Shown: positions 1 to 64,000 of the stretch, piece by piece
Layout of the letters: every line of letters starts with the position of its first letter
Numbering within the stretch: the stretch's first letter is position 1
From: Candidatus Roizmanbacteria bacterium RIFCSPHIGHO2_02_FULL_37_13b
GTDB taxonomy: Bacteria; Patescibacteriota; Microgenomatia; UBA1406; HO2-37-13b
Assembly: GCA_001789395.1 (NCBI GenBank)
Contig: MFZK01000014.1
Span: 47,130-111,129, forward strand
Direction of reading: 5' to 3'
Length of the DNA stretch: 64,000 nucleotides
Notes under the pieces: model-generated
The model's input: the letters and a program-made list of their open reading frames with translations, nothing else
Databases searched by the model: none
What the model was told of the DNA's origin: nothing
Position numbers and translations under genes: made by a program

Positions 1-2230
1 GATTTTGACTCCTTAAGCCAATCATAAATGAAATTACGACAAACAAACTACCAATCAATCCAAATCCGATGATATAACGGAAATCACTGATGTTGATAAT
101 ACTCTCTGCATGATTCCATTTGAGTTTGGATTGATGTTTACTTTGCGGAGTGAAGGCCAAAGACAGGGCAGGCAAGCCATCAGTGACCAAATTAATATAC
201 AAAATTTGTAAGGCGGTTAAGATAGGCGGAATTCCAATAATCGCTGAGAAAATTACAGCAAATACTTCTGCGGTATTTGTGGTTAATAAATAAATGACGG
301 AGTTTTTTATGTGGTGATAAATTGATCTGCCTTCTTCAATCGCGCTTATTAGTGTTGCAAAATTATCATCGGTGAGGACGATATCGGCGACATCTTTGCT
401 GACATCGGTTCCGCTTAAGCCCATTGCAATACCGATATCAGCTTGTTTTAATGCTAAAGCATCATTTATTCCATCTCCGGTCACAGCAACAGATTCACCT
501 AAGCTTTGAAGTATTTTAACCAATCGATATTTGTGATACGGAGTCGTCCGGGCAAAAATTTTGACCTTTCCTATGATCTTTGAAAGTGCATCGTCAGAGT
601 AGCTATCAAGTTGTTCACCAGTTATAACATCTTCATTTTCTTTAATGATGCCAGCATCAATGCCTATTTTTGCTGCGGTAAATTCATTATCACCGGTTAT
701 CATCAAAACCTTGATGCCGGAATCAAGAGCCGCCTTGACAGCAAATTGAATTCCTGATCTAAGGGGGTCAGAAATAGCGACAAAACCTAAAAAAATTTGA
801 TCTTGGTGTATGTTGCCTTTAAGACTATTTTTATAGGAAAAAGCTAAAGTTCGATAGCCTGTTCTTGCAAGACTTTTTACCTGGTCGATAATTTGTTTAC
901 GATCCATAGTCTTTAATTTCATATTTCGTGAATTATTGAGCCAGTGAGTGCATGAGTTAATTACTGATTCCGGAGCGCCTTTGGTAAATACATAACCATC
1001 TTTATTATTTTTTACCATTACCGACATAGACTTTTTGACTGAATCAAATGCGGCTTCATCTATAATTTGCCAAGATTTTCGGACTTGATCGATATCCATC
1101 CCGTGTTCACGAGCATAAATAAGTAATGCGCCTTCAGTTGGATCACCGATCATATCGTAGCTCTTATCTGCCTTATAAATTAGTGACGAGGTTGAACACA
1201 TTATGCCATTGAGTACTAATAGACGAAAGGCAGGATTAGATTTGTCGATATTAACCTTGCTATCAGATATTTTGCCATCTATTGCTATTTTTTCAACAAC
1301 CATTCTATTGGTAGTTAGAGTTCCGGTCTTGTCTGTTGCAAGGACTGTGATTGATCCTAAGCCTTCGACAGCAGATATTTTTCGAACAATCGCCCCACGT
1401 TTTGCCATCCGTTCAACGCCAATTGCAAGACTAATAGTCATAACCGAAGGTAAACCTTCCGGTACTGCCGCAACAGCAAGACAAATTCCAAAGATAAAAC
1501 TTTCGAGAATATCTCTACTTCTTATGAAAGTTAAAAAAAAGACGACGAGTGATGCCAAGATTCCGGCAGCGCCCATTCTTCCAGTGAATATATCCAATTT
1601 TTTCTGGAGTGGAGTTTTTTGATCATTAATTTGATTGAGACTTTGAGCAATATGACCAAATCGTGTTTTATATCCTGTCTTTATGACCTCTCCAAAGACT
1701 CGTCCTTTTACAATAGTTGTCCCTAAATAAATAATGTTATTTTGATTGTCAGATTCATGTTTAATAACCGGTTGTGATTCGCCCGTCAATGCACTTTCAT
1801 TTACTTCAAAATGCCAAGATTTAAATATTTTTATATCGGCAGGGACGATTGTTCCTTGCTCTAAATGAACAATGTCTCCTTCGACTAAAAATCGATTATC
1901 TATTTCTTTTTCCAGGCCATCTCGAATCACTCTGACCTGTGTGATCGTCATTTTTTTCAATGACAGAAGAGACTGCTCTGTCTTATATTCCTGATATGTA
2001 CCTAGTGCAGCATTAAGAGCCAATATTAAAAAAATAAAGAATGAATCAAGTAAAGCCCCTGAAAAGTAGGAGATTATAGAAGCTCCAATTAAAAGCACAG
2101 ACAGAAAATTATAAAATTGATTGAAAAAGGAAGCAATAACGCGATAATTTCTTTTTTCAGGTATTTGGTTCAGACCATCCCGATTTAATCTTTTTTCTGC
2201 TTCATTTGTTGAAAGACCATTTTTGAGCAT
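1..2230 (-). CDS. P-type (E1-E2) cation-transporting ATPase, type II-like; about 743 N-terminal codons, C-terminus beyond window start
   Basis: The reverse-strand frame is uninterrupted from the ATG (complement of 2228-2230) to position 1. Hand translation gives MLKNGLSTNEAEKRLNRDGLNQIPEKR, PEGLP, the phosphorylation motif DKTGTLT (around 1290-1320) and the hinge motif TGDGINDA. It is absent from the ORF track because it has no stop inside the window. Confidence 0.88.
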   Translation of the reverse strand, partial: MLKNGLSTNEAEKRLNRDGLNQIPEKRNYRVIASFFNQFYNFLSVLLIGASIISYFSGALLDSFFIFLILALNAALGTYQEYKTEQSLLSLKKMTITQVRVIRDGLEKEIDNRFLVEGDIVHLEQGTIVPADIKIFKSWHFEVNESALTGESQPVIKHESDNQNNIIYLGTTIVKGRVFGEVIKTGYKTRFGHIAQSLNQINDQKTPLQKKLDIFTGRMGAAGILASLVVFFLTFIRSRDILESFIFGICLAVAAVPEGLPSVMTISLAIGVERMAKRGAIVRKISAVEGLGSITVLATDKTGTLTTNRMVVEKIAIDGKISDSKVNIDKSNPAFRLLVLNGIMCSTSSLIYKADKSYDMIGDPTEGALLIYAREHGMDIDQVRKSWQIIDEAAFDSVKKSMSVMVKNNKDGYVFTKGAPESVINSCTHWLNNSRNMKLKTMDRKQIIDQVKSLARTGYRTLAFSYKNSLKGNIHQDQIFLGFVAISDPLRSGIQFAVKAALDSGIKVLMITGDNEFTAAKIGIDAGIIKENEDVITGEQLDSYSDDALSKIIGKVKIFARTTPYHKYRLVKILQSLGESVAVTGDGINDALALKQADIGIAMGLSGTDVSKDVADIVLTDDNFATLISAIEEGRSIYHHIKNSVIYLLTTNTAEVFAVIFSAIIGIPPILTALQILYINLVTDGLPALSLAFTPQSKHQSKLKWNHAESIINISDFRYIIGFGLIGSLFVVISFMIGLRSQN

Positions 2231-2273
2231 GACAATATTGATTATAAACAATTTATCGATCTCTTTTTAGTTA

Positions 2274-2302
2274 TTGACGACATATGCTTCGTACTATATA
2301 AT
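2274..2302 (+). promoter_or_regulatory. sigma70-type promoter for the ribosomal protein cluster
   Basis: TTGACG at 2274-2279, a 17-nt spacer, then TATAAT at 2297-2302. It lies about 100 nt upstream of the rplC ATG. Confidence 0.6.
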
Positions 2303-2374
2303 TTACTCTAATGTTAAATAAGACGGCTCTAAACAGTTTTATTTAATTTGTCGGATTGATCGGGTTTTTAAAAA

Positions 2375-2400
2375 GGCCCCAATCTGGGGTTATTTTTTTT
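2375..2400 (+). promoter_or_regulatory. terminator-like hairpin plus U-tract inside the rplC leader (candidate attenuator)
   Basis: GGCCCCA-atc-TGGGGTT stem followed by T8 (2393-2400). It ends 3 nt before the rplC start codon. Confidence 0.4.
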
Positions 2401-2403
2401 ATT

Positions 2404-3081
2404 ATGGCATTTATTTTAGGTCAAAAAAGCAAATCAGAGCAAATGTTTGACGGCAATGGCAATCGCATTGTTGTTACTAATATCGATACTTATCCCTGTT
2501 ATATAGTTAATTTTAATGAAAATGAAACTAAAGGGCAGCTGATAATAAGGCTTGCTCAAGGAAAAATTACTAAAAATAGCAAGCCCTTACAAGGACAGCT
2601 AAAAAAAGCGGGGATTAAAACCCCGCTTCGTTTTTTAAAAGAGATGAAGATACCTATAACTTTCGTTGAAAAATTTGAAAAGAACGGCAAAAAAGCATTT
2701 AAGTTTAACGAAAAAGAAATTGAAGTAGGAATGGAAGTAAAACCAATAGATTTTTTTAAGAAAGATGATATTGTTTCTGTAACCGGTGTCTCCAAAGGAA
2801 AGGGGTTTCAGGGGGTAGTAAGAAGACATCGATTTTCTGGTGGTCCCCGAACACATGGTCAGTCAGATAGAGAAAGAGCTCCAGGGTCGATTGGTTCATC
2901 GACGACTCCGGGCAGGGTCTTAAAAGGTAAGAGAATGGCTGGAAAAATGGGAAAAGAAACAGTAACAGTTAAAAATCTTAAAATTGTCGAGGCTACTGAT
3001 AAACATTTGCTTATCAAAGGGTTAGTTCCAGGCGCTAAGGGATCGTTGATCGCGATTTACTCAATACGCGGTGATAAATAA
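2404..3081 (+). CDS. rplC: 50S ribosomal protein L3
   Basis: ORF 2356..3081. The L3-like N-terminus MAFILGQKSKSEQMFDGNGNRIVVT begins at ATG 2404. Conserved SKGKGFQGVVRRHRFSGGPRTHGQS is present. Confidence 0.95.
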   Translation: MAFILGQKSKSEQMFDGNGNRIVVTNIDTYPCYIVNFNENETKGQLIIRLAQGKITKNSKPLQGQLKKAGIKTPLRFLKEMKIPITFVEKFEKNGKKAFKFNEKEIEVGMEVKPIDFFKKDDIVSVTGVSKGKGFQGVVRRHRFSGGPRTHGQSDRERAPGSIGSSTTPGRVLKGKRMAGKMGKETVTVKNLKIVEATDKHLLIKGLVPGAKGSLIAIYSIRGDK

Positions 3082-3083
3082 AT

Positions 3084-3782
3084 ATGGAAAAAAAATTAAT
3101 TAAAGCGGAGCGTAAGGAGCTTAAAGAAAAAAAGCCTACGATTACAAAGGCAAACAAACTGACGGCCGATGTATATGATATTGAGGGAAAAAAAATTGAG
3201 GGAATAACCTTAGATGAACGAATCTTTAACGTTATTGTATCTGCACGATTAATGGCTCAATATGTTCGAGTATACAATGACAGAACACATCAAGGAACGA
3301 GAGAGACAAAGACAAGAGCCGATGTTATAGGTTCGACGGTTAAAATTTTTCGACAAAAAGGAACAGGAAGAGCGCGTCATGGTAGTAAAAAGGCCCCTAT
3401 CTTTGTTGGAGGTGGTGTAGCTCACGGTCCTCATGCAAAAACCGACTTTTTGACAATAAATAAAAAACAAAAAAGACTAGCACTTTATGGTGCTTTAACT
3501 GCACAATTCAAAAAAAGTAAATTCTTGTTTGTCAAGGGATTAAGAGAGATTGAACCAAAAACTAAGAAAATGATTGAATTTTTTAAAAAAATAAATCTGG
3601 AAAAAAGCAATAAATTACTAATTATCTATCCTATCGATAAATCTAAAAACATTATTCTGTCCGCCAGAAATATCGAGGGTATTAGTCTAATGAATGTAAC
3701 CAATCTAAATGCCATGGAAGTTCTCAAAGCGAAGCATATATTGATGTGTGTAGAAGCTTTAGATTTTTTCAATAAAAAATGA
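3084..3782 (+). CDS. rplD: 50S ribosomal protein L4
   Basis: FRQKGTGRARHGS and APIFVGGGVAHGP motifs. Position after rplC. Confidence 0.95.
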   Translation: MEKKLIKAERKELKEKKPTITKANKLTADVYDIEGKKIEGITLDERIFNVIVSARLMAQYVRVYNDRTHQGTRETKTRADVIGSTVKIFRQKGTGRARHGSKKAPIFVGGGVAHGPHAKTDFLTINKKQKRLALYGALTAQFKKSKFLFVKGLREIEPKTKKMIEFFKKINLEKSNKLLIIYPIDKSKNIILSARNIEGISLMNVTNLNAMEVLKAKHILMCVEALDFFNKK

Positions 3783-4066
3783 ATATAAATGAAATTATTA
3801 TAAAACCAGTAATTACAGAAAAAGGTCTGAACCAGATCAATTCCCAAGTTTATACCTTTGAGGTTTCCATAAAAGCTAATAAATTTCAGATAAAGAAAAC
3901 AGTTGAAGATATGTTTAAAGTCAAAGTGGAAAATGTAAAAACGATGATACGTAAAGGTAAGTCTCGTCGAGTCGGTAAAAAAATGAAGACGAAGAAATTA
4001 TCGCAGCGAAAATTTGCGTACGTAAAAGTCAGTTCAGGTAAAATCGATCTTTTCCCGCATAAATAA
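3779..4066 (+). CDS. rplW: 50S ribosomal protein L23
   Basis: IIKPVITEK N-terminus. ATGA overlap with rplD. Operon position. Confidence 0.93.
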   Translation: MNINEIIIKPVITEKGLNQINSQVYTFEVSIKANKFQIKKTVEDMFKVKVENVKTMIRKGKSRRVGKKMKTKKLSQRKFAYVKVSSGKIDLFPHK

Positions 4067-4067
4067 T

Positions 4068-4844
4068 ATGAATAAATCAACAAACGTTCCAAAGACATTG
4101 AATCCAGAAAAAGTTCTAACAAGGATTCTAAAAAAGAGATCGGGTAGAGACAATTCTGGACAGATTTCAGTTAGACATCAAGGTGGAAGGCAAAAACGAT
4201 ATTATCGTTTTATTGATTCCAGTCGTGATAAAAAAGATATGGAAGCTAAGATAATAGGAGTTGAATACGATCCTAACCGGACCGCAAATATTTCTTTGGT
4301 TGAATATAAAGATGGAGTTAGAAAGTATATTTTGCACGTTGAAGGTCAGATGATAGGCGACAAAATTATATCGTCATCAATAGTTGAGGTTAAAATCGGT
4401 AATGCCATGTTTTTAAAAAATATTCCATTAGGTACACAAATTCACAACGTTGAACTTTATCCTGGTCAGGGAGGGGCTCTTATAAAGAGCGCTGGGTCGA
4501 GTGGAGTAGTCATCGCTAAAGATGAGAAATACGCAGATATCAAATTGCCTTCAAAAGAAGTTCGTAAAATTCTATTGACTTGCATGGCGACAATAGGACA
4601 AATCAGTAACGTTGCTCATAAACTAGAAAAAATAGGCAAAGCCGGACGAAATAGACTAAAGGGGATTCGGCCGACCGTTCGAGGAGTGGCTCAAAACCCT
4701 CGCAGTCATTCGCATGGTGGTGGTGAAGGAAGATCCGGGATCGGTATGCATCCAAAGACTCCTTGGGGTAAATCAGCTATGGGAACGCGAACGAGAAATA
4801 AAAAAAAGTGGAGTAATAAATTAATAGTCAAACGTCGTAACTAG
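4068..4844 (+). CDS. rplB: 50S ribosomal protein L2
   Basis: RHQGGRQKRYYRFID and RGVAQNPRSHSHGGGEGR motifs. Confidence 0.96.
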   Translation: MNKSTNVPKTLNPEKVLTRILKKRSGRDNSGQISVRHQGGRQKRYYRFIDSSRDKKDMEAKIIGVEYDPNRTANISLVEYKDGVRKYILHVEGQMIGDKIISSSIVEVKIGNAMFLKNIPLGTQIHNVELYPGQGGALIKSAGSSGVVIAKDEKYADIKLPSKEVRKILLTCMATIGQISNVAHKLEKIGKAGRNRLKGIRPTVRGVAQNPRSHSHGGGEGRSGIGMHPKTPWGKSAMGTRTRNKKKWSNKLIVKRRN

Positions 4845-4855
4845 GCAATAAAAAC

Positions 4856-5308
4856 ATGGAAGTTAAAGCTTATATAAAGTATCTGAGAATTTCGCCAAAG
4901 AAGTTAAGATTGCTTGTAGATGATATAAAAAGACAGACGCCTAGAGTAGCACTTGAACTTCTTCCTTTAAGTTCAAAGCGAGGTTCTAAATTTCTTTTTA
5001 AAGCGATTAAATCAGCAGTTAATAATGCTAAAGTCAAGATTAGTGCTGACATCGATGATTTACGTTTTAAAGCCATTATAATTGAATCATGAGCAGTACT
5101 GAAGCGATTTCGAGCAGGTAGTAAAGGAAGAGCCAATCAATATAAGAGACGGAGCTCTCACATAAAGGTTATATTAGAAAGTCTAGAAAAAGAAAAAAAT
5201 AAAACTGATATTAAACCTATTGAAACCAACGAGACAAAAAAAATCAAAGTTACAAAAGTGAAAAAGATCCCTCCGCTAAATCAGCAGGGGAAAATAAAAA
5301 AAGAATAA
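4856..5308 (+). CDS. rplV: 50S ribosomal protein L22, interrupted by an in-frame TGA at 5090-5092
   Basis: The ORF track stops at 5092 (78 aa). The same frame continues to TAA at 5306-5308 and encodes AVLKRFRAGSKGRANQYKRRSSHIKVILES, which is the conserved L22 core. rpsC starts at 5310. Confidence 0.85.
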
Positions 5309-5309
5309 T

Positions 5310-5951
5310 ATGGGACAAAAAGTAAATCCAAAAGGATTAAGACTTGGAATTTTGACTACTTGGGATTCAAGATGGATGTTCTCTAACAAAGAATTATATC
5401 GAAAAAGTATTTTGGAAGACGTGAAAATTCGTGAAGGATTAATAAAAAAATTCCAGTTTGCCATAGTTACTCAAGTAGAGATAGAGCGAGCGATTAACAG
5501 GATTACGATAATTATCCATGCTGCCCGTCCGGGAATGATTATCGGTCGAGGTGGGAAAGGATTAGAGGACGTAAAGAAGTTTGTCATGTTAATTATGTCT
5601 TCAAGAAAAAGTGAGATTGATAAAATGAAGATCGAGTTAAAAGTCGAACCGGTAAAAAAACCATATCTTAATGCATATTTTGTGGCGAATGAAATAGCTG
5701 GTAAGTTAATTCGTGGTTTACCTCATCGCGTAGTGGTACATTTTGCCATGAATAAGGCTATGGAATCAGGGGCAAGAGGGATAAAAGTACAGTTAGGTGG
5801 CAGAATTAATGGTGCTGCAATTTCACGTCGAGAAAAATACTATGAAGGGACAGTTCCTGTGTCGACGATTCGTGAAGATATTGATTTTGCACGTTTCCCG
5901 GCCCTGACAAAATCAGGTTATATTGGGATAAAAATTTGGATCGCAAGATAA
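5310..5951 (+). CDS. rpsC: 30S ribosomal protein S3
   Basis: MGQKVNPKGLRLG N-terminus and the KH-domain motif GMIIGRGGKGLE. Confidence 0.96.
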   Translation: MGQKVNPKGLRLGILTTWDSRWMFSNKELYRKSILEDVKIREGLIKKFQFAIVTQVEIERAINRITIIIHAARPGMIIGRGGKGLEDVKKFVMLIMSSRKSEIDKMKIELKVEPVKKPYLNAYFVANEIAGKLIRGLPHRVVVHFAMNKAMESGARGIKVQLGGRINGAAISRREKYYEGTVPVSTIREDIDFARFPALTKSGYIGIKIWIAR

Positions 5952-5954
5952 ATT

Positions 5955-6362
5955 ATGTTAGCACCAAAAAGACAAAAATATCGAAAACAATTCAGAGGAG
6001 TTTGGCGGAAAATTGCAGTAAAAGGAAACGAATTAAACTTTGGTGCCTATGGGTTGAAAACATTGAATTCTGGATGGATATCAGATCGCCAAATTGAGGC
6101 ATCTCGAGTAGCTTTAGCTCGAGCAACGCGGAAAGTTGGCAAATTCTGGCTCAGAATTTTTCCTGATAAACCCTACACAAAAAAACCCCCAGAAGTGACA
6201 ATGGGATCAGGTAAAGGGGACGTTTCTCATTACGTTGCAAGTGTGGTTGCCGGAAAAATATTATTTGAGGTTGATGGATTATCGGAATCTGAAGCACGTG
6301 CAGTTTTTAAAACCATTAGCTCAAAATTACCAGTTAAGACACGGACAATCATTAAATTATGA
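5955..6362 (+). CDS. rplP: 50S ribosomal protein L16
   Basis: MLAPKRQKYRKQFRG N-terminus and MGSGKGDVSHYVA. Confidence 0.96.
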   Translation: MLAPKRQKYRKQFRGVWRKIAVKGNELNFGAYGLKTLNSGWISDRQIEASRVALARATRKVGKFWLRIFPDKPYTKKPPEVTMGSGKGDVSHYVASVVAGKILFEVDGLSESEARAVFKTISSKLPVKTRTIIKL

Positions 6363-6571
6363 AAAAATCTGAGCTACAACAATTGAAAGGTAAACAAAGT
6401 CAAGATTTAGATATAAAAGTTGAAGAATTGAGAAGAAAAATAAATATGTCTCAACTTGATAATAAAGTTAATCCACCAAAAGATTCAAACAGCCTGAGTA
6501 AATTAAAAAAAACACTAGCGCAAATTTTAACAATTAGAAGTGAAAAAGGACTTAAAAAGGGTCAAGTATAA
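6359..6571 (+). CDS. rpmC: 50S ribosomal protein L29
   Basis: Small helical protein in the L16/S17 slot. ATGA overlap with rplP. Confidence 0.85.
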
Positions 6572-6575
6572 TTTT

Positions 6576-6806
6576 ATGGCTAAAATTCTAAATGGGACAG
6601 TTGTATCAACGAAAATGAACAAAACAGTAGTTGTTGAAGTGGAAAGAATTTTTTCTCATGGAGTCTATAAAAAAACAGTGAGAAAGAATAAAAGATTTAA
6701 AGCTCACAATGAGAATTTGGATTTGCATCTCGGTGATAAAGTTATCATTTCTGAAACACGGCCAATTTCAAGAGATAAGCATTTTATTGTTAAAAGTAAG
6801 GAATAA
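6576..6806 (+). CDS. rpsQ: 30S ribosomal protein S17
   Basis: ORF 6540..6806. The S17-like sequence [24 protein letters not shown] starts at ATG 6576, just after the rpmC stop. Confidence 0.93.
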
Positions 6807-6818
6807 TATAAAAGAAAT

Positions 6819-7193
6819 ATGTTGCAGTTAAGATCAGTTATGAAGGTAGCCGATAATTCTGGTGCTAGAGAAGCATATATGATTGGTATTCCAAAAAAAG
6901 GTAACAAAAAAATAGCCTACATTGGGAATATTATTAACGTGGTTGTAAAAAAAGCTGATCCATACTCCCAAATAAAAAGAGGAGATAAATTAGCCGCGGT
7001 TATTGTTCGAACTAGAAAAGAAATGCGACGTAGGGATGGTAGTTATATACGCTTTGATGATAATGCCGTGGTAATTTTACAGGACAAAACATCTCAAGAT
7101 CCAAAAGGAACACGAGTTTTTGGACCGGTGGCACGAGAAATAAAAGATCTAGGATTTAATAAAATTGCTAGTTTGGCTACAGAAATATATTGA
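6819..7193 (+). CDS. rplN: 50S ribosomal protein L14
   Basis: KVADNSGAREAYMIG motif. Operon position. Confidence 0.96.
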   Translation: MLQLRSVMKVADNSGAREAYMIGIPKKGNKKIAYIGNIINVVVKKADPYSQIKRGDKLAAVIVRTRKEMRRRDGSYIRFDDNAVVILQDKTSQDPKGTRVFGPVAREIKDLGFNKIASLATEIY

Positions 7194-7195
7194 TT

Positions 7196-7501
7196 ATGAA
7201 ATTTAAAAAAGGAGACAAAATAAGAGTATTTGTAGGGAAGGATAAAGGACGCGAGGGCAAAATTGAAAAGGTTTATTCCAAAATGAGTAAAGTATTGATA
7301 GTTGGGATAAATATCTACAAAAAACACATAAAAAAGAATGAAAAAATGCCAAAAGGCGGGATAGTAGAATTACCCCGACCAATGGATGTCTCAAAACTTA
7401 TGTTTATTTGTCCAAAATGTAAAGCAGATGTTAAATTAGGATACAAATTTATCGGCCAAAAAAAACTTAGAATTTGCAGAAAATGCGCCGCAGAAGTATG
7501 A
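7196..7501 (+). CDS. rplX: 50S ribosomal protein L24 (KOW) with C-terminal CxxC...CxxC knuckle
   Basis: MKFKKGDKIRVFVGKDKGREGKI KOW motif. First ATG at 7196 (the track ORF begins at TTG 7190). The C-terminus is CPKC-x17-CRKC. Confidence 0.92.
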   Translation: MKFKKGDKIRVFVGKDKGREGKIEKVYSKMSKVLIVGINIYKKHIKKNEKMPKGGIVELPRPMDVSKLMFICPKCKADVKLGYKFIGQKKLRICRKCAAEV

Positions 7502-8034
7502 CAATAATGGATCTTTATCAAAACGAGGTTAGGGCAAAATTGGAGAAAGAATTTAAATTGAAAAATCCTATGCAATGCCCAAAGTTAGTAAAAGTGGTTT
7601 TAAATGTGGGAGCAGGAGAAGCTGTAACCAACAAAAAAGTGCTTGATGATATTGCCGCGGAGCTTGGTACGATTAGTGGTCAGAAACCGATTATTACCCA
7701 TGCGCATCAATCGATTTCCGCCTTCAAAATAAGAGCTGGTATGCCAATCGGCGTCAAAGTTACTCTTAGAGGAAAACGAATGTATGCATTTGTTGAAAAG
7801 CTAATCGGAATTGTACTGCCAAGATTCAGAGATTTTTCGGGTCTTGGAGAAACAGCAGTTGATAAATATGGAAATTTGAATTTAGGAATAACCGAGCAAA
7901 TAATTTTTCCCGAAATCGATTATGATAAAATAGGAAAACTTAGAGGACTGCAGGTTACCATCGTCACAACAGCGAGAAATAAAGAGATGGGGAAGAAGTT
8001 ATTCCAATTGTTAGGAATCCCATTTAAAAGTTGA
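7498..8034 (+). CDS. rplE: 50S ribosomal protein L5
   Basis: ORF 7474..8034. ATG 7498 overlaps the rplX stop. NLGITEQIIFPEIDYDK motif. Confidence 0.95.
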   Translation: MTIMDLYQNEVRAKLEKEFKLKNPMQCPKLVKVVLNVGAGEAVTNKKVLDDIAAELGTISGQKPIITHAHQSISAFKIRAGMPIGVKVTLRGKRMYAFVEKLIGIVLPRFRDFSGLGETAVDKYGNLNLGITEQIIFPEIDYDKIGKLRGLQVTIVTTARNKEMGKKLFQLLGIPFKS

Positions 8035-8050
8035 TTTTTTTCATATCTAA

Positions 8051-8236
8051 ATGGCTAAAAAGTCTAATGTAGTCAAGTTTTTAAAAAAGCAGAAGTTTAC
8101 GAGTAGAGATCACAATCGCTGTCCTTTATGTGGAAGAGCACGGGGGTTTTTAAGACGATTTGGACTTTGTCGAATATGTTTTCGGGAGAAGGCATTAAAA
8201 GGAGAAATTCCCGGTGTTACAAAAATTTCTTGGTAA
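8051..8236 (+). CDS. rpsN: 30S ribosomal protein S14, short zinc-ribbon (type Z) form
   Basis: 61 aa with [23 protein letters not shown]. Confidence 0.95.
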
Positions 8237-8267
8237 GACTTAAAGACTTATTAGTTAAATAAAAAAA

Positions 8268-8552
8268 ATGTCACGATCACTAAAAAAAGGAGCTTATATT
8301 GATCAAAAATTGTTAATAAAAGTTCTTAAACAAAAGGACAAGGGGATAAAAGAACCGATCAAAACCTGGTCACGTGCCTGTCAGATAGCACCAGATTTTG
8401 TTGGAAGTCGTTTTCTAGTCCATACAGGAAATAAATTTATTGAAATCTTTATTTCTGAATCAATGGTAGGACATCGTCTCGGAGAATTTGCACCGACACG
8501 TACTTTTAGAGGTCATGGGAAAGTTACCAAGAGAATTATTGAAAAAACCTAA
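8268..8552 (+). CDS. rpsS: 30S ribosomal protein S19 (in a non-canonical position)
   Basis: [12 protein letters not shown]...[19 protein letters not shown] is unmistakably S19. It lies between rpsN and rpsH instead of between rplB and rplV. Confidence 0.95.
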
Positions 8553-8561
8553 AAACGATTT

Positions 8562-8951
8562 ATGAATAATCCATTCGTTGATCTAATAATTAGAATTAAA
8601 AATGGTTATGGGGCAAGAAAAGATAGTATCGAAGTTAAATACTGCGAACTAAATTTATCAATTCTTGAGGTATTAAAACATAATAAATACATTCACGACT
8701 TTAAGTTAGAAGGCATGGGGCCCAGGAAAAGAATTTTAGTTAAATTAAGCTATATATCTGGAGAACCAATAGTCAAAGGCATAAAGTTAGCTTCTCGATC
8801 AGGAAGAAGAATCTATACTAAAGTTAAAGATTTAAAACAAGTCTTAGGAGGCTTGGGAATGGCAGTATTATCGACTCCTAAGGGCGTTGTAACTGATAAG
8901 CAAGCAAGGAAAATGAAAATTGGTGGTGAAGTACTATTTATAATTTGGTAA
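8562..8951 (+). CDS. rpsH: 30S ribosomal protein S8
   Basis: DLIIRIKNG and GMAVLSTPKGVVTDKQARKMKIGGEVL motifs. Confidence 0.95.
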   Translation: MNNPFVDLIIRIKNGYGARKDSIEVKYCELNLSILEVLKHNKYIHDFKLEGMGPRKRILVKLSYISGEPIVKGIKLASRSGRRIYTKVKDLKQVLGGLGMAVLSTPKGVVTDKQARKMKIGGEVLFIIW

Positions 8952-8958
8952 TGCAAAA

Positions 8959-9513
8959 ATGTCAAAAATAGGAGAAATGCCGATCTCAATAGAATCGGTG
9001 GAAATAAAGATTGATGACAATCAGGTTGAAGTGAAAGGTAGTGAAGGTGTTCTAACACTGACATTGTCTAAGGAGATTTCTGTGGAGAAAAAAGATCAAC
9101 AGTTAATTCTTAAACGTTTGAGTAAGGAAAAAAAAGCTAAAGCATTACATGGTTTATATCGTGCTCTTATTCAAAATGCCGTTTTAGGAGTTGTAAAACC
9201 TTGGGAAAAGAGACTCGAAGTTGTTGGTACAGGATATAAAGTAAAACTACAGGGTGAGGATTTAATCTTCGAAGTAGGCTTTTCTCATCCGGTAATATTC
9301 AAAAGCGTACCGGGTATTAAGTTTAGCGTTGAAGGGAGTAATAAAATAGCTGTTAAGGGGTGTGATAAGCAAATAGTTGGACAGGTAGCACAAAAAATCA
9401 GAGAAATCAAAGACCCTGATCCATATAAAGGTAAAGGTCTGAGGTATGATGGTGAAAAAATAAAATTAAAGCCCGGTAAGAAGGCTAAAACCGTAGGAGT
9501 CGGTGCAAAATAA
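8959..9513 (+). CDS. rplF: 50S ribosomal protein L6
   Basis: MSKIGEMPI start and DPYKGKGLRY motif. Confidence 0.95.
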   Translation: MSKIGEMPISIESVEIKIDDNQVEVKGSEGVLTLTLSKEISVEKKDQQLILKRLSKEKKAKALHGLYRALIQNAVLGVVKPWEKRLEVVGTGYKVKLQGEDLIFEVGFSHPVIFKSVPGIKFSVEGSNKIAVKGCDKQIVGQVAQKIREIKDPDPYKGKGLRYDGEKIKLKPGKKAKTVGVGAK

Positions 9514-9518
9514 ACCTT

Positions 9519-9872
9519 ATGAAAAACAAACTAATCTTGAAAAGAAATAAAAAAAAGTTAAAAGTCAGATCTAAAATAGCTAAAAATACTAAATTATTAC
9601 GAATCAGTGTTTTTCGATCTGATAAAAGGATATATGCTCAGGTAATTGATGATCGTGCTGGAGTTACAATAGCTAATTCATCTGATTATGTTTTGCAAGG
9701 CAATAAAAAAGTGACGAAAACTGAAAAAGCCAAATCAGTAGGCATTGAGCTCGGTAAAAAACTAATAGATTTGAAAAGACTTGAAGCAGTATTTGATCGT
9801 GGACATTATAAATATGAAGGAAGGGTTAAAGCTTTATGTGAAGGATTACGTGAAGCTGGTATTAAAATTTAA
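9519..9872 (+). CDS. rplR: 50S ribosomal protein L18
   Basis: LRISVFRSDKRIYAQVIDD and FDRGHYKYEGRVKAL motifs. Confidence 0.95.
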   Translation: MKNKLILKRNKKKLKVRSKIAKNTKLLRISVFRSDKRIYAQVIDDRAGVTIANSSDYVLQGNKKVTKTEKAKSVGIELGKKLIDLKRLEAVFDRGHYKYEGRVKALCEGLREAGIKI

Positions 9873-9892
9873 GTTTTATTGTTAATAAATAT

Positions 9893-10381
9893 ATGCAAAG
9901 TCAAGAAAAAAATAAAGGTCGTTTTGGTCAAAGACAAAGAGAAAATACTGATGGTATTGAAGAGAAAGTACTACAGATAAAACGAGTATCAAAAAAAACA
10001 CGGGGCGGTAATTATATTAGTTTTTCAGCACTAGTTGCAGTTGGTGATCATAAGGGTCAGGTAGGTATCGGACTTCAGAGAGGATTGGAAGTTCCACAAG
10101 CGATAAAAAAAGCGATTAGATATGCAAGAAAAAGAATGATTAGTGTGCCTCTCTATTCAGGGACACTACCCCATGATGTTAAAGTAAATTACAAATCAGC
10201 GGCTATTATTTTAAGACCTGCACCAAAAGGAGCAGGACTTAAAGCGGGAAGTGTCGTCCGATCAATTCTTAATTTAGTTGGTGTCACTGATGCATCTGCA
10301 AAAATAATTGGTTCAAGAAATCAACTTATCAATACATACGCAACGATTTTAGCCTTAAAAATGTTGAAAAAGCGCGAATAA
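9893..10381 (+). CDS. rpsE: 30S ribosomal protein S5
   Basis: IKRVSKKTRGGNYISFSALVAVGD and GAGLKAGSVVR motifs. Confidence 0.95.
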   Translation: MQSQEKNKGRFGQRQRENTDGIEEKVLQIKRVSKKTRGGNYISFSALVAVGDHKGQVGIGLQRGLEVPQAIKKAIRYARKRMISVPLYSGTLPHDVKVNYKSAAIILRPAPKGAGLKAGSVVRSILNLVGVTDASAKIIGSRNQLINTYATILALKMLKKRE

Positions 10382-10384
10382 ATT

Positions 10385-10825
10385 ATGATAACGCTAAATA
10401 ACTTACCAAAAATAAAGCAAAAAACAAAAAAAAGATTAGGTCGGGGAACGGGAAGTGGAGCGGGTGCAAAATCCGGACGAGGAACGACTCGACATCAGAA
10501 AGCTAGGGAGAAAATAGCTATCTGGTTTGAAGGTGGTCAGAATCGAGTTATTAAAAAATTCCCATTACTTAGGGGTAAAGAAAAAAATAAATCAAAGAGG
10601 TTAAAACCATATTTAATCAATTTTCAACATCTAAGATCTTTTCCGGAGAATGCTGAGGTTACGATTGAGACTTTAATAGAAAAGGAAATTGTGCCTTCTG
10701 ATGCGAAGCGAACAGGAATTAAATTAGTTAACGTTGGTCATGTCGAGAAAAAATTTTTAGTTAAAATTGCCGCTTCACGACAGGCGAAACTAAATATAAT
10801 AAAAGCCGGAGGAAAAATTATATGA
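10385..10825 (+). CDS. rplO: 50S ribosomal protein L15 (follows rpsE after only a 3-nt gap, no L30 gene)
   Basis: RLGRGTGSGAGAKSGRGTTRHQKAR motif. Confidence 0.95.
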   Translation: MITLNNLPKIKQKTKKRLGRGTGSGAGAKSGRGTTRHQKAREKIAIWFEGGQNRVIKKFPLLRGKEKNKSKRLKPYLINFQHLRSFPENAEVTIETLIEKEIVPSDAKRTGIKLVNVGHVEKKFLVKIAASRQAKLNIIKAGGKII

Positions 10826-12105
10826 AAAATGTCTTAGATAAATTAAGAAATGTTTTTCAAGATCCTGTGCTCAGGAAAAAAATTCTTTTTACTTTTGGTC
10901 TTTTTTTTGTTTTTCGAGTCTTTGCTTTTTTGCCAATTCCTGTTGTGGATTTAGTTCGACTTAGAAGTTTGTTTTCTCAAAATCAATTTTTGTCACTACT
11001 GGATATATTTTCCGGAGGTACCCTGATAAATTTTTCAGTGATGGCTTTAGGATTATCACCATTCATCAATGCTTCAATCATAATTCAACTTCTGACATCT
11101 GTTATTCCAAATTTGGAAGCACTTACTAAAGAAGGTGAGCATGGTCGAGCTAAGTTAAACCAATATACACGTTTTTTGACAGTACCCATAACTCTGGTTC
11201 AATCGATTGGCATATATGTTTTACTTCAGAACCAAAAAGTTATCTCGCCCTTGAATTTTATCCAATTTATATCGTTTATTGTCACAATGATGGCAGGGAC
11301 AATGATATTAGTATGGTTTGGAGAATTAATATCGGAATTTGGAATAGGTAATGGTATATCACTTTTGATTTTCACTGGTATAGTAGCAAGAATTCCGGTC
11401 GTTTTTACTCAAACCGCATTGACGATAACCCCTGAATTTATGATAAATTTTTTGATGGTAGCAATCTTAGGTGTCGTCGTCGTAGGTGGCGTTGTCTTTA
11501 TTAATGAAGCGGTCCGTAAGATACCAATCTATTATGCCAAACGTATAAAAGGCAATCGGATTTACCAGGGGGCATCAAATTTTCTGCCGTTGAAATTGAA
11601 CCAAACGGGAATGATTCCAATAATCTTTGCGATCTCTTTTGTATTATTTCCACAACTTGTTGGAAGTTTTTTGACTTATGTAAAAAATCCCGCACTGGCT
11701 TCAATAGGTAAATTTTTAACTTCAGTATTTAACCCCAATGGGTTTTTTTATAATTTTTTTTACTTTATATTAGTAGTCGGATTTACTTTTTTTTACACAA
11801 TGGTTGTATTTAATCCAGAGAAGATCTCAGAAGAAATTCAAAAACATGGTGGTTTTATCCCTGGTATTCGTCCGGGGAGCGCGACGAAAGAATATTTAGA
11901 AAAAATTTTATACAGGCTGACAGTAGTCGGAGCCTTTTTTTTAGGTTCAATAGCGATACTACCAGCAATTGTTTCCTCAGTTACCGGAATTAAAAATATC
12001 ATAATCGGTGGAGCAGGAATATTAATAGTCGTATCAGTAGTCCTTGAGACATTTAAGCAAATTGAAGCGCAAATGGTTATGAAAAGTTACGACAAATTTT
12101 TATAA
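10822..12105 (+). CDS. secY: preprotein translocase subunit SecY
   Basis: 427 aa, multi-pass membrane protein with GISPFINASIIIQLL-type and GGFIPGIRPG motifs. Canonical position after rplO. Confidence 0.96.
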   Translation: MKNVLDKLRNVFQDPVLRKKILFTFGLFFVFRVFAFLPIPVVDLVRLRSLFSQNQFLSLLDIFSGGTLINFSVMALGLSPFINASIIIQLLTSVIPNLEALTKEGEHGRAKLNQYTRFLTVPITLVQSIGIYVLLQNQKVISPLNFIQFISFIVTMMAGTMILVWFGELISEFGIGNGISLLIFTGIVARIPVVFTQTALTITPEFMINFLMVAILGVVVVGGVVFINEAVRKIPIYYAKRIKGNRIYQGASNFLPLKLNQTGMIPIIFAISFVLFPQLVGSFLTYVKNPALASIGKFLTSVFNPNGFFYNFFYFILVVGFTFFYTMVVFNPEKISEEIQKHGGFIPGIRPGSATKEYLEKILYRLTVVGAFFLGSIAILPAIVSSVTGIKNIIIGGAGILIVVSVVLETFKQIEAQMVMKSYDKFL

Positions 12106-12106
12106 T

Positions 12107-12280
12107 ATGGCAAAAAAAGGCAATCGAATAAAACTTGGTTTAACTTGCACGATCTGTAAAAGGCATAATTACGTTACTGAAAAAAGCAAAATCAACACAA
12201 CGGAATCGCTAAAATTCATGAAATATTGTTTGAAATGCCGAAAAAAAACCGAACATAAAGAAAAGAAAAAGTTGGATTAA
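12107..12280 (+). CDS. rpmG: 50S ribosomal protein L33 (Cys-containing form)
   Basis: Hand-translated 57 aa: MAKKGNRIKLGLTCTICKRHNYVTEKSKINTTESLKFMKYCLKCRKKTEHKEKKKLD. Too short for the ORF track. Confidence 0.88.
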   Translation: MAKKGNRIKLGLTCTICKRHNYVTEKSKINTTESLKFMKYCLKCRKKTEHKEKKKLD

Positions 12281-12306
12281 TAACATATAACATACCGCAT
12301 AATCTA

Positions 12307-12858
12307 ATGAAACTAATTTTAATTGGAATGCCCGGTTCGGGTAAATCAACCCAGGGTAATTTATTATCTAAAGAATTAAATATTCCATATCTTTCTACAG
12401 GCGACATTTTTCGTACACTTTCAAAAGAGCCCACCCCTACTGGACGATATATAAAGGAAATAATCGATAAAGGTAGTCTCATTCCGGATGACAAAACGAT
12501 TCAAATTGTGACTGAATATTTATCGCGTTCTGACTATAAAGATGGATACATACTCGATGGCTTTCCTCGAACGTCTATACAAGCGATGAATTTTAAAGAT
12601 AATATTGACTATGTACTATACCTCAGCATTGATGATGTAGAGTCTTTGAACAGGTTGTTAAAACGACAGGACAAACTTCGACAAGATGACACAGTAAACA
12701 CGATTAAAAAAAGAATCGAGATATTTCATAAGCAAACGCAACCCGTGCTTGATTTTTATAAGCCCAAGGGTTTGCTACAAATTGTTGATGGCAGCAAATC
12801 TATAGAAGGAATTCACCAAGTTATTATAGATATTCTAAAAAACATCCATGAAATCTAA
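12307..12858 (+). CDS. adk: adenylate kinase (short-lid form)
   Basis: P-loop GMPGSGKSTQ, plus ILDGFPRT and IKKRIEIFHKQTQPVLDFY. Confidence 0.92.
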   Translation: MKLILIGMPGSGKSTQGNLLSKELNIPYLSTGDIFRTLSKEPTPTGRYIKEIIDKGSLIPDDKTIQIVTEYLSRSDYKDGYILDGFPRTSIQAMNFKDNIDYVLYLSIDDVESLNRLLKRQDKLRQDDTVNTIKKRIEIFHKQTQPVLDFYKPKGLLQIVDGSKSIEGIHQVIIDILKNIHEI

Positions 12859-13420
12859 ACTGCTGCTTTGTATTGTCGGATTACCGGGAGCAGGTAAAAG
12901 CGAGGCGGCAAAGTTTTTTTTTGAGAAAAAAATACCGGTTGTCGCTTTTGGTAAATGGATAAATGATTTTGTCACGAAAAATAAGTTAACCCATACAGTT
13001 TCAGTCCATAAAAAAATAAGTGGCGATCTAAGAAAAAGACATGGTATGGAAGCAATGGCCAAACTTAATGAACAGAATATTCGTTCGCTATTTAAAAATA
13101 ACAATTTTATTGTGGTTGATGGCCTACGCTCTTTCGAGGAATATGTTTATTTAAAGCGGCATTTATCCGATGCGGAAATCATCATTTTAGCTATCTGGAC
13201 TGATAAGAAGAGCCGTTATATACGTATAAAAAATAGAGCTACAAGAAGTGAATTAGGAGGCGAGAAGCGGGATTTGGGTGAACTTGCAGAAACCAATTTA
13301 GGTCCAACCTTCACCTTTGCCGATTATATCGTGCTTAATCAAGGTTCTCTCCCTGATTTAAACTTAGGGTTGAGTAAGCTTTATGGTGAGATATTGAAAT
13401 CCGTAAAGAAAGCAAAATGA
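12848..13420 (+). CDS. second P-loop nucleotide/nucleoside-monophosphate kinase-like protein (dephospho-CoA kinase / UPF0200-like)
   Basis: P-loop GLPGAGKSE near the N-terminus, about 190 aa. Overlaps both adk and map. The family assignment is tentative. Confidence 0.5.
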   Translation: MKSKLLLCIVGLPGAGKSEAAKFFFEKKIPVVAFGKWINDFVTKNKLTHTVSVHKKISGDLRKRHGMEAMAKLNEQNIRSLFKNNNFIVVDGLRSFEEYVYLKRHLSDAEIIILAIWTDKKSRYIRIKNRATRSELGGEKRDLGELAETNLGPTFTFADYIVLNQGSLPDLNLGLSKLYGEILKSVKKAK

Positions 13421-14169
13421 TAAAACTTAAAAATGATAATGAGATAGATCTTATTAAACAAGGAGGGTTGATTTTAAAGGCGGTGTTTGAGGATATAAAA
13501 CCAGCTGTTATTGCAGGTAAAAGAACCAAAGATATTGATGATAAAATTGAATCTATAATTGTTAGCCATGGAGGAAGCCCTGGATTTAAAAAAGTCCCTA
13601 ACTATAACTTCGCTAGTTGTTTGTGTATTAACGATCAAGTGGTGCATACGCCTCCATCGGAGCAGGTCTTAGCAGAAGGAGATATATTTACTATTGATTG
13701 TGGAGTATATTTCAAAGGATTCCATACTGATGCAGCAGATACGTTTATTGTCGGTGATACGAAAGATAGGGCCAAACAAGTTTTTTTGAACGCAGGAAAA
13801 GAGACTTTAGATCATGCAATTGCACAGGCTCATGTAGGTAATAGAATTGGTCATATATCTCAAACAATAGATATTAAAATAAAACAAACAGGTTATAGTA
13901 TCATTAAGGAGTTGACAGGTCATGGAATTGGACGAGATTTACATGAGGATCCGATGATACCCGGTTTTTTGAATGAACCAATTGAAAATACACCTCAGAT
14001 TGTGCCCGGTATGGTCTTAGCGATAGAGGTAATTTATGCTGAAAAATCAGAAAGAATTAAGTCAGAAGAGGGGAGTCGGTGGTCACTTGTGACCGAAAAG
14101 AATGATATTTCGGCATGTTTTGAAGCTACAATAGCAGTGACTGAAACTAAGACCTTAATTTTAACGTGA
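13417..14169 (+). CDS. map: methionine aminopeptidase type I
   Basis: VVHTPP, FTIDCG, HTDAADTF, GHGIGRDLHEDP and LAIEV metal-ligand context. Canonical position. Confidence 0.94.
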   Translation: MIKLKNDNEIDLIKQGGLILKAVFEDIKPAVIAGKRTKDIDDKIESIIVSHGGSPGFKKVPNYNFASCLCINDQVVHTPPSEQVLAEGDIFTIDCGVYFKGFHTDAADTFIVGDTKDRAKQVFLNAGKETLDHAIAQAHVGNRIGHISQTIDIKIKQTGYSIIKELTGHGIGRDLHEDPMIPGFLNEPIENTPQIVPGMVLAIEVIYAEKSERIKSEEGSRWSLVTEKNDISACFEATIAVTETKTLILT

Positions 14170-14193
14170 ATTTATGGTAGAATATATGTTTTT

Positions 14194-14415
14194 ATGAAGG
14201 TAGATAATATTATTGTTGAAGGTCAAGTGTTAGAAAATTTACCAAACACACTATTTAGAGTCAAATTAGGCCATGAATGTGGTGAGAAAATGATTTTATG
14301 TTATCTCTCGGGCAAAATGAGAAAAAATTATATAAAAATCTTGCCTGGAGACAGAGTTAGAATTGAGATGACAAAGTACGATACGGAAAGAGGTCGCATT
14401 GTTTATAGAGTTTAA
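14194..14415 (+). CDS. infA: translation initiation factor IF-1
   Basis: [18 protein letters not shown]...[24 protein letters not shown]. Confidence 0.96.
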
Positions 14416-14420
14416 TAAAA

Positions 14421-14534
14421 ATGAAGGTAAAATCATCAGTTAGAAAAATTTGTCCCAAATGCAAAGTCATTAGTCGAAAAAAAAGAGTTTATATTATTTG
14501 TGACAATAAAAAGCATAAACAAAGACAGGGTTAA
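14421..14534 (+). CDS. rpmJ: 50S ribosomal protein L36
   Basis: Hand-translated 37 aa: [37 protein letters not shown]. Confidence 0.93.
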
Positions 14535-14557
14535 AATAAATTATTTATTAAATCAAA

Positions 14558-14968
14558 ATGGCAAGAATATTAGGAATAAATTTAAAAGATGATAAAAGAT
14601 TGGATTATTCTTTGACGCTTTTATATGGAGTGGGTAGATCAAATGTCAAGCAGATATTAGCTTCAGTAAATATTAAGGGTGAGAAAAAAATTAAAGAATT
14701 GTCAGAAGATGATTTAAGAAAAATCAGTAGTTTTATTGAAAAAAATGTAAAAGTTGAGGGTAATCTGAAAGAAGAAATCGGAGGTAACATAAAAAGACTT
14801 AGAGAAATAGGATCATTTAGGGGAATGAGACATTCACGGGGCTTGCCAGCACGAGGTCAGAGGACCAAATCTAATGCAAGGACGAAGCGAGGAAAAAGAA
14901 AAACAGTTGGTGCTTTGAAGAAGGAAGATATGGCCAAGATTCAGCAAAAAACAGTTCCTGCTAAATAA
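14558..14968 (+). CDS. rpsM: 30S ribosomal protein S13
   Basis: MARILGINL start and GSFRGMRHSRGLPARGQRTKSNART. Confidence 0.96.
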   Translation: MARILGINLKDDKRLDYSLTLLYGVGRSNVKQILASVNIKGEKKIKELSEDDLRKISSFIEKNVKVEGNLKEEIGGNIKRLREIGSFRGMRHSRGLPARGQRTKSNARTKRGKRKTVGALKKEDMAKIQQKTVPAK

Positions 14969-14990
14969 TTAATAATTAAATTATTATCTA

Positions 14991-15368
14991 ATGCAATCAA
15001 AAAAAAAGACTAAAAAAATTGTGGAGAAGGGTAGAATATATATTACCGCGACTTTTAACAATACTTTAATTACGTTAACTGATGAAAGAGGGGCGCCTTT
15101 TTTATTTGGAGGTTGTGGTATGTATGGTTTTGCTGGAACGAGAAAGTCGACCCCATATGCAGCTACAGTGACGGTAAAAGCAACAGTAAAGAAAGGGATT
15201 GATGAATCGGCTTTGCGGGAAGTTGATATATACATAAAAGGAATTGGTCCGGGAAGAGAAGCATCGCTTAAAGCTATTCGATCCATGGGACTCGATGTTG
15301 ATAAAATAATTGACATTACTCCGATTCCTCACAATGGAGTAAGACCACCTAAAATTAGACGAGGATAA
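14991..15368 (+). CDS. rpsK: 30S ribosomal protein S11
   Basis: IYITATFNNTLITLTDERG and TPIPHNGVRPPKIRR motifs. Confidence 0.96.
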   Translation: MQSKKKTKKIVEKGRIYITATFNNTLITLTDERGAPFLFGGCGMYGFAGTRKSTPYAATVTVKATVKKGIDESALREVDIYIKGIGPGREASLKAIRSMGLDVDKIIDITPIPHNGVRPPKIRRG

Positions 15369-15384
15369 TTATAAATTTACTATA

Positions 15385-15412
15385 ACGTGAAACGTGTTAC
15401 GTGATACGTGTT
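15385..15412 (+). repeat. four tandem heptads (ACGTGWW)x4 directly upstream of rpsD
   Basis: ACGTG starts at 15385, 15392, 15399 and 15406, an exact 7-nt period: ACGTGAA ACGTGTT ACGTGAT ACGTGTT. Confidence 0.85.
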
Positions 15413-15421
15413 AACGATTTT

Positions 15422-16039
15422 ATGAGATATACAGGTCCAAAAAACAGATTAGCCAGAAGAGAGGGAGCAGATCTAGGGTTAAAGACTCCCGGTTCAAAGA
15501 CACATAGCACATTACTTCGTAGGCTAAATATCGTACCGGGACAACATGGTACCTCAAGACGTAGAAAAACAACTGATTATGGTATACAGCTCAGAGCAAA
15601 ACAAAAATTAAAAAGAATTTTTGGGCTTTCTGAGAAACAACTAGCCATTTATTACGCTAAGTCAATAAAAGCCAAAGGTAACACAATAGAACTTCTTATT
15701 CAAAAATTGGAAAATAGACTGGATAATATAATTTTCCGTTTGGGTTTCTCACCGACAAGAGCAGCGGCCAGACAATTGGTAAATCATGGCAATGTCATGG
15801 TTAATGATAAAAAAATGACCATTCCGTCCTATCAAGGGAAAGTCGGTGACATAATTTCTCTATCGGAGACAGCCATAAAAATTCCTTATATTGCAAGCTT
15901 CCTGGAAAAAAAAGATCTAATTCTTCCTTCTTGGTTGAATCGCCAGGCAAATTCAGGCAAGATTATTTCGAAGATCAATCTTGATGAATTTAAAGAAGAT
16001 GTCCAGTTACAATTAGTAGTTGAGTTTTACTCAAGATAA
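15422..16039 (+). CDS. rpsD: 30S ribosomal protein S4
   Basis: ORF 15401..16039 begins at a GTG. The S4-like MRYTGPKNRLARREG starts at ATG 15422. Confidence 0.95.
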   Translation: MRYTGPKNRLARREGADLGLKTPGSKTHSTLLRRLNIVPGQHGTSRRRKTTDYGIQLRAKQKLKRIFGLSEKQLAIYYAKSIKAKGNTIELLIQKLENRLDNIIFRLGFSPTRAAARQLVNHGNVMVNDKKMTIPSYQGKVGDIISLSETAIKIPYIASFLEKKDLILPSWLNRQANSGKIISKINLDEFKEDVQLQLVVEFYSR

Positions 16040-16093
16040 TTAGATTAAAAATTTATCTCTCAAAAAAATAAAGGGAGAAATCAAAATTAAACT

Positions 16094-17038
16094 ATGTTAG
16101 AGCCAGAATTTATCACAGAAAAGTCAGAAGAGGATAAACAATATGGAAAGTTTATCTTAAATCCGTTGCCATCTGGATTTGGTCACACACTAGGCAATGC
16201 ATTGCGCCGGACCTTGCTTTCCACTATTCCCGGGGTGGCTGTTTGTTACGTTAAGATTAATGATGCTGTTCATCCTTTCAGCACAATTTCAGGAGTGAAA
16301 GAATCAGTATTGGACTTAATATTGAATCTTAAATTGCTAAGATTCAAAGTTGTTGGAGATGGTCCATATGAAGTGTCATTATCCACAAAAGGCATTGGTA
16401 AAATAACCGGATCCGATTTTAAAGGCAGCGATGTTAGCGTTGTCAATAAAGATCAATATATCGCAGAAATTACATCTGCCAAAACCAAACTCGATATTAC
16501 TTTATTTTTGGAAAAAGGACTTGGTTTTTCTTCATCTGAAGAAAAAGAAAATAAAGAATACGGCAAAATTGCAGTTGATTCAGTTTACTCCCCGGTACTA
16601 CGTGTCAACTACCAGGTGGAAGGGTCACGGGTAGGTAGAAAAACAAATTTTGATCGTTTAACCATGGAAATCTGGACTGATGAATCAATTACCCCATCAG
16701 AAAGCCTGAAAAAATGTGCTCAACAATTATCAGGGTTCTTTAGTCACATTCTCTCAGGTCGAGATATAAAACGAGCTGATTCGGATGAGAAGATGAATAA
16801 AGATCAACTTACCCCGAAGCTCGATAAAAAAGTCTATCAAACAATAATTGACGAGCTGGATCTGCCGACCAGAGTCATTAATGCACTTCTTCGCGAAGGC
16901 ATCGAGACGGTAGAAGACTTGTTAAAGCGCGGAAAAGAAGATTTAGTCAATCTTAAAGGGGTCGGTAAGAAATCGCTCGACTTAATAGAGAAAGAGTTAG
17001 AAAAGCTATCAATCCCATTTGAAGATACCCATGTATAA
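16094..17038 (+). CDS. rpoA: DNA-directed RNA polymerase subunit alpha
   Basis: GKFILNPLPSGFGHTLGNALRRTLLS in the N-terminal domain. C-terminal domain LDLPTRVINALLREGIETVEDL. Confidence 0.96.
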   Translation: MLEPEFITEKSEEDKQYGKFILNPLPSGFGHTLGNALRRTLLSTIPGVAVCYVKINDAVHPFSTISGVKESVLDLILNLKLLRFKVVGDGPYEVSLSTKGIGKITGSDFKGSDVSVVNKDQYIAEITSAKTKLDITLFLEKGLGFSSSEEKENKEYGKIAVDSVYSPVLRVNYQVEGSRVGRKTNFDRLTMEIWTDESITPSESLKKCAQQLSGFFSHILSGRDIKRADSDEKMNKDQLTPKLDKKVYQTIIDELDLPTRVINALLREGIETVEDLLKRGKEDLVNLKGVGKKSLDLIEKELEKLSIPFEDTHV

Positions 17039-17525
17039 AGGTGTAAAAAAAATAAAAATAAAAAAAGGCAAAGATTCCAATCGGTCAATCGTTAGGAAAC
17101 TAATTGTCAATTTTATCTTAAGAGGTAAAATAACAACAACTCTTAAAAGAGCCAAGATCATTCAAAGTCAAATTGATCGGTTGGTACATTATGCTATAAG
17201 AAACAGTGAGTCTGATAAAAATCAACTATTAAAAAAATTGAATGATAAGAATTCAATTTCTAAACTGATAAATCAGGCCGTACCAGTTTTAAAGGCGAGA
17301 TCATCCGGTTTTACAAGAATTAAAAAAATGGGCTATCGTTTAGGCGATGGAGCAAATATGGTTCTTTTGGAATGGGTCGAAAAAGTTGAACTTGAAAGAC
17401 CAAAAAAAGTAACTGATAAAAAAGCTACAGGTAAAGATATTAAAAAATTGGATAATCCAATAGAACCCGTGGAAAAAGTTGCAGAGAAAAAACAAGAAAA
17501 AAACGAGAGAGAACAAACCAAATAA
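17031..17525 (+). CDS. rplQ: 50S ribosomal protein L17 with K/E-rich C-terminal extension
   Basis: ORF 17019..17525. First ATG at 17031. RKLIVNFILRGKITTTLKRAK is L17-like. Confidence 0.88.
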   Translation: MYKGVKKIKIKKGKDSNRSIVRKLIVNFILRGKITTTLKRAKIIQSQIDRLVHYAIRNSESDKNQLLKKLNDKNSISKLINQAVPVLKARSSGFTRIKKMGYRLGDGANMVLLEWVEKVELERPKKVTDKKATGKDIKKLDNPIEPVEKVAEKKQEKNEREQTK

Positions 17526-17526
17526 T

Positions 17527-17976
17527 ATGACAAATCTTACTTTACAGACTAAACCAGTTAAGCAAAAAGATATAAAGAGAGCTTGGCATCTCATCGATGC
17601 AAAAAAAAAGATAGTCGGACGACTAGCAAGTGAAGTAGCCAAGCTTTTAATCGGGAAACACAAAGTTGATTATGTAGAGTATTTAGACATCGGTGATAAT
17701 GTTGTTGTCATCAACGCTTCAAAGATCGAACTTTCGGGAAAAAAAGAATTGACAAAAACTTATAGTCGTTATTCAGGTTATCCTGGTGGATTAAAGCGAG
17801 TAAGTTTTAAGGAGTTGAAAGATAAAAGACCTGAAGAGATTGTTCGTCATGCAGTATATGGCATGTTACCAAAAAACAAATTACGCGCCAGGCGTATAAT
17901 CAGATTGTTTACTTTTAGAGATAATAAGCACCCCTTTGAGGACAAGTTCAAATTACAAAATACTAAATCTAAATAA
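17527..17976 (+). CDS. rplM: 50S ribosomal protein L13
   Basis: ORF 17479..17976. ATG 17527 gives MTNLTLQTKPVKQKDIKRAWHLIDA, plus YSRYSGYPGG. Confidence 0.94.
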   Translation: MTNLTLQTKPVKQKDIKRAWHLIDAKKKIVGRLASEVAKLLIGKHKVDYVEYLDIGDNVVVINASKIELSGKKELTKTYSRYSGYPGGLKRVSFKELKDKRPEEIVRHAVYGMLPKNKLRARRIIRLFTFRDNKHPFEDKFKLQNTKSK

Positions 17977-17979
17977 AAT

Positions 17980-18435
17980 ATGCCTAAAAAAAGTACAGCA
18001 TTAAAATATTACCAAGCGATCGGTAGACGTAAATCTGCCACAGCAAGCATCAGGCTTCATCTGGCTACAAAAGAAAAAGAGATAACATTTGGTGATAAAA
18101 AGGTAAAAAAGGGCGAAATTTACGTAAACGGTCAACCGATTGATAAGTATTTTAGCGGCGAGTCCAACAAAGTAGAATATCTAACTCCATTGAAATTAAC
18201 GGATAATCTGGATCGATTTGCCATCACTGTTAAGGTCGTAGGCGGTGGCAAGGCCGGCCAACTTGACGCTATAGTCTTAGGTATCTCACGTGCTCTTGAG
18301 AAAGTAGATAAAGCTACCTATCGTCCTATTCTTAAAAAGCAAGGTCTTCTGACCCGCGATGCCCGAATCCGTGAGCGACGCAAAGTCGGCATGGGCGGGA
18401 AAGCGAGGAGGAAGAAACAGTCGCCTAAACGATAA
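17980..18435 (+). CDS. rpsI: 30S ribosomal protein S9
   Basis: GRRKSATASIRL and GLLTRDARIRERRKVG...ARRKKQSPKR motifs. Confidence 0.95.
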   Translation: MPKKSTALKYYQAIGRRKSATASIRLHLATKEKEITFGDKKVKKGEIYVNGQPIDKYFSGESNKVEYLTPLKLTDNLDRFAITVKVVGGGKAGQLDAIVLGISRALEKVDKATYRPILKKQGLLTRDARIRERRKVGMGGKARRKKQSPKR

Positions 18436-18561
18436 GCTTGTTCTTCCGACGATGTCCCGTCAAATCGCACCACGAGCCGTGTTCGAATAGAACTGAAAAG
18501 GCGAGTGGTAAGATCGTGTTGGGGCAAGACGCAAGAAACAATCTCCAAAGCGATAAAACCA

Positions 18562-18828
18562 TCAACTCATCATTTGTCTCAATATTCTATAAATATCCTT
18601 TCTATGAGAAATCAGGATAATATACACTATTTGCTTTTGTTGTCGATAGACGATCCGATAATCGCCGACTCTGATGCGAAAGACATCCCGATAGCCTTTG
18701 AGTTTCTCTTCATTTAGATGAATATTGCTATCACGAAGACTTCTTATTTTTTGAGCAATGGCAATTTGATCTATTTTAGTGAGATGACGGAGACTTTTTT
18801 CTGCTTGAGGAGAAAGAATGATCCTCAT
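18562..18828 (-). CDS. type II toxin, RelE/ParE superfamily
   Basis: 88 aa. KLKGYRDVFRIRVGDYRIVYRQQKQIVYIILISHRKDIY is the typical RelE/ParE C-terminal signature. 4-nt overlap with the upstream antitoxin. Confidence 0.85.
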   Translation of the reverse strand: MRIILSPQAEKSLRHLTKIDQIAIAQKIRSLRDSNIHLNEEKLKGYRDVFRIRVGDYRIVYRQQKQIVYIILISHRKDIYRILRQMMS

Positions 18829-19064
18829 ATTCCAAGTTCATTTGCTACATCTTCAAAATTTTTTCCCTTTTTAAAGTCTGCGGAGACTACCGCTTTGTTA
18901 TCAATATAATTCTCAATATAAGCCATAAGCTTTTCATAGAGATCTTTGCCGATAAGATAGGCTTTTACTTGATTTCTTTTTTCAACTGCAATCGGATAAT
19001 CGAATGCACGATCAATAATCTTTGCCGGTCTGGATTTTAGTTGTGAGATAGAAACTGTGTTCAT
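18825..19064 (-). CDS. type II antitoxin, Phd/YefM-like
   Basis: MNTVSISQLKSRPAKIIDRA...PIAVEKRNQVKAYLIGKDLYEKL. The track ORF extends to 19094, but ATG 19064 gives the family-typical N-terminus. Confidence 0.8.
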   Translation of the reverse strand: MNTVSISQLKSRPAKIIDRAFDYPIAVEKRNQVKAYLIGKDLYEKLMAYIENYIDNKAVVSADFKKGKNFEDVANELGI

Positions 19065-19100
19065 ATAGACATAATAATAAGATATTATTAACATATTGTC

Positions 19101-19133
19101 AAGACCTATTATAAGGTCTTATTAATAGACCTT
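19101..19133. promoter_or_regulatory. candidate antitoxin operator: AAGACCT-N6-AGGTCTT inverted repeat plus a third AGACCTT half-site
   Basis: AAGACCT at 19101-19107, AGGTCTT at 19114-19120, AGACCTT at 19127-19133. It sits in the divergent intergenic region just upstream of the TA operon. Confidence 0.5.
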
Positions 19134-19141
19134 ATATAATA

Positions 19142-19170
19142 TTGACTTATAGTTGTTATTATATTACAAT
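19142..19170 (+). promoter_or_regulatory. sigma70-type promoter for the 712-aa gene
   Basis: TTGACT at 19142-19147, a 17-nt spacer, then TACAAT at 19165-19170. Confidence 0.6.
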
Positions 19171-19204
19171 AATTAAACAGATTATAAATTAATAATAGCT
19201 TTTT

Positions 19205-21343
19205 ATGGACGAACATAGGCCTGTTGTTAATTCAACAACTTCTCCAGAACTACAATTATTTAAAGAACCTATAATAGAAGAACAATTACATGCTCTTGAA
19301 AAAGCGCTTCTCGAATATAAGCGACCTGATTCTTTAGATTCAGCATATACAGCCGTTCTACAAATTCCTGGTATCGAAGTATATGGTCTGTCGGTAGATA
19401 GATCAATAGACGAATCAGCAGATGATTTAAAACGAATGACTGATGATATCATGAATGGATCAGAACAGTTCGCTGCTCCACCGTTACTTGCAGGTTCAGC
19501 TCGTTGGACAGATTCAGAAACTGCTGAATTTATGGGTAAACATCCTGCATATAGACCTCAAATAGAATTACCAGAAAAGCCAGAAGAACGAATAAAAGTA
19601 TATTTACCAGTTTTAAACTTGTTGACTCATCGCATTCATCGCGTGGAAGAACAACTGCACGAATCACCGGATTCCACTGACTTGCAGAAGCTTCGAAGAG
19701 ACCTTCATAATCAGCGCAGTATGATGTATCTGGGGTTACTAGTTGAATTTGGAGGTCCGTTTAAACGAGCTGCCGAAGATCAATTATGGCTGTATGATCC
19801 TCGAGAGGATGAGGAAGCGGGATATATGAATCCACAAAAATCAAGGTTAATTGGTGATGTAGTAGAAAGTATTGCTACTGAAGAAGGAGTTGATATAGCA
19901 GAATTAAAACAGAAAGTCCTTGATGCTACATATGATGGCGATCTATCTTTAATTAATACTTTTTTATTTGGGAAACAGGGCGACCATGCGACTCGTCGAG
20001 CACTTGAGGAGATATTAGATCGAAGAGTATCAGATAGACAGTGGCAAGCAAGCGTTTTAAGATCGGCCTATGTGTTGGAATTATTTAGACAGAGATCTGG
20101 CCTCACTCTGGACGATATGATGATGTATAACGGACTTCCTTCCTTAGATGTTACTTTACAAGGATTACGTGATTTTGCTGCAAGCACTCAACTTCATAAT
20201 GATCTTAGTGCTCATATAGCTGTTGAAGCTAAACCAGAACAGGATGCAGCAGGTGAGCAACATAGGCCAATGCAGATGTATCGATTAATAGAGGAACGGG
20301 CGATTAGAAGAGGTTTTGCCGATCGTTTACCTAATAGAGAAAGAGCTACAGAGTATGCTAGAAGCTTGGAAGTCTTATGGAATAAATTATTTCCTTTAAA
20401 TACTAGATTAGCCGGAGATTACTCATGTCATTTATTGACTAGACGAGGCGCCAATCAACGCGCTGGTGCTAATACTTATTATACCGGTGATATGGAGCAT
20501 CCAGGAACCGTTCATGTTTTACATATTCCTACAATGGATACAGTGCAACTTCCCGCATATTTACCTCATGAAAAAGGTCATGAAAAGCATGCTCAAGTTG
20601 TCGCATTAGCAGGTGAGAAAGGTTTAGCAGAACCAAGAGCTTATGAATCTATCCCTGGTGGTGTTAGTGAAGCGATTGCTATGTTACTTGAAACATCATT
20701 TCCTCCAATTGCCGATGAAGAAGGTATTCGATACGTTGGTGATCCTTCTGAGACAAATAAAGATGTCCCACCAGTGGAAAAACCCGATGGCGTAACGACA
20801 AAAGATTTATATCAAACCGTTGTCATGCGAGCATTTCAAGCTATAAAAGGTTTTGCGGGAGGGGAGGCTCGACGTCAGTTGCAGGATTTTGTATCCAGAG
20901 GGACTCAATTTAAACAAAGTGAAGCAGATGATCTTGTTCCTCAAATAGATGCTGAGGTATTAAAACTTGCGAACTCAACCGGAGTGGATTTTGGTGCAAG
21001 AGGTTCCTCATTGGGTTATTTACTGCTTGAATTATGGAATCCTGGTGACGGTAGTATTTATATCGCTAGTAAATTACCGCAAGTAGATTATGGATTAGAA
21101 GAAGAGTCAGGATCAGACGAAGAAGGAGCTGAAGAGACCGATATAGACTTAGCTTATGAATTTACGTCTCGATATGGAGAAAAATGGCTAGATAGGACAG
21201 AAGCTCGACAACATTTAATTGCCTTAATGTATCGAACAGACTCTGAACGTAATTTAGCGAAATTAGCTGAATTTATAAGAACAGCAAAACCTGAGGAAGT
21301 TGAGCAGACCCTTGAAGAACTAGGTCTATCGGATTATATATAA
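19205..21343 (+). CDS. acidic 712-aa putative zinc metallopeptidase (gluzincin, M2/M3/M32-like signature), otherwise unrecognised
   Basis: PHEKGHEKH (HExxH, HExGHxxH as in M3) is followed 30 residues after the second His by GGVSEAIAMLLE. Compare the ACE motif HEAIGDVL and the thimet oligopeptidase motif EAPSQMLE. No signal peptide. D/E-rich and K-poor, unlike neighbouring proteins. Confidence 0.5.
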   Translation: MDEHRPVVNSTTSPELQLFKEPIIEEQLHALEKALLEYKRPDSLDSAYTAVLQIPGIEVYGLSVDRSIDESADDLKRMTDDIMNGSEQFAAPPLLAGSARWTDSETAEFMGKHPAYRPQIELPEKPEERIKVYLPVLNLLTHRIHRVEEQLHESPDSTDLQKLRRDLHNQRSMMYLGLLVEFGGPFKRAAEDQLWLYDPREDEEAGYMNPQKSRLIGDVVESIATEEGVDIAELKQKVLDATYDGDLSLINTFLFGKQGDHATRRALEEILDRRVSDRQWQASVLRSAYVLELFRQRSGLTLDDMMMYNGLPSLDVTLQGLRDFAASTQLHNDLSAHIAVEAKPEQDAAGEQHRPMQMYRLIEERAIRRGFADRLPNRERATEYARSLEVLWNKLFPLNTRLAGDYSCHLLTRRGANQRAGANTYYTGDMEHPGTVHVLHIPTMDTVQLPAYLPHEKGHEKHAQVVALAGEKGLAEPRAYESIPGGVSEAIAMLLETSFPPIADEEGIRYVGDPSETNKDVPPVEKPDGVTTKDLYQTVVMRAFQAIKGFAGGEARRQLQDFVSRGTQFKQSEADDLVPQIDAEVLKLANSTGVDFGARGSSLGYLLLELWNPGDGSIYIASKLPQVDYGLEEESGSDEEGAEETDIDLAYEFTSRYGEKWLDRTEARQHLIALMYRTDSERNLAKLAEFIRTAKPEEVEQTLEELGLSDYI

Positions 21344-21394
21344 ATTTTGAATGAATCTATATAATTAGACATTATTCTAATTTTTCTTCTTCTT

Positions 21395-21423
21395 TTGACT
21401 ACCTATAGTCTACATACTATAAT
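21395..21423 (+). promoter_or_regulatory. near-consensus sigma70 promoter in the island intergenic region
   Basis: TTGACT at 21395-21400, a 17-nt spacer, then TATAAT at 21418-21423. Confidence 0.6.
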
Positions 21424-21429
21424 GCAGTA

Positions 21430-21482
21430 TCCCAATATGAAGCACTGAAGATATATTGCTTATCTTAATGAGTGCTGTTTTT
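21430..21482 (+). ncRNA. candidate short transcript or leader ending in an intrinsic-terminator-like hairpin
   Basis: Starts about 7 nt after the -10 box. Hairpin AGCACT(21441-46)...AGTGCT(21471-76) has an inner AAGATA/TATCTT pairing, followed by GTTTTT. Confidence 0.3.
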
Positions 21483-21679
21483 ATGGGTCGAAGCTCTCTT
21501 TTATTAGAGGAGCGGAGATCCCTACCGAAGTCCCGACTTTGCGTCGGGACGAAGGGGGAATTTTTTTGCACTTTGGCACTTTGACCCAGCTAGAACTCTT
21601 ACTTCGGTCTGAGAGGCTTACAGCCTCCCACTCCCGAGGAGTGAGTCTACTGGGTTTGCAGTGCTACACACTTTTACAA

Positions 21680-21693
21680 CAAGTGAGTTATTT
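21680..21693. repeat. left copy of 14-bp inverted repeat CAAGTGAGTTATTT flanking the high-GC cassette
   Basis: Perfect reverse complement of 23585-23598. Confidence 0.7.
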
Positions 21694-21696
21694 GTA

Positions 21697-21741
21697 TATG
21701 TCATTGCGAGGATCCCGCTCAGCGGGGGACGAAGCAATCTA
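21697..21741 (+). repeat. TGTCAT...ATC hairpin repeat (TGTCATTGCGAG-GATCCCGCTCAGCGGGGGA-CGAAGCAATC)
   Basis: Shares the TGTCAT 5' end, a GC hairpin core (CCCGC/GCGGG) and an ATC 3' end with the two units at 46689-46745. Confidence 0.6.
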
Positions 21742-21756
21742 GTCACATCTTTAAAA

Positions 21757-21814
21757 TATCCAGCAAGGAGATTTGTATATATGTAAACATATATACAGTT
21801 CGACTTGCTGGATA
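21757..21814. repeat. 58-nt nested perfect hairpin
   Basis: Outer stem TATCCAGCAAG (21757-67) pairs with CTTGCTGGATA (21804-14). Inner stem TGTATATATG (21774-83) pairs with CATATATACA (21788-97), with loop TAAA. Confidence 0.85.
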
Positions 21815-21815
21815 A
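21803..21815 (+). repeat. left copy of direct repeat ACTTGCTG(G)ATAA at the low-GC/high-GC transition
   Basis: ACTTGCTGGATAA here and ACTTGCTGATAA at 23604-23615. Confidence 0.6.
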
Positions 21816-21929
21816 GCCAGCAATATAGAGAAAGGAGAGGACTAACCCGAGCCGGCGGTTCCGGCAAAAACCTCGTTTTCAGGCGAGGATCGTAGACTAC
21901 GAATAAATAAAGAAAGGTTTGTTAATCAC

Positions 21930-23432
21930 ATGGACATTCACGTCCACCATGGACCAATCCAGACGACAGCCGCAGACGCAATCGTCGTCAACCTCTTTCA
22001 AGGTGTCACTCACCTGGGTGGTGCCACCGGAGCCGTCGATGCCGCCTTGGGCGGCCAGATCAGCGCCGTGATCGGTAGCGGCGACTTTAAGGGCAAGCTT
22101 GGCGAGACGCTTGTCCTATACGGTCGTGGCGTCATCCCGGCCTCCCGTGTGATCGTGGTGGGTCTCGGCAAGGCCGAGGAATTCATCCTGGACACCGTAC
22201 GGTGTGCCGCGGCCGCGGCAGCCCTCGCTGCCCGCAAGCTGGGTGCCCGGAGTCTCGCCACGATCGTGCATCGGGCCCGCGGCGACCAGTTAGATCTCGC
22301 CGCTGAGGCTCAGGCGCTGGTGGAGGGCACACTGCTCGCACTCTACGAGTTCAAGATCTACAAGACACAGGGGGATGAGACACCTTCCCAGGTAGAGTAC
22401 CTGACGGTGGTCGAGACGGATAGCGACCGGCTCGAGGCCATTAGTTCAGGTATCGTGGCCGGCGAGGCTGTGGCAGCCGGGGTGATCCTTGCTCGCGACC
22501 TGGCCAACCATCCGGGCAACGTGGCCACGCCGACGTACTTGGCAAACCAGGCCGTGGCGTTGGCCGAGCGTCACGGAATGCGTGTCGAGGTCTGGGATGC
22601 CGATCGAATGCGTGCTGAGGGCATGGGCGCGTTCTTGTCGGTCTCGGCCGGCTCGGCCGAGCCGCCGAAGTTCATCATCGTGGAATACGCGCCGACCGGC
22701 GACGCGGTACTCTCCCCCCACGTGTTGGTCGGGAAGGGGGTTACCTTCGATACCGGCGGCATCAGCCTCAAGCCCGGAGCGAAGATGGGTGACATGAAGT
22801 TCGACATGGCTGGCGCCGCCGCCGTGCTGGGGACGATGGAGGCCGTCGGTCGACTCAGTCTTAACAGGCGGATCGTCGGTCTCATCGGAGCCACCGAGAA
22901 CATGCCCGGTGGTAAAGCGACCAAGCCTGGTGACATCGTGAGGACCTTGACCGGCGCCACGGTCGAGATCGTCAACACCGACGCCGAGGGGCGTATGGTG
23001 TTGGCCGATCTCCTCGGATTCGCCCGTCGTCTTCAGCCGGCGGCGGTGGTGGATCTGGCGACGCTGACGGGCGCCATCGTCGTCGCGTTGGGGAGTCAGT
23101 ATGCAGGCCTCTTCGCGAACGACGACGCTTTGGCCTCCGCCTTGCAGGTTGCAGGCGAAGCGACCGGTGAACCTCTCTGGCGCATGCCGTTGGGGAAGCG
23201 ATACGATGACATCGTCAAGAGCAAGGTCGCAGATATGGCCAACTTGGCCCCAGGAAGTCCGGTGCCGGCCGGAGCCGTAAACGGCGCCAAGTTCCTGGAG
23301 CGCTTCGTGCAGTACCCGTGGGCGCACCTCGACATCGCTGCCACCGCCTGGGATGCCAAGGATATCTCCTATATCCCCGAAGGAGCTACCGGATTCGGGG
23401 TGCGGCTGCTCGTCCAGTGGCTGCGTGCCTGA
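21930..23432 (+). CDS. pepA: leucyl aminopeptidase, peptidase family M17; strongly GC-rich relative to the rest of the window
   Basis: 500 aa with the M17 signature NTDAEGRMVLADLL and VGKGVTFDTGGISLKP. GC-rich codon usage produces long spurious antisense ORFs (for example 22446..23327). Confidence 0.93.
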   Translation: MDIHVHHGPIQTTAADAIVVNLFQGVTHLGGATGAVDAALGGQISAVIGSGDFKGKLGETLVLYGRGVIPASRVIVVGLGKAEEFILDTVRCAAAAAALAARKLGARSLATIVHRARGDQLDLAAEAQALVEGTLLALYEFKIYKTQGDETPSQVEYLTVVETDSDRLEAISSGIVAGEAVAAGVILARDLANHPGNVATPTYLANQAVALAERHGMRVEVWDADRMRAEGMGAFLSVSAGSAEPPKFIIVEYAPTGDAVLSPHVLVGKGVTFDTGGISLKPGAKMGDMKFDMAGAAAVLGTMEAVGRLSLNRRIVGLIGATENMPGGKATKPGDIVRTLTGATVEIVNTDAEGRMVLADLLGFARRLQPAAVVDLATLTGAIVVALGSQYAGLFANDDALASALQVAGEATGEPLWRMPLGKRYDDIVKSKVADMANLAPGSPVPAGAVNGAKFLERFVQYPWAHLDIAATAWDAKDISYIPEGATGFGVRLLVQWLRA

Positions 23433-23441
23433 GCCGTCGGT

Positions 23442-23496
23442 GAGGGGGGCGGCGGCAACGTCGCCCCCCTCGGCCGTCCTTCTTCAAAGAAGGACG
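23442..23496 (+). terminator. two GC-rich hairpins downstream of pepA
   Basis: GAGGGGGGCG (23442-51) pairs with CGCCCCCCTC (23462-71). CGTCCTTC (23475-82) pairs with GAAGGACG (23489-96). There is no clear U-tract. Confidence 0.45.
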
Positions 23497-23584
23497 AAAA
23501 AGTGAACCGGTAGGTTCAAAGATTGGAGGATCACAATTTGCATAGATCCATTTTTCCAGTCTAACCAACTTTACCCGGTCCATA

Positions 23585-23598
23585 AAATAACTCACTTG
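23585..23598. repeat. right copy of 14-bp inverted repeat (AAATAACTCACTTG)
   Basis: Perfect reverse complement of 21680-21693. Confidence 0.7.
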
Positions 23599-23603
23599 CT
23601 CAC

Positions 23604-23615
23604 ACTTGCTGATAA
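23604..23615 (+). repeat. right copy of direct repeat ACTTGCTGATAA
   Basis: Matches 21803-21815 except for one G indel. It is also the 5' arm of a local hairpin (23606-23631). Confidence 0.6.
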
Positions 23616-23699
23616 ATTGTTTTTATCGGCAGATGAGAGAAAAAGATAAAGACAAGAGGATTGAGCATGGAGAATAGAGATTAGTAGTTAGAGATTAGA

Positions 23700-24008
23700 T
23701 TATTTTATTAAATTACAACGATGAGTAAGTATATTTCCCCAAGTCATCATACTTTCAGCCCATTCTAGATTATCAGTTGGGCCGCTTAAACCTTTCTTTT
23801 TAAGTTTGGGATATTCGTTTATAAAATTTTGAATAGTTCTTTGAAGAATTATCGGTAAAATCTGTAGATTAATTTTATTTATATATTCTGTATTTTCTTC
23901 CAAAAAAATACCAATCCGTTTTTTTTTGGCATTATAATCATCCGCTGCCCAGTTACCGACGCGGTTCAAATTCATGGCGATGTCCAATATTAACGCTTTG
24001 TTATCCAT
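23700..24008 (-). CDS. hypothetical small helical protein (102 aa)
   Basis: ORF with host-like AT-rich codon usage. No family recognised. Confidence 0.5.
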   Translation of the reverse strand: MDNKALILDIAMNLNRVGNWAADDYNAKKKRIGIFLEENTEYINKINLQILPIILQRTIQNFINEYPKLKKKGLSGPTDNLEWAESMMTWGNILTHRCNLIK

Positions 24009-24013
24009 TTTTT

Positions 24014-24343
24014 CTAAAATAACAATTTATGAACGATAGTATCAAATTTTGCTCTTATTTCTTCACTTAATATGTCCCGACTCGGATTATTTTGTCGAGG
24101 ACGAAGATTGATAATAGAATTGTAATCTATCTCTTTTGTCTGCTTATCAATGCCGCCACCCCAAAGATTTTCTTGTTTAGATCCTTTGTTAAGTAATAAT
24201 TGTTCGCCTTCAACATGTCTTTTCCCCCCACCGGTCATGATTTCTTTGTCAACGTCAACTACCAATTTAATATACCCATCAAAATCTTCCACTATTTTAA
24301 TTATTTCTTCTTCTTTTATAGATTCTCTTATCAAAATAAGCAT
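24014..24343 (-). CDS. small conserved hypothetical protein, resembles the DUF5674 family
   Basis: IKLVVDVDKEIMTGGG..H..GEQLLLNKGSKQENLWGGGI...IINLRP. The pattern matches my recollection of DUF5674 proteins and was not verified. Confidence 0.45.
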   Translation of the reverse strand: MLILIRESIKEEEIIKIVEDFDGYIKLVVDVDKEIMTGGGKRHVEGEQLLLNKGSKQENLWGGGIDKQTKEIDYNSIINLRPRQNNPSRDILSEEIRAKFDTIVHKLLF

Positions 24344-24431
24344 AAGGCAAATTATAGCAATTAATAAGCGGTTTCTCTATGTATTGTATTTGAAGAGTTC
24401 AAGGTATGTTCTAATTATGATTTTTATTGTC

Positions 24432-24460
24432 TTGACAAGATAAAATAATTGATCTATACT
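24432..24460 (+). promoter_or_regulatory. sigma70-type promoter for the M29-like gene
   Basis: TTGACA at 24432-24437, a 17-nt spacer, then TATACT at 24455-24460. An AAGG-type SD precedes ATG 24481. Confidence 0.6.
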
Positions 24461-24480
24461 GGCAAAGGAAAAACAAGGTT

Positions 24481-25632
24481 ATGACAGCACAACCTGAAGC
24501 ACCAATTTCGCAAGAACTTCTCCAACAAGCCGCTGATAATTATTATCATTGTTTAAATTTACCAAGAGGAAGCAATGTCATCGTGGTATCAGAATCAATA
24601 CCAGAGGGTGGACGAAATGTTGATGCAAGTGTCCTGTTGAGAAATACATTAGCAGACCAGATTAGACAAAAAGCTGAAAGAGATGACCATTCGGTAGCTC
24701 ATTTATCATTTAACAATGAAACAACCGAAGATGAATTCCGCGATTCAACATCAAGAACGCTTTCAGAATATTGTTTAGAAGACGGCGATAAACCACCGGC
24801 GTCAACTACTATAGTATATTTGGGAGATTATTGGGCAAATAGAGGCGGTTTGTATCAGGCAGCAAACGAACATGGATTAAGGCATGATATTAGGATTGCC
24901 GGTTCAATCGGTCTAACTTCAGGAGATATCCGTGTTTTGAGCGCGCTCACAAGAGAAAAACAAAGAGAGATGTCGCAAGTATCAAATGTACTCGAAGCCA
25001 AATTTCAGAGGAATCCAAAGGGATTTATTCAGGTTAAGACTTTGTCAGCAGAAGGTCATGAGCATTTATTAAATCTTCCCTATGACTGTCATCAAGCTCC
25101 CTTCAAAACTGATCCCGGTCGAATTGATGATGAACATCCAATAAAAATGGGCGCCTTTCGATTTCATAATATTCCTGGCGGCCATTTTTTTGGAGCTCCC
25201 TATGAATTTAAACATACAAATGGTAAATTTGTAGCACAGGGCATTGTCTTTAATGTAGTAGATGGTTTGATTGCAGATATTACTGATGATATAGAGGGAT
25301 CGTATGAAAAATTAGATCCAGATCAGCGACGAGCATTAGATTATGTAAAGGGCGGTGGTGGATTACCCTTGTCAGAATTGGGAATCGGATTACATCGGCA
25401 GGTTAATGTCCCAAGTTTTTCAGATTGCTCAATGTTGACCCGGACTAAATCAGGAGTATATTTTGGATTAGGTGAAGCTCATAGCGACACTTCAGAGGCT
25501 GAGCAAATTAGAGGTCTACCAAGCGGCCGCGTTCATTATAATTTTATCCTTTCTGATCCTGAGCTTAGCTTATTAACGCCATCTTTAGATGATCCAATTC
25601 CTATCTATCAACATCAAGCAACGGCTGATTAA
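24481..25632 (+). CDS. divergent M29 (aminopeptidase T/PepS)-like protein
   Basis: FHNIPGGHFFGAPYE aligns with the M29 motif N-[IL]-P-x-x-E-[VI]-F-T-A-P. ELGIGLH and YFGLGEAH resemble later M29 blocks. Acidic and K-poor, like the 712-aa protein. Confidence 0.4.
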   Translation: MTAQPEAPISQELLQQAADNYYHCLNLPRGSNVIVVSESIPEGGRNVDASVLLRNTLADQIRQKAERDDHSVAHLSFNNETTEDEFRDSTSRTLSEYCLEDGDKPPASTTIVYLGDYWANRGGLYQAANEHGLRHDIRIAGSIGLTSGDIRVLSALTREKQREMSQVSNVLEAKFQRNPKGFIQVKTLSAEGHEHLLNLPYDCHQAPFKTDPGRIDDEHPIKMGAFRFHNIPGGHFFGAPYEFKHTNGKFVAQGIVFNVVDGLIADITDDIEGSYEKLDPDQRRALDYVKGGGGLPLSELGIGLHRQVNVPSFSDCSMLTRTKSGVYFGLGEAHSDTSEAEQIRGLPSGRVHYNFILSDPELSLLTPSLDDPIPIYQHQATAD

Positions 25633-25638
25633 TTCGTT

Positions 25639-27147
25639 TTAACCAATAATCTGTTTTATTTCTTTGTCTAAAAGCAAAGTCGCTGCAAGTAAGGATGCAT
25701 GTTTGTTTTTCAGCCAAAGTTGTTGATTTGTGTGTTTTAGAATAACTGCCTTTATGGTACTATTCATTGCTCGCTTTCCAGGACTACCCGCCGATAGATA
25801 TTTATTTAAGATATTTAATGGATCCTGCCAGCTAGTTATTTGCTCTTTTGTCACAGTCACATTTATTTTTTCTTCATTTGTAGCTTTTTTAAATCCTTCA
25901 AAGTCAATTTTATCTTTGTTTTGGCTATATTTAATAGCCTTTTCGATTACGATTTTCCCGCTTCTAAAGGGTATATTATATTCTTGACAAAAAATTTCAA
26001 GCAGTGATGTTGCGCCGATAAAGCCCTTATTGGCTAATTCCATCATTCTTTGTTCATTAACTTTTAATTCACTGATAATACCAGCCATGATATTTGGCGC
26101 CAGAGTCGTTTCATTGATGATATCCATGATAATGTACTTCGTCCACTGTGAATCGCGGTTGTAGCCGATGAAAGCGCCCTTGCCTGACATGAGAAGACTC
26201 TGTAGCAGTCCTTGTGCATAAGCGGTTTTCCCTTTAATGACTTCCAATGTATCCGGATTTTTCTTTTGAGGCATGATTGAGCTGCCGGTTGAATAAAGAT
26301 CGGATATTTCTAACATACCAAATTCCTTCATCGAAAGAACAATTAACGTTTCACTCATTATTGATAAATGAGTCATAAGGCTGGTTATACAATAGGCGAC
26401 GTCAGCCTCCGGTTCATATCGGCAGGTGATAGCGTCAAGACTGTTTTCATCAGTTTCGGCAAAACCTAATAGTTGAGTTGTCAGATTACGATCAATATTA
26501 AAGCTTGTGCCATAAGAAGCTGCGTTGCCAAGAGGATTTTTATCAATTATTTGATAAAAGGCCATAAATTTTTCAATATCACGAAGTATCATCGATGAAA
26601 AACCCAAAAGAATATGGCCAAATGTAGTTATCATCGCATGTTGATGGTGAGTAAAGCCAGGCATAACTGTAGTTTGATACTGTTTAGCTTTCTGATTAAG
26701 CATTTCGACTAATTTCAAACAGCTAAAAACATAATTTAAAACCTGATCTTTCAAATAAAGCCTTACATCACAAACAACTTGGTCATTTCTGCTTCTTGCG
26801 GTATGGAGTTTTCCTACCTTTTCAATGCCATCATTATCAATGAGCCATGATTCGATATTGGTATGTACATCTTCTTTTTCCTTATGAAGAATAAATTGAC
26901 CATTGTTTGCCAGTTTTTCAATCTCACAAAGCCCTTTTAAAATTATCTTCACATCATCTTTGCCTATGATTTTTTGCTTAGAAAGCATGAGAGCATGAGC
27001 TTTATTCACCGCAATATCATAGGGAATTAAAGCATAATCGGCTGCTTTAACATCTTGGACGTCTCTACCGGCACAAAACTCAACAGCCTCCTCAAGAGGT
27101 GTTTTTTCGAATGCTGATCCCCAGAGCTGAGAGATTTTTTTTGCCAT
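25639..27147 (-). CDS. argH: argininosuccinate lyase (fumarate-lyase superfamily)
   Basis: GSSIMPQKKNPDTLE signature. N-terminal LWGSAF...YDIAVNKAHALML is ArgH-like. Confidence 0.8.
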   Translation of the reverse strand: MAKKISQLWGSAFEKTPLEEAVEFCAGRDVQDVKAADYALIPYDIAVNKAHALMLSKQKIIGKDDVKIILKGLCEIEKLANNGQFILHKEKEDVHTNIESWLIDNDGIEKVGKLHTARSRNDQVVCDVRLYLKDQVLNYVFSCLKLVEMLNQKAKQYQTTVMPGFTHHQHAMITTFGHILLGFSSMILRDIEKFMAFYQIIDKNPLGNAASYGTSFNIDRNLTTQLLGFAETDENSLDAITCRYEPEADVAYCITSLMTHLSIMSETLIVLSMKEFGMLEISDLYSTGSSIMPQKKNPDTLEVIKGKTAYAQGLLQSLLMSGKGAFIGYNRDSQWTKYIIMDIINETTLAPNIMAGIISELKVNEQRMMELANKGFIGATSLLEIFCQEYNIPFRSGKIVIEKAIKYSQNKDKIDFEGFKKATNEEKINVTVTKEQITSWQDPLNILNKYLSAGSPGKRAMNSTIKAVILKHTNQQLWLKNKHASLLAATLLLDKEIKQIIG

Positions 27148-27186
27148 TTATCCTATTATAAACAATTGATCAACCAAAACGATTAT

Positions 27187-27375
27187 TAAAATAAGCAGGT
27201 GTCGCGACCGGAGGGGGTCCCAGTCAGCGCGGAGTTTCGGCGCTTGATACCGCTTTTTTCCGCAAACTTCACCCCACGGGTGAACCCAAGTTATGCTTCA
27301 AAAAGGGTATCTGCGCTTGAAACTGATCAACGAGCACTGGCTGGGACGAGGGAGTGACAGAATCTGCTTATTTTA
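27187..27375. ncRNA. GC-rich ~189-nt structured element closed by a 12-bp inverted repeat (candidate ncRNA, 3'-UTR structure or MITE)
   Basis: TAAAATAAGCAG (27187-98) pairs with CTGCTTATTTTA (27364-75). An internal 9-bp helix CCCAGTCAG/CTGGCTGGG and several local hairpins are present. GC is well above the flanks. No class was identified. Confidence 0.35.
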
Positions 27376-28770
27376 TTCACCCGTTCCGACGAGGTATATT
27401 GCGCGCCACGGTTTGAAATTAGAAAAAAAGTCTTTATTTATCGCCTCTTTCCCGTCTTTTACTACCGTGTAGTTGAAGACTGTCTTTGCACCCCACGCTG
27501 CCCAATCGACTTGTTTGACTTCGCCTTTTTTTAAAGTTGGATCATCCTGATTAAGTGGCTCAGGTGGAGGAACTGAATCATAAAGCCTAGCTCCGGATAT
27601 CCGGGCGATCCGGCCATCTTTTTTTCCATAAAAAACAAACTTTAAATCCATCGTTGTTTTGTCTAATTCTCTTTGAATTAGAATATATGCCGGCGTATCA
27701 TTAGCAAATCTAAAATCAGTCGAGGGACTGAAAACCGTGGCATCAAAACCGGGTTTTGAATCATTTTCATAATAGTGGACCCTGTAAGCGTGAGCTGTCC
27801 TTTTCGTGATTGGTAAGCCTGAATTTAAAGCCGCGCGAAAAAGAGTCGTTGAAACTTGGCAGACTCCGCCACCGTCGCCCAAAATGGTTCGTCCGTCTTT
27901 AATAATGTAGGCTTGTAGATACCCTGTATCGGCAGAAATATCACCAATGGTATTATTGAATGAAAAATTCTCATCTTTAGGAATAAGTACCCCATCAAAT
28001 TTTGAAGATGCCAAAATCACGTTATGGATTCTGCCTGGAATTGAACCTTTATAATTCGATTTTCCCTCTCCAATCTTTTCGACAATTCCATAACTATTTA
28101 TGGAAGCAAGAGTAATTTTTGGGCTTATAATTTGATCTTTGATAATAATTTTAAAATATTGCTGTTTGTCCACTTTGCTTACAATATCTTTAAACTGTGC
28201 TATTGCGGCTTCTTTGTCTATCTGCAATCCATTCTGTTCAATTTTAAACGCCGTGACTTTTCCATTCTCAAAGCGAAATAGAGCATCTTGGGGTTTGACA
28301 TTATAGGTAACTTCAAGATCACTTAGACTGTCATACATTGGTTTTTCAGTGAAGCTTAATATGCTCTTAAAAGTAAATTTCCTTAAATTAAGTAGTGACT
28401 CTAACCGCTTCTGCCATTTGAGGATTAAATTTTGATCACGACCTATTCCGTAAGCCTGATTTGCTGTCTCGTCAATGTTTAAATCAAAATTAATGTCTTG
28501 TCCTGAAATCGTTGCAACTTGTAAATCATGATAATTAATTTCAAGTGTAATGTCTCTCAATCGTTTTTTTTTAGTAACTAAATATTTTTTTACGTCATTG
28601 ACATTTTTTCCACCAAAATTTACATTATCCACGACGACATTAGGGTAAATCTTGCCCTGTAAATTAGATACCTTATTTGATATAAAGACGATAAAAATTA
28701 GGGTGACAACAAAAAAGACAAAACTAGCCACAAAAAACGATTTTAAGACGAAGATAACAATTTTTTTCAT
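27373..28770 (-). CDS. VanW-domain protein with N-terminal membrane anchor
   Basis: GGGVCQVSTTLFRAALNSGLPITKRTAHAYRVHYY is the VanW core. Confidence 0.85.
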   Translation of the reverse strand: MKKIVIFVLKSFFVASFVFFVVTLIFIVFISNKVSNLQGKIYPNVVVDNVNFGGKNVNDVKKYLVTKKKRLRDITLEINYHDLQVATISGQDINFDLNIDETANQAYGIGRDQNLILKWQKRLESLLNLRKFTFKSILSFTEKPMYDSLSDLEVTYNVKPQDALFRFENGKVTAFKIEQNGLQIDKEAAIAQFKDIVSKVDKQQYFKIIIKDQIISPKITLASINSYGIVEKIGEGKSNYKGSIPGRIHNVILASSKFDGVLIPKDENFSFNNTIGDISADTGYLQAYIIKDGRTILGDGGGVCQVSTTLFRAALNSGLPITKRTAHAYRVHYYENDSKPGFDATVFSPSTDFRFANDTPAYILIQRELDKTTMDLKFVFYGKKDGRIARISGARLYDSVPPPEPLNQDDPTLKKGEVKQVDWAAWGAKTVFNYTVVKDGKEAINKDFFSNFKPWRAIYLVGTGE

Positions 28771-28797
28771 TCCTATAAATTATGCTAATATTATAGT

Positions 28798-30261
28798 ATG
28801 AGTGATGAAAATAAAAGCGAAAATAATACATCTGAATCGACACCGGTTTATTCCGTTGAGGAGGAGACGCCAAACGTGGAACAATCAGATAACTCAGTGC
28901 CTTTAGAAACCGTGTCGGAAGATATTACCCCCGAAGGGATTTCTGATGCACCTCCACCAATCTATGAAGAGAATCGAAGTAAATTAATATTTATTGTCGT
29001 TGGTGCAATTATTTTTTTAGTTATTTTTATCTTTGTTGTGAAATTTATTTTGAGTTTTGGAAAAGCATCAGGCTCTAAAGTGACTTTGAAATACTGGGGA
29101 CTTTGGGAAGACGCGGCGGTGCTACAACCTCTAATTGCTGACTACAAAAGGAAAAATCCCAACGTATCTATTATCTACACAAAAATGGACCCTAAAAGTT
29201 TACGGGAAAAAATTATTGCCCGTAATGAATCGGTGACGGATCGGCCAGATATCTTTAGATTTCATAATACATGGTTACCCCAGCTTAGTGGCGTCACATC
29301 CCCCATACCAAAGAATGTCATGACTAATGAGGAATTTGAGAAGACTTTCTATGAAGTGATTCAAAAGGATTTGAAGGTTTCAAATGATTATTATGGTATA
29401 CCACTTGAGATTGATGGTTTGGTTTTAGTCTGTAATGATGAATTATTTAAAGCGTCCGGTATAGAATCACCTCCAACAACTTGGGATCAGGTGATTTCAT
29501 ATGCTTCAAAGATGACAGTTAAAGATGGTGGGAAAATACTCACTTCCGGTATTGCCATTGGGACGGCAAATAACATTGAAAATTTTTCTGATATTTTGGG
29601 ATGGATGATTATGCAGAACGGCGGTCAATTAGATAATTTGACTTCAAATGAAGCAGTAGGTGCTCTTGAGCAGTATCGTGCTTTTGCCGATCCACCAAAG
29701 AATCTTTGGGACGAAACAATGGGTAATTCAGTACAAGCATTTGCAAAGAAGCAAGTGGCGATGATAATAGTTCCTTCCTGGCAAATTTTGACCATAAAGC
29801 AAATAAATCCCGATATTAAAATAAAAACCGTGTCATTGCCAATCGTTCCCGGAGGCAATCAACTTTCTCTAGCAACGTATTGGGTCGAAGGTGTATCTCG
29901 CTTTAGCAAGAATCAGCTTGAAGCCTGGAAATTTTTACGTTTTTTAGTGGAGAAAGACAATCTTACCAAATTATATCAGGAACAAACCAAAACCAGGCTT
30001 TTTGGAGAACCATATTCAAGAGTTGATCTTGGCAGCACTTTAGTACAAAATGAATATATTGGACCTGTAGTCGCCCAAGCGAAAAATATGAAAAGTATGC
30101 CACTTTCATCAAGAACTTATGATAATGGGTTAAATGATGAGATAATAAAATATTTAGAAGATGCCATTAATTCAACAGGAAAAGGTGTTTCATATATTGA
30201 AGCTTTTGCCACGGCCGACAAAGGCGTTAAACAAGTTTTTACCAAATATAAAATTCAGTAG
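28798..30261 (+). CDS. membrane-anchored extracellular solute-binding protein (ABC family 1-like)
   Basis: TM helix around aa 62-85, then KVTLKYWGLWEDAAVLQPLIADYKRKNPNV, typical of SBP_bac_1 proteins. Confidence 0.65.
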   Translation: MSDENKSENNTSESTPVYSVEEETPNVEQSDNSVPLETVSEDITPEGISDAPPPIYEENRSKLIFIVVGAIIFLVIFIFVVKFILSFGKASGSKVTLKYWGLWEDAAVLQPLIADYKRKNPNVSIIYTKMDPKSLREKIIARNESVTDRPDIFRFHNTWLPQLSGVTSPIPKNVMTNEEFEKTFYEVIQKDLKVSNDYYGIPLEIDGLVLVCNDELFKASGIESPPTTWDQVISYASKMTVKDGGKILTSGIAIGTANNIENFSDILGWMIMQNGGQLDNLTSNEAVGALEQYRAFADPPKNLWDETMGNSVQAFAKKQVAMIIVPSWQILTIKQINPDIKIKTVSLPIVPGGNQLSLATYWVEGVSRFSKNQLEAWKFLRFLVEKDNLTKLYQEQTKTRLFGEPYSRVDLGSTLVQNEYIGPVVAQAKNMKSMPLSSRTYDNGLNDEIIKYLEDAINSTGKGVSYIEAFATADKGVKQVFTKYKIQ

Positions 30262-30267
30262 ACACTT

Positions 30268-32361
30268 ATGTTTAATTTTTTAAAAAAAGACCAATTAAGC
30301 GAATCGGAAATATATTTCGGGTTAGTGTTAAAAGAAAATGAAGGGATTGGAATGATCTTGAAGGTTGATAAGAGATCAAAACGTCTTTCTGTTATAAAGG
30401 AACATAAAATAGCTTTCACTGATGGTTGGGAACGGCTGACAGAGGATGTTGACCAGACTTTGTATGAATTGGAAAAAGTGACTAAAACGCAAACAAAGAA
30501 AATAATCTTTTTTTTATATTCCCATCTTATCGATCAAAAATCCAAAAAAATAGAAAAACCCTATTTAGACAAGATTAAAAAAATAACAGAAAATTTAGAT
30601 TTAAAAGCAGTTGGTTTTATCGAATATCATGAAGCGATCGCTCTATATCTTGAAAAAAAAGAAGAAGCACCTTTAACCTCAATAATAATTGAGCTAGATA
30701 AACCGGTGATTACTCTTTTCGTCTATAAAGGAGGCGAGCTCTTTTTTTCTGAAAGTATTGCAAAGACAGAGAATCTAGTTTCCGACATGGAAATCTTAAT
30801 GTCAAAAATTAATGGTGAAATAATCTTACCCTCCAGGATTATTCTTTATGATTCAACTCGATTGATTTCAGAATCTGAAAAAATTATGGCTCATAAATGG
30901 GATGAGCGGTTGTTCATTCAAATTCCAAGAGTCGAAATTATGTCTGCAGATCACCTGCTGCAGGCATTGATTGAGGCATTTTCTGCACAAGTGTTTGATG
31001 ACGCTCAAATTGAAGAAGTATTGGAAAAAGATGATTCTGATTTGATGGGATTTATTGTTTCGCAAGATATTAATGATATAAAAAATGCCCCGCAAACAAA
31101 AACAATAGTGGAGCCAAGTAATCCCATGATTGCACCGCCAAATATAATCTTAGATTCAATCGCAAAAAGAATAAAAGGAGTTGTTATTAACTTAAAGTCA
31201 ATGAGTGGGCGTTTAGGGCAAAAAAAAATATATCTACTCATGTCCATTGCCGTTATAGGAATAATGATTGTGCTGTTTTGCAGCAGTTTATATTTCTTTC
31301 ATACGGGTTCAGTGACTTTGTTTTTTGATGAAGTAAGTGAGGCAAAAGAATTTCGAATCAAAGGACATTTGACTAATTCTGGGATTGTCGAAGGGATTTC
31401 GATAGAAGAACAAAGTAAAACAGTTGAAATATCGGATAACATAGATACAAGTGGCGAAAAAATTATTGGCGAAAAAGCCAGTGGAATCGTGGCGGTCTAT
31501 AACAAAGAGAAAAATGAAAAAACTCTTAAAAAAGGTTCCGTATTAGTTTCGACAAACGGCATAAAGTTTGCATTAGATGACGACATAAAAGTTGCTTCCG
31601 CATCTGAAAGTCTGACAAGCGAAGGGAACATTTTGACCGTGACGGGAAAAAACAAGGTACAAATTACCGCCGCAGATATCGGGTCTAAAGCTAACCTAAA
31701 GAAAGGTGAAAAATTAAAAATTGAAGATTTCTCTGAAAATATTGTATTTGCCTTAGTGGAAACGGATTTGACCGGTGGTAGCGAAAAGAGTATCAAGACA
31801 GTATCTAAAGATGATATAGCCAAGCTAAAAGAAAAAATTAATAAAAAGGCAGTTACGGAAAATAAAATATCTACACCTCAGGATGTTAATAAAAAAATAA
31901 TTAATTCTTTGACATCGGTGACGAGCATACTCGACACCTATTCACATGAAGTTGGTGAAGAAGCCAATAGCATTAGTCTTAAAACAAAGGTAAAATTGGT
32001 TTTCTATGTATTTAACGAAGAGGATTTGAAGAAAGTCATTGTTAATAGTTTGAAAAGCAGTATAAGTGATGATTATGAAATTATTTCAACAAATTTGGCT
32101 TATTCAATAACTTCTGCAAAAAAAGAGGAAGGTAGATTTACGTTTTATTTAAAGACGACTGCGAAACTTGCAAAAAAAATTGATAAAGAAAGATTAATCG
32201 AATCTCTTCTTGGAACGTCCGTCGAAGAAAGTAAGTCACGTTTAAAAGAAAATCAAAAAATTAAGAAAATTGATATTAATATTCAAAGTCCGATTCCAAT
32301 CTTACAATCTCGTATGCCTTTTTTTAAAGAACATATTAAGATTTCAGTGAAGTCGATCTGA
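30268..32361 (+). CDS. 697-aa bitopic membrane protein of unknown function
   Basis: Cytoplasmic N-terminal ~330 aa, one TM (IYLLMSIAVIGIMIVLFCSSLYFF), and an extracytoplasmic beta-rich C-terminal half. No family recognised with confidence. Confidence 0.5.
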   Translation: MFNFLKKDQLSESEIYFGLVLKENEGIGMILKVDKRSKRLSVIKEHKIAFTDGWERLTEDVDQTLYELEKVTKTQTKKIIFFLYSHLIDQKSKKIEKPYLDKIKKITENLDLKAVGFIEYHEAIALYLEKKEEAPLTSIIIELDKPVITLFVYKGGELFFSESIAKTENLVSDMEILMSKINGEIILPSRIILYDSTRLISESEKIMAHKWDERLFIQIPRVEIMSADHLLQALIEAFSAQVFDDAQIEEVLEKDDSDLMGFIVSQDINDIKNAPQTKTIVEPSNPMIAPPNIILDSIAKRIKGVVINLKSMSGRLGQKKIYLLMSIAVIGIMIVLFCSSLYFFHTGSVTLFFDEVSEAKEFRIKGHLTNSGIVEGISIEEQSKTVEISDNIDTSGEKIIGEKASGIVAVYNKEKNEKTLKKGSVLVSTNGIKFALDDDIKVASASESLTSEGNILTVTGKNKVQITAADIGSKANLKKGEKLKIEDFSENIVFALVETDLTGGSEKSIKTVSKDDIAKLKEKINKKAVTENKISTPQDVNKKIINSLTSVTSILDTYSHEVGEEANSISLKTKVKLVFYVFNEEDLKKVIVNSLKSSISDDYEIISTNLAYSITSAKKEEGRFTFYLKTTAKLAKKIDKERLIESLLGTSVEESKSRLKENQKIKKIDINIQSPIPILQSRMPFFKEHIKISVKSI

Positions 32362-32370
32362 GAAACCGTT

Positions 32371-33105
32371 ATGGCACTTTACGTCTATAAGAAAAAAAAA
32401 GAGAACCCTCATCGACGCTTAATTACCGGTATTTCTTATAGTTCGATGATAATAGGTTCATTGTTTCTTTTTTGGTCTCTCTATCCAATTCTTTTTTTTG
32501 AGATGTACTCATTTATCAATTTTAGAACAAAACCAACTAGCCCATTGCCGGAATATAGCTCGTCTTTTATAAATACTTATAATTCAGTGCTCGGTGTTTC
32601 AAGTATCTTATCGACAAATTTATCCGATTATACAAAAGCCGGGGTTTGGTTTCCTTCTGTAGCTCAGAAGGTAAGCCAAGATCTTAAAGTCAAAGAATAT
32701 ACCTTATCTATACCTCGTTTGAATATAACAAATGCCAAAGTGATCGTTGGCGGTGACGATTTACTGAAAGGATTAGTTCATTATGCACCAAAATCTTTAC
32801 CCGGGATGATCGGCAACGTCGCTATTTTTGGTCACTCACTCTTACCTCAACTAGCCAAACGAGGAAATGACTATCGGTCTATTTTTACATATCTGCCATC
32901 AATGGAGCGGGGAGATGAGATATATTCGACTGTAGATGGTGTCGCTTATGAATATAAAGTAGTCGATATTTTTGTAGTTAATCCGAATGAGATTTCAGTA
33001 TTAAATCAAACTGACGACGATGTTTATATGAGTCTAATTACATGCGTCCCTCCGGGAACTCTCAACCAAAGGTTGGTTGTTAAGGCAAAGATGGATAAGC
33101 TTTAA
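32371..33105 (+). CDS. sortase-family transpeptidase
   Basis: N-terminal TM. IFGHS and SLITCVPPGT (catalytic TLxTC-type Cys). Confidence 0.8.
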   Translation: MALYVYKKKKENPHRRLITGISYSSMIIGSLFLFWSLYPILFFEMYSFINFRTKPTSPLPEYSSSFINTYNSVLGVSSILSTNLSDYTKAGVWFPSVAQKVSQDLKVKEYTLSIPRLNITNAKVIVGGDDLLKGLVHYAPKSLPGMIGNVAIFGHSLLPQLAKRGNDYRSIFTYLPSMERGDEIYSTVDGVAYEYKVVDIFVVNPNEISVLNQTDDDVYMSLITCVPPGTLNQRLVVKAKMDKL

Positions 33106-33156
33106 TTTAGACGGTTGATTAAGCCTATAAAATATGGTAAAATTACGTTTACAGCC

Positions 33157-35388
33157 ATGGCTAAATCTACCGCTAAATTTAATAATTTAGACTATATAAT
33201 TAAAGTATTTATCTACCAAATACTGCTTTTTTTTATCAATTTTTTGATCTTCACAGGAGACCTCATTATCTTATCTATAAGATATATACTAAGGCTAGTT
33301 ATTATCTTACCGATAAATCAGCTAAAAAAGCTAATTCTGAAGCTATCAAGAAAGGTAAAACAAATATTTTCGCTGGTTATTAAACCTAAACTTCCATTAA
33401 TAGATTTTTTCAAGATAAAATATTTTGTTATCGGTTTCTTAATTGCTTTTATATTCATACTATTATTTATAGGCATTGGTTTTATAAAGTCTTTACCTGA
33501 TCCCAAATTGATTGGAAAAGTAAATTTTGCCGTCTCGACACAAATTCTGGATCGAAAAGGAAGATTATTGTACGAAGTCTATGGGAATGAAAATCGTATC
33601 CCAATAAAAATTGACACGTTACCTAAATATGTAATTTCTGCAACTATTGCCATTGAAGATAAGGATTTTTATAAGCACAATGGCGTTTCTATTTGGGGTG
33701 GGATATTAAGAGCATTGAAAGACAGTATTATAAAAAAAGATTTACAAGGAGGTTCGACTATAACTCAACAATTGGTTAAAGCTTCTCTTCTTACTCCGGA
33801 AAGAACCATCCAACGCAAAATTAAAGAAATGATTATTGCGCTTCAAGTCGAAAAAATTTACTCGAAAAGTCAAATAATGGAAATGTATTTAAATCAAGTT
33901 CCTTATGGAGGCACTGCCTATGGTATTCAACAAGCAGCTAAAGTCTATTTTGATAAAAATGCTAAAGATCTGACCTTGAGCGAGATAGCATATTTAGCCG
34001 GATTACCCAAGGCACCTAGTATCTATTCTTACTACGCAAATCCGGAATATGCCAAATCAAGAAGAAATGAAGTTTTGACAAAGATGCTCCAGCTTAAATT
34101 CATTACAAGAAGCGAGTTTGATAGAGAGTCGCCTCTTCCATTAAAGATCGTTCCTTTAAAACAATTAATTAGAGCGCCTCATTTTGTATTTTACGTAAAA
34201 AATATTCTAGAGCAAAAATATGGTATTAGATCGGTTGAAACAAGAGGTTTTCGAGTTCGAACAAGTTTAGATCTGGATATCCAAGATGAAGCCGAACTTA
34301 TTTTATCAGAAGAACTCAAAAAAATTGAAAATCTAAAGGTTAATAATGGTGCGATTTTGATCACTCATCCTTCAACAGGTGAAGTCTTAGCGATGGTAGG
34401 ATCCAAAAATTATTATGAGGACGGTGTCGGAGCATTCAATGTCACCACGTCCCAAAGGCAACCAGGATCATCTATAAAGCCGTTAATGTATTCGTTGGCG
34501 TTGACTAAGGGGTTTACAGCTGTATCTATGGTTGATGATTCTCCAATAATATTTAAGATTCCTGGTTCAAAGCCCTATCGACCAATCAATTACGATGGTA
34601 CTTTTCACGGACTGATAACGCTACGATCTGCCTTGGCTAATTCTTATAATGTTCCGGCTGTTAAAATGTTGAATACTCTGGGTGTCAAGAATTTCATATA
34701 TCATGCACGACAAATGGGAATAACCACTTGGGAAGACGAAAGTCGATATGGATTGTCTTTAACGCTCGGAGGGGGAGAAGTGAAAATGACTGATATGGCT
34801 GTTGCCTACGGCGTATTTGCCAATTCAGGTAATAAAGTAAATCTAAATCCTATTCTAGATATTTATGACTATCAAGGGTATCCAATAGAAGTGAATACAA
34901 AAGTCGATCGGACTCATGTTCTTGATGAAGGAGTTAGTTATATTATCTATGATATTTTGTCTGATGCAAAAGCTCGACTGGCTGCATTTGGTAATAATTC
35001 ACCACTTAATATTCAACAGTTTAAGGTTGCCGTGAAGACGGGGACAACAAATGAAAAAAAAGATAACTGGACTATCGGTTTTACTCCAAAATTTCTTGCA
35101 GCAGTTTGGGTTGGTAATAACGACAATACACCAATGAATCCATTGCTGACATCAGGTATCACAGGTGCTGCACCGATCTGGAGTCGTGTGATGGCAAGCT
35201 TGCTATCTAAGAGTATTTCATCTGAGTTTGACGAAAATCCGCTAGCTACAAATACTTATCAAATACCAACTAATATTGTTGAAAAAAAATGTGGTGGTAT
35301 CGCAGAATATTTCGTTAAGGGAACAGAAAAAGCCCCATGTCAGCCAGAATTTCTTTCACCTACACCCACAACAATACAACAGCAGTAA
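33157..35388 (+). CDS. class A penicillin-binding protein (PBP1A-type transglycosylase/transpeptidase), copy 1
   Basis: GT51 motifs EDKDFYKHNG, GGSTITQQLVK and RKIKE. TPase motifs SSIKP and KTGTT. The track ORF starts at TTG 33115 and the first ATG is 33157. Confidence 0.92.
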   Translation: MAKSTAKFNNLDYIIKVFIYQILLFFINFLIFTGDLIILSIRYILRLVIILPINQLKKLILKLSRKVKQIFSLVIKPKLPLIDFFKIKYFVIGFLIAFIFILLFIGIGFIKSLPDPKLIGKVNFAVSTQILDRKGRLLYEVYGNENRIPIKIDTLPKYVISATIAIEDKDFYKHNGVSIWGGILRALKDSIIKKDLQGGSTITQQLVKASLLTPERTIQRKIKEMIIALQVEKIYSKSQIMEMYLNQVPYGGTAYGIQQAAKVYFDKNAKDLTLSEIAYLAGLPKAPSIYSYYANPEYAKSRRNEVLTKMLQLKFITRSEFDRESPLPLKIVPLKQLIRAPHFVFYVKNILEQKYGIRSVETRGFRVRTSLDLDIQDEAELILSEELKKIENLKVNNGAILITHPSTGEVLAMVGSKNYYEDGVGAFNVTTSQRQPGSSIKPLMYSLALTKGFTAVSMVDDSPIIFKIPGSKPYRPINYDGTFHGLITLRSALANSYNVPAVKMLNTLGVKNFIYHARQMGITTWEDESRYGLSLTLGGGEVKMTDMAVAYGVFANSGNKVNLNPILDIYDYQGYPIEVNTKVDRTHVLDEGVSYIIYDILSDAKARLAAFGNNSPLNIQQFKVAVKTGTTNEKKDNWTIGFTPKFLAAVWVGNNDNTPMNPLLTSGITGAAPIWSRVMASLLSKSISSEFDENPLATNTYQIPTNIVEKKCGGIAEYFVKGTEKAPCQPEFLSPTPTTIQQQ

Positions 35389-35424
35389 CTGAGAATATAA
35401 GTTCCCTTCAATAGATTTACGATT

Positions 35425-36180
35425 TTACTTAGTATTAAAAAATTCTTGAGGTACTAAGAGAAGTCGAATTGCTTTGTTTCGACCAGTCTTCTCGTCTTTT
35501 AATCTCATGGCTACAAAATGCAGTGTATCGCCGACTTTAATTTTGCTAAATCCTCCTTTTTGAGAATCAAGAGTTTTGACATTCAGAATTGCTTGTTTCG
35601 TCTTTGTTTCTACATCTAAAATATATTGTTCTTTATCGGTTGTTAAAACACCGATGGTCTTATCATCCGTGTTGACTTCTATAATTTTTCCCGAAGCAAC
35701 AAAATATTGTTTGTCGACATAAATAATGTTAGCACTAATGCTATCATCAATTTTTGTACCCGAAATGATTAAATAGCTGCTATTAATGAGGTCTTTTAAT
35801 TTTATTTCTTTTTGGGCATTTCCAGTGATGGTATAAATTTTAGTAAGATCCGAGTCAACGGTTATTTTATATTCTATTTCCTTTTCATCTTTCACGAGGA
35901 GTGTATTATTATCGTTTTTCTGCAGATATCCTATGATTATCGTTCTATTTTTTTCTCGAAGTTCTGCGACTTTAGTAGCAATTTTATCTTTCAAAGTTTG
36001 AATATTTTCGTCTTCCTTAGTCGTCGGTGTAGGTTTAAGAGTGGTCTTTGGTGACTCACTTGGAGAAATTGATGTTATCTTTTCAGTTGGGCTTAAATTT
36101 TGAGCATATGTAAACGCATTTACTTTTATAAGTAATAAGGTGATGATAATACCGATAAGTAAATATTGATTCTTTTTCAT
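35425..36180 (-). CDS. secreted hypothetical protein
   Basis: Signal-peptide-like N-terminus MKKNQYLLIGIIITLLLIKVNAFTYA. No family recognised. Confidence 0.5.
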   Translation of the reverse strand: MKKNQYLLIGIIITLLLIKVNAFTYAQNLSPTEKITSISPSESPKTTLKPTPTTKEDENIQTLKDKIATKVAELREKNRTIIIGYLQKNDNNTLLVKDEKEIEYKITVDSDLTKIYTITGNAQKEIKLKDLINSSYLIISGTKIDDSISANIIYVDKQYFVASGKIIEVNTDDKTIGVLTTDKEQYILDVETKTKQAILNVKTLDSQKGGFSKIKVGDTLHFVAMRLKDEKTGRNKAIRLLLVPQEFFNTK

Positions 36181-36596
36181 ATCTGTTCTTTTATTTGGTA
36201 AATATTGATAGTTTTAGTTGTCGGAATGTTTTGAAAATATGATGTGATATTAATTATATTTTCTCCCAAGGACAATGGAAATTTGATATCGAATAATTTC
36301 TCTTTTGATTTAAATACTTTCTCATCAAGAGGGGACTGGATGATGATAACTGAATTTACTGCTGTTTCGCCTTTGATATTTACAGAATCCGTCGCCACTT
36401 GGGCTTGATTTTCAGGTTCAATTATTTTGAAGCCAGTTGCTTCTTCTTTTTGAACGACGATAGTCTTTATCGGGGTAGGAATTAAGACTTTTTTTTGCTG
36501 TAACGATCTATTTTTTGTGAAAACAACAAGACTTGTGGCGACGATCGCTCCAAAGGCAATTCCCAAAATCACTGCCACAATAGTCTCTTTTTTCAT
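36177..36596 (-). CDS. membrane-anchored hypothetical protein
   Basis: Single N-terminal TM. ATGA overlap with the downstream gene. Confidence 0.5.
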   Translation of the reverse strand: MKKETIVAVILGIAFGAIVATSLVVFTKNRSLQQKKVLIPTPIKTIVVQKEEATGFKIIEPENQAQVATDSVNIKGETAVNSVIIIQSPLDEKVFKSKEKLFDIKFPLSLGENIINITSYFQNIPTTKTINIYQIKEQI

Positions 36597-36615
36597 ATCG
36601 TTATCATATCAAAAT

Positions 36616-37542
36616 TTACTTAAAAGTCAATTTTTGTGAAATCATGGAGGAAAAAACTCTAGGTATGGTATTTATCAAATTGCTAGTGTTATACCAATAT
36701 TTGTCTACCTTAAATAACTCATCGGCTGTTTTATTTAAGGTATAAGAGGCGACAATTGATGCAGTGATCTGATCATTTTTAGTGTTTAATGATGCGATAA
36801 GTCCTGCTAAGGCATCGCCAGTTCCTCCTTTGGTAAGGCCTGCATTGCCACCTGTGATTTGATAAAGCGAGTGTCCATCAGACACTATATCTTCAACCAT
36901 TTTTAGTACAATGATACAGTTAAATTCTTTAGCTGTTTCTTTGACAATTTTCGTTATATCTTCCCAAGATCGATTATGGAGCGATATACCAAACAAACTC
37001 TTAAATTCTTTTTCATGTGGTGTTACAATAGCCTTTGTTTTCATTGTTGTCAACCATTTTTTCTCCATTGTTTGAAGAGCTCCCGCATCAATAACAAATT
37101 TTTTTTCAGGGAATTTATTTAATAAATAACCGGTTAATTCATAGGTATATTGTTCCTCCTTTTCAATATTAATAATAATTTCAAAATCTAACGGCAAATT
37201 TTTTTTATCTATTTTTCCTCTCGTCATCCCCGGACCAAGTAAAATACAATCATCTTCCGTCACATAATCAAGCAAATTTTTCTTATTGATGAAAATACCG
37301 TCCCGAAATTTTGTCTTAAGATTAATAAAGATTTTTTGATTTTCCTGCGTGGACGAGTAGTGCACCATATCTACAAAATGTGATGCAATTTCGGCAGACC
37401 ATAAAGAAGCAGCATGAAATAATGACGATCCGCCAATGATAAGAAGCTTTCCATTTTGACCTTTATGTGTTTTTTTTTGAGGAATATATAACTTATCAAT
37501 AAATGGTTCAATGTCGGACGAAGATGCGGTCTTGATTAACAT
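36616..37542 (-). CDS. nnrD: ADP-dependent NAD(P)H-hydrate dehydratase (YjeF C-terminal domain family)
   Basis: HKGQNGKLLIIGGS and TKGGTGDALAGLIASL motifs. Confidence 0.8.
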   Translation of the reverse strand: MLIKTASSSDIEPFIDKLYIPQKKTHKGQNGKLLIIGGSSLFHAASLWSAEIASHFVDMVHYSSTQENQKIFINLKTKFRDGIFINKKNLLDYVTEDDCILLGPGMTRGKIDKKNLPLDFEIIINIEKEEQYTYELTGYLLNKFPEKKFVIDAGALQTMEKKWLTTMKTKAIVTPHEKEFKSLFGISLHNRSWEDITKIVKETAKEFNCIIVLKMVEDIVSDGHSLYQITGGNAGLTKGGTGDALAGLIASLNTKNDQITASIVASYTLNKTADELFKVDKYWYNTSNLINTIPRVFSSMISQKLTFK

Positions 37543-37562
37543 ATATGCTATACTATTTTACC

Positions 37563-39407
37563 ATGATTAATGCAAATGATCTAAGGCGAAAGTTTGCTGA
37601 TTATTGGTCTTCCAAAAAACTGGGACATCGGGAAATTCCACCAGCCCCGCTAGTCTTAAAAGAAGATCCGACGACGCTATTTACCTCTTCAGGGATGCAG
37701 CAGTTGGTCCCAAATTTGACAGGTTCTCCTCATCCATTGGGTAAGCGATTGTATAATATTCAACCCTGTTTTCGCGCTACCGATATAGATGAAGTAGGCG
37801 ATAATCGCCATACCTGCTTTTTTGAAATGATGGGAAACTGGTCACTCGGTGATTATTTTAAAGAAGAACAAATTCCTTGGATGTGGGATTTTTTTGTCAA
37901 AGAACTTGAACTTTCTAAAAGTAAGTTATATATATCTGTTTTTTCAGGTACAAAGGAAGTTCCAAAAGATCTTGAATCTGAATTGATTTGGAAGAAATTG
38001 GGAATTTCGGATGATCACATATTTTTTTATGACGCTACTAAAAACTGGTGGTCAAGATCAGGTCCACCGGAAAAAATGCCCGATGGTGAAATCGGAGGTC
38101 CAGACGCGGAGGTATTTTATGAGTTTACTGACGTTCCCCATGATAAAAAATTTGGAGAAAATTGTCATCCCAATTGTGATTGTGGCAGATTCTTAGAAAT
38201 CGGCAATTCGGTATTTATTCAATATCAAAAAAATAATGGAAAAATTATTGAAATGGAACAAAAAAATGTGGATTATGGAGGGGGATTCGAGAGGATTTTA
38301 TCCGCTATAAATGATCAACCTGACATGTTCAAGACAGAGTTATTCATTGATATAGTTAAGGAAATAGAAGAAAATACTAGTAAAAAATACACGGATCCTT
38401 TATCTATTCAAGCTATTAGAATTATTGCAGATCATCTTAAAGTTGCAGTTTTTTTAATTATAGAGGGCATAGTCCCATCAAATAAGGAACATGGTTATAT
38501 ATTAAGACGTTATTTAAGGAGAGCAGCTGTAAAAATGCATCAACTTACGGGAGGTTTAACACCAAGTTTTGATCAGATATTAGACAGAGGAGTACTGAGA
38601 GTTTACGATGGCATACAAGGAATTGATAGACATAAACAAAGGTCTTTGATTTTTCAAGTTGTTAATAGAGAGATGGAGCGTTTCAGTGAAAGTTTAGATA
38701 GAGGTTTAAAACATTTTACAAAACTTTCAGATAATCAGATGGAAGCAGAAGCATTTAATTTATTTGCCAGTTATGGATTCCCATTTGAAATAACGGCAGA
38801 ACTTGCAAAACAAAGAGGAGTGATGATAAATAAAATAACATTTGATGAAATGTATAAAACACATCAAAAACTCTCGAGGAAGGTTTCTTCTGGTATGTTC
38901 AAAGGAGGTTTGGCTGATCACTCCGAGCAGGTAATCAGATATCATACTGCGACCCATTTACTTCATCAGTCACTTCGTGATGTTTTGGGTGATGAAGTCC
39001 GTCAGGAAGGGTCAAATATAACCGGAGAAAGATTACGGTTTGATTTTAGTTTGTCTAGAAAACCGTCGGATGAAGAGATAAAAAAAGTGGAGGAAATCAT
39101 CAATCAAAAAATAAAAGAAGCATTGCCGGCTCGTTTTGAAATCATGCCTAAAGAAAAAGCCGATCAAATCGGTGCTCTATCTTTTTTTAAAGAAAAATAC
39201 GGTGATAAAGTGAAAGTATATTTTATCGGTGGAAGCTCAGACAATCCCGGATTGTCATACTCAAAAGAATTCTGTGGAGGACCTCATATCGCAAATACGT
39301 CAGAAATAGGTCCGATTAAAATCACCAAAATCAAAAAAATCGGAGCCAATTTAATCCGTATTTATCTAATTCAACACCCGACGTCCACACCCGACGTTGA
39401 ATTCTAA
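37563..39407 (+). CDS. alaS: alanine--tRNA ligase, short form lacking the C-Ala domain
   Basis: FTSSGMQQ, FFEMMGNWSLGDYFK, and the editing-domain HTATHLLH and CGGPH motifs. The alternative ATG at 37545 is 6 codons upstream. The last ~13 codons are encoded by the REP hairpin. Confidence 0.9.
   Translation: MINANDLRRKFADYWSSKKLGHREIPPAPLVLKEDPTTLFTSSGMQQLVPNLTGSPHPLGKRLYNIQPCFRATDIDEVGDNRHTCFFEMMGNWSLGDYFKEEQIPWMWDFFVKELELSKSKLYISVFSGTKEVPKDLESELIWKKLGISDDHIFFYDATKNWWSRSGPPEKMPDGEIGGPDAEVFYEFTDVPHDKKFGENCHPNCDCGRFLEIGNSVFIQYQKNNGKIIEMEQKNVDYGGGFERILSAINDQPDMFKTELFIDIVKEIEENTSKKYTDPLSIQAIRIIADHLKVAVFLIIEGIVPSNKEHGYILRRYLRRAAVKMHQLTGGLTPSFDQILDRGVLRVYDGIQGIDRHKQRSLIFQVVNREMERFSESLDRGLKHFTKLSDNQMEAEAFNLFASYGFPFEITAELAKQRGVMINKITFDEMYKTHQKLSRKVSSGMFKGGLADHSEQVIRYHTATHLLHQSLRDVLGDEVRQEGSNITGERLRFDFSLSRKPSDEEIKKVEEIINQKIKEALPARFEIMPKEKADQIGALSFFKEKYGDKVKVYFIGGSSDNPGLSYSKEFCGGPHIANTSEIGPIKITKIKKIGANLIRIYLIQHPTSTPDVEF
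39368..39403 (+). repeat. REP-like hairpin (left), AATTCAAC-loop-GTTGAATT with a duplicated loop
   Basis: AATTCAAC at 39368-75 and GTTGAATT at 39396-403. The loop is ACCCGAC-GTCCAC-ACCCGAC. Confidence 0.8.
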
Positions 39408-39409
39408 AT

Positions 39410-40075
39410 TTATTCTAAAAGTAGGTTTTTTATATCTTGCAATTGACGTTGATAATCTGCGTTGTTATAAACAAATTGTTTATACGTCTCCGTTTTTTTA
39501 AAATAACTTAAAATCATCTCGGTATTTATGAATGGGTGTATGATTTTACCCATATACGTTGTAAACGATGTACAAGGATAGTCAATAAGATCATTAATCT
39601 CAATCAGACGATCTGAAACCGGATTTAATTCAACATATCGGATTACATGAAGCAATTGTGCTTCAGATTCTATAATAACTGCCTTGAATCTGTTTGTAAA
39701 AACAGAGCCATGACGCTCAAATTTAATGTTATAGTATTTTGCATATGCGTTTTGAAAGTTAGTTAAAAAAGTAATTATTCCATCATCAATCAATTGCCGT
39801 AGGACAAAATGAAAATGTGTAGGCATCAGAGAAAAAGCCAAGAATTCAACACGTTTAGGACTGTTATAGATTTGATTCAATCGCACAGCTCTAATCTCAG
39901 GAGCTAATTGAGAAAGGTGTGAGAAACCTATATCTGATTCATGTTTATAGAAATTAATTAATTCTAAAGCGCGGGTCAATGACAATGGATTAAGAAATAT
40001 TTTTTCTGATCCGACCGACCGGTTACAAATATGATAATAAACATTTTCTGTGAATTTTATACGACGATAAGGCAT
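39410..40075 (-). mobile_element. REP-associated tyrosine transposase (RAYT; IS200/IS605 Y1/HUH family)
   Basis: HUH motif in PTHFHFVL and catalytic Tyr context IRYVELNPV. MPYRRIKF starts at ATG 40075 (the track ORF extends to 40159). Flanked by two copies of the same palindrome. Confidence 0.8.
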
Positions 40076-40089
40076 AACTAATTTTACTA

Positions 40090-40112
40090 AATTCAACACC
40101 CGACGTTGAATT
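40090..40112 (+). repeat. REP-like hairpin (right), AATTCAAC-ACCCGAC-GTTGAATT
   Basis: Same unit and orientation as 39368-39403. It abuts the stop codon of the cvpA/CAP gene. Confidence 0.8.
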
Positions 40113-41102
40113 CTAATCGGTGAATTCCTGAACGTATATTTTTCCGTAGATACCACCATCTATGACTCCAATACCTATTTTATTGAATGCACCGGAGAGT
40201 ATATTAGCACGATGGCCAGGAGAGCGCATCAAGCCTGTATGGGCGATTTGAAGATTTGGAGCAAAGGCTAGATTCTCACCGGTGGTTTGGTATCGTATAC
40301 CTTGTTTTTCTAATCTTTCTGCCGGCGTTGACTGATCTACCTGAGAGGTATGAGAAAAAAAGCCATAGTTGAACATTTCTTTACCATAAGCTCGTGCGGT
40401 TTCTTTTAGTTTGTCATCAGTTGTAAGTGAAGATAATCCATTTTGTCGTCGTTCTCTGTTTATTAAAATAAGCATGTTGTTATCATCAATGCTGTCAATT
40501 TTTAAATTATTAGAGGATAATTTAATACCCAGATTTACGGTTTCACTTGATTGGGGTTTGATCGTAAGAAAATTTAGACTCTCAGCGATTGCATCATTGA
40601 ATATCCCTTTGAATTGATTTTCAAGCTCGCTTGATAATTGAAGTAAAATAGGACCGGATTTTGAAGAAAGAATATTTTTTTTAACCTGAGCTCTTATAGG
40701 TAGCGCTATTGCCAGACTTAATACGATAGCAGAGAGAATTAGAGCGTCAACGGCTGCGGGAATAGCACCAAGTATTTTATCGATATTTTTTGGTACTTTA
40801 GGTAGCTTTTTTGCAATTAAAGTTAAAAAAAGATAGAGAAACATTTCGCATATAACCCAGGCGGTGAAGAATCCGACGACTTTACTGAGTCCATATGAAA
40901 CGCCCATATTATGCACAAAAAAAGTGGCAAAAAATCTATACGAGTAAACTGAAAAAATGAAAGCAATGACAAAGCTAATCAAGTTATACAGTGAGATAAT
41001 TATTCCACCGTTTGTAAGTGAAAAAAGAGCGACAAGCGAAATTATTATTGCATCAATCAGATTATAATTGGTTGTTATATATTGATATAGATTGTCGATC
41101 AT
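40113..41102 (-). CDS. CvpA-like membrane domain fused to a CAP/SCP (YkwD-like) domain
   Basis: N-terminal multi-TM region. C-terminal FFSHTS...GENLAF...MRSPGHRANIL...IGIGV is CAP-domain-like. Confidence 0.7.
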   Translation of the reverse strand: MIDNLYQYITTNYNLIDAIIISLVALFSLTNGGIIISLYNLISFVIAFIFSVYSYRFFATFFVHNMGVSYGLSKVVGFFTAWVICEMFLYLFLTLIAKKLPKVPKNIDKILGAIPAAVDALILSAIVLSLAIALPIRAQVKKNILSSKSGPILLQLSSELENQFKGIFNDAIAESLNFLTIKPQSSETVNLGIKLSSNNLKIDSIDDNNMLILINRERRQNGLSSLTTDDKLKETARAYGKEMFNYGFFSHTSQVDQSTPAERLEKQGIRYQTTGENLAFAPNLQIAHTGLMRSPGHRANILSGAFNKIGIGVIDGGIYGKIYVQEFTD

Positions 41103-41123
41103 TTTTTTGTTAAAATAGACGAC

Positions 41124-43382
41124 ATGTACAAGTTAAAAAAGCTTATTGGAATAATCAAATCATCTCCAAAAGCTCTGCTATTTCATCCAAAGATTATATC
41201 ACTGATTTTAATCATCCTGGTGGTTTTTGGCCTTTCATCATTTTATGTCGTAATTTTAAAGGACCTGCCTAATCCACAAGGCTTGAAGAATTATAAAGTA
41301 ATTCCTGTTTCTTCAGAGATAATGGATCGAAATGGCAAATTGCTCTATGATATCTTTGATAAAGAAAACAGAATTCCGATAAGAATTAAGGATTTGCCTG
41401 AATATGTAAAACAAGCGACAATTGCCATTGAAGATAAAGAATTTTATAAACATGGAGGGATTTCACTTGTCGGGGGGATGATTAGAGCTTTAAAAGATAC
41501 AATTATTTTAAGAAAAGGCTTGCAAGGTGGATCTACAATTACTCAACAATTAGTAAAATCTGCTCTTCTGTCACCGGAGCGGACCGTCACAAGAAAGATC
41601 AAGGAAGTAATTTTAGCACTGTGGACTGAACAAATTCTCAAAAAAGATGAGATTTTGGAGCTATATCTAAATCAGGTGCCCTACGGAGGCTCTGCTTATG
41701 GAATAGAGCAAGCATCAAGAATCTATTTTAATAAAAGCGCAAAGGCGTTGACATTGCCTCAAGCAGCTCTACTGGCGGGATTGCCTCGAGCGCCGAGCCG
41801 TTATTCTCCTTATTCTGATCCAGAGGTTGCAAAAAGGAGAAGAAACGATGTATTGGCGGAAATGGCAAAGTTGAAATTTATTACTAATGAGCAAAAAGAT
41901 AACGCAATAAGAGAAGATCTCGAAATAGAAACTTTTAAAACTAAAATAAATGCACCGCATTTTGTTTTCTACGTAAGATCAATCCTTGAGAAAGAATATG
42001 GTGCTTCTATTGTTGAAGAAGGAGGGCTAAAAGTCACAACAAGCCTGGATTTGGATTTACAAAAACAGGCGGAAGCGACTTTATCTGCAGAACTTGAAAA
42101 AATAAAAAAATTAAATGTTGGGAATGGTGCTGCATTGGTGACGCGTCCTACGACTGGAGAAATATTAGCTATGATTGGGTCCCGTGATTATTTTTCTTCA
42201 CCTTCAGGCACCTTTAATGTGACGACAGCGTTGAGACAACCAGGTTCTTCAATAAAACCGATAAATTACGCCATTGGTATTGATCGAAAGTTGGTCACAC
42301 CAGCATCTGTGTTTCTGGACGTAAAATCATGTTTTACAGCTCCAGGTCAGCCAAAAGCATATTGTCCCGTCAATTATGACGGCAACTACCATGGTTTAGT
42401 GCAACTTAGATTCGCACTGGGTAATTCATACAATATTCCGGCGGTTAAGATGCTGCAGTTAAATGGCGTCGAGAATTTTGTCGCTTCTTCATCCAGTTTC
42501 TTATTTACTAGCTTTAAAGATCCAACCCGCTATGGATTGTCTCTGACTTTAGGTGGAGGGGAAGTAACAATGGTTGATATGGCTCAAGCGTTTTCCAGCT
42601 TTGCCAATGAGGGGATACCAAAAAAATTAGTTGCGGTTCTAAAAGTTGAAGATAAAAATGGTAATGTACTGTATGAATATAAAGATAATAATCTTGTTAA
42701 AAATATAAGAGAGCCAATAAATTATCCAAATTACTTAAATATCACTGGTAATCGGGCAATTTCACGGGACACAGCTTTTATAATTTCTCATATTTTGCTT
42801 GATAATAATGCCAGATCTGCTGCTTTTGGAGCAAGAAGTCAATTGAATATTCCCAAACACGTCGCTGTTTCGGTCAAAACTGGTACAACCAACGATCTAC
42901 GAGACAACTGGACAATTGGCTATACCCCAAACTTTTTGGTGGCTATTTGGGTAGGTAACAATGATAATAAACCTATGTCGCGAGTAGTCTCAGGAGTGAC
43001 TGGAGCAGCGCCAATCTGGAATGGAATCATGAGTTTTGTCATAAAAGATCAACCTGATTTATGGCCAAGGAAACCGGATAGTGTTGTTGGTCGGCAGGTA
43101 TGCAGTGATAGTGGACTACTTATGGCTAGATCTCCCGAAGGAGTCGAAAGCTGTCACTCTAGATTTGAATATTTTATAAAAGGATTTGAATCGGTTTCAT
43201 CGAGTGTTAAGTCAACAAAGGAATTTATTCCTGTAAGTAAAGATACCGGCAAGATGACGACTGTGGAAGATCCGTCTCACGAGATGCAGGAAAAAACAGT
43301 AATTAAAGATGGTATTTCTACTTATTGCGTTGATTGTGTCAATGATTTCGGTCCGAGCCCAACCCTGACGCCGACACCGTGA
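41124..43382 (+). CDS. class A penicillin-binding protein (PBP1A-type), copy 2
   Basis: EDKEFYKHGG, GGSTITQQLVK, SSIKP and KTGTT motifs. Paralogue of 33157..35388. Confidence 0.92.
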   Translation: MYKLKKLIGIIKSSPKALLFHPKIISLILIILVVFGLSSFYVVILKDLPNPQGLKNYKVIPVSSEIMDRNGKLLYDIFDKENRIPIRIKDLPEYVKQATIAIEDKEFYKHGGISLVGGMIRALKDTIILRKGLQGGSTITQQLVKSALLSPERTVTRKIKEVILALWTEQILKKDEILELYLNQVPYGGSAYGIEQASRIYFNKSAKALTLPQAALLAGLPRAPSRYSPYSDPEVAKRRRNDVLAEMAKLKFITNEQKDNAIREDLEIETFKTKINAPHFVFYVRSILEKEYGASIVEEGGLKVTTSLDLDLQKQAEATLSAELEKIKKLNVGNGAALVTRPTTGEILAMIGSRDYFSSPSGTFNVTTALRQPGSSIKPINYAIGIDRKLVTPASVFLDVKSCFTAPGQPKAYCPVNYDGNYHGLVQLRFALGNSYNIPAVKMLQLNGVENFVASSSSFLFTSFKDPTRYGLSLTLGGGEVTMVDMAQAFSSFANEGIPKKLVAVLKVEDKNGNVLYEYKDNNLVKNIREPINYPNYLNITGNRAISRDTAFIISHILLDNNARSAAFGARSQLNIPKHVAVSVKTGTTNDLRDNWTIGYTPNFLVAIWVGNNDNKPMSRVVSGVTGAAPIWNGIMSFVIKDQPDLWPRKPDSVVGRQVCSDSGLLMARSPEGVESCHSRFEYFIKGFESVSSSVKSTKEFIPVSKDTGKMTTVEDPSHEMQEKTVIKDGISTYCVDCVNDFGPSPTLTPTP

Positions 43383-44568
43383 GGGCGTCAATCCCCGGGA
43401 GTGTGCCTTTTTCAATAAATTCTAGCATCGCTCCACCTCCGGTTGAAATATGGGTGATTTTATCATTACTTTTTTTATCTGAAATGGCAACAAGCGTATC
43501 ACCACCACCTATAATTGTCACTGCATTTTCTGTCGAAATAATACTATCATAGATAGTATCAGTACAATGTCGATATAATTGATTTTCAAAGAGTCCTACT
43601 GGTCCATTCCAGACTATAGTTTTTCCCTGTTTAATAACTTTATCAAATTCTATTTCTGTCGCTGGTCCGAGATCATAAATAGCCAAATTGGAAGGAATTT
43701 CGGCAATAGGATGAACTTCAGGTTTAATATTTGGATCTTGTAAATTTCCACAGACTGCATCTAATGGGAGAATTAGCTTACACGGTGAATTTTCAACACT
43801 TGCCAATACTTGTTTAGCAGCTTCATTAGCTGTACTTTCTACTAAGCTTTTTCCAACTTGGTATCCTTGGACTTGGAGTAACGTATTGGCAATTCCACCA
43901 CCCAGCAATATATAATCAGCAATTTTCATAAAACGGGAAATTAAACCAATTTTAGTAGAAATTTTTGCTCCGGCCAAAATTGCGATTAACGGGCGTTGTG
44001 GATTTTTAGTTATTTTGGAGAGCATTTCAATCTCTTTTTGCAGAAGTAATCCCGCATAACCTGGAATATAGTTCGCAATACCTACGATCGAAGCGTGCGA
44101 TCGATGTACAGAACCAAATGCATCATCAACGTAAATATCAGCCATACGTGCTAATTTTTTTGCAAACCCGCTGTCATTTTCCTTTTCGCCTTTAAAAAAA
44201 CGAATATTTTCAAGAAGTATTATTTCATTTTTTTTTTGATCAGCAATTATATGCTGTTTATTATCAGACTCAAAGTCAGTCATCAATTTTACGGTATAAC
44301 CCGACACAAATGAGGTAAGGCGATCAATTATAGGTCTTAGCGAATATTTTGGGTCTATACCTTTTGGACGCCCAAGATGGGAGATTAAAATGAGTTTATT
44401 TTGCTGTTGAAGCAATTTTTTTATTGTTGGAATTGCCTGACGTATTCGTGTGTCATCTGTAATTTGTCCCTCATTAGATAAACTGACATTGAAATCGACG
44501 CGAATAATGACGCGTTTATTTTGTATTACTGCATCATCAATAGTTTTTATATTAAATCCCGCGATCAT
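43339..44568 (-). CDS. pgk: phosphoglycerate kinase
   Basis: RVDFNV, ISHLGRPKG and STGGGAMLEF motifs. The 3' end overlaps the convergent PBP gene by 44 nt. Confidence 0.94.
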   Translation of the reverse strand: MIAGFNIKTIDDAVIQNKRVIIRVDFNVSLSNEGQITDDTRIRQAIPTIKKLLQQQNKLILISHLGRPKGIDPKYSLRPIIDRLTSFVSGYTVKLMTDFESDNKQHIIADQKKNEIILLENIRFFKGEKENDSGFAKKLARMADIYVDDAFGSVHRSHASIVGIANYIPGYAGLLLQKEIEMLSKITKNPQRPLIAILAGAKISTKIGLISRFMKIADYILLGGGIANTLLQVQGYQVGKSLVESTANEAAKQVLASVENSPCKLILPLDAVCGNLQDPNIKPEVHPIAEIPSNLAIYDLGPATEIEFDKVIKQGKTIVWNGPVGLFENQLYRHCTDTIYDSIISTENAVTIIGGGDTLVAISDKKSNDKITHISTGGGAMLEFIEKGTLPGIDALTVSASGLGSDRNH

Positions 44569-45548
44569 TTTAAAAAACTCAAAAATTCACTAACCATTTT
44601 TTTGCTACCTAAGACTATCGGTGTTCTTTCATCAAGACTCTTTGGTTGAATTTCAAGAGGATTATTGTCTTGGCTGGTAGCCGAACCTGATGCTTGGGTG
44701 ACAATATATGACATCGGGTTGACTTCATACATCAGCCTTAATTTTCCATTTGGAGACTTGGAGTTTTCCGGATATAAAAATATACCACCTTTAATTAAGA
44801 CACGATGAATATCAGCTATCATAGCTGAAGCATAGCGTAGGGTATATGGTTTGCCGGTTTCTTCGTCTTCCTTCTTTATAAAATCCAAGTATTTTTGGAT
44901 ATACTCCGGATATCGGTGATAATAACTCTCATTTATTGCGTAGCTTTTTCCGGTCTCTGGTACTTTCATATCAGGATGAGACAATAAAAAACTGCCAATT
45001 GATGGATCAAGAGTAAAACCATTGACTCCATTGCCACACGTATAGATAAACATAACGCTTGGTCCATAGACGACATATCCGGCTGCTACCTGATCAGAGC
45101 CTTTAAGAAGTAAATCAGCGTCACTTTTGATATTGTCCGGTTTTCGGTGAATAGAAAAGATGGTGCCGACATTTAAATTAACATCGATGTTTGATGATCC
45201 ATCGAGAGGGTCTATATAGACGACATATTCACCATAATCGGTTTTAATAAGCTCTGGCTTTTCCAATTCTTCAGTGACGATAGCTGAGACATGACCTGTC
45301 TTAGTCAAAGTTTCGACTAAAATGTCATTTGAGAATTTATCCAGCTTTTGAACTTCCTCATCATATATATTAGTTGTTCCGGCAGAGCCTAAGATATCGA
45401 CTAATCCTGATTTCTTGACATGGGAAGCGATGATTTTGACTGCATTTTCTATAGCAGTTAAAAGCAGTGTAAAATTTCCAGTGGCTTTTTTGAATCTTCT
45501 CTCATCTTGTAAAAGAAATTCGGTTAATGTAGTGGTTTTGTTTAACAT
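44565..45548 (-). CDS. fbp: fructose-1,6-bisphosphatase class I
   Basis: TLTEFLLQ N-terminus, IDPLDGSSNID metal site and GKLRLMYE motif. Confidence 0.9.
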   Translation of the reverse strand: MLNKTTTLTEFLLQDERRFKKATGNFTLLLTAIENAVKIIASHVKKSGLVDILGSAGTTNIYDEEVQKLDKFSNDILVETLTKTGHVSAIVTEELEKPELIKTDYGEYVVYIDPLDGSSNIDVNLNVGTIFSIHRKPDNIKSDADLLLKGSDQVAAGYVVYGPSVMFIYTCGNGVNGFTLDPSIGSFLLSHPDMKVPETGKSYAINESYYHRYPEYIQKYLDFIKKEDEETGKPYTLRYASAMIADIHRVLIKGGIFLYPENSKSPNGKLRLMYEVNPMSYIVTQASGSATSQDNNPLEIQPKSLDERTPIVLGSKKMVSEFLSFLK

Positions 45549-45673
45549 AATTGATACTATTGGATAATATCAAAATATTAACATAATTACATTTTTTTTC
45601 AAACATCATTAAAACTACTAAAAAATTATGATTATTTATTATAATTATTGATTGTTAGCATTTAAAAAAACAT

Positions 45674-46684
45674 ATGAACAAAGATGAATTAATGAAAACC
45701 GCCAAGGCAATGGTTGCTCCCGGCAAGGGCATATTAGCTGCTGATGAATCTTCAGGCACAATAAAAAAAAGATTCGATACGATCTCAGTCGAATCAACAG
45801 AAGAAAATAGACGAGCATATCGGGAACTTCTATTTACCACTCCTGGAATGGAAGAATTTATTTCCGGTGTTATCCTTTTTGATGAAACAATAAGACAGAA
45901 AGCAAAAGATGGTACGCCGCTTCCGGCAGTCTTATCAAAAAAAGGCGTCATCCCTGGCATTAAAGTTGACAAAGGTGCACAAATGCTAGCCGGTTCAGAA
46001 AATGAAAAAGCGACAGAAGGACTTGACGGATTGCGTGACCGGTTTGCAGAATACTACACGCTTGGAGCTCGATTTTCTAAATGGCGAGCAGTAATTACTA
46101 TCGGGCAAGGAATACCGACCGATTATTGTATCAGCGTCAACGCTCATACACTTGCTCGATTTGCAGCACTTTCTCAGGAAGCCAATATTGTTCCTATTGT
46201 CGAACCGGAAGTCTTAATGGATGCTGATAATACTATCGAGGTTTGTGAGCAAGTGACCGAGAAGACACTTTTAGCCGTATTTGACGAACTAAAAAAACAG
46301 AAGATATTTATTGAAGGTATGATTTTGAAACCTAATATGGTCATTGCCGGTAAAAAATGCCCGACTCAGGCTACCAAAGAACAAATTGCAGAAAGTACGA
46401 TAAGATGTTTCAAAAAAGTCCTGCTCAAAGAATTAGCCGGGGTTGTCTTCTTATCCGGTGGACAAAGTGAAGTAGAGGCAACGGTCAATTTAAACGAAAT
46501 GAATCAGACCGCGCCTCACCCATGGGAATTATCTTTTTCCTATGGCCGAGCGCTTCAACAATCAGCGCTTAAAGCCTGGGGTGGAAAGCCGGGAAACACA
46601 AAAGCAGCCCAAGACGTTTTTTATAAAAGAGCCAAGTTGAATGGAGCAGCAAGGTATGGGAAATATACTAGTGATATGGAATAA
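45674..46684 (+). CDS. fructose-bisphosphate aldolase class I
   Basis: GKGILAADESSGTIKKRF, ILFDETI, and LKPNMV with the Schiff-base Lys context. 336 aa. Confidence 0.9.
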   Translation: MNKDELMKTAKAMVAPGKGILAADESSGTIKKRFDTISVESTEENRRAYRELLFTTPGMEEFISGVILFDETIRQKAKDGTPLPAVLSKKGVIPGIKVDKGAQMLAGSENEKATEGLDGLRDRFAEYYTLGARFSKWRAVITIGQGIPTDYCISVNAHTLARFAALSQEANIVPIVEPEVLMDADNTIEVCEQVTEKTLLAVFDELKKQKIFIEGMILKPNMVIAGKKCPTQATKEQIAESTIRCFKKVLLKELAGVVFLSGGQSEVEATVNLNEMNQTAPHPWELSFSYGRALQQSALKAWGGKPGNTKAAQDVFYKRAKLNGAARYGKYTSDME

Positions 46685-46688
46685 TACG

Positions 46689-46745
46689 ATGTCATCCTGA
46701 ATTCATTTCAGGATCCATATATGTCATTCCCGCGAAAGCGGGAAT
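46689..46745 (+). repeat. two tandem TGTCAT-hairpin-ATC repeat units downstream of the aldolase gene
   Basis: TGTCATCCTGAAttcatTTCAGGATC and TGTCATTCCCGCgaaaGCGGGAATC. Each has a perfect 8-bp stem. Confidence 0.8.
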
Positions 46746-46825
46746 CTATAGAATTGTATAGATCTCCGATCAGGCTGGGGCTGATAAGAGATGCTTAAAC
46801 AAGTTCAGCATGATATAAAATAGCT

Positions 46826-47257
46826 ATGATTTCAGTGATCCAACGTGTTTCTTCAGCGTCAATCTTAATTAACGGCGACTTATATTCATCCATAAACCAG
46901 GGGTTACTGATTCTTCTTGGAATATGTTCAGATGATGATGAACTGGTCATAAGAAAAAATGCGGAAAAAATCGCATATCTTCGAATCTTCGCAGATAAAA
47001 AAAATAAAATGAATTTGTCAGTCAAAGATGTAAAGGGAGAAATATTAGTTGTATCTCAGTTTACTCTTTGTGCTGATACAAAAAAAGGTAATCGTCCATC
47101 GTTTATCTCTGCCATGGAGCCTAAAAAAGCAGAAGAGTTTTATGAGCTTTTTATTTCAGAATTTAAAGATCACCAAATCCCTGTTAAATCAGGTGTCTTT
47201 GGTGCAATGATGGATGTTGAACTTGTAAACGATGGTCCAGTGACAATAATAATTTAA
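46826..47257 (+). CDS. dtd: D-aminoacyl-tRNA deacylase
   Basis: VVSQFTLCADTKKGNRPSF and NDGPVT motifs. Confidence 0.92.
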   Translation: MISVIQRVSSASILINGDLYSSINQGLLILLGICSDDDELVIRKNAEKIAYLRIFADKKNKMNLSVKDVKGEILVVSQFTLCADTKKGNRPSFISAMEPKKAEEFYELFISEFKDHQIPVKSGVFGAMMDVELVNDGPVTIII

Positions 47258-47261
47258 CTAA

Positions 47262-47966
47262 ATGTTAGATAAATTAATTTACGATATACGCATCCTAAAA
47301 AATCCTCAAAAAGCTACTCTTTTGCAGCGTTATTTTAAGACAGGCAAAGGTGAATATGCCGAAGGGGATAAATTTCTAGGTCTGACAGTACCCATATGCC
47401 GGCAGATTTCTAAAAAAAATAAGGATTTATCACTTTCTGACTTAAAAGAACTTCTTAAATCTAGATATCATGAAGAAAGATTAATCGCGTTGTTGATTTT
47501 GGTTAGTCAATTTGGAAAAAATCAAAAAAAAATATTTGATTTCTATTTATCATCCACTAAATATATTAACAACTGGGATTTGGTGGATTTGACAGCGCCA
47601 AAGATTGTTGGTCAGTATTTGTATCATCTAAAGGATGCAGATATTCGTTCTAAACAATTAAAAAAACTAGCTACATCAAATAATTTATGGCAACGTCGTA
47701 TTGCAGTTTTAGCAACCTTTTATTTTATCCATGAAAATCATTTCGATGAATCATTGCAGATTGCCAAAATGTTGCTTCAAGACAGACATGATTTAATTCA
47801 TAAGGCGATCGGTTGGATGCTTAGAGAGGTTGGTAAACGCGATCAAAACGTCGAAGAAATATTTTTAAGAAAGTATTATCAAAAAATGCCTCGTACCATG
47901 CTCCGTTATGCTATCGAAAAATTTCCCGATAGTTTGAGACGATTTTACCTTGCACGATCGACTTGA
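47262..47966 (+). CDS. DNA alkylation repair protein (AlkD/HEAT-like family)
   Basis: RYFKTGKGEYAEGDKFLGLTVP and WMLREVGKRD motifs. Confidence 0.75.
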   Translation: MLDKLIYDIRILKNPQKATLLQRYFKTGKGEYAEGDKFLGLTVPICRQISKKNKDLSLSDLKELLKSRYHEERLIALLILVSQFGKNQKKIFDFYLSSTKYINNWDLVDLTAPKIVGQYLYHLKDADIRSKQLKKLATSNNLWQRRIAVLATFYFIHENHFDESLQIAKMLLQDRHDLIHKAIGWMLREVGKRDQNVEEIFLRKYYQKMPRTMLRYAIEKFPDSLRRFYLARST

Positions 47967-48010
47967 CAAGTAAGATAAGTTTATTATAGATTTATTGAAT
48001 CACAAAAATT

Positions 48011-48445
48011 ATGGATGACAAAAATAAAGACGCAAAAGAGGAAAAAACACCGGAAAAAGTTAAGGAGATTTTGGATCTAGAGCAATCAATTAAAAACTAT
48101 TTTGACGCGATTCAGGCAAAAAAGCTTGAGATGACAAAGCAAAAAGACATGGTTAAAGATGCGCTTTTGAATGATCAAACTTACTTTAATCATGAAGAAA
48201 AGATCAAGGAAGCAAAAAAAATTGCAGAAAAAACCAAATCGCAGATTGAAAGCACTCCAGCCGTAATTACCGCAAAAAATGAGGCAAAAGATTTAACTGC
48301 AGAAATTAAAGAAATGCAAAAGAATCTCTCAAATTATTTACTGAAATATCATCAACTTAGTGGTCAAAATCGTATCGCGGTTCATGAAGGCGAAGAGTAT
48401 GATATTGTCGAGGAAGCAAAATTAGTCAAAAGTAAAAGAAGATAA
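48011..48445 (+). CDS. hypothetical coiled-coil protein (144 aa)
   Basis: K/E-rich heptad-like sequence. No family recognised. Confidence 0.45.
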   Translation: MDDKNKDAKEEKTPEKVKEILDLEQSIKNYFDAIQAKKLEMTKQKDMVKDALLNDQTYFNHEEKIKEAKKIAEKTKSQIESTPAVITAKNEAKDLTAEIKEMQKNLSNYLLKYHQLSGQNRIAVHEGEEYDIVEEAKLVKSKRR

Positions 48446-48524
48446 TCACCTTCAATAATCTTACTGAGTTTATAATCTCATCTTAAGAAACAAATATCTG
48501 ACGAACTGATATAATATTGTCTCT

Positions 48525-49415
48525 ATGACAAAAACTGGTACTTTTAAACTTAAATCAGGATTAGCCCAAATGCTAAAAGGTGGCGTCATTATGGATGTCG
48601 TTAATGCGCAACAAGCAAAAATCGCCGAAGACGCGGGAGCTGTAGCAGTCATGGCGCTTGAGCGAGTGCCATCTGATATAAGAAGTGCTGGAGGAGTTGC
48701 TAGAATGGCCGATCCGAAAATTATCAAAGAAATCCAAAAAGCAGTGACGATTCCTGTCATGGCCAAGTGCAGAATCGGCCATTTTGCCGAAGCTCAGGTA
48801 TTGCAGGCATTGGAGGTTGATTTTATTGATGAGAGTGAAGTTCTAACTCCTGCTGATGAAGAGTTTCATATTGATAAGACACCATTTACGATCCCATTTG
48901 TATGCGGAGCTCGGGATTTAGGCGAAGCGTTGCGAAGAATAAATGAGGGAGCTGCAATGGTAAGGACAAAGGGAGAAGCAGGAAGTGGTAATATCGTCGA
49001 AGCTGTCAAACATATTCGAAAAGTGACTGCAGGTATAGATGAAATTAAAAAACTTCTGATCAGTAAAAAAATGAAACAACTTAATGATGTGGCTATAAAA
49101 TACTCTGTTCCGGTTGAGTTGGTTATCAACACGGCTAAGTTAGGTCGTTTGCCGGTTGTCAATTTTGCCGCCGGAGGAATAGCTACTCCAGCTGATGCTG
49201 CACTTTGTATGCAACTTGGAGTTGATGGTGTCTTTGTTGGATCAGGAATCTTCAAAAGTCAAAATCCAGCTAAAACTGCTAGGGCTATTGTTGATGCAAC
49301 TGCTCATTTCACAGATGCTTCTAAAATCGCTAAAGTCAGTGAGAATCTTGGTGATCCGATGAAAGGGCAGGAAATATCTGATCTTGTGCAAAAGATGTCT
49401 GATCGCGGAATTTAA
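48525..49415 (+). CDS. pdxS: pyridoxal 5'-phosphate synthase lyase subunit PdxS
   Basis: [42 protein letters not shown]. Confidence 0.96.
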
Positions 49416-49428
49416 CTCCAGTAAATTT

Positions 49429-50022
49429 ATGAAATTGAAAAACATAGGAGTCTTAGGTTTTCAGGGTGATTTTGTCGAGCATATTGAAACGACAAAAAAA
49501 GCACTGAATAAACTAAGTTTTGAAGGAAACATCATAATGGTTAAAACCAAAGACAAGTTACAAAATCTTGACGGTCTGATAATTCCCGGAGGAGAAAGTA
49601 CCACATTGCAGACTTTGTGCATAAAAAACGGGCTGTGGGAAGATATGAAACGAATTAAATATATCTATGGTACCTGTGCTGGTGCAATTCTTTTAGCAAA
49701 AAAAGTTCTTCATAAAACCAAAAATCAGCAGACACTGGAGCTCATGGATATCGAGATAGATCGAAATGCATACGGTGGTCAGATTAGCTCTTTTGAAAAG
49801 AAAATTAAAACAAAATTAGGTAATTTTGATGCCGTCTTTATCCGCTCCCCAAGAATTACTAAGACGGGTAAGAATATTGTTATTATCGCAAAAGAAAGGA
49901 ATGAAGTATTAGCCTGTGAACAAAGAGATAAAGATAAATATTATTTGGTATCGTGTTTTCATCCGGAATTGACGACAACGATCTTCCACGAATATTTTCT
50001 CAAAAAAATCTATTCACAATAA
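49429..50022 (+). CDS. pdxT: pyridoxal 5'-phosphate synthase glutaminase subunit PdxT
   Basis: ORF 49384..50022. ATG 49429 gives MKLKNIGVLGFQGDFVEH. GTCAG catalytic Cys and FHPEL are present. Confidence 0.92.
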   Translation: MKLKNIGVLGFQGDFVEHIETTKKALNKLSFEGNIIMVKTKDKLQNLDGLIIPGGESTTLQTLCIKNGLWEDMKRIKYIYGTCAGAILLAKKVLHKTKNQQTLELMDIEIDRNAYGGQISSFEKKIKTKLGNFDAVFIRSPRITKTGKNIVIIAKERNEVLACEQRDKDKYYLVSCFHPELTTTIFHEYFLKKIYSQ

Positions 50023-50331
50023 TTATTTATTCTTTAATACTGTTTGATATCCGCCGCAACCTTTGAATAACCAATGAGCGACACGAGTGACAGTGGTAGT
50101 TGATGCACCGACTTTCTTAGCAATCAGTTCATAAGAACCTCCTTCTGTGAGTAATCGAGCGATCTCTAATCGATTGGAGAATTCTTCAATTTCAGGTAAA
50201 GTCATCAAATCGCGTATAAAATTGGTCATATCCGTTTCAGATTTTAAAGAGAGTAGAGCGTAGATTAATGCTTTTTCTTTACTATTTTTTGGTGAATATG
50301 TTTCTGTTTTAGTAAAACGGTTTGTTTTCAT
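50023..50331 (-). CDS. TrpR-like transcriptional regulator of the YerC/YecD family, divergent from the his operon
   Basis: LSLKSETDMTNFIRDLMTLPEIEEFSNRLEIARLL...GASTTTVTRVAHWLFKGCGGY closely follows the YerC/YecD pattern. Confidence 0.8.
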   Translation of the reverse strand: MKTNRFTKTETYSPKNSKEKALIYALLSLKSETDMTNFIRDLMTLPEIEEFSNRLEIARLLTEGGSYELIAKKVGASTTTVTRVAHWLFKGCGGYQTVLKNK

Positions 50332-50359
50332 ATGCTAATTATAAAGTATTGAATATCTC

Positions 50360-50400
50360 TTGACAATAATATAGTATCATGTTATCATATTAACATGATA
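50360..50400 (+). promoter_or_regulatory. his promoter (TTGACA-17-TATCAT with TGn extension) overlapped by a perfect 10-bp inverted repeat operator
   Basis: TTGACA at 50360-65 and TATCAT at 50383-88. TATCATGTTA (50375-84) pairs with TAACATGATA (50391-400), with a 6-nt spacer. Confidence 0.6.
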
Positions 50401-50457
50401 GAAAATAAGGTTAGTAACTTTGAAGTAAATCATCATTACCCTGCTTCGGCGGGGTGA
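50395..50457 (+). CDS. candidate his leader peptide (20 aa, MIENKVSNFEVNHHYPASAG) with tandem His codons
   Basis: ATG 50395 lies about 7 nt after the -10 box, implying a leaderless transcript. CAT CAT falls at 50431-36, immediately 5' of attenuator segment 1. The TGA stop at 50455-57 lies just after segment 2. Confidence 0.45.
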   Translation: MIENKVSNFEVNHHYPASAG

Positions 50458-50505
50458 TATTGGCGTTTTATTTTTTGTAACCCCGCCTAACCAGCGGGTT
50501 TTTTT
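50439..50505 (+). promoter_or_regulatory. three-structure transcription attenuator (1:2 anti-antiterminator, 2:3 antiterminator, 3:4 terminator + U7)
   Basis: 1:2 is CCCTGC-TTCG-GCGGGG (50439-54). 2:3 is GGCGGGG (50448-54) with CCCCGCC (50481-87). 3:4 is CCCGC (50482-86) with GCGGG (50494-98), followed by T7 (50499-505). Confidence 0.55.
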
Positions 50506-50630
50506 ATGTAGCTGTTTCTGCTTTCATAATAAAACGCAGAAATACAGCTACATAACCCCGTAGGATCGCTCCTCGGAGGCAAGGATGTAACCCTTGCGAC
50601 GAGGTAAGATTCCTTCGGGGTAAAGAAATT

Positions 50631-51509
50631 ATGCAGAAACTTAATAATGGAAATATAAAATTAGCGATTCAAAAGAAAGGTCGATTGAGTGAGGATTCGA
50701 TTGAATTTTTGCGAAAAGCTGGTCTTGAGTTTGAATCCTACAGTAAAAGCTTATTTGCCTCTTGTCGCAATTTCCCACTAGAGATTCTTTTTGTGCGTGA
50801 TGATGATATTCCCGATTACGTTGAGACGGGGGTAGTTGATCTTGGGATTGTTGGTCAAAATCTGCTTAATGAACTGCAACCAAAGGTAAAAAAGCTTTTA
50901 AACTTACGATTTTGCTTCTGCTCTCTTTGTCTTTGCGTGCCTAAAGACTCTTCAATTTCAGACTTTTACGATTTAAACGATGCGAAAGTGGCTACCTCAT
51001 ATCCAAACTCGACTAAATATTTTTTGCTAAAAAACAATATTAAAGCCAAAGTAATTACGATAAACGGTTCAGTTGAAGCAACTCCAGTTTTGGGAATTGC
51101 CAATGCCATAGTCGATCTTGTCTCAACCGGAAGTACTCTTTCAGCCAACGATCTAAAAATAATCTCCAAATTATATGATTCTGAGGCGATTTTAATATCA
51201 AATATTAATTTATTGACTAATAAAAAAAAGAATGCACTTGTTAATAAACTACTTACTCGATTCAAGGGAGTATTAGTGGCTAAAAACTATAAATATGTAA
51301 TGATGAATGCACCGGAAAAAATACTTCCGAAAATTAATAAAACTATTCCTGGATTGAAATCGCCAACGATTTCTCCACTTAATTCAAAAGGGTGGATTTC
51401 TATTCAATCAGTGATCAAAGAGGACGTATTTTGGGAAACCATTGAAAAGCTTAAAAAAATTGGCGCGACGGGAATTTTGGTATTGCCAGTTGAAAAATTG
51501 ATTCTATGA
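50631..51509 (+). CDS. hisG: ATP phosphoribosyltransferase, long form
   Basis: IKLAIQKKGRLSE, DIPDYVETGVVDLGIVG and LVSTGSTL motifs. At 292 aa it includes a C-terminal regulatory domain. Confidence 0.93.
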   Translation: MQKLNNGNIKLAIQKKGRLSEDSIEFLRKAGLEFESYSKSLFASCRNFPLEILFVRDDDIPDYVETGVVDLGIVGQNLLNELQPKVKKLLNLRFCFCSLCLCVPKDSSISDFYDLNDAKVATSYPNSTKYFLLKNNIKAKVITINGSVEATPVLGIANAIVDLVSTGSTLSANDLKIISKLYDSEAILISNINLLTNKKKNALVNKLLTRFKGVLVAKNYKYVMMNAPEKILPKINKTIPGLKSPTISPLNSKGWISIQSVIKEDVFWETIEKLKKIGATGILVLPVEKLIL

Positions 51510-52795
51510 AAGTCACAAAACTCTCTGATTTATCAAAAAAAGATTATGAACGAATAGTAAGACGATCATTTGGTACTAATCTATCTATTATGCCTAATGT
51601 TAAAAAGATTATCCGAGATGTTAAGACGAACGGAGATAGTGTAATTATCAATAATTGTCAAAAAAATTATGGTATTCAAAATCTTGACAATCTTCAGGTA
51701 ACGCAAAGTGAAGTGAAGAATGCATATTCCCAAGTAGATAAAACAACAATACAAGCATTGAGACAAATGATAAAAAATATTACCTTAGTTCACAAGGCAC
51801 AGCTTCCTCGCAAAAAAGATACAATTGTGCAAACGGAAAAAGGTATTCGTGTTTGGCGCGAATGGAGAGCGATTGAGAAGGTTGGATTATACGTTCCGGG
51901 AGGAAAGGCAATATATCCTTCATCAATATTGATGAGTGCTATACCGGCACAAATTGCGGGGTGCCGCGATATTATTCTTTGTTCTCCAGCAAAACAAGAC
52001 GGAAACATGTCTGCGGCAACCATTATTGCTGCTGATCTAATTGGGTTACGGAAACTATATAAAGTTGGAGGCATTGAAGCAATCGCGGCAATGGCTTATG
52101 GTACAGAAACGATTCCCTGTGTTTATAAAATTTTTGGGGCAGGCAATGCGTATGTTACTGCTGCAAAAATGTATGTGTTTGGAGACGTTGCCATCGATAT
52201 GCCTGCTGGTCCTTCGGAAATATTTATTATTGCTGATAAAGAGGCAAATCCTAAGTTTATAGCTGCAGATTTACTTGCCGATGGCGAACATGGAACAGAT
52301 TCAGCATGTGTGCTTATCACTACGTCGCAACAAATTGCTAAAGAGTCAATCAAGCAAATTGAAAAACAATTACAAAGCTTGAGAACCAGAGACCGTATAG
52401 AGGAATCTATTAAAAGATATGGATTGTTTGCGATAGTTAATTCACTTGATGAAGCCGTTTCATTTGCTAATGAATATGCGCCGGAGCACTTAGAAATTAT
52501 GACAAAAAATCCTGAAAAATTGGTTGAAAAGATAACTAATGCCGGATCAATTTTTCTCGGCGATTGGACATCAAAAGCTACGGGAGATTATGCAACAGGC
52601 GCCAATCACGTGTTACCAACTGGGGGTACAGCCAAAATGTATTCACCACTTGGAGTTGATGCATATGGAAAATGGATGCAAGTACAAGAATGCACGAAAG
52701 ACGGTCTAATGGCGATAAAAAAAACAATAGAAACTATTGCTGAAGTTGAGCAATTACCAGCTCACAAAAATTCAATATCAGTTCGATTTGCATAG
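51506..52795 (+). CDS. hisD: histidinol dehydrogenase
   Basis: VGLYVPGG, AGPSE, EHGTDS and APEHLE motifs. Confidence 0.95.
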   Translation: MKVTKLSDLSKKDYERIVRRSFGTNLSIMPNVKKIIRDVKTNGDSVIINNCQKNYGIQNLDNLQVTQSEVKNAYSQVDKTTIQALRQMIKNITLVHKAQLPRKKDTIVQTEKGIRVWREWRAIEKVGLYVPGGKAIYPSSILMSAIPAQIAGCRDIILCSPAKQDGNMSAATIIAADLIGLRKLYKVGGIEAIAAMAYGTETIPCVYKIFGAGNAYVTAAKMYVFGDVAIDMPAGPSEIFIIADKEANPKFIAADLLADGEHGTDSACVLITTSQQIAKESIKQIEKQLQSLRTRDRIEESIKRYGLFAIVNSLDEAVSFANEYAPEHLEIMTKNPEKLVEKITNAGSIFLGDWTSKATGDYATGANHVLPTGGTAKMYSPLGVDAYGKWMQVQECTKDGLMAIKKTIETIAEVEQLPAHKNSISVRFA

Positions 52796-52796
52796 T

Positions 52797-53864
52797 ATGA
52801 AAAATAATAAATACTTTTCAAAAATAGCAGAAAAAATTGTTCCTTATCAATGGGAAGAGAGTTTGTCTGATGAAGTATTACGATTTGACACAAATACAGT
52901 TCCATTTCCGCCACCAAATTTGCAACGATTTTTTAAATCACTTGGCAATAATTGTCCTATCAATGAATATAAAGATCCGTCATATAAAAAACTGGAAACT
53001 CTTATTGCGCAATATGAAAAAGTCCAATCAGACATGATTACGGTGACAAATAGTGGCGATGAAGCGCTTGACATCTTAGCTAAGACATTTTTGGACGATG
53101 ACGATACATTCTTGGTAACGCCGCCGACTTACGAAATTTTTTCAATTCAGTGCGAACTTAATAAAGGACGAAAAGTTGAAGTCCCGCTTTCAGGCAAATT
53201 ATTTAACGTTAATACCAATAAAATTATTACCACAACAAACGAACAAAAAGTTAAACTTATTTTTCTGTGCAATCCTAATAATCCAACAGGCACAATTATT
53301 TCTCAAAGTGATATCGAAAAAGTGGTTCGATGCTGTTCAACTATAGTAGTTGTGGATGAAGCATACCGTGAATTCTATGGCAATAGTTCGGTTACACTTC
53401 TTAAAAAATACGATAATTTGGTAATTCTACGTAGTTTTTCAAAATTTGCTGGTATTGCCGGTGCGAGAGTAGGATATCTTATTGCTAATTCTTTTTTGTC
53501 ATCTAAATTTCACAGCATTCGTTTCCCGATGGGAGTGAGCTATTTTTCGTACAAACTTGCTGAATGGGTACTTGAGAATGATCAACAATGGATGAATCAA
53601 CAAATTGAAATGATTAAAACCGAAAGAGAAAGGCTTTCAAACAAATTATTAGTAATGGGTTTTTATGTCTTGCCATCAAAGGCAAATTTTTTGCTGGTAA
53701 ATATTGGAGCTCGTGTTAAGGAAATACAAGACAAGCTTAAAAAGAAGGGCATATTAATTCGTGACCGTAGTTCAAAAAAATATTTGACAGGATGTGTACG
53801 GATTACAGTTAGGAGTCGCAAAGAAAATGATGTATTAATAAATGCACTAAAAAAAATTGTATGA
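52797..53864 (+). CDS. hisC: histidinol-phosphate aminotransferase
   Basis: ORF 52737..53864. ATG 52797 follows the hisD stop. NPNNPTG, and SFSKFAGIAGARVGY with the PLP Lys. Confidence 0.9.
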   Translation: MKNNKYFSKIAEKIVPYQWEESLSDEVLRFDTNTVPFPPPNLQRFFKSLGNNCPINEYKDPSYKKLETLIAQYEKVQSDMITVTNSGDEALDILAKTFLDDDDTFLVTPPTYEIFSIQCELNKGRKVEVPLSGKLFNVNTNKIITTTNEQKVKLIFLCNPNNPTGTIISQSDIEKVVRCCSTIVVVDEAYREFYGNSSVTLLKKYDNLVILRSFSKFAGIAGARVGYLIANSFLSSKFHSIRFPMGVSYFSYKLAEWVLENDQQWMNQQIEMIKTERERLSNKLLVMGFYVLPSKANFLLVNIGARVKEIQDKLKKKGILIRDRSSKKYLTGCVRITVRSRKENDVLINALKKIV

Positions 53865-54502
53865 AACTGAATTATGATGGATTAATTTTTGATATGGATG
53901 GAGTATTAGTTGATGTATCACGATCTTATCGTGAAGCAATTCGACAAACCGCGAGTTATTTTCTGAACCGAAATGTGTCGATGAATGAGGTAACTGAAAT
54001 AAAGAATAAAACCGGTATGAACAATGACTGGGATGCGACAATCGCATTAATAAATAACAAAAAAATTTCATTCAAATCTGTAAAAAAATATTTTCAATCA
54101 CTCTATTTGGGTAATAAAAATACGAGTGGACTTATCGATAATGAAAAATTATTAATCTCAAAAATGATGCTCGTAAAGTTAAAAAAGAAATATAAAAAAA
54201 TAGCAATCGCTACGGGAAGGCCGCGAAAAGAAGCAGAATATGTTATGAAAAAAAATATGCTTCAGAGAGTATTTGATTGCTTGATTGCAAGGGAAAACGT
54301 AAAGAGAGACAAACCGGCACCGGAATCGATCATAAAAGTCATAGAAATTCTTGGGCTTAATAATACGGTTTATATCGGCGATAGCCCAAGTGATGTATCT
54401 GCGGCAAAAAATGCCGGGATACCAAGTATATATGTAGGTGATCAAAATATTGGAACAATGCGTTTTCCAACAATATTACAAGTTATTAAATATCTATTAT
54501 GA
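53861..54502 (+). CDS. HAD-superfamily (subfamily IA-like) phosphatase embedded in the his operon; candidate histidinol-phosphatase
   Basis: DMDGVLVD motif I, ATGRP motif II region and GDSPSDVSAAKNAG motif III. ATGA overlaps with both hisC and hisB. Confidence 0.6.
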   Translation: MKLNYDGLIFDMDGVLVDVSRSYREAIRQTASYFLNRNVSMNEVTEIKNKTGMNNDWDATIALINNKKISFKSVKKYFQSLYLGNKNTSGLIDNEKLLISKMMLVKLKKKYKKIAIATGRPRKEAEYVMKKNMLQRVFDCLIARENVKRDKPAPESIIKVIEILGLNNTVYIGDSPSDVSAAKNAGIPSIYVGDQNIGTMRFPTILQVIKYLL

Positions 54503-55089
54503 AAAGAGCTAGTCAATTAAATAGAAAAACAAATGAGACGGAAATTTCCATAGATTTAAACATTGAGGGAACCGGAAAAAGAAATATCGATACCCCTATT
54601 GGTTTTTTGAATCATATGCTTGATTTATTTGCAAAGCATGGCTTGTTTAATCTGAATATAAAAGCAAGCGGAGATACATTTATAGATGATCATCATACAG
54701 TTGAAGATTTGGGAATTGTTTTAGGGAGTGCATTTGGTAAAGCGCTTGGTGATAAAGCAGGAATTAATCGATATGGTTTTTTTATATTACCGATGGATGA
54801 AGCGGTGGCCACGGTCGCAATCGATTTTTCAGGACGATATGCATTTTCATTTGACTGTAATTTTAAGCGGGAAAAAGTCGGCAATTTATCAACGGAGCTA
54901 ATTTATGATTTTTGGGATGCGTTTGCCCAAAATGCCAAAGTTAACCTATATATAAAAGTTGAAAATGGTCGAAACGATCACCACAAAATTGAGGCTATAT
55001 TTAAGGCATCGGCTAGAGCAATTCGGTCGGCATGCGAGTTAGATAAACGAGCTATATTTGAAATTCCGTCAACGAAAGGAATTTTATGA
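54499..55089 (+). CDS. hisB: imidazoleglycerol-phosphate dehydratase (monofunctional)
   Basis: RKTNETEISIDLNIEG, DDHHTVEDLGI and NDHHKIEAIFKA motifs. Confidence 0.95.
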   Translation: MKRASQLNRKTNETEISIDLNIEGTGKRNIDTPIGFLNHMLDLFAKHGLFNLNIKASGDTFIDDHHTVEDLGIVLGSAFGKALGDKAGINRYGFFILPMDEAVATVAIDFSGRYAFSFDCNFKREKVGNLSTELIYDFWDAFAQNAKVNLYIKVENGRNDHHKIEAIFKASARAIRSACELDKRAIFEIPSTKGIL

Positions 55090-55706
55090 TCACAATTGTT
55101 GATTATGGCTTAGGGAATTTGGGAAGTATTAAAAATGCTTTTGACAAGCTGAACATTAATTCTGTGATTTCAAGTTCGGCAAAAGAAATAGAGAAAGCCA
55201 CAGGGATTATTTTCCCGGGTGTTGGGGCAGCTGGTGCTGGCATGAAAAATTTAAGGGAAATGGGATTAGATGAAATAATTGAATCATTGATTCGAGTAGA
55301 AAAACCGTTACTTGGAATTTGCCTTGGTATGCAACTTTTCATGTCATTTAGCGAAGAGGGAAATGTTAACTGTCTCAATTTGATCAATGGGAATGTTAGG
55401 CGATTTAATACAAAATTTAAAGTGCCGCAGACGGGTTGGAATCAAGTTAAAAAAAATAGAGCATCAAAATTACTAAAAGGAATCAATAACAATTCTAATT
55501 TTTATTTTGTTAATTCATATTATTGTGATCCATTTGACAAAAAAATTGTAAAAGGAGTTACAGAATATGGACAAACATTTTGTAGCGTTTTTGAAAAGAA
55601 AAATATTTTTGGTGTTCAGTTTCACCCAGAAAAAAGTGGAGAAAATGGATCGCAGTTATTAAAAAATTTTACCGACATAGTCTATGAAAATACTACCTGC
55701 AGTTGA
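55086..55706 (+). CDS. hisH: imidazole glycerol phosphate synthase, glutaminase subunit
   Basis: IVDYGLGNLGS, GICLGMQ and GVQFHPEKS motifs. Confidence 0.95.
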   Translation: MITIVDYGLGNLGSIKNAFDKLNINSVISSSAKEIEKATGIIFPGVGAAGAGMKNLREMGLDEIIESLIRVEKPLLGICLGMQLFMSFSEEGNVNCLNLINGNVRRFNTKFKVPQTGWNQVKKNRASKLLKGINNNSNFYFVNSYYCDPFDKKIVKGVTEYGQTFCSVFEKKNIFGVQFHPEKSGENGSQLLKNFTDIVYENTTCS

Positions 55707-56397
55707 TATAAAAAACGGTAAATGTGTAAGGCTGACACAAGGTGATTATAGTCGAGAAACGATCTATGAAAATGATCCAGTCATAATTGCAAAAAAATGG
55801 CAATCTCAGGGTGCCAAAGATCTTCACATTATTGATCTTGATGGCGCCAGAGAAGGAAAAACAATTAATCTAAAAGTCATTGCTGACATTATCGAAGACA
55901 CAGGTCTTACGGTGCAGGTTGGAGGCGGTATTCGCACCATCAAATCTGCACAGAAATATTTTGAAATTGGAATGTCAAGATTAATTTTAGGAACTGTGGC
56001 AATAGATAACCAAGAATTGTTGAAAGAATTTATCGATAAGTTTGGAGAAAAGATAATTGTATCGCTTGACGTGAAAAATAAAAAATTAGCCAAAAAAGGT
56101 TGGATTAATTTAAGTAACGATGAATTAATTCCAAAAGCTAAAGAAATTGAACAATTGGGTGTTAATACGATTATTTATACCGATACAAATAGAGATGGAA
56201 TGTTAACAGAACCTAACTATAGAAATATTGTCGGGTTAAAGAAAGCCGTAAAAATTAATGTGGTAATTGCAGGCGGTGTTACAAATATAGATCAAGTAGC
56301 AATACTAAAGCGATTGAAAGTTGATGGAATTATTATCGGAAAAGCCTTGTATGAGGGTTCTATAAATTTAGAGGAGGTACTAAAATATGCTGACTAA
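55684..56397 (+). CDS. hisA: ProFAR isomerase
   Basis: [24 protein letters not shown] and VGGGIR motifs. Confidence 0.94.
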
Positions 56398-57145
56398 ACG
56401 AATTATTCCGTGCTTGGATGTTGATGATGGACGCGTTGTTAAAGGAGTCAATTTTGTAAATATTGTGGATGCTGGTGATCCAGTTGAACTGGCTAAAATA
56501 TATAACAATGAAGGAGCTGATGAGCTCGTTTTTTTAGATATCACAGCATCAAGCGATAACAGAAAAATCATGATAGATATTGTAAAAAAAGTCGCCAAAA
56601 AAGTGTTCATTCCCTTTACTGTTGGTGGAGGAATTAGAACCATTGAAGATATTAAAAACAATCTTATCGCTGGAGCAGACAAAATCGCAATTAATACATC
56701 TGCAGTAAAAAACCCACAATTAATTAAACGAGGAGCGAGTATGTTTGGTAGTCAATGCATAGTTGTTGCAATTGATGCAAAAAAACAGGGCAATAGCTGG
56801 GAAGTATTCATTAATGGAGGACGAACGGCAACAAGAATAAATGTTTATGACTGGGTACAAAAAGTAGTTCAACTTGGAGCAGGTGAGATTCTTTTAACCA
56901 GTATGGATCGAGATGGAACCAAAGACGGGTATGATATCGAGTTAACTAAAAAAATATCAGAAAATGTGTCGGTTCCAGTTATTGCTTCAGGTGGTGCAGG
57001 AAGCCTTCAAGATTTTGCACAAATATTTAATGATGGAAAAGCTGACGGCGCACTTGCTGCATCATTATTTCACTATGATGAATTAAAAATTGCTGACTTG
57101 AAACAATATTTATTACAAAGTCAAATTCCAATGCGAATAACATGA
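56387..57145 (+). CDS. hisF: imidazole glycerol phosphate synthase, cyclase subunit
   Basis: [22 protein letters not shown] and [12 protein letters not shown] motifs. Confidence 0.96.
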
Positions 57146-57146
57146 C

Positions 57147-57452
57147 ATGGAAAAAAAATTGATACCAACGATTATTCAAGATTATAAAACCAATGATGTG
57201 TATATGTTGGGGTTTAGTACTACAGAGTCATTAAAGAAAACAAAAAAAACAGGTCTGGTTCACTTTTGGAGTCGTAGTAGAAAGAAATTGTGGAGGAAAG
57301 GTGAAGAATCAGGTAATTCATTACAAATAAAAGAAATATTTTTTGACTGTGATAACGATTCACTATTATTTAAAGTTAAACTTATAGGAAAATATACTTG
57401 TCATAAGAATCGGACAAGTTGTTTCTTTAATAAATATGATGACATTAAATAA
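57147..57452 (+). CDS. hisI: phosphoribosyl-AMP cyclohydrolase
   Basis: SRSRKKLWRKGEESGNSLQI...DCDNDSLLFKV...CH motifs. Confidence 0.92.
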   Translation: MEKKLIPTIIQDYKTNDVYMLGFSTTESLKKTKKTGLVHFWSRSRKKLWRKGEESGNSLQIKEIFFDCDNDSLLFKVKLIGKYTCHKNRTSCFFNKYDDIK

Positions 57453-57717
57453 ACTTTATTCAGTAATCAATAGTCGCAAAAAAAAATTACCTGCTAAATC
57501 ATATACTGCCTCATTGATTAGAGGAGGTAGTGATTCTATTCTCAAAAAAGTAGCAGAGGAATCAGCTGAAGTTGTAATTGCATGTAAAAACAATCAACAG
57601 AGAGAAATGATTAATGAAATCGCCGATTTATGGTATCACGTTTTAGTTCTTCTTGCCGTCAAGAATATTAATTTAAAAGATATATTTTATGAATTGGAAA
57701 AAAGATCTAAGAAATAA
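57436..57717 (+). CDS. hisE: phosphoribosyl-ATP pyrophosphatase
   Basis: SYTASLI...KKVAEESAEVVIA...EIADLWYHVLVLL motifs. Confidence 0.9.
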   Translation: MMTLNKLYSVINSRKKKLPAKSYTASLIRGGSDSILKKVAEESAEVVIACKNNQQREMINEIADLWYHVLVLLAVKNINLKDIFYELEKRSKK

Positions 57718-57738
57718 GGGATAAAGTATAATTACGTT

Positions 57739-58425
57739 GTGCAAACAAAACAGTGCTATTATGATGATCCATACAAAAATGAGCTGGAATGCAAAGTTAT
57801 CTCTTCCGAACAAAACGGAAAATATTTTAATGTAATTTTAGATCAAACAATTTTTTATCCTCAAGGCGGTGGACAGCCGTCAGACCAAGGAGTGATCAAT
57901 GATTTTAAGGTTGAATTGGTATCAATTATCAATGGTGAAATTATCCATCAGGTAAAGGGAGAGATTCAAAAGGATCACTTAGTTAAAACGATGCTTAATT
58001 GGGACAGGCGATATAAATTCATGCGATATCATACAGCAGGACATGTCATTCATGATGTCTTGACAGGTTTGATCAAAGGTTTAGTTCCTATAAAAGCAAA
58101 TCATAGCAGTAATGCCTATATTCAATATCATGGTGTCATTGATCCATCAAAAAAAGACGAAATTGAAAAAGCAGTCAATGAAGCAGTGGCTGCTGATTAT
58201 CCTGTTGCGACAAAGTCAGCTAACTACGAGGAATTGGTTAAAGAATGTCCTGATTTAGCATCGACATTACCAAAAAATAAGCCTCTCCGTGCGATAAAAA
58301 TCGGAGACTTCCCGGTGATGGCCGATGGAGGAGTACATGTTAAATCAACAAAAGAAATCGGTACTATAAAAATTACTGAAATCAAGAGTGAAAATGATAC
58401 TTCGATAGTTTACTATCAACTATAG
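57739..58425 (+). CDS. alaX: free-standing AlaX-type alanyl-tRNA editing protein
   Basis: GTG start. FYPQGGGQPSDQG, HTAGHVIH and GGVHV motifs. Confidence 0.8.
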   Translation: MQTKQCYYDDPYKNELECKVISSEQNGKYFNVILDQTIFYPQGGGQPSDQGVINDFKVELVSIINGEIIHQVKGEIQKDHLVKTMLNWDRRYKFMRYHTAGHVIHDVLTGLIKGLVPIKANHSSNAYIQYHGVIDPSKKDEIEKAVNEAVAADYPVATKSANYEELVKECPDLASTLPKNKPLRAIKIGDFPVMADGGVHVKSTKEIGTIKITEIKSENDTSIVYYQL

Positions 58426-59177
58426 TCTTTGATTCTTAACCCGCACATAAATTCATAAAAAGGCCCGACAGCAAGGCCTGTGAAGAATGCGAACAGTAGT
58501 TCCTCAATTGGAATTCCTAATAATAGTATTCCTGATAAATTTTCAAGTAGCCAAAATCTAGAAACCGCTTGCGGATACATTTCCAAAATAATTAAAAAAG
58601 CCAAAAAATAAAAGATCCCAAAGAAAATCGCACTCAATAAAGCATCACGAAGAAGATCGTGACGATAAAATAAGACGATTAAAGACCACGAAGCAAGAAT
58701 TACAATTAGGGCGTATACGGAATTAATATTGAATCCAAGATTAATAATTACCATCGATGGTAGTAAAATGAAAAAACTAATTACAGTTATCAATATCCAA
58801 TGATGAATACGATTTCTAACACGTGAAAAATGTTTTCCTAGACATATTTCATAAAACGTAGCCGCAATTCCGGCAATAATAAAACCAAATAAAATATCTT
58901 CAATTCCACCGGTGTTAAAGGGTAACTGAAGCATTATTGGTGGTCGCCAATAGTCTCGAAAAGACAAAATTTCCGATACCGGCGCAAGAATTGCTCCAAA
59001 AATCCCGGTAACAATAATTTCGCGTCGAAGATCCTTTCTCCATAAAAAAAAGATTAGCCAGATAGGAAAAAAAGCAACAAGAGTTCCAATTAAGTATGCA
59101 TTTTGATAGTTGAGCATAAAATAATAGTAACAATAAAACCGAGGGTCAACAAGATTTGATTTCTTCAGTAGTTTCAA
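58416..59177 (-). CDS. polytopic membrane protein with two PxEE/IED-type repeats reminiscent of lycopene-cyclase-domain proteins
   Basis: About 7 TM segments. GIEDILFGF and IPIEELLFAF repeats. The start is ambiguous (ATG 59177 or 59117). The family call is tentative. Confidence 0.4.
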   Translation of the reverse strand: MKLLKKSNLVDPRFYCYYYFMLNYQNAYLIGTLVAFFPIWLIFFLWRKDLRREIIVTGIFGAILAPVSEILSFRDYWRPPIMLQLPFNTGGIEDILFGFIIAGIAATFYEICLGKHFSRVRNRIHHWILITVISFFILLPSMVIINLGFNINSVYALIVILASWSLIVLFYRHDLLRDALLSAIFFGIFYFLAFLIILEMYPQAVSRFWLLENLSGILLLGIPIEELLFAFFTGLAVGPFYEFMCGLRIKDYS

Positions 59178-59200
59178 CTAAACTATTAGTTATCAAGTAT

Positions 59201-59599
59201 ATGTTTGCCTTATCAAATAAGACTGATTATGCTTTTCTATTTCTTGAATATTTAAGTCGTCAAGACGCTGCGGTTCCTTTGTCTAAATTTGTCAGTGATG
59301 AAGGGATTCCACGACGGTTTATGGCCCAAATCGCTTCAAAACTGGCTCAGGCTAATATTGTTACAAGTAAAGAAGGTATCAAAGGTGGTTATAAGTTGTT
59401 GAAACCACCGCAAAAAATTCCCATATATGATGTGATTCGTTTATTTGAAGGTGACTTGACAGTAGTTAAATGTAATAAAAAAGATTTTCGATGTCGCTAT
59501 AAGATAATTTGCTGTCATGGTGATTTTTTTAAAAACAAACTTTCAAAAAAAATAATCAAATCTTTGCAGGGATTTACTTTAAAAGATGTAGTTGCTTAA
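59201..59599 (+). CDS. Rrf2-family transcriptional regulator upstream of the suf genes
   Basis: ORF 59156..59599. ATG 59201 gives MFALSNKTDYAFLFLEYL. Winged-helix region SKEGIKGGYKL. Confidence 0.8.
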   Translation: MFALSNKTDYAFLFLEYLSRQDAAVPLSKFVSDEGIPRRFMAQIASKLAQANIVTSKEGIKGGYKLLKPPQKIPIYDVIRLFEGDLTVVKCNKKDFRCRYKIICCHGDFFKNKLSKKIIKSLQGFTLKDVVA

Positions 59600-59624
59600 T
59601 AAAGCATAAACAATCCTAAAATCT

Positions 59625-60386
59625 ATGTTGAAAATTTCAAATTTATCTGTATTTATCGACAAAAAAAAGGTTTTAGATCGCATAAATTACAATTTTGAAG
59701 AGAATAAAGTCTATTGTATTATGGGGCCAAACGGCTCAGGTAAGTCAACATTGGCAGCGGTTATAATGGGTCATCCGGCTTACTCACTGGGTAAATCTTC
59801 CAGAATTGAATTTGAAGGGAAAAATATTACTGATATTGCAACTTATAAAAGGGCAAATAAAGGTATTTTTTTAACATTTCAGACGCCAATGTCTTTATCT
59901 GGCGTGAATATTTTTCAACTTGCGCGTTTTGCCAAAAATAATAAATTAGATCCAAGATTAGCTCGACAAAAAATTGTTAGCGATGCTTCAAAATTGAAAA
60001 TAAACGAAGAGCTTTTATCTCGTTCATTAAATGATAATTTTTCCGGTGGTGAGAAGAAAAAAATGGAAGTATTACAAGCATCAATGCTTAATCCAAAGTT
60101 TATCATCTTTGATGAGATAGATACTGGGGTGGATGTTGATTCAATGCGAACTATAGCTAAGTTCATTGACAATACTCTTAATAAAAAAGGAAAAACTATT
60201 GTTTTAATTACTCACTACAATCGTATCTTACGGTTTTTAAAACCGGATCGAGTACTGATTTTAGTTTCCGGTCGATTGGTAAAGATCGGTGATCACAAGC
60301 TTGCAGAAAGAATTGAAAAGGAAGGGTATGATAAGATAAACTCAAATGTCAAAATTCAAAACTCAAAAAAAATTAGTAAAAATTGA
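59625..60386 (+). CDS. sufC: Fe-S cluster assembly ATPase SufC
   Basis: GPNGSGKSTL, NDNFSGGEKKKMEVLQ and FDEIDTGVDVD motifs. Confidence 0.94.
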   Translation: MLKISNLSVFIDKKKVLDRINYNFEENKVYCIMGPNGSGKSTLAAVIMGHPAYSLGKSSRIEFEGKNITDIATYKRANKGIFLTFQTPMSLSGVNIFQLARFAKNNKLDPRLARQKIVSDASKLKINEELLSRSLNDNFSGGEKKKMEVLQASMLNPKFIIFDEIDTGVDVDSMRTIAKFIDNTLNKKGKTIVLITHYNRILRFLKPDRVLILVSGRLVKIGDHKLAERIEKEGYDKINSNVKIQNSKKISKN

Positions 60387-60410
60387 AACGTATTATTAAA
60401 ACTTTGAAAT

Positions 60411-61802
60411 ATGTCAGATCCATTAAATTTTGATTATAAATACGGATTTTCTATGCCTGATCTTGCAGTATTTAAAGCTAAAAAAGGCCTGAGTAAACAA
60501 ATTGTTTATCAAATATCCAAAATTAAAAATGAGCCGGAATGGATGACTGAAATGAGATTAAAAGCTTATGATATTTTTCTAGAAAAGAAATTGCCGACGT
60601 GGGGTGCGGATTTATCTAAAATTAATTTTGAAAACATGGTTTATTTTTCTAAATCAACGGATAAGGTTAAAACATCTTGGGAGGATTTGCCCGCTGAAAT
60701 TAAAGAGACTTATGATCGTATTGGCGTGCCTCAAGCAGAAAAAAAATATTTAGCCGGAGTATCAGCACAGTATGACAGCGAGGTTATTTATAAAAGTGTT
60801 CAGAAAGAGTTAGATAAAATTGGAGTAATTTTTTGTGACATGGATACTGGACTATCTAAATATCCGGAGATTGTGAAAGAATATTTCGCGTCACTTATCC
60901 CAACCCATGATAATAAATTTGCAGCTCTTAATACTGCCTTTTGGTCAGGTGGATCTTTTGTCTACGTGCCTAAAGGAGTGCATGTCAAAATGCCACTTCA
61001 GGCGTATTTTCGAATTAATTCTGAAAGATTTGGACAGTTTGAACGTACTCTAATAATTGCCGAAGAAGGAAGTCAAGTACATTATATAGAGGGTTGTACT
61101 GCTCCGATCTATACGACAGATTCACTTCATGCCGCTGTCGTGGAAATTTTTGTCAAAAAGGGTGCACGTGTAAGATATACCACGGTTCAAAATTGGAGTA
61201 ATAATGTTTACAATTTGGTGACAAAAAGAGCCAGAGCAGATGCTGATTCTATAATGGAATGGATTGATTGCAATATTGGTAGCCAGGTGACGATGAAATA
61301 TCCAAGTGTGTATTTGATGGGTGAAGGAGCCAAAGGTGAAGTGCTGTCAATTGCCTATGCCGGTAAAAATCAGCATCAAGATGCCGGTGCAAAAATGTTT
61401 CATTTCGCACCTCGGACATCAAGTAGAATTGTCTCAAAATCAATCTCAAGAGCTGGCGGTAGGACGTCTTATCGGGGTTTAGTCCAAGTTATGCCCGGAG
61501 CAACAGACTCTTCAGTTTATGTCTCATGTGATGCACTTCTCATGGATGAAAAGAGCCGTTCTGATACCTATCCATATATGAAAATTAAAGAAAATAACGT
61601 TATGGTGCAACATGAAGCTACGGTTGAAAAAATAGGTGAAGAGAAGTTATTCTATTTAACCTCCCGCGGTATTGACAGGGTCGCTGCCGAAGGAATTCTG
61701 GTCAACGGCTTTATCGAACCGGTGACAAGAGAAATACCTTTGGAGTATTCAGTTGAATTAAATAGATTAATGCAATTAGAAATGAGTGGCAGTGTCGGTT
61801 GA
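60411..61802 (+). CDS. sufB: Fe-S cluster assembly scaffold SufB
   Basis: 463 aa with SufB blocks YIEGCTAP, HEATVEKIGEEKLFYLTSRGI and AEGILVNGF. Confidence 0.95.
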   Translation: MSDPLNFDYKYGFSMPDLAVFKAKKGLSKQIVYQISKIKNEPEWMTEMRLKAYDIFLEKKLPTWGADLSKINFENMVYFSKSTDKVKTSWEDLPAEIKETYDRIGVPQAEKKYLAGVSAQYDSEVIYKSVQKELDKIGVIFCDMDTGLSKYPEIVKEYFASLIPTHDNKFAALNTAFWSGGSFVYVPKGVHVKMPLQAYFRINSERFGQFERTLIIAEEGSQVHYIEGCTAPIYTTDSLHAAVVEIFVKKGARVRYTTVQNWSNNVYNLVTKRARADADSIMEWIDCNIGSQVTMKYPSVYLMGEGAKGEVLSIAYAGKNQHQDAGAKMFHFAPRTSSRIVSKSISRAGGRTSYRGLVQVMPGATDSSVYVSCDALLMDEKSRSDTYPYMKIKENNVMVQHEATVEKIGEEKLFYLTSRGIDRVAAEGILVNGFIEPVTREIPLEYSVELNRLMQLEMSGSVG

Positions 61803-61812
61803 TGCAGAATTT

Positions 61813-62394
61813 ATGAATTTTATTGATGTTTCTAAAGAAAAAAAAGAGAAGTACCAGGTTGATAAGCCTGGTAAACACATTTTTTTTATCAGTAATTATT
61901 CAGGAACGGTAAATATAGAGATAGACAGTGTTAATGCGGAAGTGTTTATTTATGGTGTCTATATTGGTCGTAACAATGACAACTTTAAACTAAATACAAT
62001 TCAACATCATAAGTCAGGTAGCAATATCTCTGATCTTTTAGTTAAAGGTGTTTTTTTTGACCAGTCAAAATTTATTTATGAAGGCTTGATTAGAATCGAC
62101 GAAAACGCCCAAAAATCCAACGCCTATCAGAAAAACCAAAATCTTATCATGTCACCATTGGTTTTTATTGATTCAAGACCTTTTTTGGAAATATTAGCCA
62201 ATGATGTCCGTTGCACTCATGGATCGACCACCGGCAAATTAGACAGAGAACAATTATATTATTTGCAGACAAGAGGTTTGAGTGTTGACATTGCTCAAAA
62301 AGTATTGATTGACGGATTTATCAAGGACGTATTTGATCGAATGAGTCAACATGGTGTGAAGAACGACTTATATGTTAAATACAAAACAAATTAA
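61813..62394 (+). CDS. sufD: short SufD-like protein
   Basis: ORF 61786..62394 (GTG), with the first ATG at 61813. RCTHGSTTGKLDREQLYYLQTRGLS is the SufB/D C-terminal block. Confidence 0.8.
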   Translation: MNFIDVSKEKKEKYQVDKPGKHIFFISNYSGTVNIEIDSVNAEVFIYGVYIGRNNDNFKLNTIQHHKSGSNISDLLVKGVFFDQSKFIYEGLIRIDENAQKSNAYQKNQNLIMSPLVFIDSRPFLEILANDVRCTHGSTTGKLDREQLYYLQTRGLSVDIAQKVLIDGFIKDVFDRMSQHGVKNDLYVKYKTN

Positions 62395-63592
62395 AAAGGA
62401 TTTTCCGATCTTTAAGAATAAACCCAATCTTGTTTATCTTGATTCGACAGCTACTGCGTTAAAACCACAATCGGTGATAGATAAGACAATTGAGTATTAT
62501 AGTCAATACTGCGCAAATGTCACACGGGGCTTATATGATATATCACAAAAAGCTACAAGCGAGTTTGAAGAAACTCGGGAAGTTGTTGCAAAATTTATTA
62601 ACGCCCCGTCAAACTCGGAAATTATTTTTACAAGATCAACCACCGAGGCGCTAAACTTACTCGCCTACTCGCTTGGTCGACAATTAATAACGTCGGGTGA
62701 TGAGGTCGTCACTTCAATCATGGAGCATCATTCCAATTTTGTTCCGTGGCAACAACTAGCATTTGAAAAGAAAGCAAAGTTTAACATAATTGATATAACA
62801 GATGAAGGACACCTTATTGAATTAGACAATGTCGTCACTAAAAAGACAAAAATTTTGTCTTTAACCTACGTTTCTAATGTTTTGGGTACGATTAATCCGA
62901 TAAAAGAAATTATAAAAGCGGCAAGAATAATTAATCCGAAGATCGTTATCATCATTGACGCTGCACAAGCTGTTCCTCATATTCCAGTTGACGTTCAAGA
63001 TTTGGGAGCGGATTTTTTAGCATTCTCATCACATAAAATGTTGGGCCCAACGGGCGTGGGGGTATTATGGGGGAAACGTAAACTTCTTGATAATCTTCAC
63101 CCATTTAACTATGGTGGAGAGATGATTGAGGAAGTGTATATCGAAAGATCAACATTTAAACTACCCCCTCATAAATTTGAAGCGGGCACTCCGGACATTG
63201 CCGGAGTGATAGCTTTTAAAGAAGCTATTAAATATCTGTCTCAAATTGGTATGAAAAAAGTGCAAGAACACGAAATCTCAATGACAAAATACACATTAAA
63301 AAGGTTAAATCAAGAATTTGGTGGGGAAATTAAAGTTTTAGGCCCAAAAAATGCATCAGATAAAGATGGCGTTATTACATTTACTCTTAATAAAATCCAC
63401 GCCCATGATATTGCTGAGATATTAAATAATCATTATATTTGCATTCGAGCCGGACATCATTGTGCTATACCACTTCATTTTCGATTACAACTGAAAGCAA
63501 CTTCACGAGCAAGTTTTTATATTTATAATGACGAGGATGATGTTGAGAAGTTGATTGAGGGATTGAAGAAAGTAAAAAAAATATTGAGTTAA
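62372..63592 (+). CDS. sufS: cysteine desulfurase SufS (class V aminotransferase)
   Basis: YLDSTATALKP, SSHKMLGPTGVG with the PLP Lys, and RAGHHCA with the catalytic Cys. Confidence 0.94.
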   Translation: MLNTKQIKKDFPIFKNKPNLVYLDSTATALKPQSVIDKTIEYYSQYCANVTRGLYDISQKATSEFEETREVVAKFINAPSNSEIIFTRSTTEALNLLAYSLGRQLITSGDEVVTSIMEHHSNFVPWQQLAFEKKAKFNIIDITDEGHLIELDNVVTKKTKILSLTYVSNVLGTINPIKEIIKAARIINPKIVIIIDAAQAVPHIPVDVQDLGADFLAFSSHKMLGPTGVGVLWGKRKLLDNLHPFNYGGEMIEEVYIERSTFKLPPHKFEAGTPDIAGVIAFKEAIKYLSQIGMKKVQEHEISMTKYTLKRLNQEFGGEIKVLGPKNASDKDGVITFTLNKIHAHDIAEILNNHYICIRAGHHCAIPLHFRLQLKATSRASFYIYNDEDDVEKLIEGLKKVKKILS

Positions 63593-63655
63593 CTTTAATT
63601 GCTCGATTGTTCAATGGTTCGATTATTAGCAATCGAGTAATGGAGCAATTGAACA

Positions 63656-64000
63656 ATGAATATTTATCAAGAACAAATATTAGATCACTATAAAAGACCA
63701 CAAAATTACGGTCATCTTAAGAAAGCCGATCGGCAAATAGTATTAAACAATCCTCTCTGTGGTGATAAAATTTCAATGGACATCATCATAAAAAAGGGAA
63801 AAATCCAAGATGTAAGTTTCTTTGGGGAAACATGTGCCATTTCAACAGCTTCAGCCTCAATGTTAACCCAATATGTTAAAGGAAAAAAAATTACCGACTT
63901 GAAAAAATTGAGCAGTTCGTTTATTTTTAAATTATTAGGGATTGATTTAAGTCCCAGTCGAGTCAAATGCGCAGTGTTACCGTTAGAGGCATTACATAAA
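63656..64000 (+). CDS. sufU: SufU/IscU-like Fe-S scaffold, 3' end beyond window
   Basis: Hand translation gives MNIYQEQILDHYKRPQNYGHL...NPLCGDKISMDI...GETCAISTASASM...RVKCAVLPLEAL. It runs off the window, so it is absent from the ORF track. Confidence 0.88.
   Translation, partial: MNIYQEQILDHYKRPQNYGHLKKADRQIVLNNPLCGDKISMDIIIKKGKIQDVSFFGETCAISTASASMLTQYVKGKKITDLKKLSSSFIFKLLGIDLSPSRVKCAVLPLEALHK

Follow-up and report, generated by a model that had tools for sequence, protein, structure and literature searches.

The rplV gene, which encodes the essential ribosomal protein uL22, is interrupted by an in-frame TGA in this assembly of a Candidatus Roizmanbacteria genome. The question raised by the locus is whether this codon is read through or otherwise decoded in a special way, whether it is a genuine nonsense allele of the organism, or whether it is an error carried by one assembly. 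We analyzed a stretch of 64,000 nucleotides around the gene (hereafter the window, to whose first letter all positions refer). Translation of the window reproduced the frame described in an earlier reading of the sequence alone: it starts at ATG 4856, runs for 78 codons to TGA 5090-5092 and then continues free of stops, through AVLKRFRAGSKGRANQYKRRSSHIKVILES, up to TAA 5306-5308. The features at the locus are as follows.

4068..4844, + strand: rplB (uL2), directly upstream of rplV, from the gene call and Pfam.
4856..5308, + strand: rplV (uL22), 150 codons; codon 79 is a stop in the window's assembly.
5090..5092, + strand: in-frame TGA in rplV, with T at base 5090 as against G (GGA, Gly79) in the strain's other assemblies.
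5093..5308, + strand: open rplV continuation; it codes for the beta-hairpin, the last strand and a C-terminal tail rich in Lys.
5310..5951, + strand: rpsC (uS3), starting 1 nt past the rplV TAA; its protein is identical on 21 contigs.

The called rplV products are assigned to Ribosomal_L22 (PF00237) in Pfam, and once Gly79 is restored, residues 1 to 107 can be aligned along their entire length with uL22 chains of known structure (best E=2e-20). In the alignment to these chains, codon 79 falls on the Gly in (D/E)EG, a motif located immediately N-terminal of the tunnel hairpin. We also collected 15 related genomes via uS3, comprising Roizmanbacteria, Woesebacteria and other Microgenomates with uS3 identities of 49-67%. 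L22 is uninterrupted and carries Gly at the codon-79 column in 15 of 15, with a stop at this column in none of them. Neither Cys nor Sec occurs there in the 15 relatives or the solved structures, which have Gly throughout. The motif alignment and the invariance of this residue bear out the proposal that the TGA sits at a conserved L22 glycine. Beyond the canonical fold of 107 to 110 residues, uL22 has a Lys/Glu-rich C-terminal extension of ∼43 aa (5177-5305); similar tails are present in some relatives and are poorly conserved.

A product truncated at codon 79 would lack both the tunnel hairpin and the final strand of this essential protein, with no possible restart. The first in-frame ATG, GTG or TTG 3′ of the TGA is codon 135, past the conserved uL22 core, no + strand ORF of ≥40 aa is listed over the continuation at 5093..5308, and the window holds no second rplV.

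The gene occupies its usual S10/spc operon position, in the order rplB-rplV-rpsC-rplP and onward, with the rpsC ATG at 5310, in agreement with the earlier observation that rpsC begins 1 nt after the extended frame. The operon also shows several departures from the usual order. The rpsS gene (uS19) is absent between rplB and rplV and is located at 8268-8552, between rpsN (8051-8236) and rpsH (8562-8951). The same relocation is seen in the 8 closer relatives whose contigs reach that far (L011, L012, L014-L018 and L020; uS3 63-67% identical), and in L019 rpsS is likewise missing between rplB and rplV, the contig ending before rpsN. The canonical L2-S19-L22 order is kept in 5 more distant relatives (L021-L025, ∼49% identical), and this rearrangement of an operon that is otherwise highly conserved seems to be specific to one clade. 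A gene for an 844-aa P-type cation ATPase (window 1-2265, minus strand; 4555-7375 of contig L027) splits tuf-rpsJ (S10) from rplC, breaking the usual S10-L3 adjacency. The rpmD gene (L30) is missing between rpsE and rplO (9893-10825), as is usual for CPR bacteria, and secY is followed by two adjoining kinase-like genes (12307-13420), one with ADK and AAA_17/18 matches and the other with AAA_17/18 only.

The genetic code of the window was assessed on 73 other genes with 19,014 codons, taken from the sources' gene calls and our own ORFs. Under table 11 these genes contain no internal stop, and hence no internal TGA. They terminate in 43 TAA, 24 TGA and 6 TAG codons, 11 gene pairs are joined by ATGA stop/start overlaps, and GGA is an ordinary Gly codon with 459 occurrences. 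The P-type ATPase gene that crosses the left end of the window is also free of internal TGA. A tRNA scan found no tRNA gene in the window, a scan at gathering thresholds found no Rfam family, and a search of the six-frame translation for the GGQ motif returned no release-factor-like sequence. With 0 internal TGA in 19,014 codons and 24 TGA terminators, both UGA=Gly (table 25) and UGA=Trp (table 4) are refuted within the window, which uses the standard code; a genome-wide sense code for UGA is excluded. The sequence-only reading had called table 25 unlikely on the same grounds, and the 73 intact genes, the TGA terminators and the overlaps uphold it. A reassigned code would have in its favor only the place of this one codon at a conserved Gly and, given these counts, is exceedingly improbable.

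The state of base 5090 was then compared among assemblies of the strain, with allele counts taken from an exact-protein index. A 35-nt site pattern with N at the variable base gave no match in metagenome_contigs or genome_contigs, where these Rifle contigs are evidently absent. In an alignment of 8 rplV copies from seven assemblies, 452 of 453 columns are identical and the sole variable column is base 5090. Within this alignment, T is found in the window and in the window's own contig, identified by the exact-protein look-up as k141_1175040 of ENA assembly ERZ4903137, while GGA is present at 5090-5092 in JGI 3300002502, JGI 3300025311, ERZ27254846, ERZ28563591, ERZ4903070 and SRR3989338. The suggestion that one substitution separates GGA from TGA is thus confirmed by the sibling assemblies, which differ at base 5090 alone. 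The exact-protein look-up placed the intact 150-aa uL22 on 19 contigs, of which 9 exceed 50 kb; this protein is GenBank OGK53331.1 of Candidatus Roizmanbacteria bacterium RIFCSPLOWO2_02_FULL_36_11, a sibling MAG whose name, ending in _36_11, implies ∼11x coverage under the bin naming convention. The truncated form was found on three contigs, from ERZ4903137 (k141_1175040, 162 kb), from ERZ27254754 and from the GenBank MAG (a scaffold of 167.8 kb, locus tag A3C23), and its 78-aa product is deposited as OGK20591.1, "hypothetical protein A3C23_05350" of a Candidatus Roizmanbacteria MAG. T at 5090 is private to those three contigs, and the strain is otherwise identical. Support for GGA had been named beforehand as the refuting test for a genuine stop; it came from independent assemblies, on 19 contigs, and not from the reads of this assembly.

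The T-carrying assemblies come from more than one pipeline and their contig ends differ. The ENA accessions form parallel batches, and other samples show the same contig ends across batches; for these reasons the three T contigs appear to be three assemblies of one sample and would go back to one read set.

A Logan contig (L026, SRR2090155_28594) corresponds to window 4047-5089 and ends exactly one base before the variable site. It carries another G>T change at 5084 (GAA to TAA), 6 nt upstream of 5090, so that two G>T nonsense changes fall within 7 nt in different read sets. Two 8-bp palindromes, ATTATAAT and CAGTACTG, flank the site, and the region may be a local error hot-spot.

We extended the comparison between the window and the other assemblies of the population to about 55.6 kb. 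Over this span base 5090 is the only difference private to the window. The Rifle aquifer Roizmanbacteria population to which the window belongs, and of which many assemblies exist, is essentially clonal across samples. The contigs compared, with the window positions that each covers, are given below.

1-15,308: L027; only 5090 differs.
14,481-27,294: L037; 14 differences, within 22,318-22,743.
22,617-35,632: L035; 1 difference, private to L035.
22,662-35,632: L036; 1 difference, private to L036.
34,565-48,710 (14,146 nt): L042; 0 differences.
34,565-46,126 (11,562 nt): L043; 0 differences.
34,541-55,607, with N gaps: L041; 2 differences.

The isolated discrepancies between assemblies, written as nucleotide change and effect, are the following.

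5084: G>T, E77*, in Logan contig L026.
5971: G>T, uL16 R6I, in L009 and L010.
22318: T>G, L>R.
22743: A>C, T>P.
23154 and 23193: G>T, near a contig end.
26170: G>A, the sole synonymous transition.
27926: G>T, T>K.
55150: T>G, L>R.
55173: A>C, S>R.

Almost all of these are G-T or A-C transversions, in either direction, and all but one of those scored alter an amino acid. Four-color Illumina chemistry has two dye-crosstalk pairs, G/T and A/C, and G>T is also the signature of oxidized template; natural polymorphism is rich in transitions and in synonymous changes. The spectrum is thus unlike that of real polymorphism under purifying selection and suggests a pattern of errors. The change at 5971 is common to two short contigs of different assembly pipelines and hits the conserved Arg6 of uL16 (MLAPKR); it is another reproducible G>T discrepancy and is probably deleterious.

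The dense patch of differences in L037, at 22608-22658, lies inside a complete M17 leucyl aminopeptidase gene (21930-23432). This gene forms an island (about 21950-23500) with 58-74% GC per 100-nt window, mostly 62-69%, in a genome of 36% GC, and the composition changes stepwise at the gene ends. In two other assemblies, contigs begin inside the gene (22617 and 22662). It is probably either a recent acquisition shared with a high-GC member of the community or a junction in the assembly graph. A ParE-toxin/PhdYeFM-antitoxin pair (18562-19094, minus strand) lies directly downstream of rpsI, followed by a 712-aa protein and, further on, a 697-aa protein, both with no Pfam match on record.

Of the four explanations left standing by the sequence-only reading, a sequencing error and a very recent nonsense mutation fit these data, and readthrough or suppression and a split L22 are unsupported. 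We consider it rather probable that base 5090 owes its T to an error in the reads or the consensus, confined to one read set and carried into an uncurated MAG, and infer an artefact rather than a real allele. The organism's rplV would then be an ordinary intact gene, with GGA (Gly) as codon 79 and a 150-aa uL22 as product, and the T would be a single G-to-T miscall that entered the consensus of apparently one sample. The likely cause would be thin coverage at the site together with either an Illumina G/T miscall or a template fragment that was oxidized or altered by PCR; every pipeline assembling those reads would reproduce the same T, no special decoding would be involved and the public 78-aa "hypothetical protein" would be an artefact of base 5090. 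This reading is favored by the absence of the variant from independent assemblies of the population (T on 3 contigs vs G on 19). An occasional nonsense artefact is also to be expected, since 13.8% of G-to-T changes in the window's coding sequence create a stop. Errors of this kind are documented in uncurated MAGs (a CPR genome of 1.13 Mb had 13), from which they pass into databases as wrong protein sequences (Chen et al. 2020, PMC7111523). The recurrence of T in three assemblies by more than one pipeline counts against an artefact: it implies that at least two reads carry T, probably along the better-covered path, and a random single-read error would not suffice unless local coverage was very low or the reads were mates or duplicates of one fragment.

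That recurrence is at the same time the main argument for a real allele. It is possible, though we doubt it, that T is an unprogrammed and very recent GGA-to-TGA nonsense variant, present in the population of one sample or in damaged or relic DNA; such a private variant would be deleterious and transient and would have no dedicated decoding mechanism. G-to-T is a common oxidative mutation in vivo, apart from this base the strain matches the GGA carriers, which is what a very young mutation would show, and the Logan contig of SRR2090155 stops at 5089 as a de Bruijn unitig would at a branch between two alleles. However, a truncating allele of an essential ribosomal protein, with no second rplV in the window, should not dominate assemblies, and a persistent real allele is unlikely because the target is essential, single copy and part of an intact operon. 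The error-like spectrum of the inter-assembly discrepancies also speaks against a real variant, and the second G-to-T nonsense change in the same Logan contig is more easily attributed to local noise than to two lethal alleles.

If UGA79 were real and the gene expressed, a near-cognate tRNA-Trp or a Gly-inserting suppressor could read through the codon and supply enough full-length uL22. UGA is the leakiest stop codon, UGA=Gly occurs in Gracilibacteria and Absconditabacteria, the downstream frame is fully open and conserved, and the stop falls on a Gly codon; a suppressed UGA79 could even mark the beginning of a shift to the UGA=Gly code of other CPR lineages. We nevertheless regard readthrough or suppression as improbable. 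The open frame is uninformative, since a one-base error or a mutation one generation old would leave exactly that, and the Gly position is not special because GGA is one of just three codons (GAA, GAG and GGA) that a G-to-T change turns into a stop. Conservation of the stop, by which programmed readthrough is recognized, was not found: the codon is GGA on 19 contigs of the same strain and no stop occurs in the 15 relatives. Because other assemblies of this strain carry GGA without any further difference, neither programmed readthrough nor suppression finds support. TGA also works as a terminator in 24 of the 73 genes, and the window offers no downstream structure, tRNA or Rfam element. The stretch 5085-5150 (66 nt) has a folding energy of -6.2 kcal/mol, no better than shuffled sequences (z=0.37), and no SECIS-like fold was found 3′ of the UGA. 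More improbable still is the stronger claim that a genuine T prevails in one aquifer sample, where the cells would live on because suppression or high-level readthrough decodes UGA79 as Gly or Trp, making this organism a living intermediate toward UGA=Gly.

A two-piece uL22 and selenocysteine at the UGA have nothing in their favor except the open frame, and we give them almost no credence. The split gene was rejected because translation could not restart before codon 135, by which point the conserved core has ended, and no + strand ORF of ≥40 aa is listed there. Selenocysteine was rejected for want of a SECIS-like fold in the 66 nt from 5085 and of any Rfam match in the window, and because the homologues have Gly, never Cys or Sec.

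The locus can also be compared with known systems. The consensus and local assembly errors of uncurated MAGs (Chen et al. 2020, PMC7111523) are alike in that one unsupported base breaks a gene, leaves a truncated product annotated as "hypothetical protein" and is missing from the population's sibling assemblies; those errors were mainly regions without perfect read support, found by read mapping, whereas here assemblies were compared and the base recurs in three of them. Genetic code 25 of the Gracilibacteria and Absconditabacteria (SR1) shares an in-frame UGA at a conserved Gly in a CPR bacterium. In code-25 genomes, however, UGA is frequent inside genes and is not a terminator, whereas here it occurs once in ∼19,000 codons and ends a third of the genes, and the same strain has GGA at the codon. 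Programmed readthrough and selenocysteine insertion likewise show an in-frame UGA followed by an open, conserved frame, but the present stop is unconserved even within the strain and comes with neither RNA structure nor Cys/Sec homologues. A nonsense polymorphism or nascent pseudogene is alike in that one G-to-T transversion makes a premature stop in an otherwise undecayed gene, and unlike in that the target is an essential, single-copy ribosomal protein in an otherwise intact operon.

There is nothing novel at base 5090 as a biological feature. The locus stands as a caution that one unverified base in a draft MAG can mimic the recoding of an essential gene, and the truncated "hypothetical protein" OGK20591.1 that stems from this base is already in public databases. 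Comparison of sibling assemblies of a MAG population quickly exposes such one-base anomalies. If the T were true, this CPR bacterium would tolerate a nonsense codon in one of its ribosomal protein genes, of which there are few natural cases; the present evidence disfavors this.

What the first reader, a model, noticed from the sequence alone, without database searches (positions are those of the whole stretch)
19205..21343. 712-aa acidic protein with a cryptic gluzincin signature (HEKGHEKH ... GGVSEAIAMLLE)
I recognise no family from the overall sequence. However, PHEKGHEKH fits HExxH, and specifically the HExGHxxH form seen in M3 peptidases. Thirty residues after the second His, SEAIAMLLE resembles the third-ligand helix of ACE (HEAIGDVL) and thimet oligopeptidase (EAPSQMLE). 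Its size matches M3/M2 enzymes. It has no signal peptide or TM segment. It has its own strong promoter (TTGACT-17-TACAAT), sits next to a TA module, and is compositionally atypical. It is either a very divergent neurolysin/ACE-fold peptidase or a new HExxH family.
Basis: partly seen in the sequence, partly recalled or inferred. Interest (0 to 1): 0.55.

Follow-up and report, generated by a model that had tools for sequence, protein, structure and literature searches.

The report
Unannotated M3/ACE-fold zinc peptidase family
A 712-residue "hypothetical protein" of a Candidatus Roizmanbacteria (CPR) genome is most likely a cytoplasmic zinc oligopeptidase with the two-lobed neurolysin/ACE fold; it belongs to a small, previously unrecognised family seen so far only in CPR bacteria, so it is a useful annotation but not a new kind of biology.

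Summary
The ORF (19205-21343, +, 712 aa, pI 4.8) and its HEKGHEKH...SEAIAMLLE signature are real. No Pfam, NCBIfam, PHROG, PADLOC or PDB sequence match exists. An exhaustive HMMER search found 34 distant cluster representatives, mostly full length (about 25% identity). Every named one is a "hypothetical protein" from a Patescibacteria/CPR MAG. Across 32 aligned members only five positions are invariant: E456, H459, E489, Y619 and W661. H455 is kept in 31 of 32. This is the set of residues a gluzincin needs. An AlphaFold2 model (pLDDT 83.8, pTM 0.87) puts HExxH and E489 on consecutive helices after a three-stranded sheet. Fifteen of its 17 best PDB matches are M3 (PepF, Pz-peptidase A, OOP, neurolysin) or M2 (ACE) peptidases; the other two are chains of one uncharacterised entry. 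Foldseek gave probability 1.0 and E 2e-5 to 5e-3, but TM was only 0.37-0.48. Sequence-level membership of M3 is not shown: hhalign probability is 16%, and a block-shuffle null shows that only the active-site block carries signal. This is a new sequence family of a known fold and mechanism. The promoter, toxin-antitoxin adjacency and "atypical composition" arguments carry little weight. Metal-site geometry could not be measured because model coordinates are not exposed.

The parts
19205..21343 (+). CDS, 712 aa, acidic cytoplasmic protein (OGK20619.1 / UniRef100_A0A1F7JCG2, 'hypothetical protein A3C23_05495', Candidatus Roizmanbacteria). Predicted neurolysin-like zinc oligopeptidase.
20420..20524 (+). 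Residues 406-440: three-stranded beta-sheet immediately before the active-site helix. Contains near-invariant G415 and R419. The last strand aligns with the substrate-binding edge strand of M3A in hhalign.
20567..20590 (+). HEKGHEKH (residues 455-462) inside helix 449-471. H455 and H459 are the inferred zinc ligands and E456 the inferred general base. H462 is conserved in 27 of 32 (the HExxHxxH form typical of M3).
20657..20719 (+). Helix 485-505 (GGVSEAIAMLLETSF...). The invariant E489 (nt 20669-20671) is the inferred third zinc ligand. E496 is conserved in about two thirds of members.
21047..21061 (+). D615-G616-S-I-Y619 loop. Y619 is invariant and D615 and G616 are each kept in 30 of 32. 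Y619 is the candidate transition-state-stabilising Tyr, by analogy with Tyr606 of the M3 enzyme K-26-DCP. This is an inference: the alignment that pairs them is not statistically supported.
21155..21340 (+). C-terminal helical segment with F653, the invariant W661 and the terminal 'GL/GI' motif. It aligns weakly with the extreme C-terminus of E. coli oligopeptidase A.
19142..19170 (+). Promoter-like site TTGACT-17-TACAAT, 34 nt upstream of the ATG. Plausible, but not above background for this AT-rich spacer.

Best explanation
The gene encodes a soluble, cytoplasmic, zinc-dependent oligopeptidase with the two-lobed, mostly alpha-helical neurolysin-like fold shared by families M3 (thimet oligopeptidase, neurolysin, Dcp, PepF) and M2 (ACE). 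Shown: the fold assignment, and the conservation of the motif residues. Inferred mechanism: H455 and H459 on helix 449-471 and E489 on helix 485-505 bind one Zn2+. E456 activates the zinc-bound water as general base. The invariant Y619, in the DGxxY loop, stabilises the tetrahedral intermediate. The edge strand of the 406-440 sheet binds the substrate backbone. The deep channel between the lobes restricts substrates to short unfolded peptides. The likely role is breakdown of imported or proteolysis-derived oligopeptides, feeding aminopeptidases in an organism (CPR) expected to depend on scavenged amino acids. By sequence it belongs to none of M2/M3/M32. It is one member, and a divergent one, of a small family of 35 clusters at 50% identity, labelled so far only in Patescibacteria/Microgenomates, with a second paralogue in the same genome.
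For: Family: an exhaustive HMMER search found 34 relatives, most of them full length. In the 32-sequence alignment the invariant columns are E456, H459, E489, Y619 and W661; H455 is kept in 31 of 32 and H462 in 27 of 32. Structure: AF2 gave pLDDT 83.8 and pTM 0.87, with the topology sheet 406-440, then the HExxH helix 449-471, then the E489 helix 485-505. Fold: the 17 best Foldseek PDB hits are PepF 2h1n/3sks, Pz-peptidase A 3aho/3ahm, OOP 4ka8, neurolysin 5luz/5lv0, ACE N- and C-domains and AnoACE2, plus two chains of one uncharacterised entry (3o0y). Probability was 1.0, E 1.9e-5 to 5.4e-3, with alignments of 680-820 columns. The next hits are unrelated membrane proteins at E>0.1 and probability <0.1. 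Local profile similarity to M3A covers the strand, HExxHxxH and the Glu helix: score 38 against 16.7 for the reversed profile. M3 chemistry for comparison: zinc is bound by His463, His467 and Glu492, with catalytic Glu464; Tyr606 hydrogen-bonds a transition-state analogue; the enzymes are cytoplasmic and cut peptides shorter than 20 residues (PMC5157764). No TM segment or signal peptide. The gene stands alone among housekeeping genes in every context examined, as expected of a housekeeping enzyme.
Confidence: 0.72

Rival explanations
1. Same fold and chemistry, but the enzyme is an exopeptidase (a peptidyl-dipeptidase or carboxypeptidase like ACE, Dcp or M32) rather than an endo-acting oligopeptidase like PepF or thimet oligopeptidase.
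For: ACE C-domain and AnoACE2 give target-normalised TM-scores as high as or higher than the M3 hits (0.46-0.48). The best local hhalign match with a single sequence was to E. coli Dcp.
Against: The best E-values are for M3B PepF-type endopeptidases. The HExxHxxH form is the M3 pattern. No M32 structure appears among the hits. Residues that bind the substrate C-terminus in ACE or Dcp could not be mapped.
Confidence: 0.2
2. It is simply a very divergent member of family M3 (a PepF-like subfamily), not a separate family.
For: Top structural neighbours are M3B. The motif form is HExxHxxH. Length is similar. The hhalign alignment to M3A is collinear over 389 columns.
Against: Pfam PF01432 and the NCBIfam pepF/M3 models give no hit for any of the 32 members at E<=0.1. 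The collinear alignment is no better than block-shuffled controls. Ligand spacing is 30, not 25, and the Tyr loop is about 5 residues shorter.
Confidence: 0.3
3. It is a catalytically inactive scaffold (a pseudopeptidase), or a hydrolase acting on a non-peptide substrate, that retains the ancestral fold.
For: The window protein departs from its own family consensus at many otherwise conserved positions: G100R, Q132V, G137L, Y139L, R202D, W289Y, N427T, N440H, Q552G. One relative has EExxH and one weak relative (P0034) lacks the motif.
Against: In the window protein every inferred catalytic residue is intact, and these are the family's only invariant positions. That pattern indicates selection on catalysis.
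Confidence: 0.06
4. It is a cargo or effector functionally tied to the adjacent ParE/Phd toxin-antitoxin pair, or to a mobile or defence island.
For: It lies 110 bp from a divergently oriented TA pair, with promoter-like sites on both strands of the spacer. The P0004 context has a Gp49-family gene and a transposase. A foreign 64% GC gene lies downstream.
Against: No PADLOC or PHROG hit. Other family members sit next to unrelated housekeeping genes, with no conserved partner. GC3 is native.
Confidence: 0.02

Closest known systems
MEROPS family M3, subfamily M3B (oligoendopeptidase F / PepF, Pz-peptidase A; PDB 2h1n, 3sks, 3aho)
   Same: These are the best structural matches. They share the cytoplasmic location, a length of about 560-700 aa, the HExxHxxH motif on a helix that follows a small sheet, a Glu ligand on the next helix, and a conserved Tyr downstream.
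   Different: There is no detectable sequence-profile similarity. The His-to-Glu spacing is 30 rather than about 25 residues. The protein carries about 100 extra residues and is acidic. The family is restricted to CPR. Nine of 32 members carry HExxxH.
MEROPS family M3, subfamily M3A (thimet oligopeptidase, neurolysin, OOP, E. coli OpdA and Dcp, K-26-DCP)
   Same: The two-lobed helical fold with a central channel (PMC5157764). There is local profile similarity over the edge strand, HExxHxxH and the Glu helix, and weakly over the C-terminal 'GL' end.
   Different: hhalign probability is only 16% and no better than block-shuffled controls. The GGYxAGYYSY loop is replaced by a shorter PxDGxxY loop.
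MEROPS family M2 (angiotensin-converting enzyme, AnCE/AnoACE2)
   Same: The fold: TM up to 0.48 normalised to the target. Also an 'EAI' ligand-helix motif.
   Different: M2 enzymes are secreted or membrane-anchored, glycosylated, chloride-dependent dipeptidyl carboxypeptidases with HEMGH and a spacing of 24. There is no sequence similarity.
MEROPS family M49 (dipeptidyl-peptidase III)
   Same: Within a single family both pentapeptide (HExxH) and hexapeptide (HExxGH) zinc motifs occur, as documented for M49 (PMC5805324, PMC9820243). M49 enzymes are also two-lobed cytosolic oligopeptide-degrading zinc enzymes.
   Different: The fold is different: M49 has a beta-barrel lower lobe. No DPP III structure appears among the 50 best-ranked hits listed, and there is no Pfam M49 hit. 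The second motif differs (EEXRAE at about 55-60 residues against KEExA at 30).

Membership tests
Clan MA(E) gluzincins | HExxH on a helix, with a Glu third ligand on a following helix | tested here: met
   HEKGH 455-459 lies in helix 449-471 and E489 in helix 485-505. E456, H459 and E489 are invariant and H455 is kept in 31 of 32.
Clan MA(E) gluzincins | The two His and the Glu converge on one metal site | not testable with these tools
   Model coordinates are not exposed. Only secondary structure and pLDDT are returned.
Neurolysin-like fold (M2/M3/M32) | Two-lobed, mainly alpha-helical fold with the closest structural neighbours in these families | tested here: met
MEROPS M3 / Pfam PF01432 Peptidase_M3 | Statistically significant sequence similarity to the family type example or profile | tested here: not met
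   No PF01432 hit for the query at E<=1, nor for any of the 32 members at E<=0.1. No NCBIfam pepF or M3 hit. PDB phmmer and hmmsearch found no M3 chain. hhalign against M3A gave probability 16%, equal to the block-shuffle null.
MEROPS M3 | HExxH with the Glu ligand 25 residues after the second His (e.g. His467 to Glu492 in K-26-DCP, PMC5157764) | tested here: not met
   Spacing is 30 in the window protein and in 20 of 32 members, with a range of 18-36.
MEROPS M3 | Conserved Tyr downstream that stabilises the transition state (Tyr606 in K-26-DCP) | tested here: inconclusive
   An invariant Y619 in a DGxxY loop exists and hhalign pairs it with the last Tyr of GGYxAGYYSY. That part of the alignment is not statistically supported.
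MEROPS M2 (PF01401) and M32 (PF02074) | Significant sequence similarity to the family profile | tested here: not met
   No Pfam hits.
MEROPS M49 (DPP III) | HEXXGH hexapeptide plus an EEXR(K)AE(D) second motif, and the M49 fold | tested here: not met
   The window protein has the pentapeptide, and only 9 of 32 relatives have HExxxH. No Pfam M49 hit. No DPP III structure appears among the 50 listed Foldseek hits.
Active zinc peptidase (any family) | Zinc content and metal-dependent peptide hydrolysis | not testable with these tools
   This requires expression and an assay.

The most novel reading that the evidence does not exclude
This is the founding member of a new MEROPS-level family of neurolysin-fold zinc peptidases confined to Microgenomates/Patescibacteria. 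Its features are a 30-residue ligand spacing, a shortened DGxxY catalytic loop, and a natural mix of HExxH and HExxGH zinc motifs within one family. In these reduced genomes it would take the place of PepF/M3 in intracellular or host-derived peptide salvage, possibly with two specialised paralogues per genome.
Probability: 0.45. Interest if true: 0.45.

Novelty: new member of a known kind. Interest (0 to 1): 0.38.

Why it matters
It gives a testable function to a protein family that public databases label only as "hypothetical" and that no curated profile library covers. CPR bacteria have minimal biosynthetic capacity and are thought to live on scavenged metabolites, so their peptidase repertoire bears directly on how they feed. 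The family also extends the sequence space of the M2/M3 fold. It offers a second natural example, after M49, of HExxH and HExxGH zinc motifs coexisting in one family, which is useful for understanding how tolerant the zincin metal site is. The mechanism and fold are textbook, though, so the gain is in annotation and enzymology rather than in concept.

Tried and rejected
1. The word-indexed homologue search, with both the single sequence and the profile, returned only the query itself. Only the exhaustive HMMER search found the family.
2. Pfam, NCBIfam, PHROGs and PADLOC scans gave nothing.
3. PDB sequence searches found only spurious designed helical repeats.
5. The search for related loci with alignments A1 and A2 failed because no stretch is conserved enough.
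6. tblastn of family member P0005 against plasmids gave only chance hits to RepB, with E>=0.6.
7. hhalign against single M3A sequences and against a 10-sequence M3A profile gave a collinear alignment that looked appealing. My block-shuffle control showed that only the active-site block carries signal, so I do not use the long alignment as evidence.
8. I tested whether the locus is a peptide-degradation operon: the M3-like gene, the M17 LAP and the 383-aa ORF. The 383-aa ORF has one homologue, a poor model (pLDDT 51.7) and only a rank-4 hint to the M29 enzyme PepS. It does not co-occur with other family members, so I rejected it as evidence.
9. The TA or defence linkage is rejected because no neighbour is conserved.
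10. Recent horizontal transfer of the 712-aa gene is rejected because its GC3 is native.
11. Rfam found nothing in or around the gene.

Full report
**Observation.** The window is AT-rich (about 36% GC) and carries a ribosomal-protein/SecY/RpoA operon that ends with rplM-rpsI. After it come a divergent ParE/Phd-YefM pair (18562-19094, minus strand) and then the ORF in question, at 19205-21343 on the plus strand. The ORF is 712 aa with pI 4.84 and 17.4% Asp+Glu. It has no hydrophobic segment (maximum 19-residue Kyte-Doolittle mean 0.97) and no signal-peptide-like N-terminus. HEKGHEKH occupies residues 455-462, and E489 lies in GGVSEAIAMLLE, exactly 30 residues after H459. One HExxH is expected 0.05 times by chance in such a protein, which means the motif alone proves little.

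**Secondary claims.** The promoter-like TTGACT-17-TACAAT is there (19142-19170, 10 of 12 matches). But this AT-rich region yields 14 such sites against 10.9 +/- 3.1 in shuffles, so it is not distinctive. Most genes in the window lack a Shine-Dalgarno sequence, so its absence here is unremarkable. The "atypical composition" is an amino-acid effect. GC at codon position 1 is 0.58, and other family members show the same (0.54-0.63). GC3 is 0.22, at least as AT-rich as the neighbours. This gives no sign of recent transfer.

**Is it a known family by sequence?** No. Pfam, NCBIfam, PHROGs and PADLOC give no credible hit. PDB sequence searches with the protein and later with the family profile return only spurious matches. 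The word-indexed protein search finds only the protein itself.
- The identical protein occurs on 22 contigs from several groundwater metagenome assemblies, in the same context.
- It is deposited as "hypothetical protein A3C23_05495", Candidatus Roizmanbacteria (OGK20619.1, OGK53303.1, UniRef100_A0A1F7JCG2).

**The family.** An exhaustive HMMER pass over 1.84 billion cluster representatives found 34 relatives at E<=1e-3. Most are 615-725 aa, 21-32% identical to the query (mostly 22-27%) and aligned end to end.
- Every member that carries a name is a "hypothetical protein" from Roizmanbacteria, Chisholmbacteria, "Patescibacteria group bacterium" or an unclassified MAG.
- One relative, P0018/P0037 (locus tag A3C23_00025, 21% identical), is a paralogue in the same genome.
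- In a 32-sequence alignment (mean identity to the query about 20%) the only invariant columns are E456, H459, E489, Y619 and W661.
- H455 is kept in 31 of 32, H462 in 27 of 32, and D615 and G616 in 30 of 32 each.
- The residues that survive this much divergence are therefore the ones a gluzincin needs: two His, the catalytic Glu, the Glu ligand, and a Tyr in a Gly-containing loop.
- The window protein is itself an outlier. It departs from the family consensus at many otherwise conserved positions yet keeps all of these residues. This argues for selection on catalysis.

**A variant zinc motif.** Nine of 32 members carry a one-residue insertion in the motif (HExxxH, mostly HExxGH), and one has EExxH. 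This does not argue against catalysis. Family M49 (DPP III) contains both hexapeptide HEXXGH and pentapeptide HEXXH forms. [quoted passage not shown]

**Structure.** AlphaFold2 with the 32-sequence alignment gave a confident model: mean pLDDT 83.8 and pTM 0.87, with all five models between 80 and 84.
- It is almost entirely helical.
- A three-stranded sheet (406-411, 421-426, 433-440) immediately precedes helix 449-471, which carries HExxH. The next long helix, 485-505, carries E489.
- Foldseek against the PDB returned 17 hits with E<=5.4e-3 and probability 1.0. Fifteen are M3 or M2 peptidases: putative oligoendopeptidase F (2h1n, 3sks), Pz-peptidase A (3aho, 3ahm), organellar oligopeptidase (4ka8), neurolysin (5luz, 5lv0), ACE N- and C-domains, and AnoACE2. 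The other two are chains of one uncharacterised "putative lipoprotein" (3o0y).
- The hits that follow are unrelated membrane proteins at E>0.1.

**Membership of M3.** I built an M3A profile from E. coli OpdA and Dcp plus eight plasmid-borne M3 genes.
- hhalign of the family profile against it gave a collinear 389-column alignment. It places HExxHxxH on HEFGHxLH, Y619 on the last Tyr of GGYxAGYYSY, and the C-terminal WGI on the M3 GL terminus. The probability is only 16%.
- As a control I scored the family profile against reversed and block-shuffled M3A alignments. The reversed alignment scored 16.7. Block-shuffled alignments scored 38-39, the same as the real one (38.1), but over only 40-60 columns.
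- The shared sequence signal is therefore confined to the active-site block (edge strand, HExxHxxH, Glu helix). The long alignment, including the pairing of Y619 with the catalytic Tyr, is not supported by sequence.
- With no Pfam or NCBIfam hit for any member, and a ligand spacing of 30 (range 18-36) against 25 in M3 (PMC5157764), sequence-defined membership of M3 is not met.
- The protein works like an M3/M2 enzyme but is a separate sequence family, or an extremely divergent M3 branch. M3B profiles were not available to settle which.

**Context.** Six family contexts were examined, and they share no neighbour.
- The gene sits next to ribosomal proteins and a TA pair in the window. Elsewhere it sits next to RecG/NusB/RNase III/S16, ComEC/ArgRS, NadD/NadE, an MFS transporter, or a two-component system.
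- This fits a stand-alone housekeeping enzyme and argues against a functional tie to the TA module.
- I tested whether the window locus is a peptide-degradation cluster. The M17 leucyl aminopeptidase 586 bp downstream is real, but it is a foreign 64% GC gene. The 383-aa ORF beyond it could not be assigned and is absent from the other contexts. The cluster idea is therefore unsupported.

**Mechanism proposed.**
- Shown: the neurolysin-like fold, the helical placement of the motif, and the conservation of the motif residues.
- Inferred from M3/M2 chemistry (PMC5157764): Zn2+ is bound by H455, H459 and E489. E456 acts as general base. Y619 stabilises the oxyanion. The edge strand binds the substrate backbone. 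The inter-lobe channel limits substrates to short peptides.
- The likely role is cytoplasmic oligopeptide turnover or salvage in a CPR bacterium.
- Confidence is about 0.72 that this is an active zinc peptidase of this fold. Whether it acts as an endo-oligopeptidase or a carboxy-dipeptidase is open.

**Verdict.** This is a new, narrowly distributed sequence family, or a far outlier of M3, with a well-known fold and mechanism. It is worth annotating and assaying but is not conceptually surprising. Interest 0.38.

Noticed in passing
window 21930-23432 (+): The M17 leucyl aminopeptidase gene is 64% GC (GC3 0.77), with sharp boundaries, inside a 36% GC CPR genome. The junction with the 712-aa gene recurs in at least five independent assemblies, so it is not a chimera. 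Its best relatives among GTDB species genomes are only 49-54% identical, and nearly all are non-CPR bacteria (Latescibacterota, Anaerolineae/Thermoflexus, Acetothermia, Desulfuromonadales, Gemmatimonadota), plus two archaeal MAGs. This is an unameliorated horizontal acquisition from an unsampled donor.
   Followed up: partly
window 24481-25632 (+): A 383-aa acidic ORF with no Pfam or NCBIfam hit and only one detectable homologue (P0048, 34% identical). It shares the high-GC1, low-GC3 signature of the 712-aa gene. Its motifs NIPGG[H/E] and SELG[I/L]G recall M29 aminopeptidases (from my own memory). The AF2 model is poor (pLDDT 51.7). PepS (4icr) appears at Foldseek rank 4 over 339 columns, among generic alpha/beta hits. 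The ORF remains unresolved.
   Followed up: partly
window 21344-21929: The 586-nt spacer between the 712-aa gene and the foreign M17 gene holds the best promoter-like site on the + strand of the region scanned (TTGACT-17-TATAAT, 21395-21423, 11 of 12). It also holds a 28-nt-arm inverted repeat (21757-21814, 86% complementary, 2-nt loop) and several GC-rich short hairpins. No Rfam family matches; only chance miRNA-precursor hits to the hairpin appear.
   Followed up: partly
relatives P0006, P0008, P0010, P0014, P0019, P0021-P0024 (alignment A1): Nine of 32 family members have HExxxH (mostly HExxGH) instead of HExxH. P0015 has EExxH, and the weak relative P0034 lacks the motif. This is a natural mix of penta- and hexapeptide zinc motifs in one family, so far documented for M49 DPP III (PMC5805324).
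   Followed up: partly
L021 8001-10178 (P0018/P0037, locus tag A3C23_00025): A second, 725-aa paralogue (21% identical, HELTHKTH motif intact) is encoded elsewhere in the same Roizmanbacteria genome and in a sister MAG (locus tag A3H78_03840). It lies next to an MFS transporter.
   Followed up: partly
window 23700-24343 (-): A gene pair made of a DUF5674 protein (109 aa, E 5e-27) and an unannotated 102-aa basic protein. It sits between the foreign M17 gene and the 383-aa ORF.
   Followed up: no
window 30268-32361 (+): A 697-aa ORF whose only hit is a marginal Baseplate_J-like match (E 9e-5, just above the Pfam cut-off). It follows a solute-binding protein gene.
   Followed up: no
window 18436-18561: A roughly 125-nt stretch of raised GC (about 0.43-0.50) between the rpsI stop and the parE stop. 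It holds no tRNA and no Rfam match.
   Followed up: no

Follow-up and report, generated by a model that had tools for sequence, protein, structure and literature searches.

The window analysed here, the whole 64-kb stretch (64,000 nucleotides) of Candidatus Roizmanbacteria bacterium RIFCSPHIGHO2_02_FULL_37_13b, contains a GC-rich gene, pepA, set between non-coding flanks full of hairpins (Table 1). We call these conserved flanks the framework, the gene between them the cargo and the ensemble the slot, which holds the cargo ORF alone and no mobility genes. To the left, the intact rpsI gene (ending at 18435) is separated from a toxin-antitoxin (TA) module by a 107-nt spacer that contains a duplicated copy of the rpsI 3' end, and an orphan gene, p712, follows. 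The GGGACGAAG word of the small left-hand hairpin (21703-21738) recurs at 21546. The right flank could encode a 69-aa antisense ORF, which was treated as non-coding because it has no Pfam match and is frameshifted in a sister species by a 1-nt indel. A search of Rfam returned nothing at gathering threshold across the 64 kb, the flanks giving only noise-level matches to miRNA-like hairpins.

Table 1. Features of the pepA slot and its left-hand neighbours, in window coordinates.
Feature	Coordinates	Strand	Basis or remark
Duplicated rpsI 3' end, reads GARRKKQSPKR, then stop	18521..18556	+	sequence reading
ParE toxin and Phd antitoxin module	18562..19094	-	Pfam
712-aa orphan protein (p712), HEKGH motif	19205..21343	+	between TA module and slot
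Left framework block 1: near-consensus promoter and conserved 5' hairpin AGCACT...AGTGCT	21387..21493	+	
Sigma-70-type promoter TTGACT-17-TATAAT	21395..21423	+	11/12 consensus, toward cargo
Hairpin inserts	21494..21667	+	window lineage only
Terminator-like stem (GTCCCGAC/GTCGGGAC core), then T7 run	21517-21567		
Hairpin of ~93 nt	~21575-21667		window lineage only
IR-L CAAGTGAGTTATTT	21680..21693	+	13/14 conserved in sister species
Small GC-rich hairpin ATTGC...GCAAT, inner CCCGC/GCGGG stem	21703..21738	+	
B'/B hairpin, arms TATCCAGCAAGG and CTTGCTGGATA	21757..21814		arms conserved in sister species
Possible framework Shine-Dalgarno (SD) GAAAGGAGAGG	21830..21840	+	
Cargo leader: GC-rich mini-hairpins (CCGGCGGTTCCGG, CCTCGTTTTCAGGCGAGG), then AT-rich stretch with pepA SD	21841..21929	+	
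pepA own SD AAGAAAGG	21910-21917	+	
pepA, M17 leucyl aminopeptidase, 500 aa, full length	21930..23432	+	Pfam, alignment
Right framework, 205 nt	23438..23642	+	92% identical to sister species
Hp1, GC-rich stem ~12-13 bp, GCAA loop (GNRA)	23443-23470		
Hp2	23478-23493		
Nested domain	23502-23583		
IR-R AAATAACTCACTTG	23585..23598	+	exact complement of IR-L; identical (14/14) in sister species
Terminal hairpin CTCACACTTGCTGATAAA / TTTATCGGCAGATGAGAG	23599..23639	.	

The product of pepA matched Pfam families PF00883 (4.7e-119) and PF02789 (2.8e-26). Alignment showed that it keeps the NTDAEGR motif and residues K269, D274, K281, D292, D351, E353 and R355, which we take to be the metal-binding and catalytic residues of the M17 family. 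All residues invariant among its nine closest relatives are retained, and its private substitutions at otherwise conserved columns (7) fall within the range of those relatives. As read from its sequence, pepA is intact; it is probably expressed, and it probably supplies amino acids from peptides to a scavenging-dependent host.

At 64.3% GC (GC1/2/3 = 0.69/0.48/0.77), the pepA CDS (21930-23432) stands far above a host chromosome of ~35% GC and GC3 0.22-0.33 (0.22-0.38 across 15 other genes of the window); the first-pass annotation had singled it out on this ground, and indeed no other 500-nt bin of the window exceeds 47% GC. Two attendant claims held in part. The transition is abrupt on the right side, where GC drops sharply near 23500, but stepwise on the left, running from hairpins of 50-57% GC that begin at ~21480 through an AT-rich palindrome (21757-21814) to GC-rich sequence from ~21841. 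Long antisense ORFs had been said to appear only here: the longest of the window (293 aa, 22446-23327) does lie within pepA, but the statement is slightly overstated because antisense ORFs of 100-129 aa are also present elsewhere in the window. The relative synonymous codon usage (RSCU) of pepA is correlated negatively with that of host genes (-0.53) and positively (+0.66) with that of a homologue on a 70%-GC contig. Its best homologues, 70% identical, are carried by 70%-GC contigs, the top matches spanning 52-70%, and nothing above 70% identity was found outside this species; all ten named matches (10/10) are Chloroflexota. The gene is missing at the orthologous position in the sister species (contig L079) and in the relative L025. 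The neighbourhood of donor-like pepA genes is conserved (MTHFR-ThiS-MoaE-pepA), and MoaE, ThiS and LipA from donor-like contigs had no match in the window flanks. Viral contigs yielded only pepA relatives of at most 44% identity, plasmids matched only unrelated pepA genes (64-68% DNA identity), and two framework words searched among viral sequences gave no match. GC3, codon usage, homologues on 70%-GC contigs and Chloroflexota names all bear out the earlier reading of a single gene recently received from a high-GC donor, and they indicate that pepA is a horizontal acquisition from a Chloroflexota-like source. Its synonymous sites have not yet drifted to host composition. The literature searched gave no publication describing this locus or the transfer of pepA into CPR bacteria.

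Contigs spanning the pepA junctions were recovered from several samples in ENA, JGI, ANAN16 and Logan assemblies, representing at least four pipelines. All 22 contigs carrying the left neighbour (p712) either extend into pepA or terminate within or ahead of it; for the right neighbour (16 contigs), the eight places listed likewise all run into pepA or stop before it. Continuity at the two AT/GC junctions, for which the first-pass annotation had named a chimeric join as the alternative, was checked on these contigs: both are spanned at 99.9-100% identity, more than 15 independent contigs agreeing base for base, and at this contig level pepA is physically linked to the host chromosome. Contig breaks cluster at a GC-rich palindrome inside pepA (22608-22662) and not at the junctions, and the two halves of the gene are equally related to the same homologues. 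The segment bounded by the inverted repeats has one orientation in every recovered contig, which is not the behaviour of an inverton, and no circular or empty form of the slot was seen among these contigs.

In the sister species RIFCSPLOWO2_02_FULL_38_10, the same non-coding flanks enclose a different GC-rich gene, OGK56058.1, which encodes a 580-aa DUF885/HExxH peptidase-like protein (62.5% GC, GC3 0.75), a structure borne out by four independent contigs. Between the window and the sister contig L079, the TA module is 95% identical, the left flank 87% and the right flank 92%, as against 73% for ribosomal genes, 77% for ASL and 75.5% for VanW in the backbone. Homology begins at the duplicated rpsI 3' end (18521..18556) and stops at 23642. 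Around OGK56058.1 we found IR-L (13/14), IR-R (14/14), the arms of the B'/B hairpin and the promoter, which in the sister species reads TTGACA-17-TATAAT (12/12 consensus); the loop of the B'/B hairpin differs, with 34 nt in the window and ~80 nt in the sister species. The stem and loop of Hp1 are identical in the two species and Hp2 differs at three positions. These two GC-rich downstream hairpins, originally counted as part of the pepA cassette, thus belong to the framework and are not donor DNA. None of the 59 predicted base pairs of the right flank is broken by the 16 interspecies differences, a count that is biased, since those two sequences also served to predict the structure. To the left of the cargo, the putative framework SD GAAAGGAGAGG may align with GAAAGGTAG before the ATG of the sister cargo; the alignment is weak, and this word would be the last plausible framework homology on that side. 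A 22-mer of the right flank searched against metagenome contigs detected the sister species only. The slot alleles found are two (pepA and DUF885), so that only two species, both of one aquifer, stand behind the slot "family". A single recent transfer from one species to the other, and not functional constraint, could explain the high identity of the flanks.

Judged from the contigs compared, the region around the slot is mosaic. In the sister species the ParE/Phd module directly abuts the left framework, p712 being missing from its long contigs, and in a more distant relative VanW directly follows rpsI. No homologue of p712 was found, and nearby p383 has one (34% identical, in a non-syntenic context). 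Genome contigs searched with p712 gave no match, and with RpoA only moderately distant relatives (L024-L026); metagenome contigs searched with a 45-mer of the p712 3' end gave none either. We compared p712 with the DUF885 cargo and detected no similarity. Four contigs in the region are themselves mosaic, and some of them may be assembly chimeras. Neither an empty slot nor an intermediate form was recovered among the contigs and relatives examined.

The perfect 14-bp inverted repeat noted at the outset (21680-93 and 23585-98) is present, with no further copies in the 64-kb window even when 2 mismatches are allowed. In 5000 shuffles, an exact inverted match of at least 14 nt between flanks of equal size appeared twice; when the same criterion was slid along the real window, it appeared in 3 of 1530 placements, all three from one 16-nt pair. 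Calculated from the frequency with which 14-mers were seen to match the remainder of the window by chance, its probability is ~0.009. The repeat is thus nominally significant, although it was found post hoc. The duplex of IR-L with IR-R has a calculated energy of -16.6 kcal/mol. Both copies of the proposed 12-13-bp direct repeat exist as well (ACTTGCTGGATAA at 21803-15 and ACTTGCTGATAA at 23604-15), but their longest exact shared word, 9 nt, equals the chance median. The left copy falls in the 3' arm of the hairpin at 21757-21814, whose arms measure 28 nt, and the right copy in the 5' arm of the hairpin at 23599-23639. The real support for both repeats comes from their conservation in the sister species and not from window statistics. 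That conservation contradicts their description as target-duplication or insertion scars: since the sister species has these IR arms, and the CTTGCTG motif of the direct repeat, on either side of another GC-rich cargo, they predate the cargo and form part of the framework. Since interspecies homology also continues outside both IR arms (21387-21493 and 23599-23642), the IRs are not the ends of an insertion; the cargo limits, ~21841 and ~23437, lie inside them. An att-like role of the CTTGCTG(G)ATAA hairpin motifs is possible.

Taken as a whole, the locus is best explained as an intact foreign pepA in the cargo position of a conserved slot with exchangeable cargo, a reading that we consider likely. 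The slot is a conserved, non-coding unit that lies beside the ParE/Phd module, in a variable region shortly after rpsI. Its order from left to right is a consensus promoter, a hairpin-rich leader with IR-L, a hairpin with CCAGCAAGG/CTTGCTGG arms, the cargo, and a 205-nt tail composed of a GNRA-looped GC hairpin, more hairpins, IR-R and a second CTTGCTG-armed hairpin. Because another GC-rich gene occupies this slot in the sister species, the slot is older than its cargo and the cargo is exchangeable. Such a slot may serve as a ready-made expression platform, providing a promoter, an SD and 3' stabiliser or terminator hairpins; in the window lineage the promoter may not drive pepA, because the terminator-like hairpin lies between them. 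Slot and cargo would move among co-occurring Roizmanbacteria by DNA uptake followed by recombination in the conserved flanks, for which the mosaic pattern of identities, the duplicated rpsI 3' end and the mosaic contigs, themselves possible assembly artefacts, are indirect evidence, and the exchange of cargo would proceed by homologous recombination in these flanks or by hairpin-directed recombination.

One alternative is site-specific capture, integron-like or hairpin-directed, with the CTTGCTG-armed hairpins and the 14-nt A motifs as recombination sites: a recombinase encoded elsewhere would move the cargo with its 205-nt tail, the direct repeats being the crossover cores. Several features of the slot would fit. 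Both ends share a layout in which the 14-nt motif precedes a hairpin with CTTGCTG-type arms, the left hairpin differs between species in its loop while its arms are conserved, a pattern also shown by attC sites, cargo-specific sequence begins right after this hairpin, the two unrelated foreign ORFs stop 5-23 nt before Hp1, and a TA module adjoins, as in chromosomal cassette arrays. However, no integrase, transposase or recombinase gene is among the Pfam-scanned genes of the window, no RYYYAAC...GTTRRRY pair occurs on either strand of 21300-23800 and no ATAA-N6-TTAT core in the flanks; each genome shows one cassette, neither an array nor a further tail copy occurring in the 64 kb, the direct repeat of the sister species is reduced to ~8-9 nt, and circular or empty forms were not seen. 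We regard this mechanism as unlikely. The bolder proposal that the slot serves a novel CPR gene-capture system as its docking site, the system being integron-like but with no recognisable integrase or attC, is in our judgement unlikely as well; whole foreign ORFs, each with the conserved 205-nt tail, would be inserted behind the consensus promoter under the direction of the 14-nt A motif and the CTTGCTG-armed hairpins.

Differential loss would dispense with cargo exchange altogether. An ancestor would have received DUF885 and pepA in tandem on one GC-rich fragment and each lineage would have deleted one of them, the shared flanks marking the ancestral insertion site. The two cargoes are indeed alike in GC (62.5% vs 64.3%), GC3 (0.75 vs 0.77) and RSCU (r = 0.76), and the 11 nt around a TGA after the sister DUF885 stop (TGGGCGCCTGA) resemble the pepA 3' end (TGCGTGCCTGA). 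Nevertheless, DUF885 lies beside pepA in none of the three donor-like neighbourhoods examined, a remnant of either gene is not detectable in the other species, and identical SD-proximal and Hp1-proximal sequences would have had to survive two separate deletions, each cleanly removing a whole gene. Since the scenario also leaves unexplained why the flanks are far more similar than housekeeping genes, we judge it distinctly improbable. A non-autonomous transposon or mobile insertion cassette bounded by the IRs (21680-23598) and moved in trans by a transposase would account for a perfect 14-bp IR that is statistically unusual and is retained by a second species, where it encloses another passenger gene. 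It is very unlikely given that interspecies homology extends beyond both IRs, no target-site duplication abuts them, the 64 kb contain the IR word nowhere else, no transposase lies nearby and the element occupies the same chromosomal site in both species. That pepA came in by a one-off illegitimate insertion, with the repeats there by chance, accords with a direct repeat that alone does no better than chance and an IR found post hoc, but is made highly improbable by the conservation of IR arms, hairpin arms and both flanks around a different sister cargo. Finally, an assembly chimera joining Roizmanbacteria flanks to the gene of a high-GC organism, which the first-pass annotation had offered as its own alternative, is refuted as barely credible by junctions reproduced identically across samples and pipelines, breaks away from these junctions and the equal relatedness of the two halves of pepA, even though contigs frequently end inside the gene, contig L027 is truly chimeric (its join with a Pseudomonas-like pepA falls at the TFDTGGISLKP-coding motif) and a second NCBI genome of the species has no annotated pepA protein between OGK53302 and OGK53303.

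CPR bacteria (Patescibacteria), whose genomes are tiny, probably rely on other cells; to our knowledge, little is known of the routes and sources of their gene gains. Here, each of two Roizmanbacteria species that occur together has a peptidase-type gene at one and the same conserved non-coding position, the two genes being unrelated and fully foreign in composition. Should the slot prove general, it would offer a searchable signature by which CPR genomes could be screened for genes of recent arrival, two concrete candidate sites of recombination and a way to infer DNA donors, possibly hosts, the donor here looking like Chloroflexota. Under the gene-capture reading, if true, the GC-rich cargo would itself report the DNA sources, possibly the hosts, of these episymbionts. 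GC-based genome cleaning would throw out pepA as contamination, and assemblies break or turn chimeric inside it.

Among known systems, the minimal mobile elements of Neisseria have, at one site enclosed by conserved flanks, cassettes that differ from one related strain or species to another; they carry no mobility genes, and their exchange is thought to occur via transformation and homologous recombination in the flanks (PMC1538595, PMC3082526). Similarly, the slot has pepA or DUF885 between flanks 87% and 92% identical and its cassette carries no mobility genes. It differs in that its flanks are non-coding, hairpin-rich and provided with inverted repeats, whereas the Neisseria flanks are conserved genes, in that its cargo is foreign in composition, with a GC difference of 30 points, and in that its host is a CPR bacterium without demonstrated transformation. 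Integron cassettes, attC sites and CALINs combine an ORF with a structured repeat, hairpin sites with conserved arms and variable centres, a platform promoter and TA modules. The slot resembles them as a single, tightly bounded ORF with a conserved structured tail, an upstream platform promoter and a TA module nearby. Unlike integrons, it has neither IntI nor the R''/R' core consensus, holds a single cassette and does not repeat its 205-nt tail on the left; no attC pair 50-140 nt apart was found in 21300-23800, and no IntI or attC array in the window. The dif modules of Acinetobacter plasmids consist of one or a few genes between inverted pdif (XerC/XerD) sites with the recombinase encoded outside, are frequently neighboured by TA modules and are shuffled between replicons (PMC6449649, PMC6160057). 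The slot cargo is likewise bracketed by inverted short sites, with no recombinase inside and a TA neighbour. In contrast, its site is chromosomal and its IR arms have neither the 11-6-11 dyad of a 28-bp XerC-spacer-XerD site nor ATAA-N6-TTAT, the latter being found in neither flank, although this is the canonical core, from which the lineage's own dif may diverge.

Mobile insertion cassettes and passenger MITEs carry a passenger gene between short inverted repeats and no transposase. In the slot, by contrast, homology passes the IRs, which are thus not true ends with a target-site duplication, and the site is orthologous in two species. The Correia repeat-enclosed elements of Neisseria are IR or hairpin elements in intergenic leaders that can create promoters and RNase III substrates (PMC2649163). 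The hairpin inserts of the window (21494-21667 and 21703-21738) are similarly small and lie in a leader, but they are unrelated in sequence. A last parallel is with the compositional islets of recent horizontal transfer, which are reportedly treated in the amelioration framework of Lawrence and Ochman. As in such islets, GC and codon usage shift abruptly in one gene that has homologues in a distant phylum and is absent in relatives, and composition, distant homologues and chromosomal linkage all mark pepA as a horizontally acquired gene. What sets the slot apart from these islets is that its position has been reused by a second, unrelated foreign gene in the sister species.

The window is unremarkable chromosomal sequence from an AT-rich bacterium, with the S10-spc-alpha ribosomal cluster, genes for the cell wall and for glycolysis, and the his and suf operons. 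Exact protein matches assign it to Candidatus Roizmanbacteria RIFCSPHIGHO2_02_FULL_37_13b of the Rifle aquifer. Its near-complete histidine biosynthesis operon (50631-57452; hisG, D, C, B, H, A, F, I, with PdxS/PdxT) belongs to a genome of the CPR, a group usually described as being without amino-acid biosynthesis. pepA reaches 64.3% GC with a GC3 of 0.77, compared to a GC3 of 0.22-0.38 in 15 other genes of the window, and no 500-nt bin outside the pepA region exceeds 47% GC, which confirms the compositional contrast reported by the first-pass annotation. The right composition boundary is sharp, at about 23500, and the left one is stepwise, passing from hairpins of 50-57% GC (from about 21480) through an AT-rich palindrome to GC-rich sequence from about 21841.

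Outside the species, the closest pepA homologue shares 70% identity and the best 120 matches range from 52 to 70%; all 10 named ones among these 120 belong to Chloroflexota (Ardenticatenia, Anaerolineae, Promineifilaceae). Around three of the closest homologues we observed a conserved housekeeping neighbourhood, MTHFR-ThiS-MoaE-pepA, running on in two of the three into LipA-PHP-TsaD. Two of these three, those with available DNA, lie on contigs of 70% GC, and their DNA similarity to the window is limited to the coding sequence (21946-23433). Since the PepA protein is full length, keeps all columns invariant among relatives and carries seven private substitutions at otherwise conserved columns, a count in the same range as in relatives, it can be regarded as a functional-looking M17 aminopeptidase. 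It was acquired so recently that its synonymous sites have yet to shift toward host composition.

A chimeric assembly join had been put forward as the alternative to an insertion. The left neighbour of pepA (a 712-aa orphan protein) was found on 22 contigs and the right neighbour (a 102-aa protein) on 16, originating from ENA megahit assemblies, JGI assemblies, the original ANAN16 scaffolds and Logan unitigs of several samples. The AT/GC junctions are 99.9-100% identical to the window in every contig displayed, and this agreement between independent contigs refutes such a join. Contig ends fall mostly inside pepA (left-hand stop 21929-22651, right-hand start 22617-23521), as a GC-dependent coverage dip would produce at the 11-13x coverage of this genome. 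Many contigs end or start at a break hot spot within the gene, the GC-rich palindrome TCGGCCGGCTCGGCCGAGCCG (22608-22662), where one assembly (L013/P0001) displays 12 clustered mismatches and another (P0123) a 9-bp (GSA) deletion. One contig, L027 (ENA ERZ27254842 k141_916284), is a real chimera that fuses a 62%-GC Pseudomonas-like lptG and pepA 5' half with the 3' half of the Roizmanbacteria pepA and its AT-rich right flank; the two parts meet at window 22726-22743, within the sequence coding for the conserved TFDTGGISLKP motif, and the AT/GC junctions of pepA are unaffected. The fused ORF is present in the protein database as a 497-aa hybrid (P0022) scoring 63% identity. In the second deposited genome of the window species, RIFCSPLOWO2_02_FULL_36_11 (OGK53298-OGK53309), the 102-aa and 712-aa proteins are numbered consecutively with no annotated pepA between them; this probably reflects a gap in pepA, an empty site being the less likely explanation.

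By way of the Phd antitoxin cluster we reached a sister species, RIFCSPLOWO2_02_FULL_38_10 (contig L079), whose RpoA protein shares 88% identity with that of the window. The non-coding flanks of pepA are conserved there (see table), and the ASL-VanW intergenic region gave no alignment between the two species. In L079 these flanks do not enclose pepA; the gene found there has 62.5% GC and a GC3 of 0.75 and encodes OGK56058.1, a DUF885-domain protein of 580 aa that has an HEIVGH motif and whose UniRef name refers to a Peptidase M3A/M3B catalytic domain. The same arrangement was found again in independent JGI and ENA contigs. Taken together, the two species point to a conserved slot of a CPR bacterium that bears the repeats and holds alternative foreign genes as its cargo.

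Features of the pepA slot and its surroundings, with the order of common elements taken from the window and L079 leaders compared side by side (identities are DNA identities, window versus L079)
Feature	Window coordinates	Window	L079
Ribosomal block			73% identity
ParE/Phd module	18544-19131		95% identity
712-aa orphan gene	19205-21343		
Left flank, 107 nt	21387-21493		87% identity
Promoter, first common element		TTGACT-17-TATAAT, consensus	TTGACA-17-TATAAT, consensus
5' hairpin, conserved		after promoter	common
IR-L, left arm of inverted repeat	21680-21693	after 5' hairpin	13/14 conserved
Left direct repeat	21803-21815		
Hairpin, conserved arms CCAGCAAGG/CTTGCTGG		after IR-L, before cargo; loop 34 nt	loop ~80 nt
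pepA (OGK20620.1, exact protein match)	21930-23432		
Right flank, 207 nt	23438-23642		92% identity
Hp1, GC-rich stem ~12-13 bp, GCAA loop		5 nt past pepA stop codon	23 nt past DUF885 stop codon
Hp2 and nested domain		between Hp1 and IR-R	common
IR-R, right arm of inverted repeat	23585-23598	after nested domain	14/14 conserved
Terminal hairpin, last common element; 5' arm is right direct repeat	23604-23615 (5' arm)		
ASL			77% identity
VanW			75.5% identity

The cargo of the window (~21841-23437) is made up of an 88-nt leader, GC-rich for the most part and with its own SD, and then pepA. The window lineage has additional hairpin inserts (21494-21667), among them a terminator-like stem with T7 after it, and in this lineage the 712-aa gene is inserted between the TA module (ParE/Phd) and the promoter. 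Over 21395-21567, a near-consensus promoter is followed ~100 nt on by a terminator-like hairpin and T7 run, the latter only in the window lineage; this segment could make a ~135-nt small RNA or attenuate transcription into pepA. Another recurring element is a small hairpin, rich in GC, of the form GTCCCGAC...GTCGGGAC, often with GAAG after it; it lies at 21530-21550, at 21713-21734 and at L079 4880-4905. Its positions differ between the two leaders, in L079 it is nested within the loop of the CCAGCAAGG/CTTGCTGG hairpin, and it may be a miniature insertion element. In the right flank, none of 59 predicted base pairs is broken by the 16 differences between window and L079, a biased count, since the pairing was itself predicted from these two sequences.

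Both the inverted repeat (14 bp) and the direct repeat (12/13 bp) were recovered where they had been reported. An exact inverted match of at least 14 nt between flanks of the same size arose in 2 of 5000 shuffles and in 3 of 1530 sliding placements along the real sequence, and, estimated empirically from chance 14-mers, the probability is ~0.009; for the direct repeat, the longest exact common word is 9 nt, equal to the chance median. The same elements are conserved around the different cargo of L079, which shows that they are not scars of the pepA insertion, as had been proposed. Of the insertion-cassette interpretation, the real and recently acquired foreign gene is thus retained and the scars are not. 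The repeats are real conserved features of a framework older than its cargo. The calculated duplex of the two inverted arms (-16.6 kcal/mol) indicates that they could pair within an mRNA, which is compatible with any DNA-level model.

The best-supported reading is that of a replaceable-cargo slot doubling as an expression platform, which would be exchanged among related Roizmanbacteria via recombination in the conserved flanks. A site-specific, hairpin-directed insertion of the cargo is attractive because both ends have the same layout, a 14-nt motif and, after it, a hairpin with CTTGCTG arms, but we consider it unlikely given that no recombinase is encoded in the 64 kb, that no attC or dif-like core and no array were found, and that no excised or empty form occurs among the contigs carrying the left neighbour. 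Differential loss from a two-gene insert bearing both pepA and the DUF885 gene, with which their similar codon usage (RSCU r = 0.76) is consistent, seems improbable.

The replaceable-cargo slot is located in a strongly variable region. In L025, a more distant relative, VanW directly follows rpsI. In the window, a 107-nt spacer after rpsI (18436-18556) holds a second copy of the last 11 rpsI codons (GARRKKQSPKR*) just upstream of the TA module, and homology to the L079 rpsI-ParE junction begins within this duplicated end, which looks like the footprint of a recombination anchored in the rpsI 3' end. The much higher identity of the ParE/Phd module as compared to the ribosomal genes suggests that it was recently exchanged between the two species. 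Three Logan contigs of different runs begin at one and the same position, 19102, within a palindromic operator region (AGACCTATTATAAGGTCT). The 712-aa protein has an HEKGH (HExxH-like) motif and no homologue among 5.8 billion clustered proteins; its gene combines a high GC1 (0.58) with a host-like GC3 (0.22), is missing from the long contigs of the L079 species and, in two short contigs, L081 and L082, comes after backbone of the sister type. Two other short contigs are also mosaic: L085 carries a window-type rpsI, then a sister-type TA module, flank and DUF885 gene, and L090 a DUF885-tail-TrpR segment 100% identical to L079 with an 8.8% divergent ASL. These four are mosaics of co-occurring Roizmanbacteria lineages around the locus and may be either real recombinants or assembly artefacts (strain-level chimeras).

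No paper on this locus was found in a literature search, and what makes it valuable is chiefly that two species attest such a slot in a CPR bacterium. In architecture, the slot somewhat resembles integron cassettes and the dif modules of Acinetobacter (PMC6449649), although, when tested for, the defining features of these two systems were not found in it. The known systems that it behaves most like are the minimal mobile elements of Neisseria (PMC1538595, PMC3082526).

What the first reader, a model, noticed from the sequence alone, without database searches (positions are those of the whole stretch)
27187..27375. GC-rich 189-nt structured element between the VanW gene and argH
This interval is far more GC-rich than its surroundings, which often marks structural RNAs in AT-rich genomes. 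It is closed by a perfect 12-bp inverted repeat, TAAAATAAGCAG and CTGCTTATTTTA. The right arm overlaps the VanW stop codon. Inside are a 9-bp helix CCCAGUCAG/CUGGCUGGG and purine-rich internal loops on both strands. There are also local hairpins: AGCGC...GCGCU, GAUACC..UUUUU/AAAAA..GGUAUC and UUCACCC-cac-GGGUGAA. argH appears to have its own TATAAT 7 nt from its ATG, so the element need not be the argH leader. I could not match it to SRP RNA (no GNRA/AGCA helix-8 motif), tmRNA, RNase P, a T-box or a cobalamin riboswitch. A 6S-like RNA, a 3'-UTR-derived sRNA and a MITE with 12-bp terminal inverted repeats all remain open.
Basis: seen in the sequence. Interest (0 to 1): 0.55.

Follow-up and report, generated by a model that had tools for sequence, protein, structure and literature searches.

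The report
Nested MITE-like palindromic repeat insertion
The GC-rich hairpin between the VanW-like gene and argH is one copy of a small family of palindromic repeats that have inserted, one inside another, at several places in this Roizmanbacteria (CPR) genome, including in frame inside a gene, so it is selfish repeat DNA of the MITE / Rickettsia-palindromic-element kind and not a dedicated RNA gene.

Summary
Window 27187-27375 is a 189-nt, 52 % GC rod hairpin in a 36 % GC genome. It is closed by a perfect 12-bp inverted repeat that overlaps the VanW stop codon. It folds far better than shuffles (z -6.5 as RNA and as DNA) and matches no Rfam family.

It is not a single-copy RNA gene. It is absent from the same VanW-argH spacer in two relatives that keep a short spacer (26 and 17 nt). 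Its parts recur at least 7 times on a second contig of what is almost certainly the same MAG (L055).

It is composite. An ~80-100-nt palindromic module (A) sits in the apex of an outer palindromic module (B). B also occurs alone. A third module (C) replaces the A apex in other copies, in either orientation.

Three copies lie inside a 1109-aa membrane-protein gene and are read in frame. Eight orthologues lack these inserts. Copies differ by compensatory Watson-Crick changes that keep the hairpins.

Best reading: a lineage-restricted, nested MITE/RPE-like repeat family. Here it probably also acts as a 3' hairpin for the VanW mRNA, which is inference. Target-site duplications and the mobilising enzyme remain unresolved.

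The parts
27187..27375 (.). Whole composite palindromic insertion (189 bp): module B with module A nested in its apex
   Evidence: Rod hairpin with z -6.55 as RNA and -6.38 as DNA. Absent from the same spacer in relatives L027 and L054.
27187..27198 (.). Terminal inverted repeat, left copy (TAAAATAAGCAG)
   Evidence: The inner part AAGCAG is shared with the ends of other B copies.
27364..27375 (.). Terminal inverted repeat, right copy (CTGCTTATTTTA). It contains the VanW stop codon (27373-27375).
27187..27230 (-). Module B, 3' arm in B orientation (…GCGCTGACTGGGA…TCGCGACACCTGCTTATTTTA)
   Evidence: Matched by the profile of B copies (window 27234-27193, minus strand). Alignment A5.
27331..27375 (-). 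Module B, 5' arm in B orientation (TAAAATAAGCAGATTCTGTCAC…CCAGCCAGTGCTCG)
   Evidence: Profile hit at 27368-27311, minus strand. Homologous to L055 11347, 6690 and 5815.
27231..27330 (+). Module A (long form) nested in the apex of B
   Evidence: Stand-alone B copies have only CTTCGT at this position.
27243..27317 (+). Module A core, the part repeated most faithfully elsewhere
   Evidence: 96 % identical to L055 616-690. The slightly longer stretch 27238-27318 is 94 % identical to L055 1913-1993. 81-84 % identical to L055 3903-3998.
27373..28770 (-). VanW-like gene (PG_binding_4 + VanW). The element starts at its stop codon.
25639..27147 (-). argH (Lyase_1; argininosuccinate lyase), downstream neighbour
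27155..27160 (-). TATAAT 7 nt upstream of the argH ATG. It lies outside the insertion and is conserved in relative L027.

Best explanation
The element is one locus of a lineage-restricted family of small, non-coding, GC-rich palindromic repeats in Candidatus Roizmanbacteria RIFCSPHIGHO2_02_FULL_37_13b. These repeats are MITE-like and behave like Rickettsia palindromic elements.

At least three hairpin modules (A, B, C) have spread to several sites. They have also inserted into the centre of one another. The window copy is module A nested in the apex of module B, and it landed exactly at the stop codon of the VanW-like gene.

The hairpin itself is the conserved feature, because copies differ by compensatory Watson-Crick changes. 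That suggests the palindrome is what the unknown mobilising machinery recognises.

Shown:
- multicopy;
- nested modular build;
- absence from orthologous sites;
- in-frame copies inside a gene;
- structure-preserving divergence.

Inferred:
- mobility by a trans-acting transposase;
- at this locus the -75 to -88 kcal/mol hairpin followed by a U-rich stretch now ends or stabilises the VanW transcript, while argH keeps its own promoter.
For: 1. Insertion. In L027 (ArgH 78 % identical, same sample) the VanW stop and the argH ATG are 26 nt apart, with the same VanW C-terminus and the same TATAAT. In L054 the gap is 17 nt.

2. Multicopy. blastn and profile searches find A at L055 616-690 (96 %), 1913-1993 (94 %) and 3903-3998. 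They find B alone at 11347-11440 and 6690-6782. They find composite copies at about 1330-1560 and 5815-5990.

3. Same genome. L055 carries OGK21544 and the window carries OGK20624, both named Roizmanbacteria RIFCSPHIGHO2_02_FULL_37. Both loci also occur in JGI sample 3300025311.

4. Nesting by independent events. Module C (L055 1408-1477 and 5891-5960, direct repeats) has opposite orientation relative to B in its two hosts. One A copy carries an extra 20-nt hairpin.

5. In-frame copies. P0124 (1109 aa) has three inserts that 8 orthologues lack, and these coincide with the DNA copies. Both A copies inside the ORF use the one frame of A that has no stop codon.

6. Second empty site. In the P0125 relative the genes that flank the L055-6690 copy overlap, leaving no spacer.

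7. Structure kept. In A, 5 of 29 pairs changed on both sides, 91 % of cells are paired, and only 7 of 500 shuffles reach this. In B, 8 of 24 pairs are compensatory.

8. No Rfam family matches the window element or any L055 module.
Against: - No unambiguous target-site duplication. TA or AAT are both possible at the window copy, which is meaningless in AT-rich DNA. The ends of the other copies are fuzzy.
- No transposase or parent IS with the same ends was seen, although only about 90 kb of this genome could be read.
- Copies are clumped: 1 in about 74 kb of the window contig against at least 7 in 11 kb of L055.
- Nothing related turned up in 241 million metagenome records by one exact 18-mer, in plasmids or phages, or in viral contigs.
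- Only one representative among 1.84 billion proteins contains the A peptide.
- The + strand folds 11-14 kcal/mol better than the - strand, with 4 G-U pairs against 1. This could hint at an RNA-level role, but 4:1 is not significant.
Confidence: 0.72

Rival explanations
1. These are functional repeated extragenic hairpins (REP/BIME- or ERIC-like), not transposons. The modules are kept because they terminate or stabilise transcripts or bind a host protein. They spread by recombination, gene conversion or palindrome-templated repair, not by a transposase.
For: - Compensatory changes preserve the hairpins.
- Most copies sit right after stop codons or in spacers (window; L055 3903, 5815, 6690, 11347).
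- The window hairpin is followed by a U-rich stretch.
- No transposase or target-site duplication was found.
Against: - Three copies lie inside an ORF and are translated, where a terminator would be harmful.
- Modules nest inside each other in either orientation.
- The simple terminator scan finds none at the element.
- Relatives manage with spacers of 17-26 nt and no hairpin.
Confidence: 0.15
2. It is a dedicated small RNA gene on the + strand (6S-like, or another rod-shaped regulatory RNA), antisense to the VanW-argH transcript.
For: - The + strand folds better (-95 against -83.7 kcal/mol; 4 G-U pairs against 1).
- TTGATC-N15-TAAAAT lies at its 5' edge.
Against: - It is multicopy, nested, and found in frame inside a gene.
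- It is absent in relatives.
- No 6S or other Rfam signal appears even at E<=10.
- There is no large central bubble. The largest loops are about 11x8 nt near the base and a 9-nt bulge.
- The promoter scan reports none.
- The TAAAAT would place the transcript start inside the closing stem.
- Module B keeps a conserved U.G on the opposite strand.
Confidence: 0.04
3. It is a cis-regulatory leader of argH, or a 3'-UTR-derived sRNA of the VanW gene, that evolved in place.
For: Its position between the two co-oriented genes.
Against: - argH has a TATAAT 7-8 nt from its ATG, also in the relative that lacks the element, so its mRNA is probably leaderless.
- The sequence is shared with unrelated loci.
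Confidence: 0.03
4. It is a remnant of foreign high-GC DNA that came in with the neighbouring horizontally acquired island (the GC-rich pepA at 21930-23432).
For: - A 65 % GC gene with GC-rich hairpins lies 4 kb away.
- The element's GC content is foreign to this genome.
Against: - There is no sequence similarity between the element and the island.
- argH, which is native and syntenic, lies between them.
- Copies on another contig are not next to GC-rich genes.
Confidence: 0.05

Closest known systems
Rickettsia palindromic elements (RPEs)
   Same: They are short (~100-150 bp), non-coding palindromic repeats in several families within a small genome. They are inserted both in spacers and in frame inside protein-coding genes, so that a conserved peptide is added. 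No transposase is known. (RPE properties are taken from the review PMC10969869; matching behaviour here is.)
   Different: - No sequence relationship was tested or is expected.
- The host is a CPR/Patescibacteria bacterium.
- The elements are much more GC-rich than the host (0.52 against 0.36).
- The modules are nested in each other's apex.
- Very few copies have been seen so far, and they are clumped on one contig.
Bacterial MITEs (e.g. Correia/NEMIS, ERIC, RUP, QMITE, Nezha)
   Same: Small size, terminal inverted repeats, fold-back structure, multiple copies, filled and empty sites between relatives, and occasional in-frame fusions.
   Different: The target-site duplication is not resolved. 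No parent IS is identified. The whole length is palindromic, not only the ends. The family shows compensatory evolution along the whole stem.
REP / BIME repeats with RAYT (TnpA-REP) transposases
   Same: They are extragenic palindromes that occur as mosaics of modules, often after stop codons, and they influence mRNA ends.
   Different: REPs are 20-40 nt with a GTAG head, and they are not found translated inside genes. Here the modules are 70-100 nt, no GTAG head is visible in the copies read, and no RAYT gene was seen in the DNA available.
6S RNA
   Same: Length of about 190 nt and an overall rod shape.
   Different: No covariance-model match. No large central bubble. Multicopy and inserted in ORFs. 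Not conserved in relatives.

Membership tests
MITE | Small (<~500 bp) and without a transposase ORF | tested here: met
   It is 189 bp. Only short frames of 20-59 aa are present.
MITE | Terminal inverted repeats | tested here: met
   The window copy has perfect 12-bp terminal inverted repeats. Other B copies share ..AGCAG / CTGC.. ends plus complementary outer parts.
MITE | Several dispersed copies in the genome | tested here: met
   There is 1 composite copy in the window and at least 7 module copies on contig L055. The two contigs are assigned to the same MAG by accession numbers and a shared sample.
MITE | Filled versus empty sites | tested here: met
   The spacer is empty in L027 and L054. 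Eight orthologues of P0124 lack the inserts. The flanking genes overlap in the P0125 relative. All comparisons are between species, not between alleles.
MITE | Target-site duplication flanking the inverted repeats | tested here: inconclusive
   TA (with 10-bp repeats) or AAT (with 11-bp repeats) is possible at the window copy. The ends of the other copies are ambiguous.
MITE | A parent IS or transposase with matching ends | not testable with these tools
   Only about 90 kb of the genome could be read. No transposase domain appeared in 30 window proteins scanned or in the precomputed Pfam hits for L055 and L058.
RPE-like palindromic element | In-frame insertion in protein-coding genes that adds a conserved peptide | tested here: met
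   P0124 residues ~1-40, ~255-325 and ~446-466 correspond to the DNA copies. The peptide ..IPLF.A.FTPRVNP.YA.KRVSAL occurs twice.
RPE-like palindromic element | Sequence homology to Rickettsia RPE families | not tested
   No RPE library was available. Homology is not expected across phyla.
6S RNA | Match to the 6S covariance models | tested here: not met
   No hit even at E<=10 on either strand.
6S RNA | Large central bubble flanked by a closing stem and a terminal stem | tested here: not met
   The fold is an almost continuous helix, with 70 pairs in 189 nt.
REP/BIME | 20-40-nt palindromic unit with a conserved GTAG head and an associated RAYT gene | tested here: not met
   The modules are 70-100 nt. 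No GTAG head is visible in the copies read, whose ends are ..AGCAG/CTGC..; no pattern search for GTAG was run. No RAYT gene was seen, but genome coverage is partial.
Intrinsic terminator | Short GC-rich stem-loop directly followed by a T run | tested here: not met
   The consensus scan finds none at the element. On the minus strand the long hairpin is followed by TTATTTTAATAATCGTTTT, which is U-rich but not canonical.

The most novel reading that the evidence does not exclude
The modules may form a new class of structure-targeting, self-nesting hairpin elements. Each module would insert preferentially into the apical loop or centre of an existing palindrome, such as another module or a terminator-like hairpin. 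Insertion would go through a single-stranded or cruciform intermediate recognised by a still unidentified enzyme. This would explain four observations:
- A sits in the apex of B.
- C sits in the apex of A.
- An extra hairpin sits near the apex of one A copy.
- The outer stems differ between copies yet stay complementary.
If so, a streamlined CPR genome hosts an active mobile element type that also remodels proteins by in-frame insertion.
Probability: 0.15. Interest if true: 0.7.

Novelty: new member of a known kind. Interest (0 to 1): 0.38.

Why it matters
- It removes a false candidate. This is not a missing 6S, SRP or other housekeeping RNA of a CPR bacterium.
- It documents that a small, streamlined Patescibacteria genome carries a family of nested palindromic repeats that even sit in frame inside a conserved membrane-protein gene. 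This behaviour is best known from Rickettsia. No paper in the searched library describes such elements in CPR.
- Such repeats break metagenome assemblies at exactly these places. They can create spurious ORFs and 'GC-rich structured RNA' calls, so recognising them matters for annotating MAGs.
- If the apex-targeting idea holds, the family would be a handle on a hairpin-directed insertion mechanism.

Tried and rejected
- **Rfam on the whole window and, permissively, on the locus.** Nothing relevant. The same holds for L055. This rejects 6S, SRP, tmRNA, RNase P, T-box and riboswitches.
- **Genome-contig scan with ArgH.** The best relative is 52 % identical, and none has the element.
- **Metagenome-contig scan with the exact 18-mer GTCCCAGTCAGCGCGGAG.** It gave 25 loci, all chance matches in high-GC contigs. 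The organism's own JGI contigs were not returned, so this negative result is weak.
- **blastn against plasmids and phages.** No match.
- **Viral contig scans** for the inverted-repeat pair and for the A core. None found.
- **One query of all six reading frames joined together** against the 5.8-billion-protein index. Nothing scored, so the search was wasted.
- **The 280-nt VanW-argH spacer of relative L053.** It looked like a parallel insertion but is an unstructured 70-aa ORF (z +2).
- **Look-ups that returned no DNA:** P0121 (a protein-level assembly), P0125 (file too large), and the left end of the window.
- **The near-match TAAAATAAGCAT at 40464.** It lies inside a gene and is chance.
- **Contig breaks in the middle of the element.** I first read them as proof of a repeat. 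They are equally compatible with loss of coverage at a strong hairpin, since the end of L005 is poly-G noise. I therefore do not count them as independent evidence.
- **Strand assignment from G-U pairs.** The 4:1 split is too small to use.

Full report
**The object**

Window 27187-27375 lies between two minus-strand genes. One is a VanW-like gene (27373-28770; Pfam PG_binding_4 + VanW). The other is argH (25639-27147; Lyase_1).

- The interval has 52 % GC against 36 % for the window.
- Its ends are a perfect 12-bp inverted repeat, and the right arm contains the VanW stop codon.
- The whole interval folds into one long rod with 70 base pairs in 189 nt.
- The + strand with flanks folds at -95 kcal/mol, z -6.55. 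The - strand gives -83.7 kcal/mol, z -3.87.
- With DNA parameters the element gives z -6.38.

**Not a known RNA**

Rfam 15 gives no gathering-level hit anywhere in the 64 kb. At E<=10 the only hit in 27000-27600 is a chance snoRNA match inside argH, and nothing falls in the element. The simple promoter and terminator scan finds nothing in the element. The + strand has four G-U pairs and the - strand one, which is too few to assign a strand.

**Organism**

The ArgH protein is identical to argininosuccinate lyase of Candidatus Roizmanbacteria bacterium RIFCSPHIGHO2_02_FULL_37_13b, a CPR/Microgenomates MAG; contig sample names (e.g. an ANAN16 scaffold) suggest the Rifle aquifer. The window is core genome: the ribosomal-protein operon, secY, rpoA, penicillin-binding proteins, glycolysis, the his and suf operons. 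No transposase was found.

**It is an insertion**

- The nearest relative with DNA is L027 (ArgH 78 % identical, same sample). Its VanW C-terminus is homologous (…PWRAIFLVGTGE*), and it has the same AATTGT-TATAAT box 8 nt before the argH ATG. Only 26 nt separate its stop codon from the argH start, and there is no hairpin.
- In L054 (ArgH 58 % identical) the gap is 17 nt.
- L053 (59 %) has a 280-nt gap, but it holds an unrelated, unstructured small ORF.

The conserved TATAAT 7-8 nt from the ATG indicates that argH has its own promoter and is probably leaderless. So the element is not an argH leader.

**It is multicopy**

I translated the stop-free + frame of the element (52 aa) and searched 1.84 billion protein representatives. 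One real hit came back, P0121, in which 30 residues are 90 % identical. P0121 is a protein-level assembly without DNA.

Its 87 %-identical homologue P0124 is OGK21544, named as coming from Roizmanbacteria RIFCSPHIGHO2_02_FULL_37. It is encoded on contig L055. OGK21544 and the window's OGK20624 are about 900 accession numbers apart. Both loci also occur in JGI sample 3300025311. They are therefore very probably the same MAG.

blastn and profile searches of L055 give the following:

| Part of the element | Position in L055 | Identity |
|---|---|---|
| Inner part | 616-690 | 96 % |
| Inner part | 1913-1993 | 94 % |
| Inner part | 3903-3998 | 81-84 % |
| Outer arms alone | 11347-11440 and 6690-6782 | – |
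| Composite, diverged copy | ~1330-1560 | – |
| Composite, diverged copy | ~5815-5990 | – |

The window itself has only the one copy. Ten further kb of its contig have none. About 280 kb from other CPR and unrelated genomes have none.

**Anatomy**

The window element is composite.

- **Module B** is written here in its own orientation, which is the window's minus strand: ..AAGCAGATTCTGTCAC…CCAGTGCTC[apex]GCGCTG…TCGCGACACCTGCTT..
  - Stand-alone B copies have the apex CTTCGT.
  - In the window, module A (27231-27330) occupies that apex.
- **Module A** has a core at 27243-27317: CTTGATACC…TTCACCCCACGGGTGAA…GGTATCTGCGCT.
- **Module C** is a third 70-nt hairpin (L055 1408-1477 and 5891-5960). It replaces the A apex in the two composite L055 copies.
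  - The two C copies are direct repeats, while their B hosts are on opposite strands. C therefore entered independently and in either orientation.
- One A copy (L055 3898) carries an extra 20-nt hairpin next to its apex.

**Copies inside a gene**

P0124 is a 1109-aa polytopic membrane protein conserved across Microgenomates. Aligned with eight orthologues, it has three extra segments: residues ~1-40, ~255-325 and ~446-466. These coincide with the DNA copies at L055 616-690, ~1330-1560 and 1913-1993. They are read in frame, and the locus translates exactly to P0124. Both A copies use the one frame of A that has no stop codon.

The related strain protein P0121 has the same outer insert at site 2 but a different interior. 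This hints at turnover of the nested module, with the caveat that P0121 is a protein-level assembly.

In the P0125 relative the genes on either side of the L055-6690 copy overlap. That gives another empty site.

**The hairpin is what is conserved**

- Across the four A copies, 91 % of cells are paired. Five of 29 pairs changed on both sides and none changed on one side only. Just 7 of 500 column shuffles reach this, and slid registers fall to 32-49 % paired.
- Across four B copies, 8 of 24 predicted pairs show compensatory changes. A U.G pair is invariant.
- The outer, AT-rich parts of the B inverted repeats differ between copies yet stay complementary.
- Nearly all changes go from one Watson-Crick pair to another. 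This fits a constraint that acts on both strands (DNA hairpin or cruciform, or a symmetric binding site) at least as well as an RNA constraint.

**Interpretation**

The family has the defining behaviour of bacterial MITEs:

- small and non-coding;
- terminal inverted repeats;
- multicopy;
- filled and empty sites.

It also behaves like Rickettsia palindromic elements, with several palindromic families inserted in frame into ORFs (review PMC10969869).

Two things are missing: a clear target-site duplication (TA or AAT are both possible at the window copy) and a mobilising enzyme.

At this locus the likely consequence is a very stable 3' hairpin followed by UUAUUUUAAUAAUCGUUUU on the VanW mRNA. 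That would end or protect the transcript while argH uses its own promoter. This step is inference.

**Limits**

- Only about 90 kb of the genome could be read.
- The single metagenome scan returned only chance matches, and it did not return the organism's own contigs.
- Six of 18 contigs carrying argH break inside the element. This is compatible with a repeat, but also with loss of sequence coverage at a strong hairpin.
- No paper in the library describes such repeats in CPR bacteria.

**Verdict**

The structure is real. It is not a dedicated RNA gene. It is a new family of a known kind of element, the nested MITE/RPE-like palindromic repeat, and its host is mildly surprising.

Noticed in passing
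window 21930-23432 (flanks 21480-21930 and 23433-23520): The Peptidase_M17 (leucyl aminopeptidase) gene has about 65 % GC in a 36 % GC genome, so it looks like a recent horizontal acquisition. Its flanks hold GC-rich hairpins, for example GAGGGGGGCGGCG/CGTCGCCCCCCTC at 23442-23471 and a 28-nt inverted repeat at 21757-21814. No Rfam family matches.
   Followed up: partly
window ~18500-25630: In relatives L053 and L054, argH directly abuts the rpsI-rplM-rplQ-rpoA cluster. Here a ~7-kb block lies between them: a 712-aa ORF, the GC-rich pepA, a 102-aa ORF, DUF5674 and a 383-aa ORF. It appears to be a lineage-specific island.
   Followed up: partly
window 50332-50630: The 300-nt spacer between a Trp-repressor-like gene (50023-50331, minus strand) and hisG (50631) is one of the most strongly folding stretches of the window. 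It has UUCG-capped hairpins and a terminator-like CCCCGCC…GCGGGTTTTTTT. This may be an unannotated his-operon leader or attenuator. Only sub-threshold Rfam hits were found.
   Followed up: partly
L055 8366-8461: Two tandem 48-nt units, each a GC-rich hairpin (TTAACCCCCGAGG…CCTCGGGGG), sit in a spacer. This is another small palindromic repeat family, unrelated in sequence to modules A, B and C.
   Followed up: no
L055 3647-3697, 4626-4764: AT-rich repeats of the type CAAAGCTCAAAGTTCAAAATTCAAA occur in direct and inverted copies around the peptide deformylase and L28 genes.
   Followed up: no
window 27249-27342 (ends of contigs L003-L008 and L010-L013); L055 1-577: Independent assemblies (MEGAHIT, Logan, JGI, ANAN16) break in the middle of the element. 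All three contigs carrying P0124 end within about 250-580 nt upstream of that gene. One contig end is poly-G noise. The cause is either repeat collapse or hairpin-related coverage loss.
   Followed up: partly
protein P0125 (JGI 3300048101), residues ~255-300: A 44 %-identical orthologue of P0124 from another Microgenomates genome has its own unrelated ~45-aa insert in the same loop as insert 2 of P0124. This could be a parallel insertion hotspot. No DNA was available.
   Followed up: no
window 33548-34404 and 41323-42182: Two paralogous class-A penicillin-binding-protein genes (Transgly + Transpeptidase) share 66 % nucleotide identity over 875 nt.
   Followed up: no
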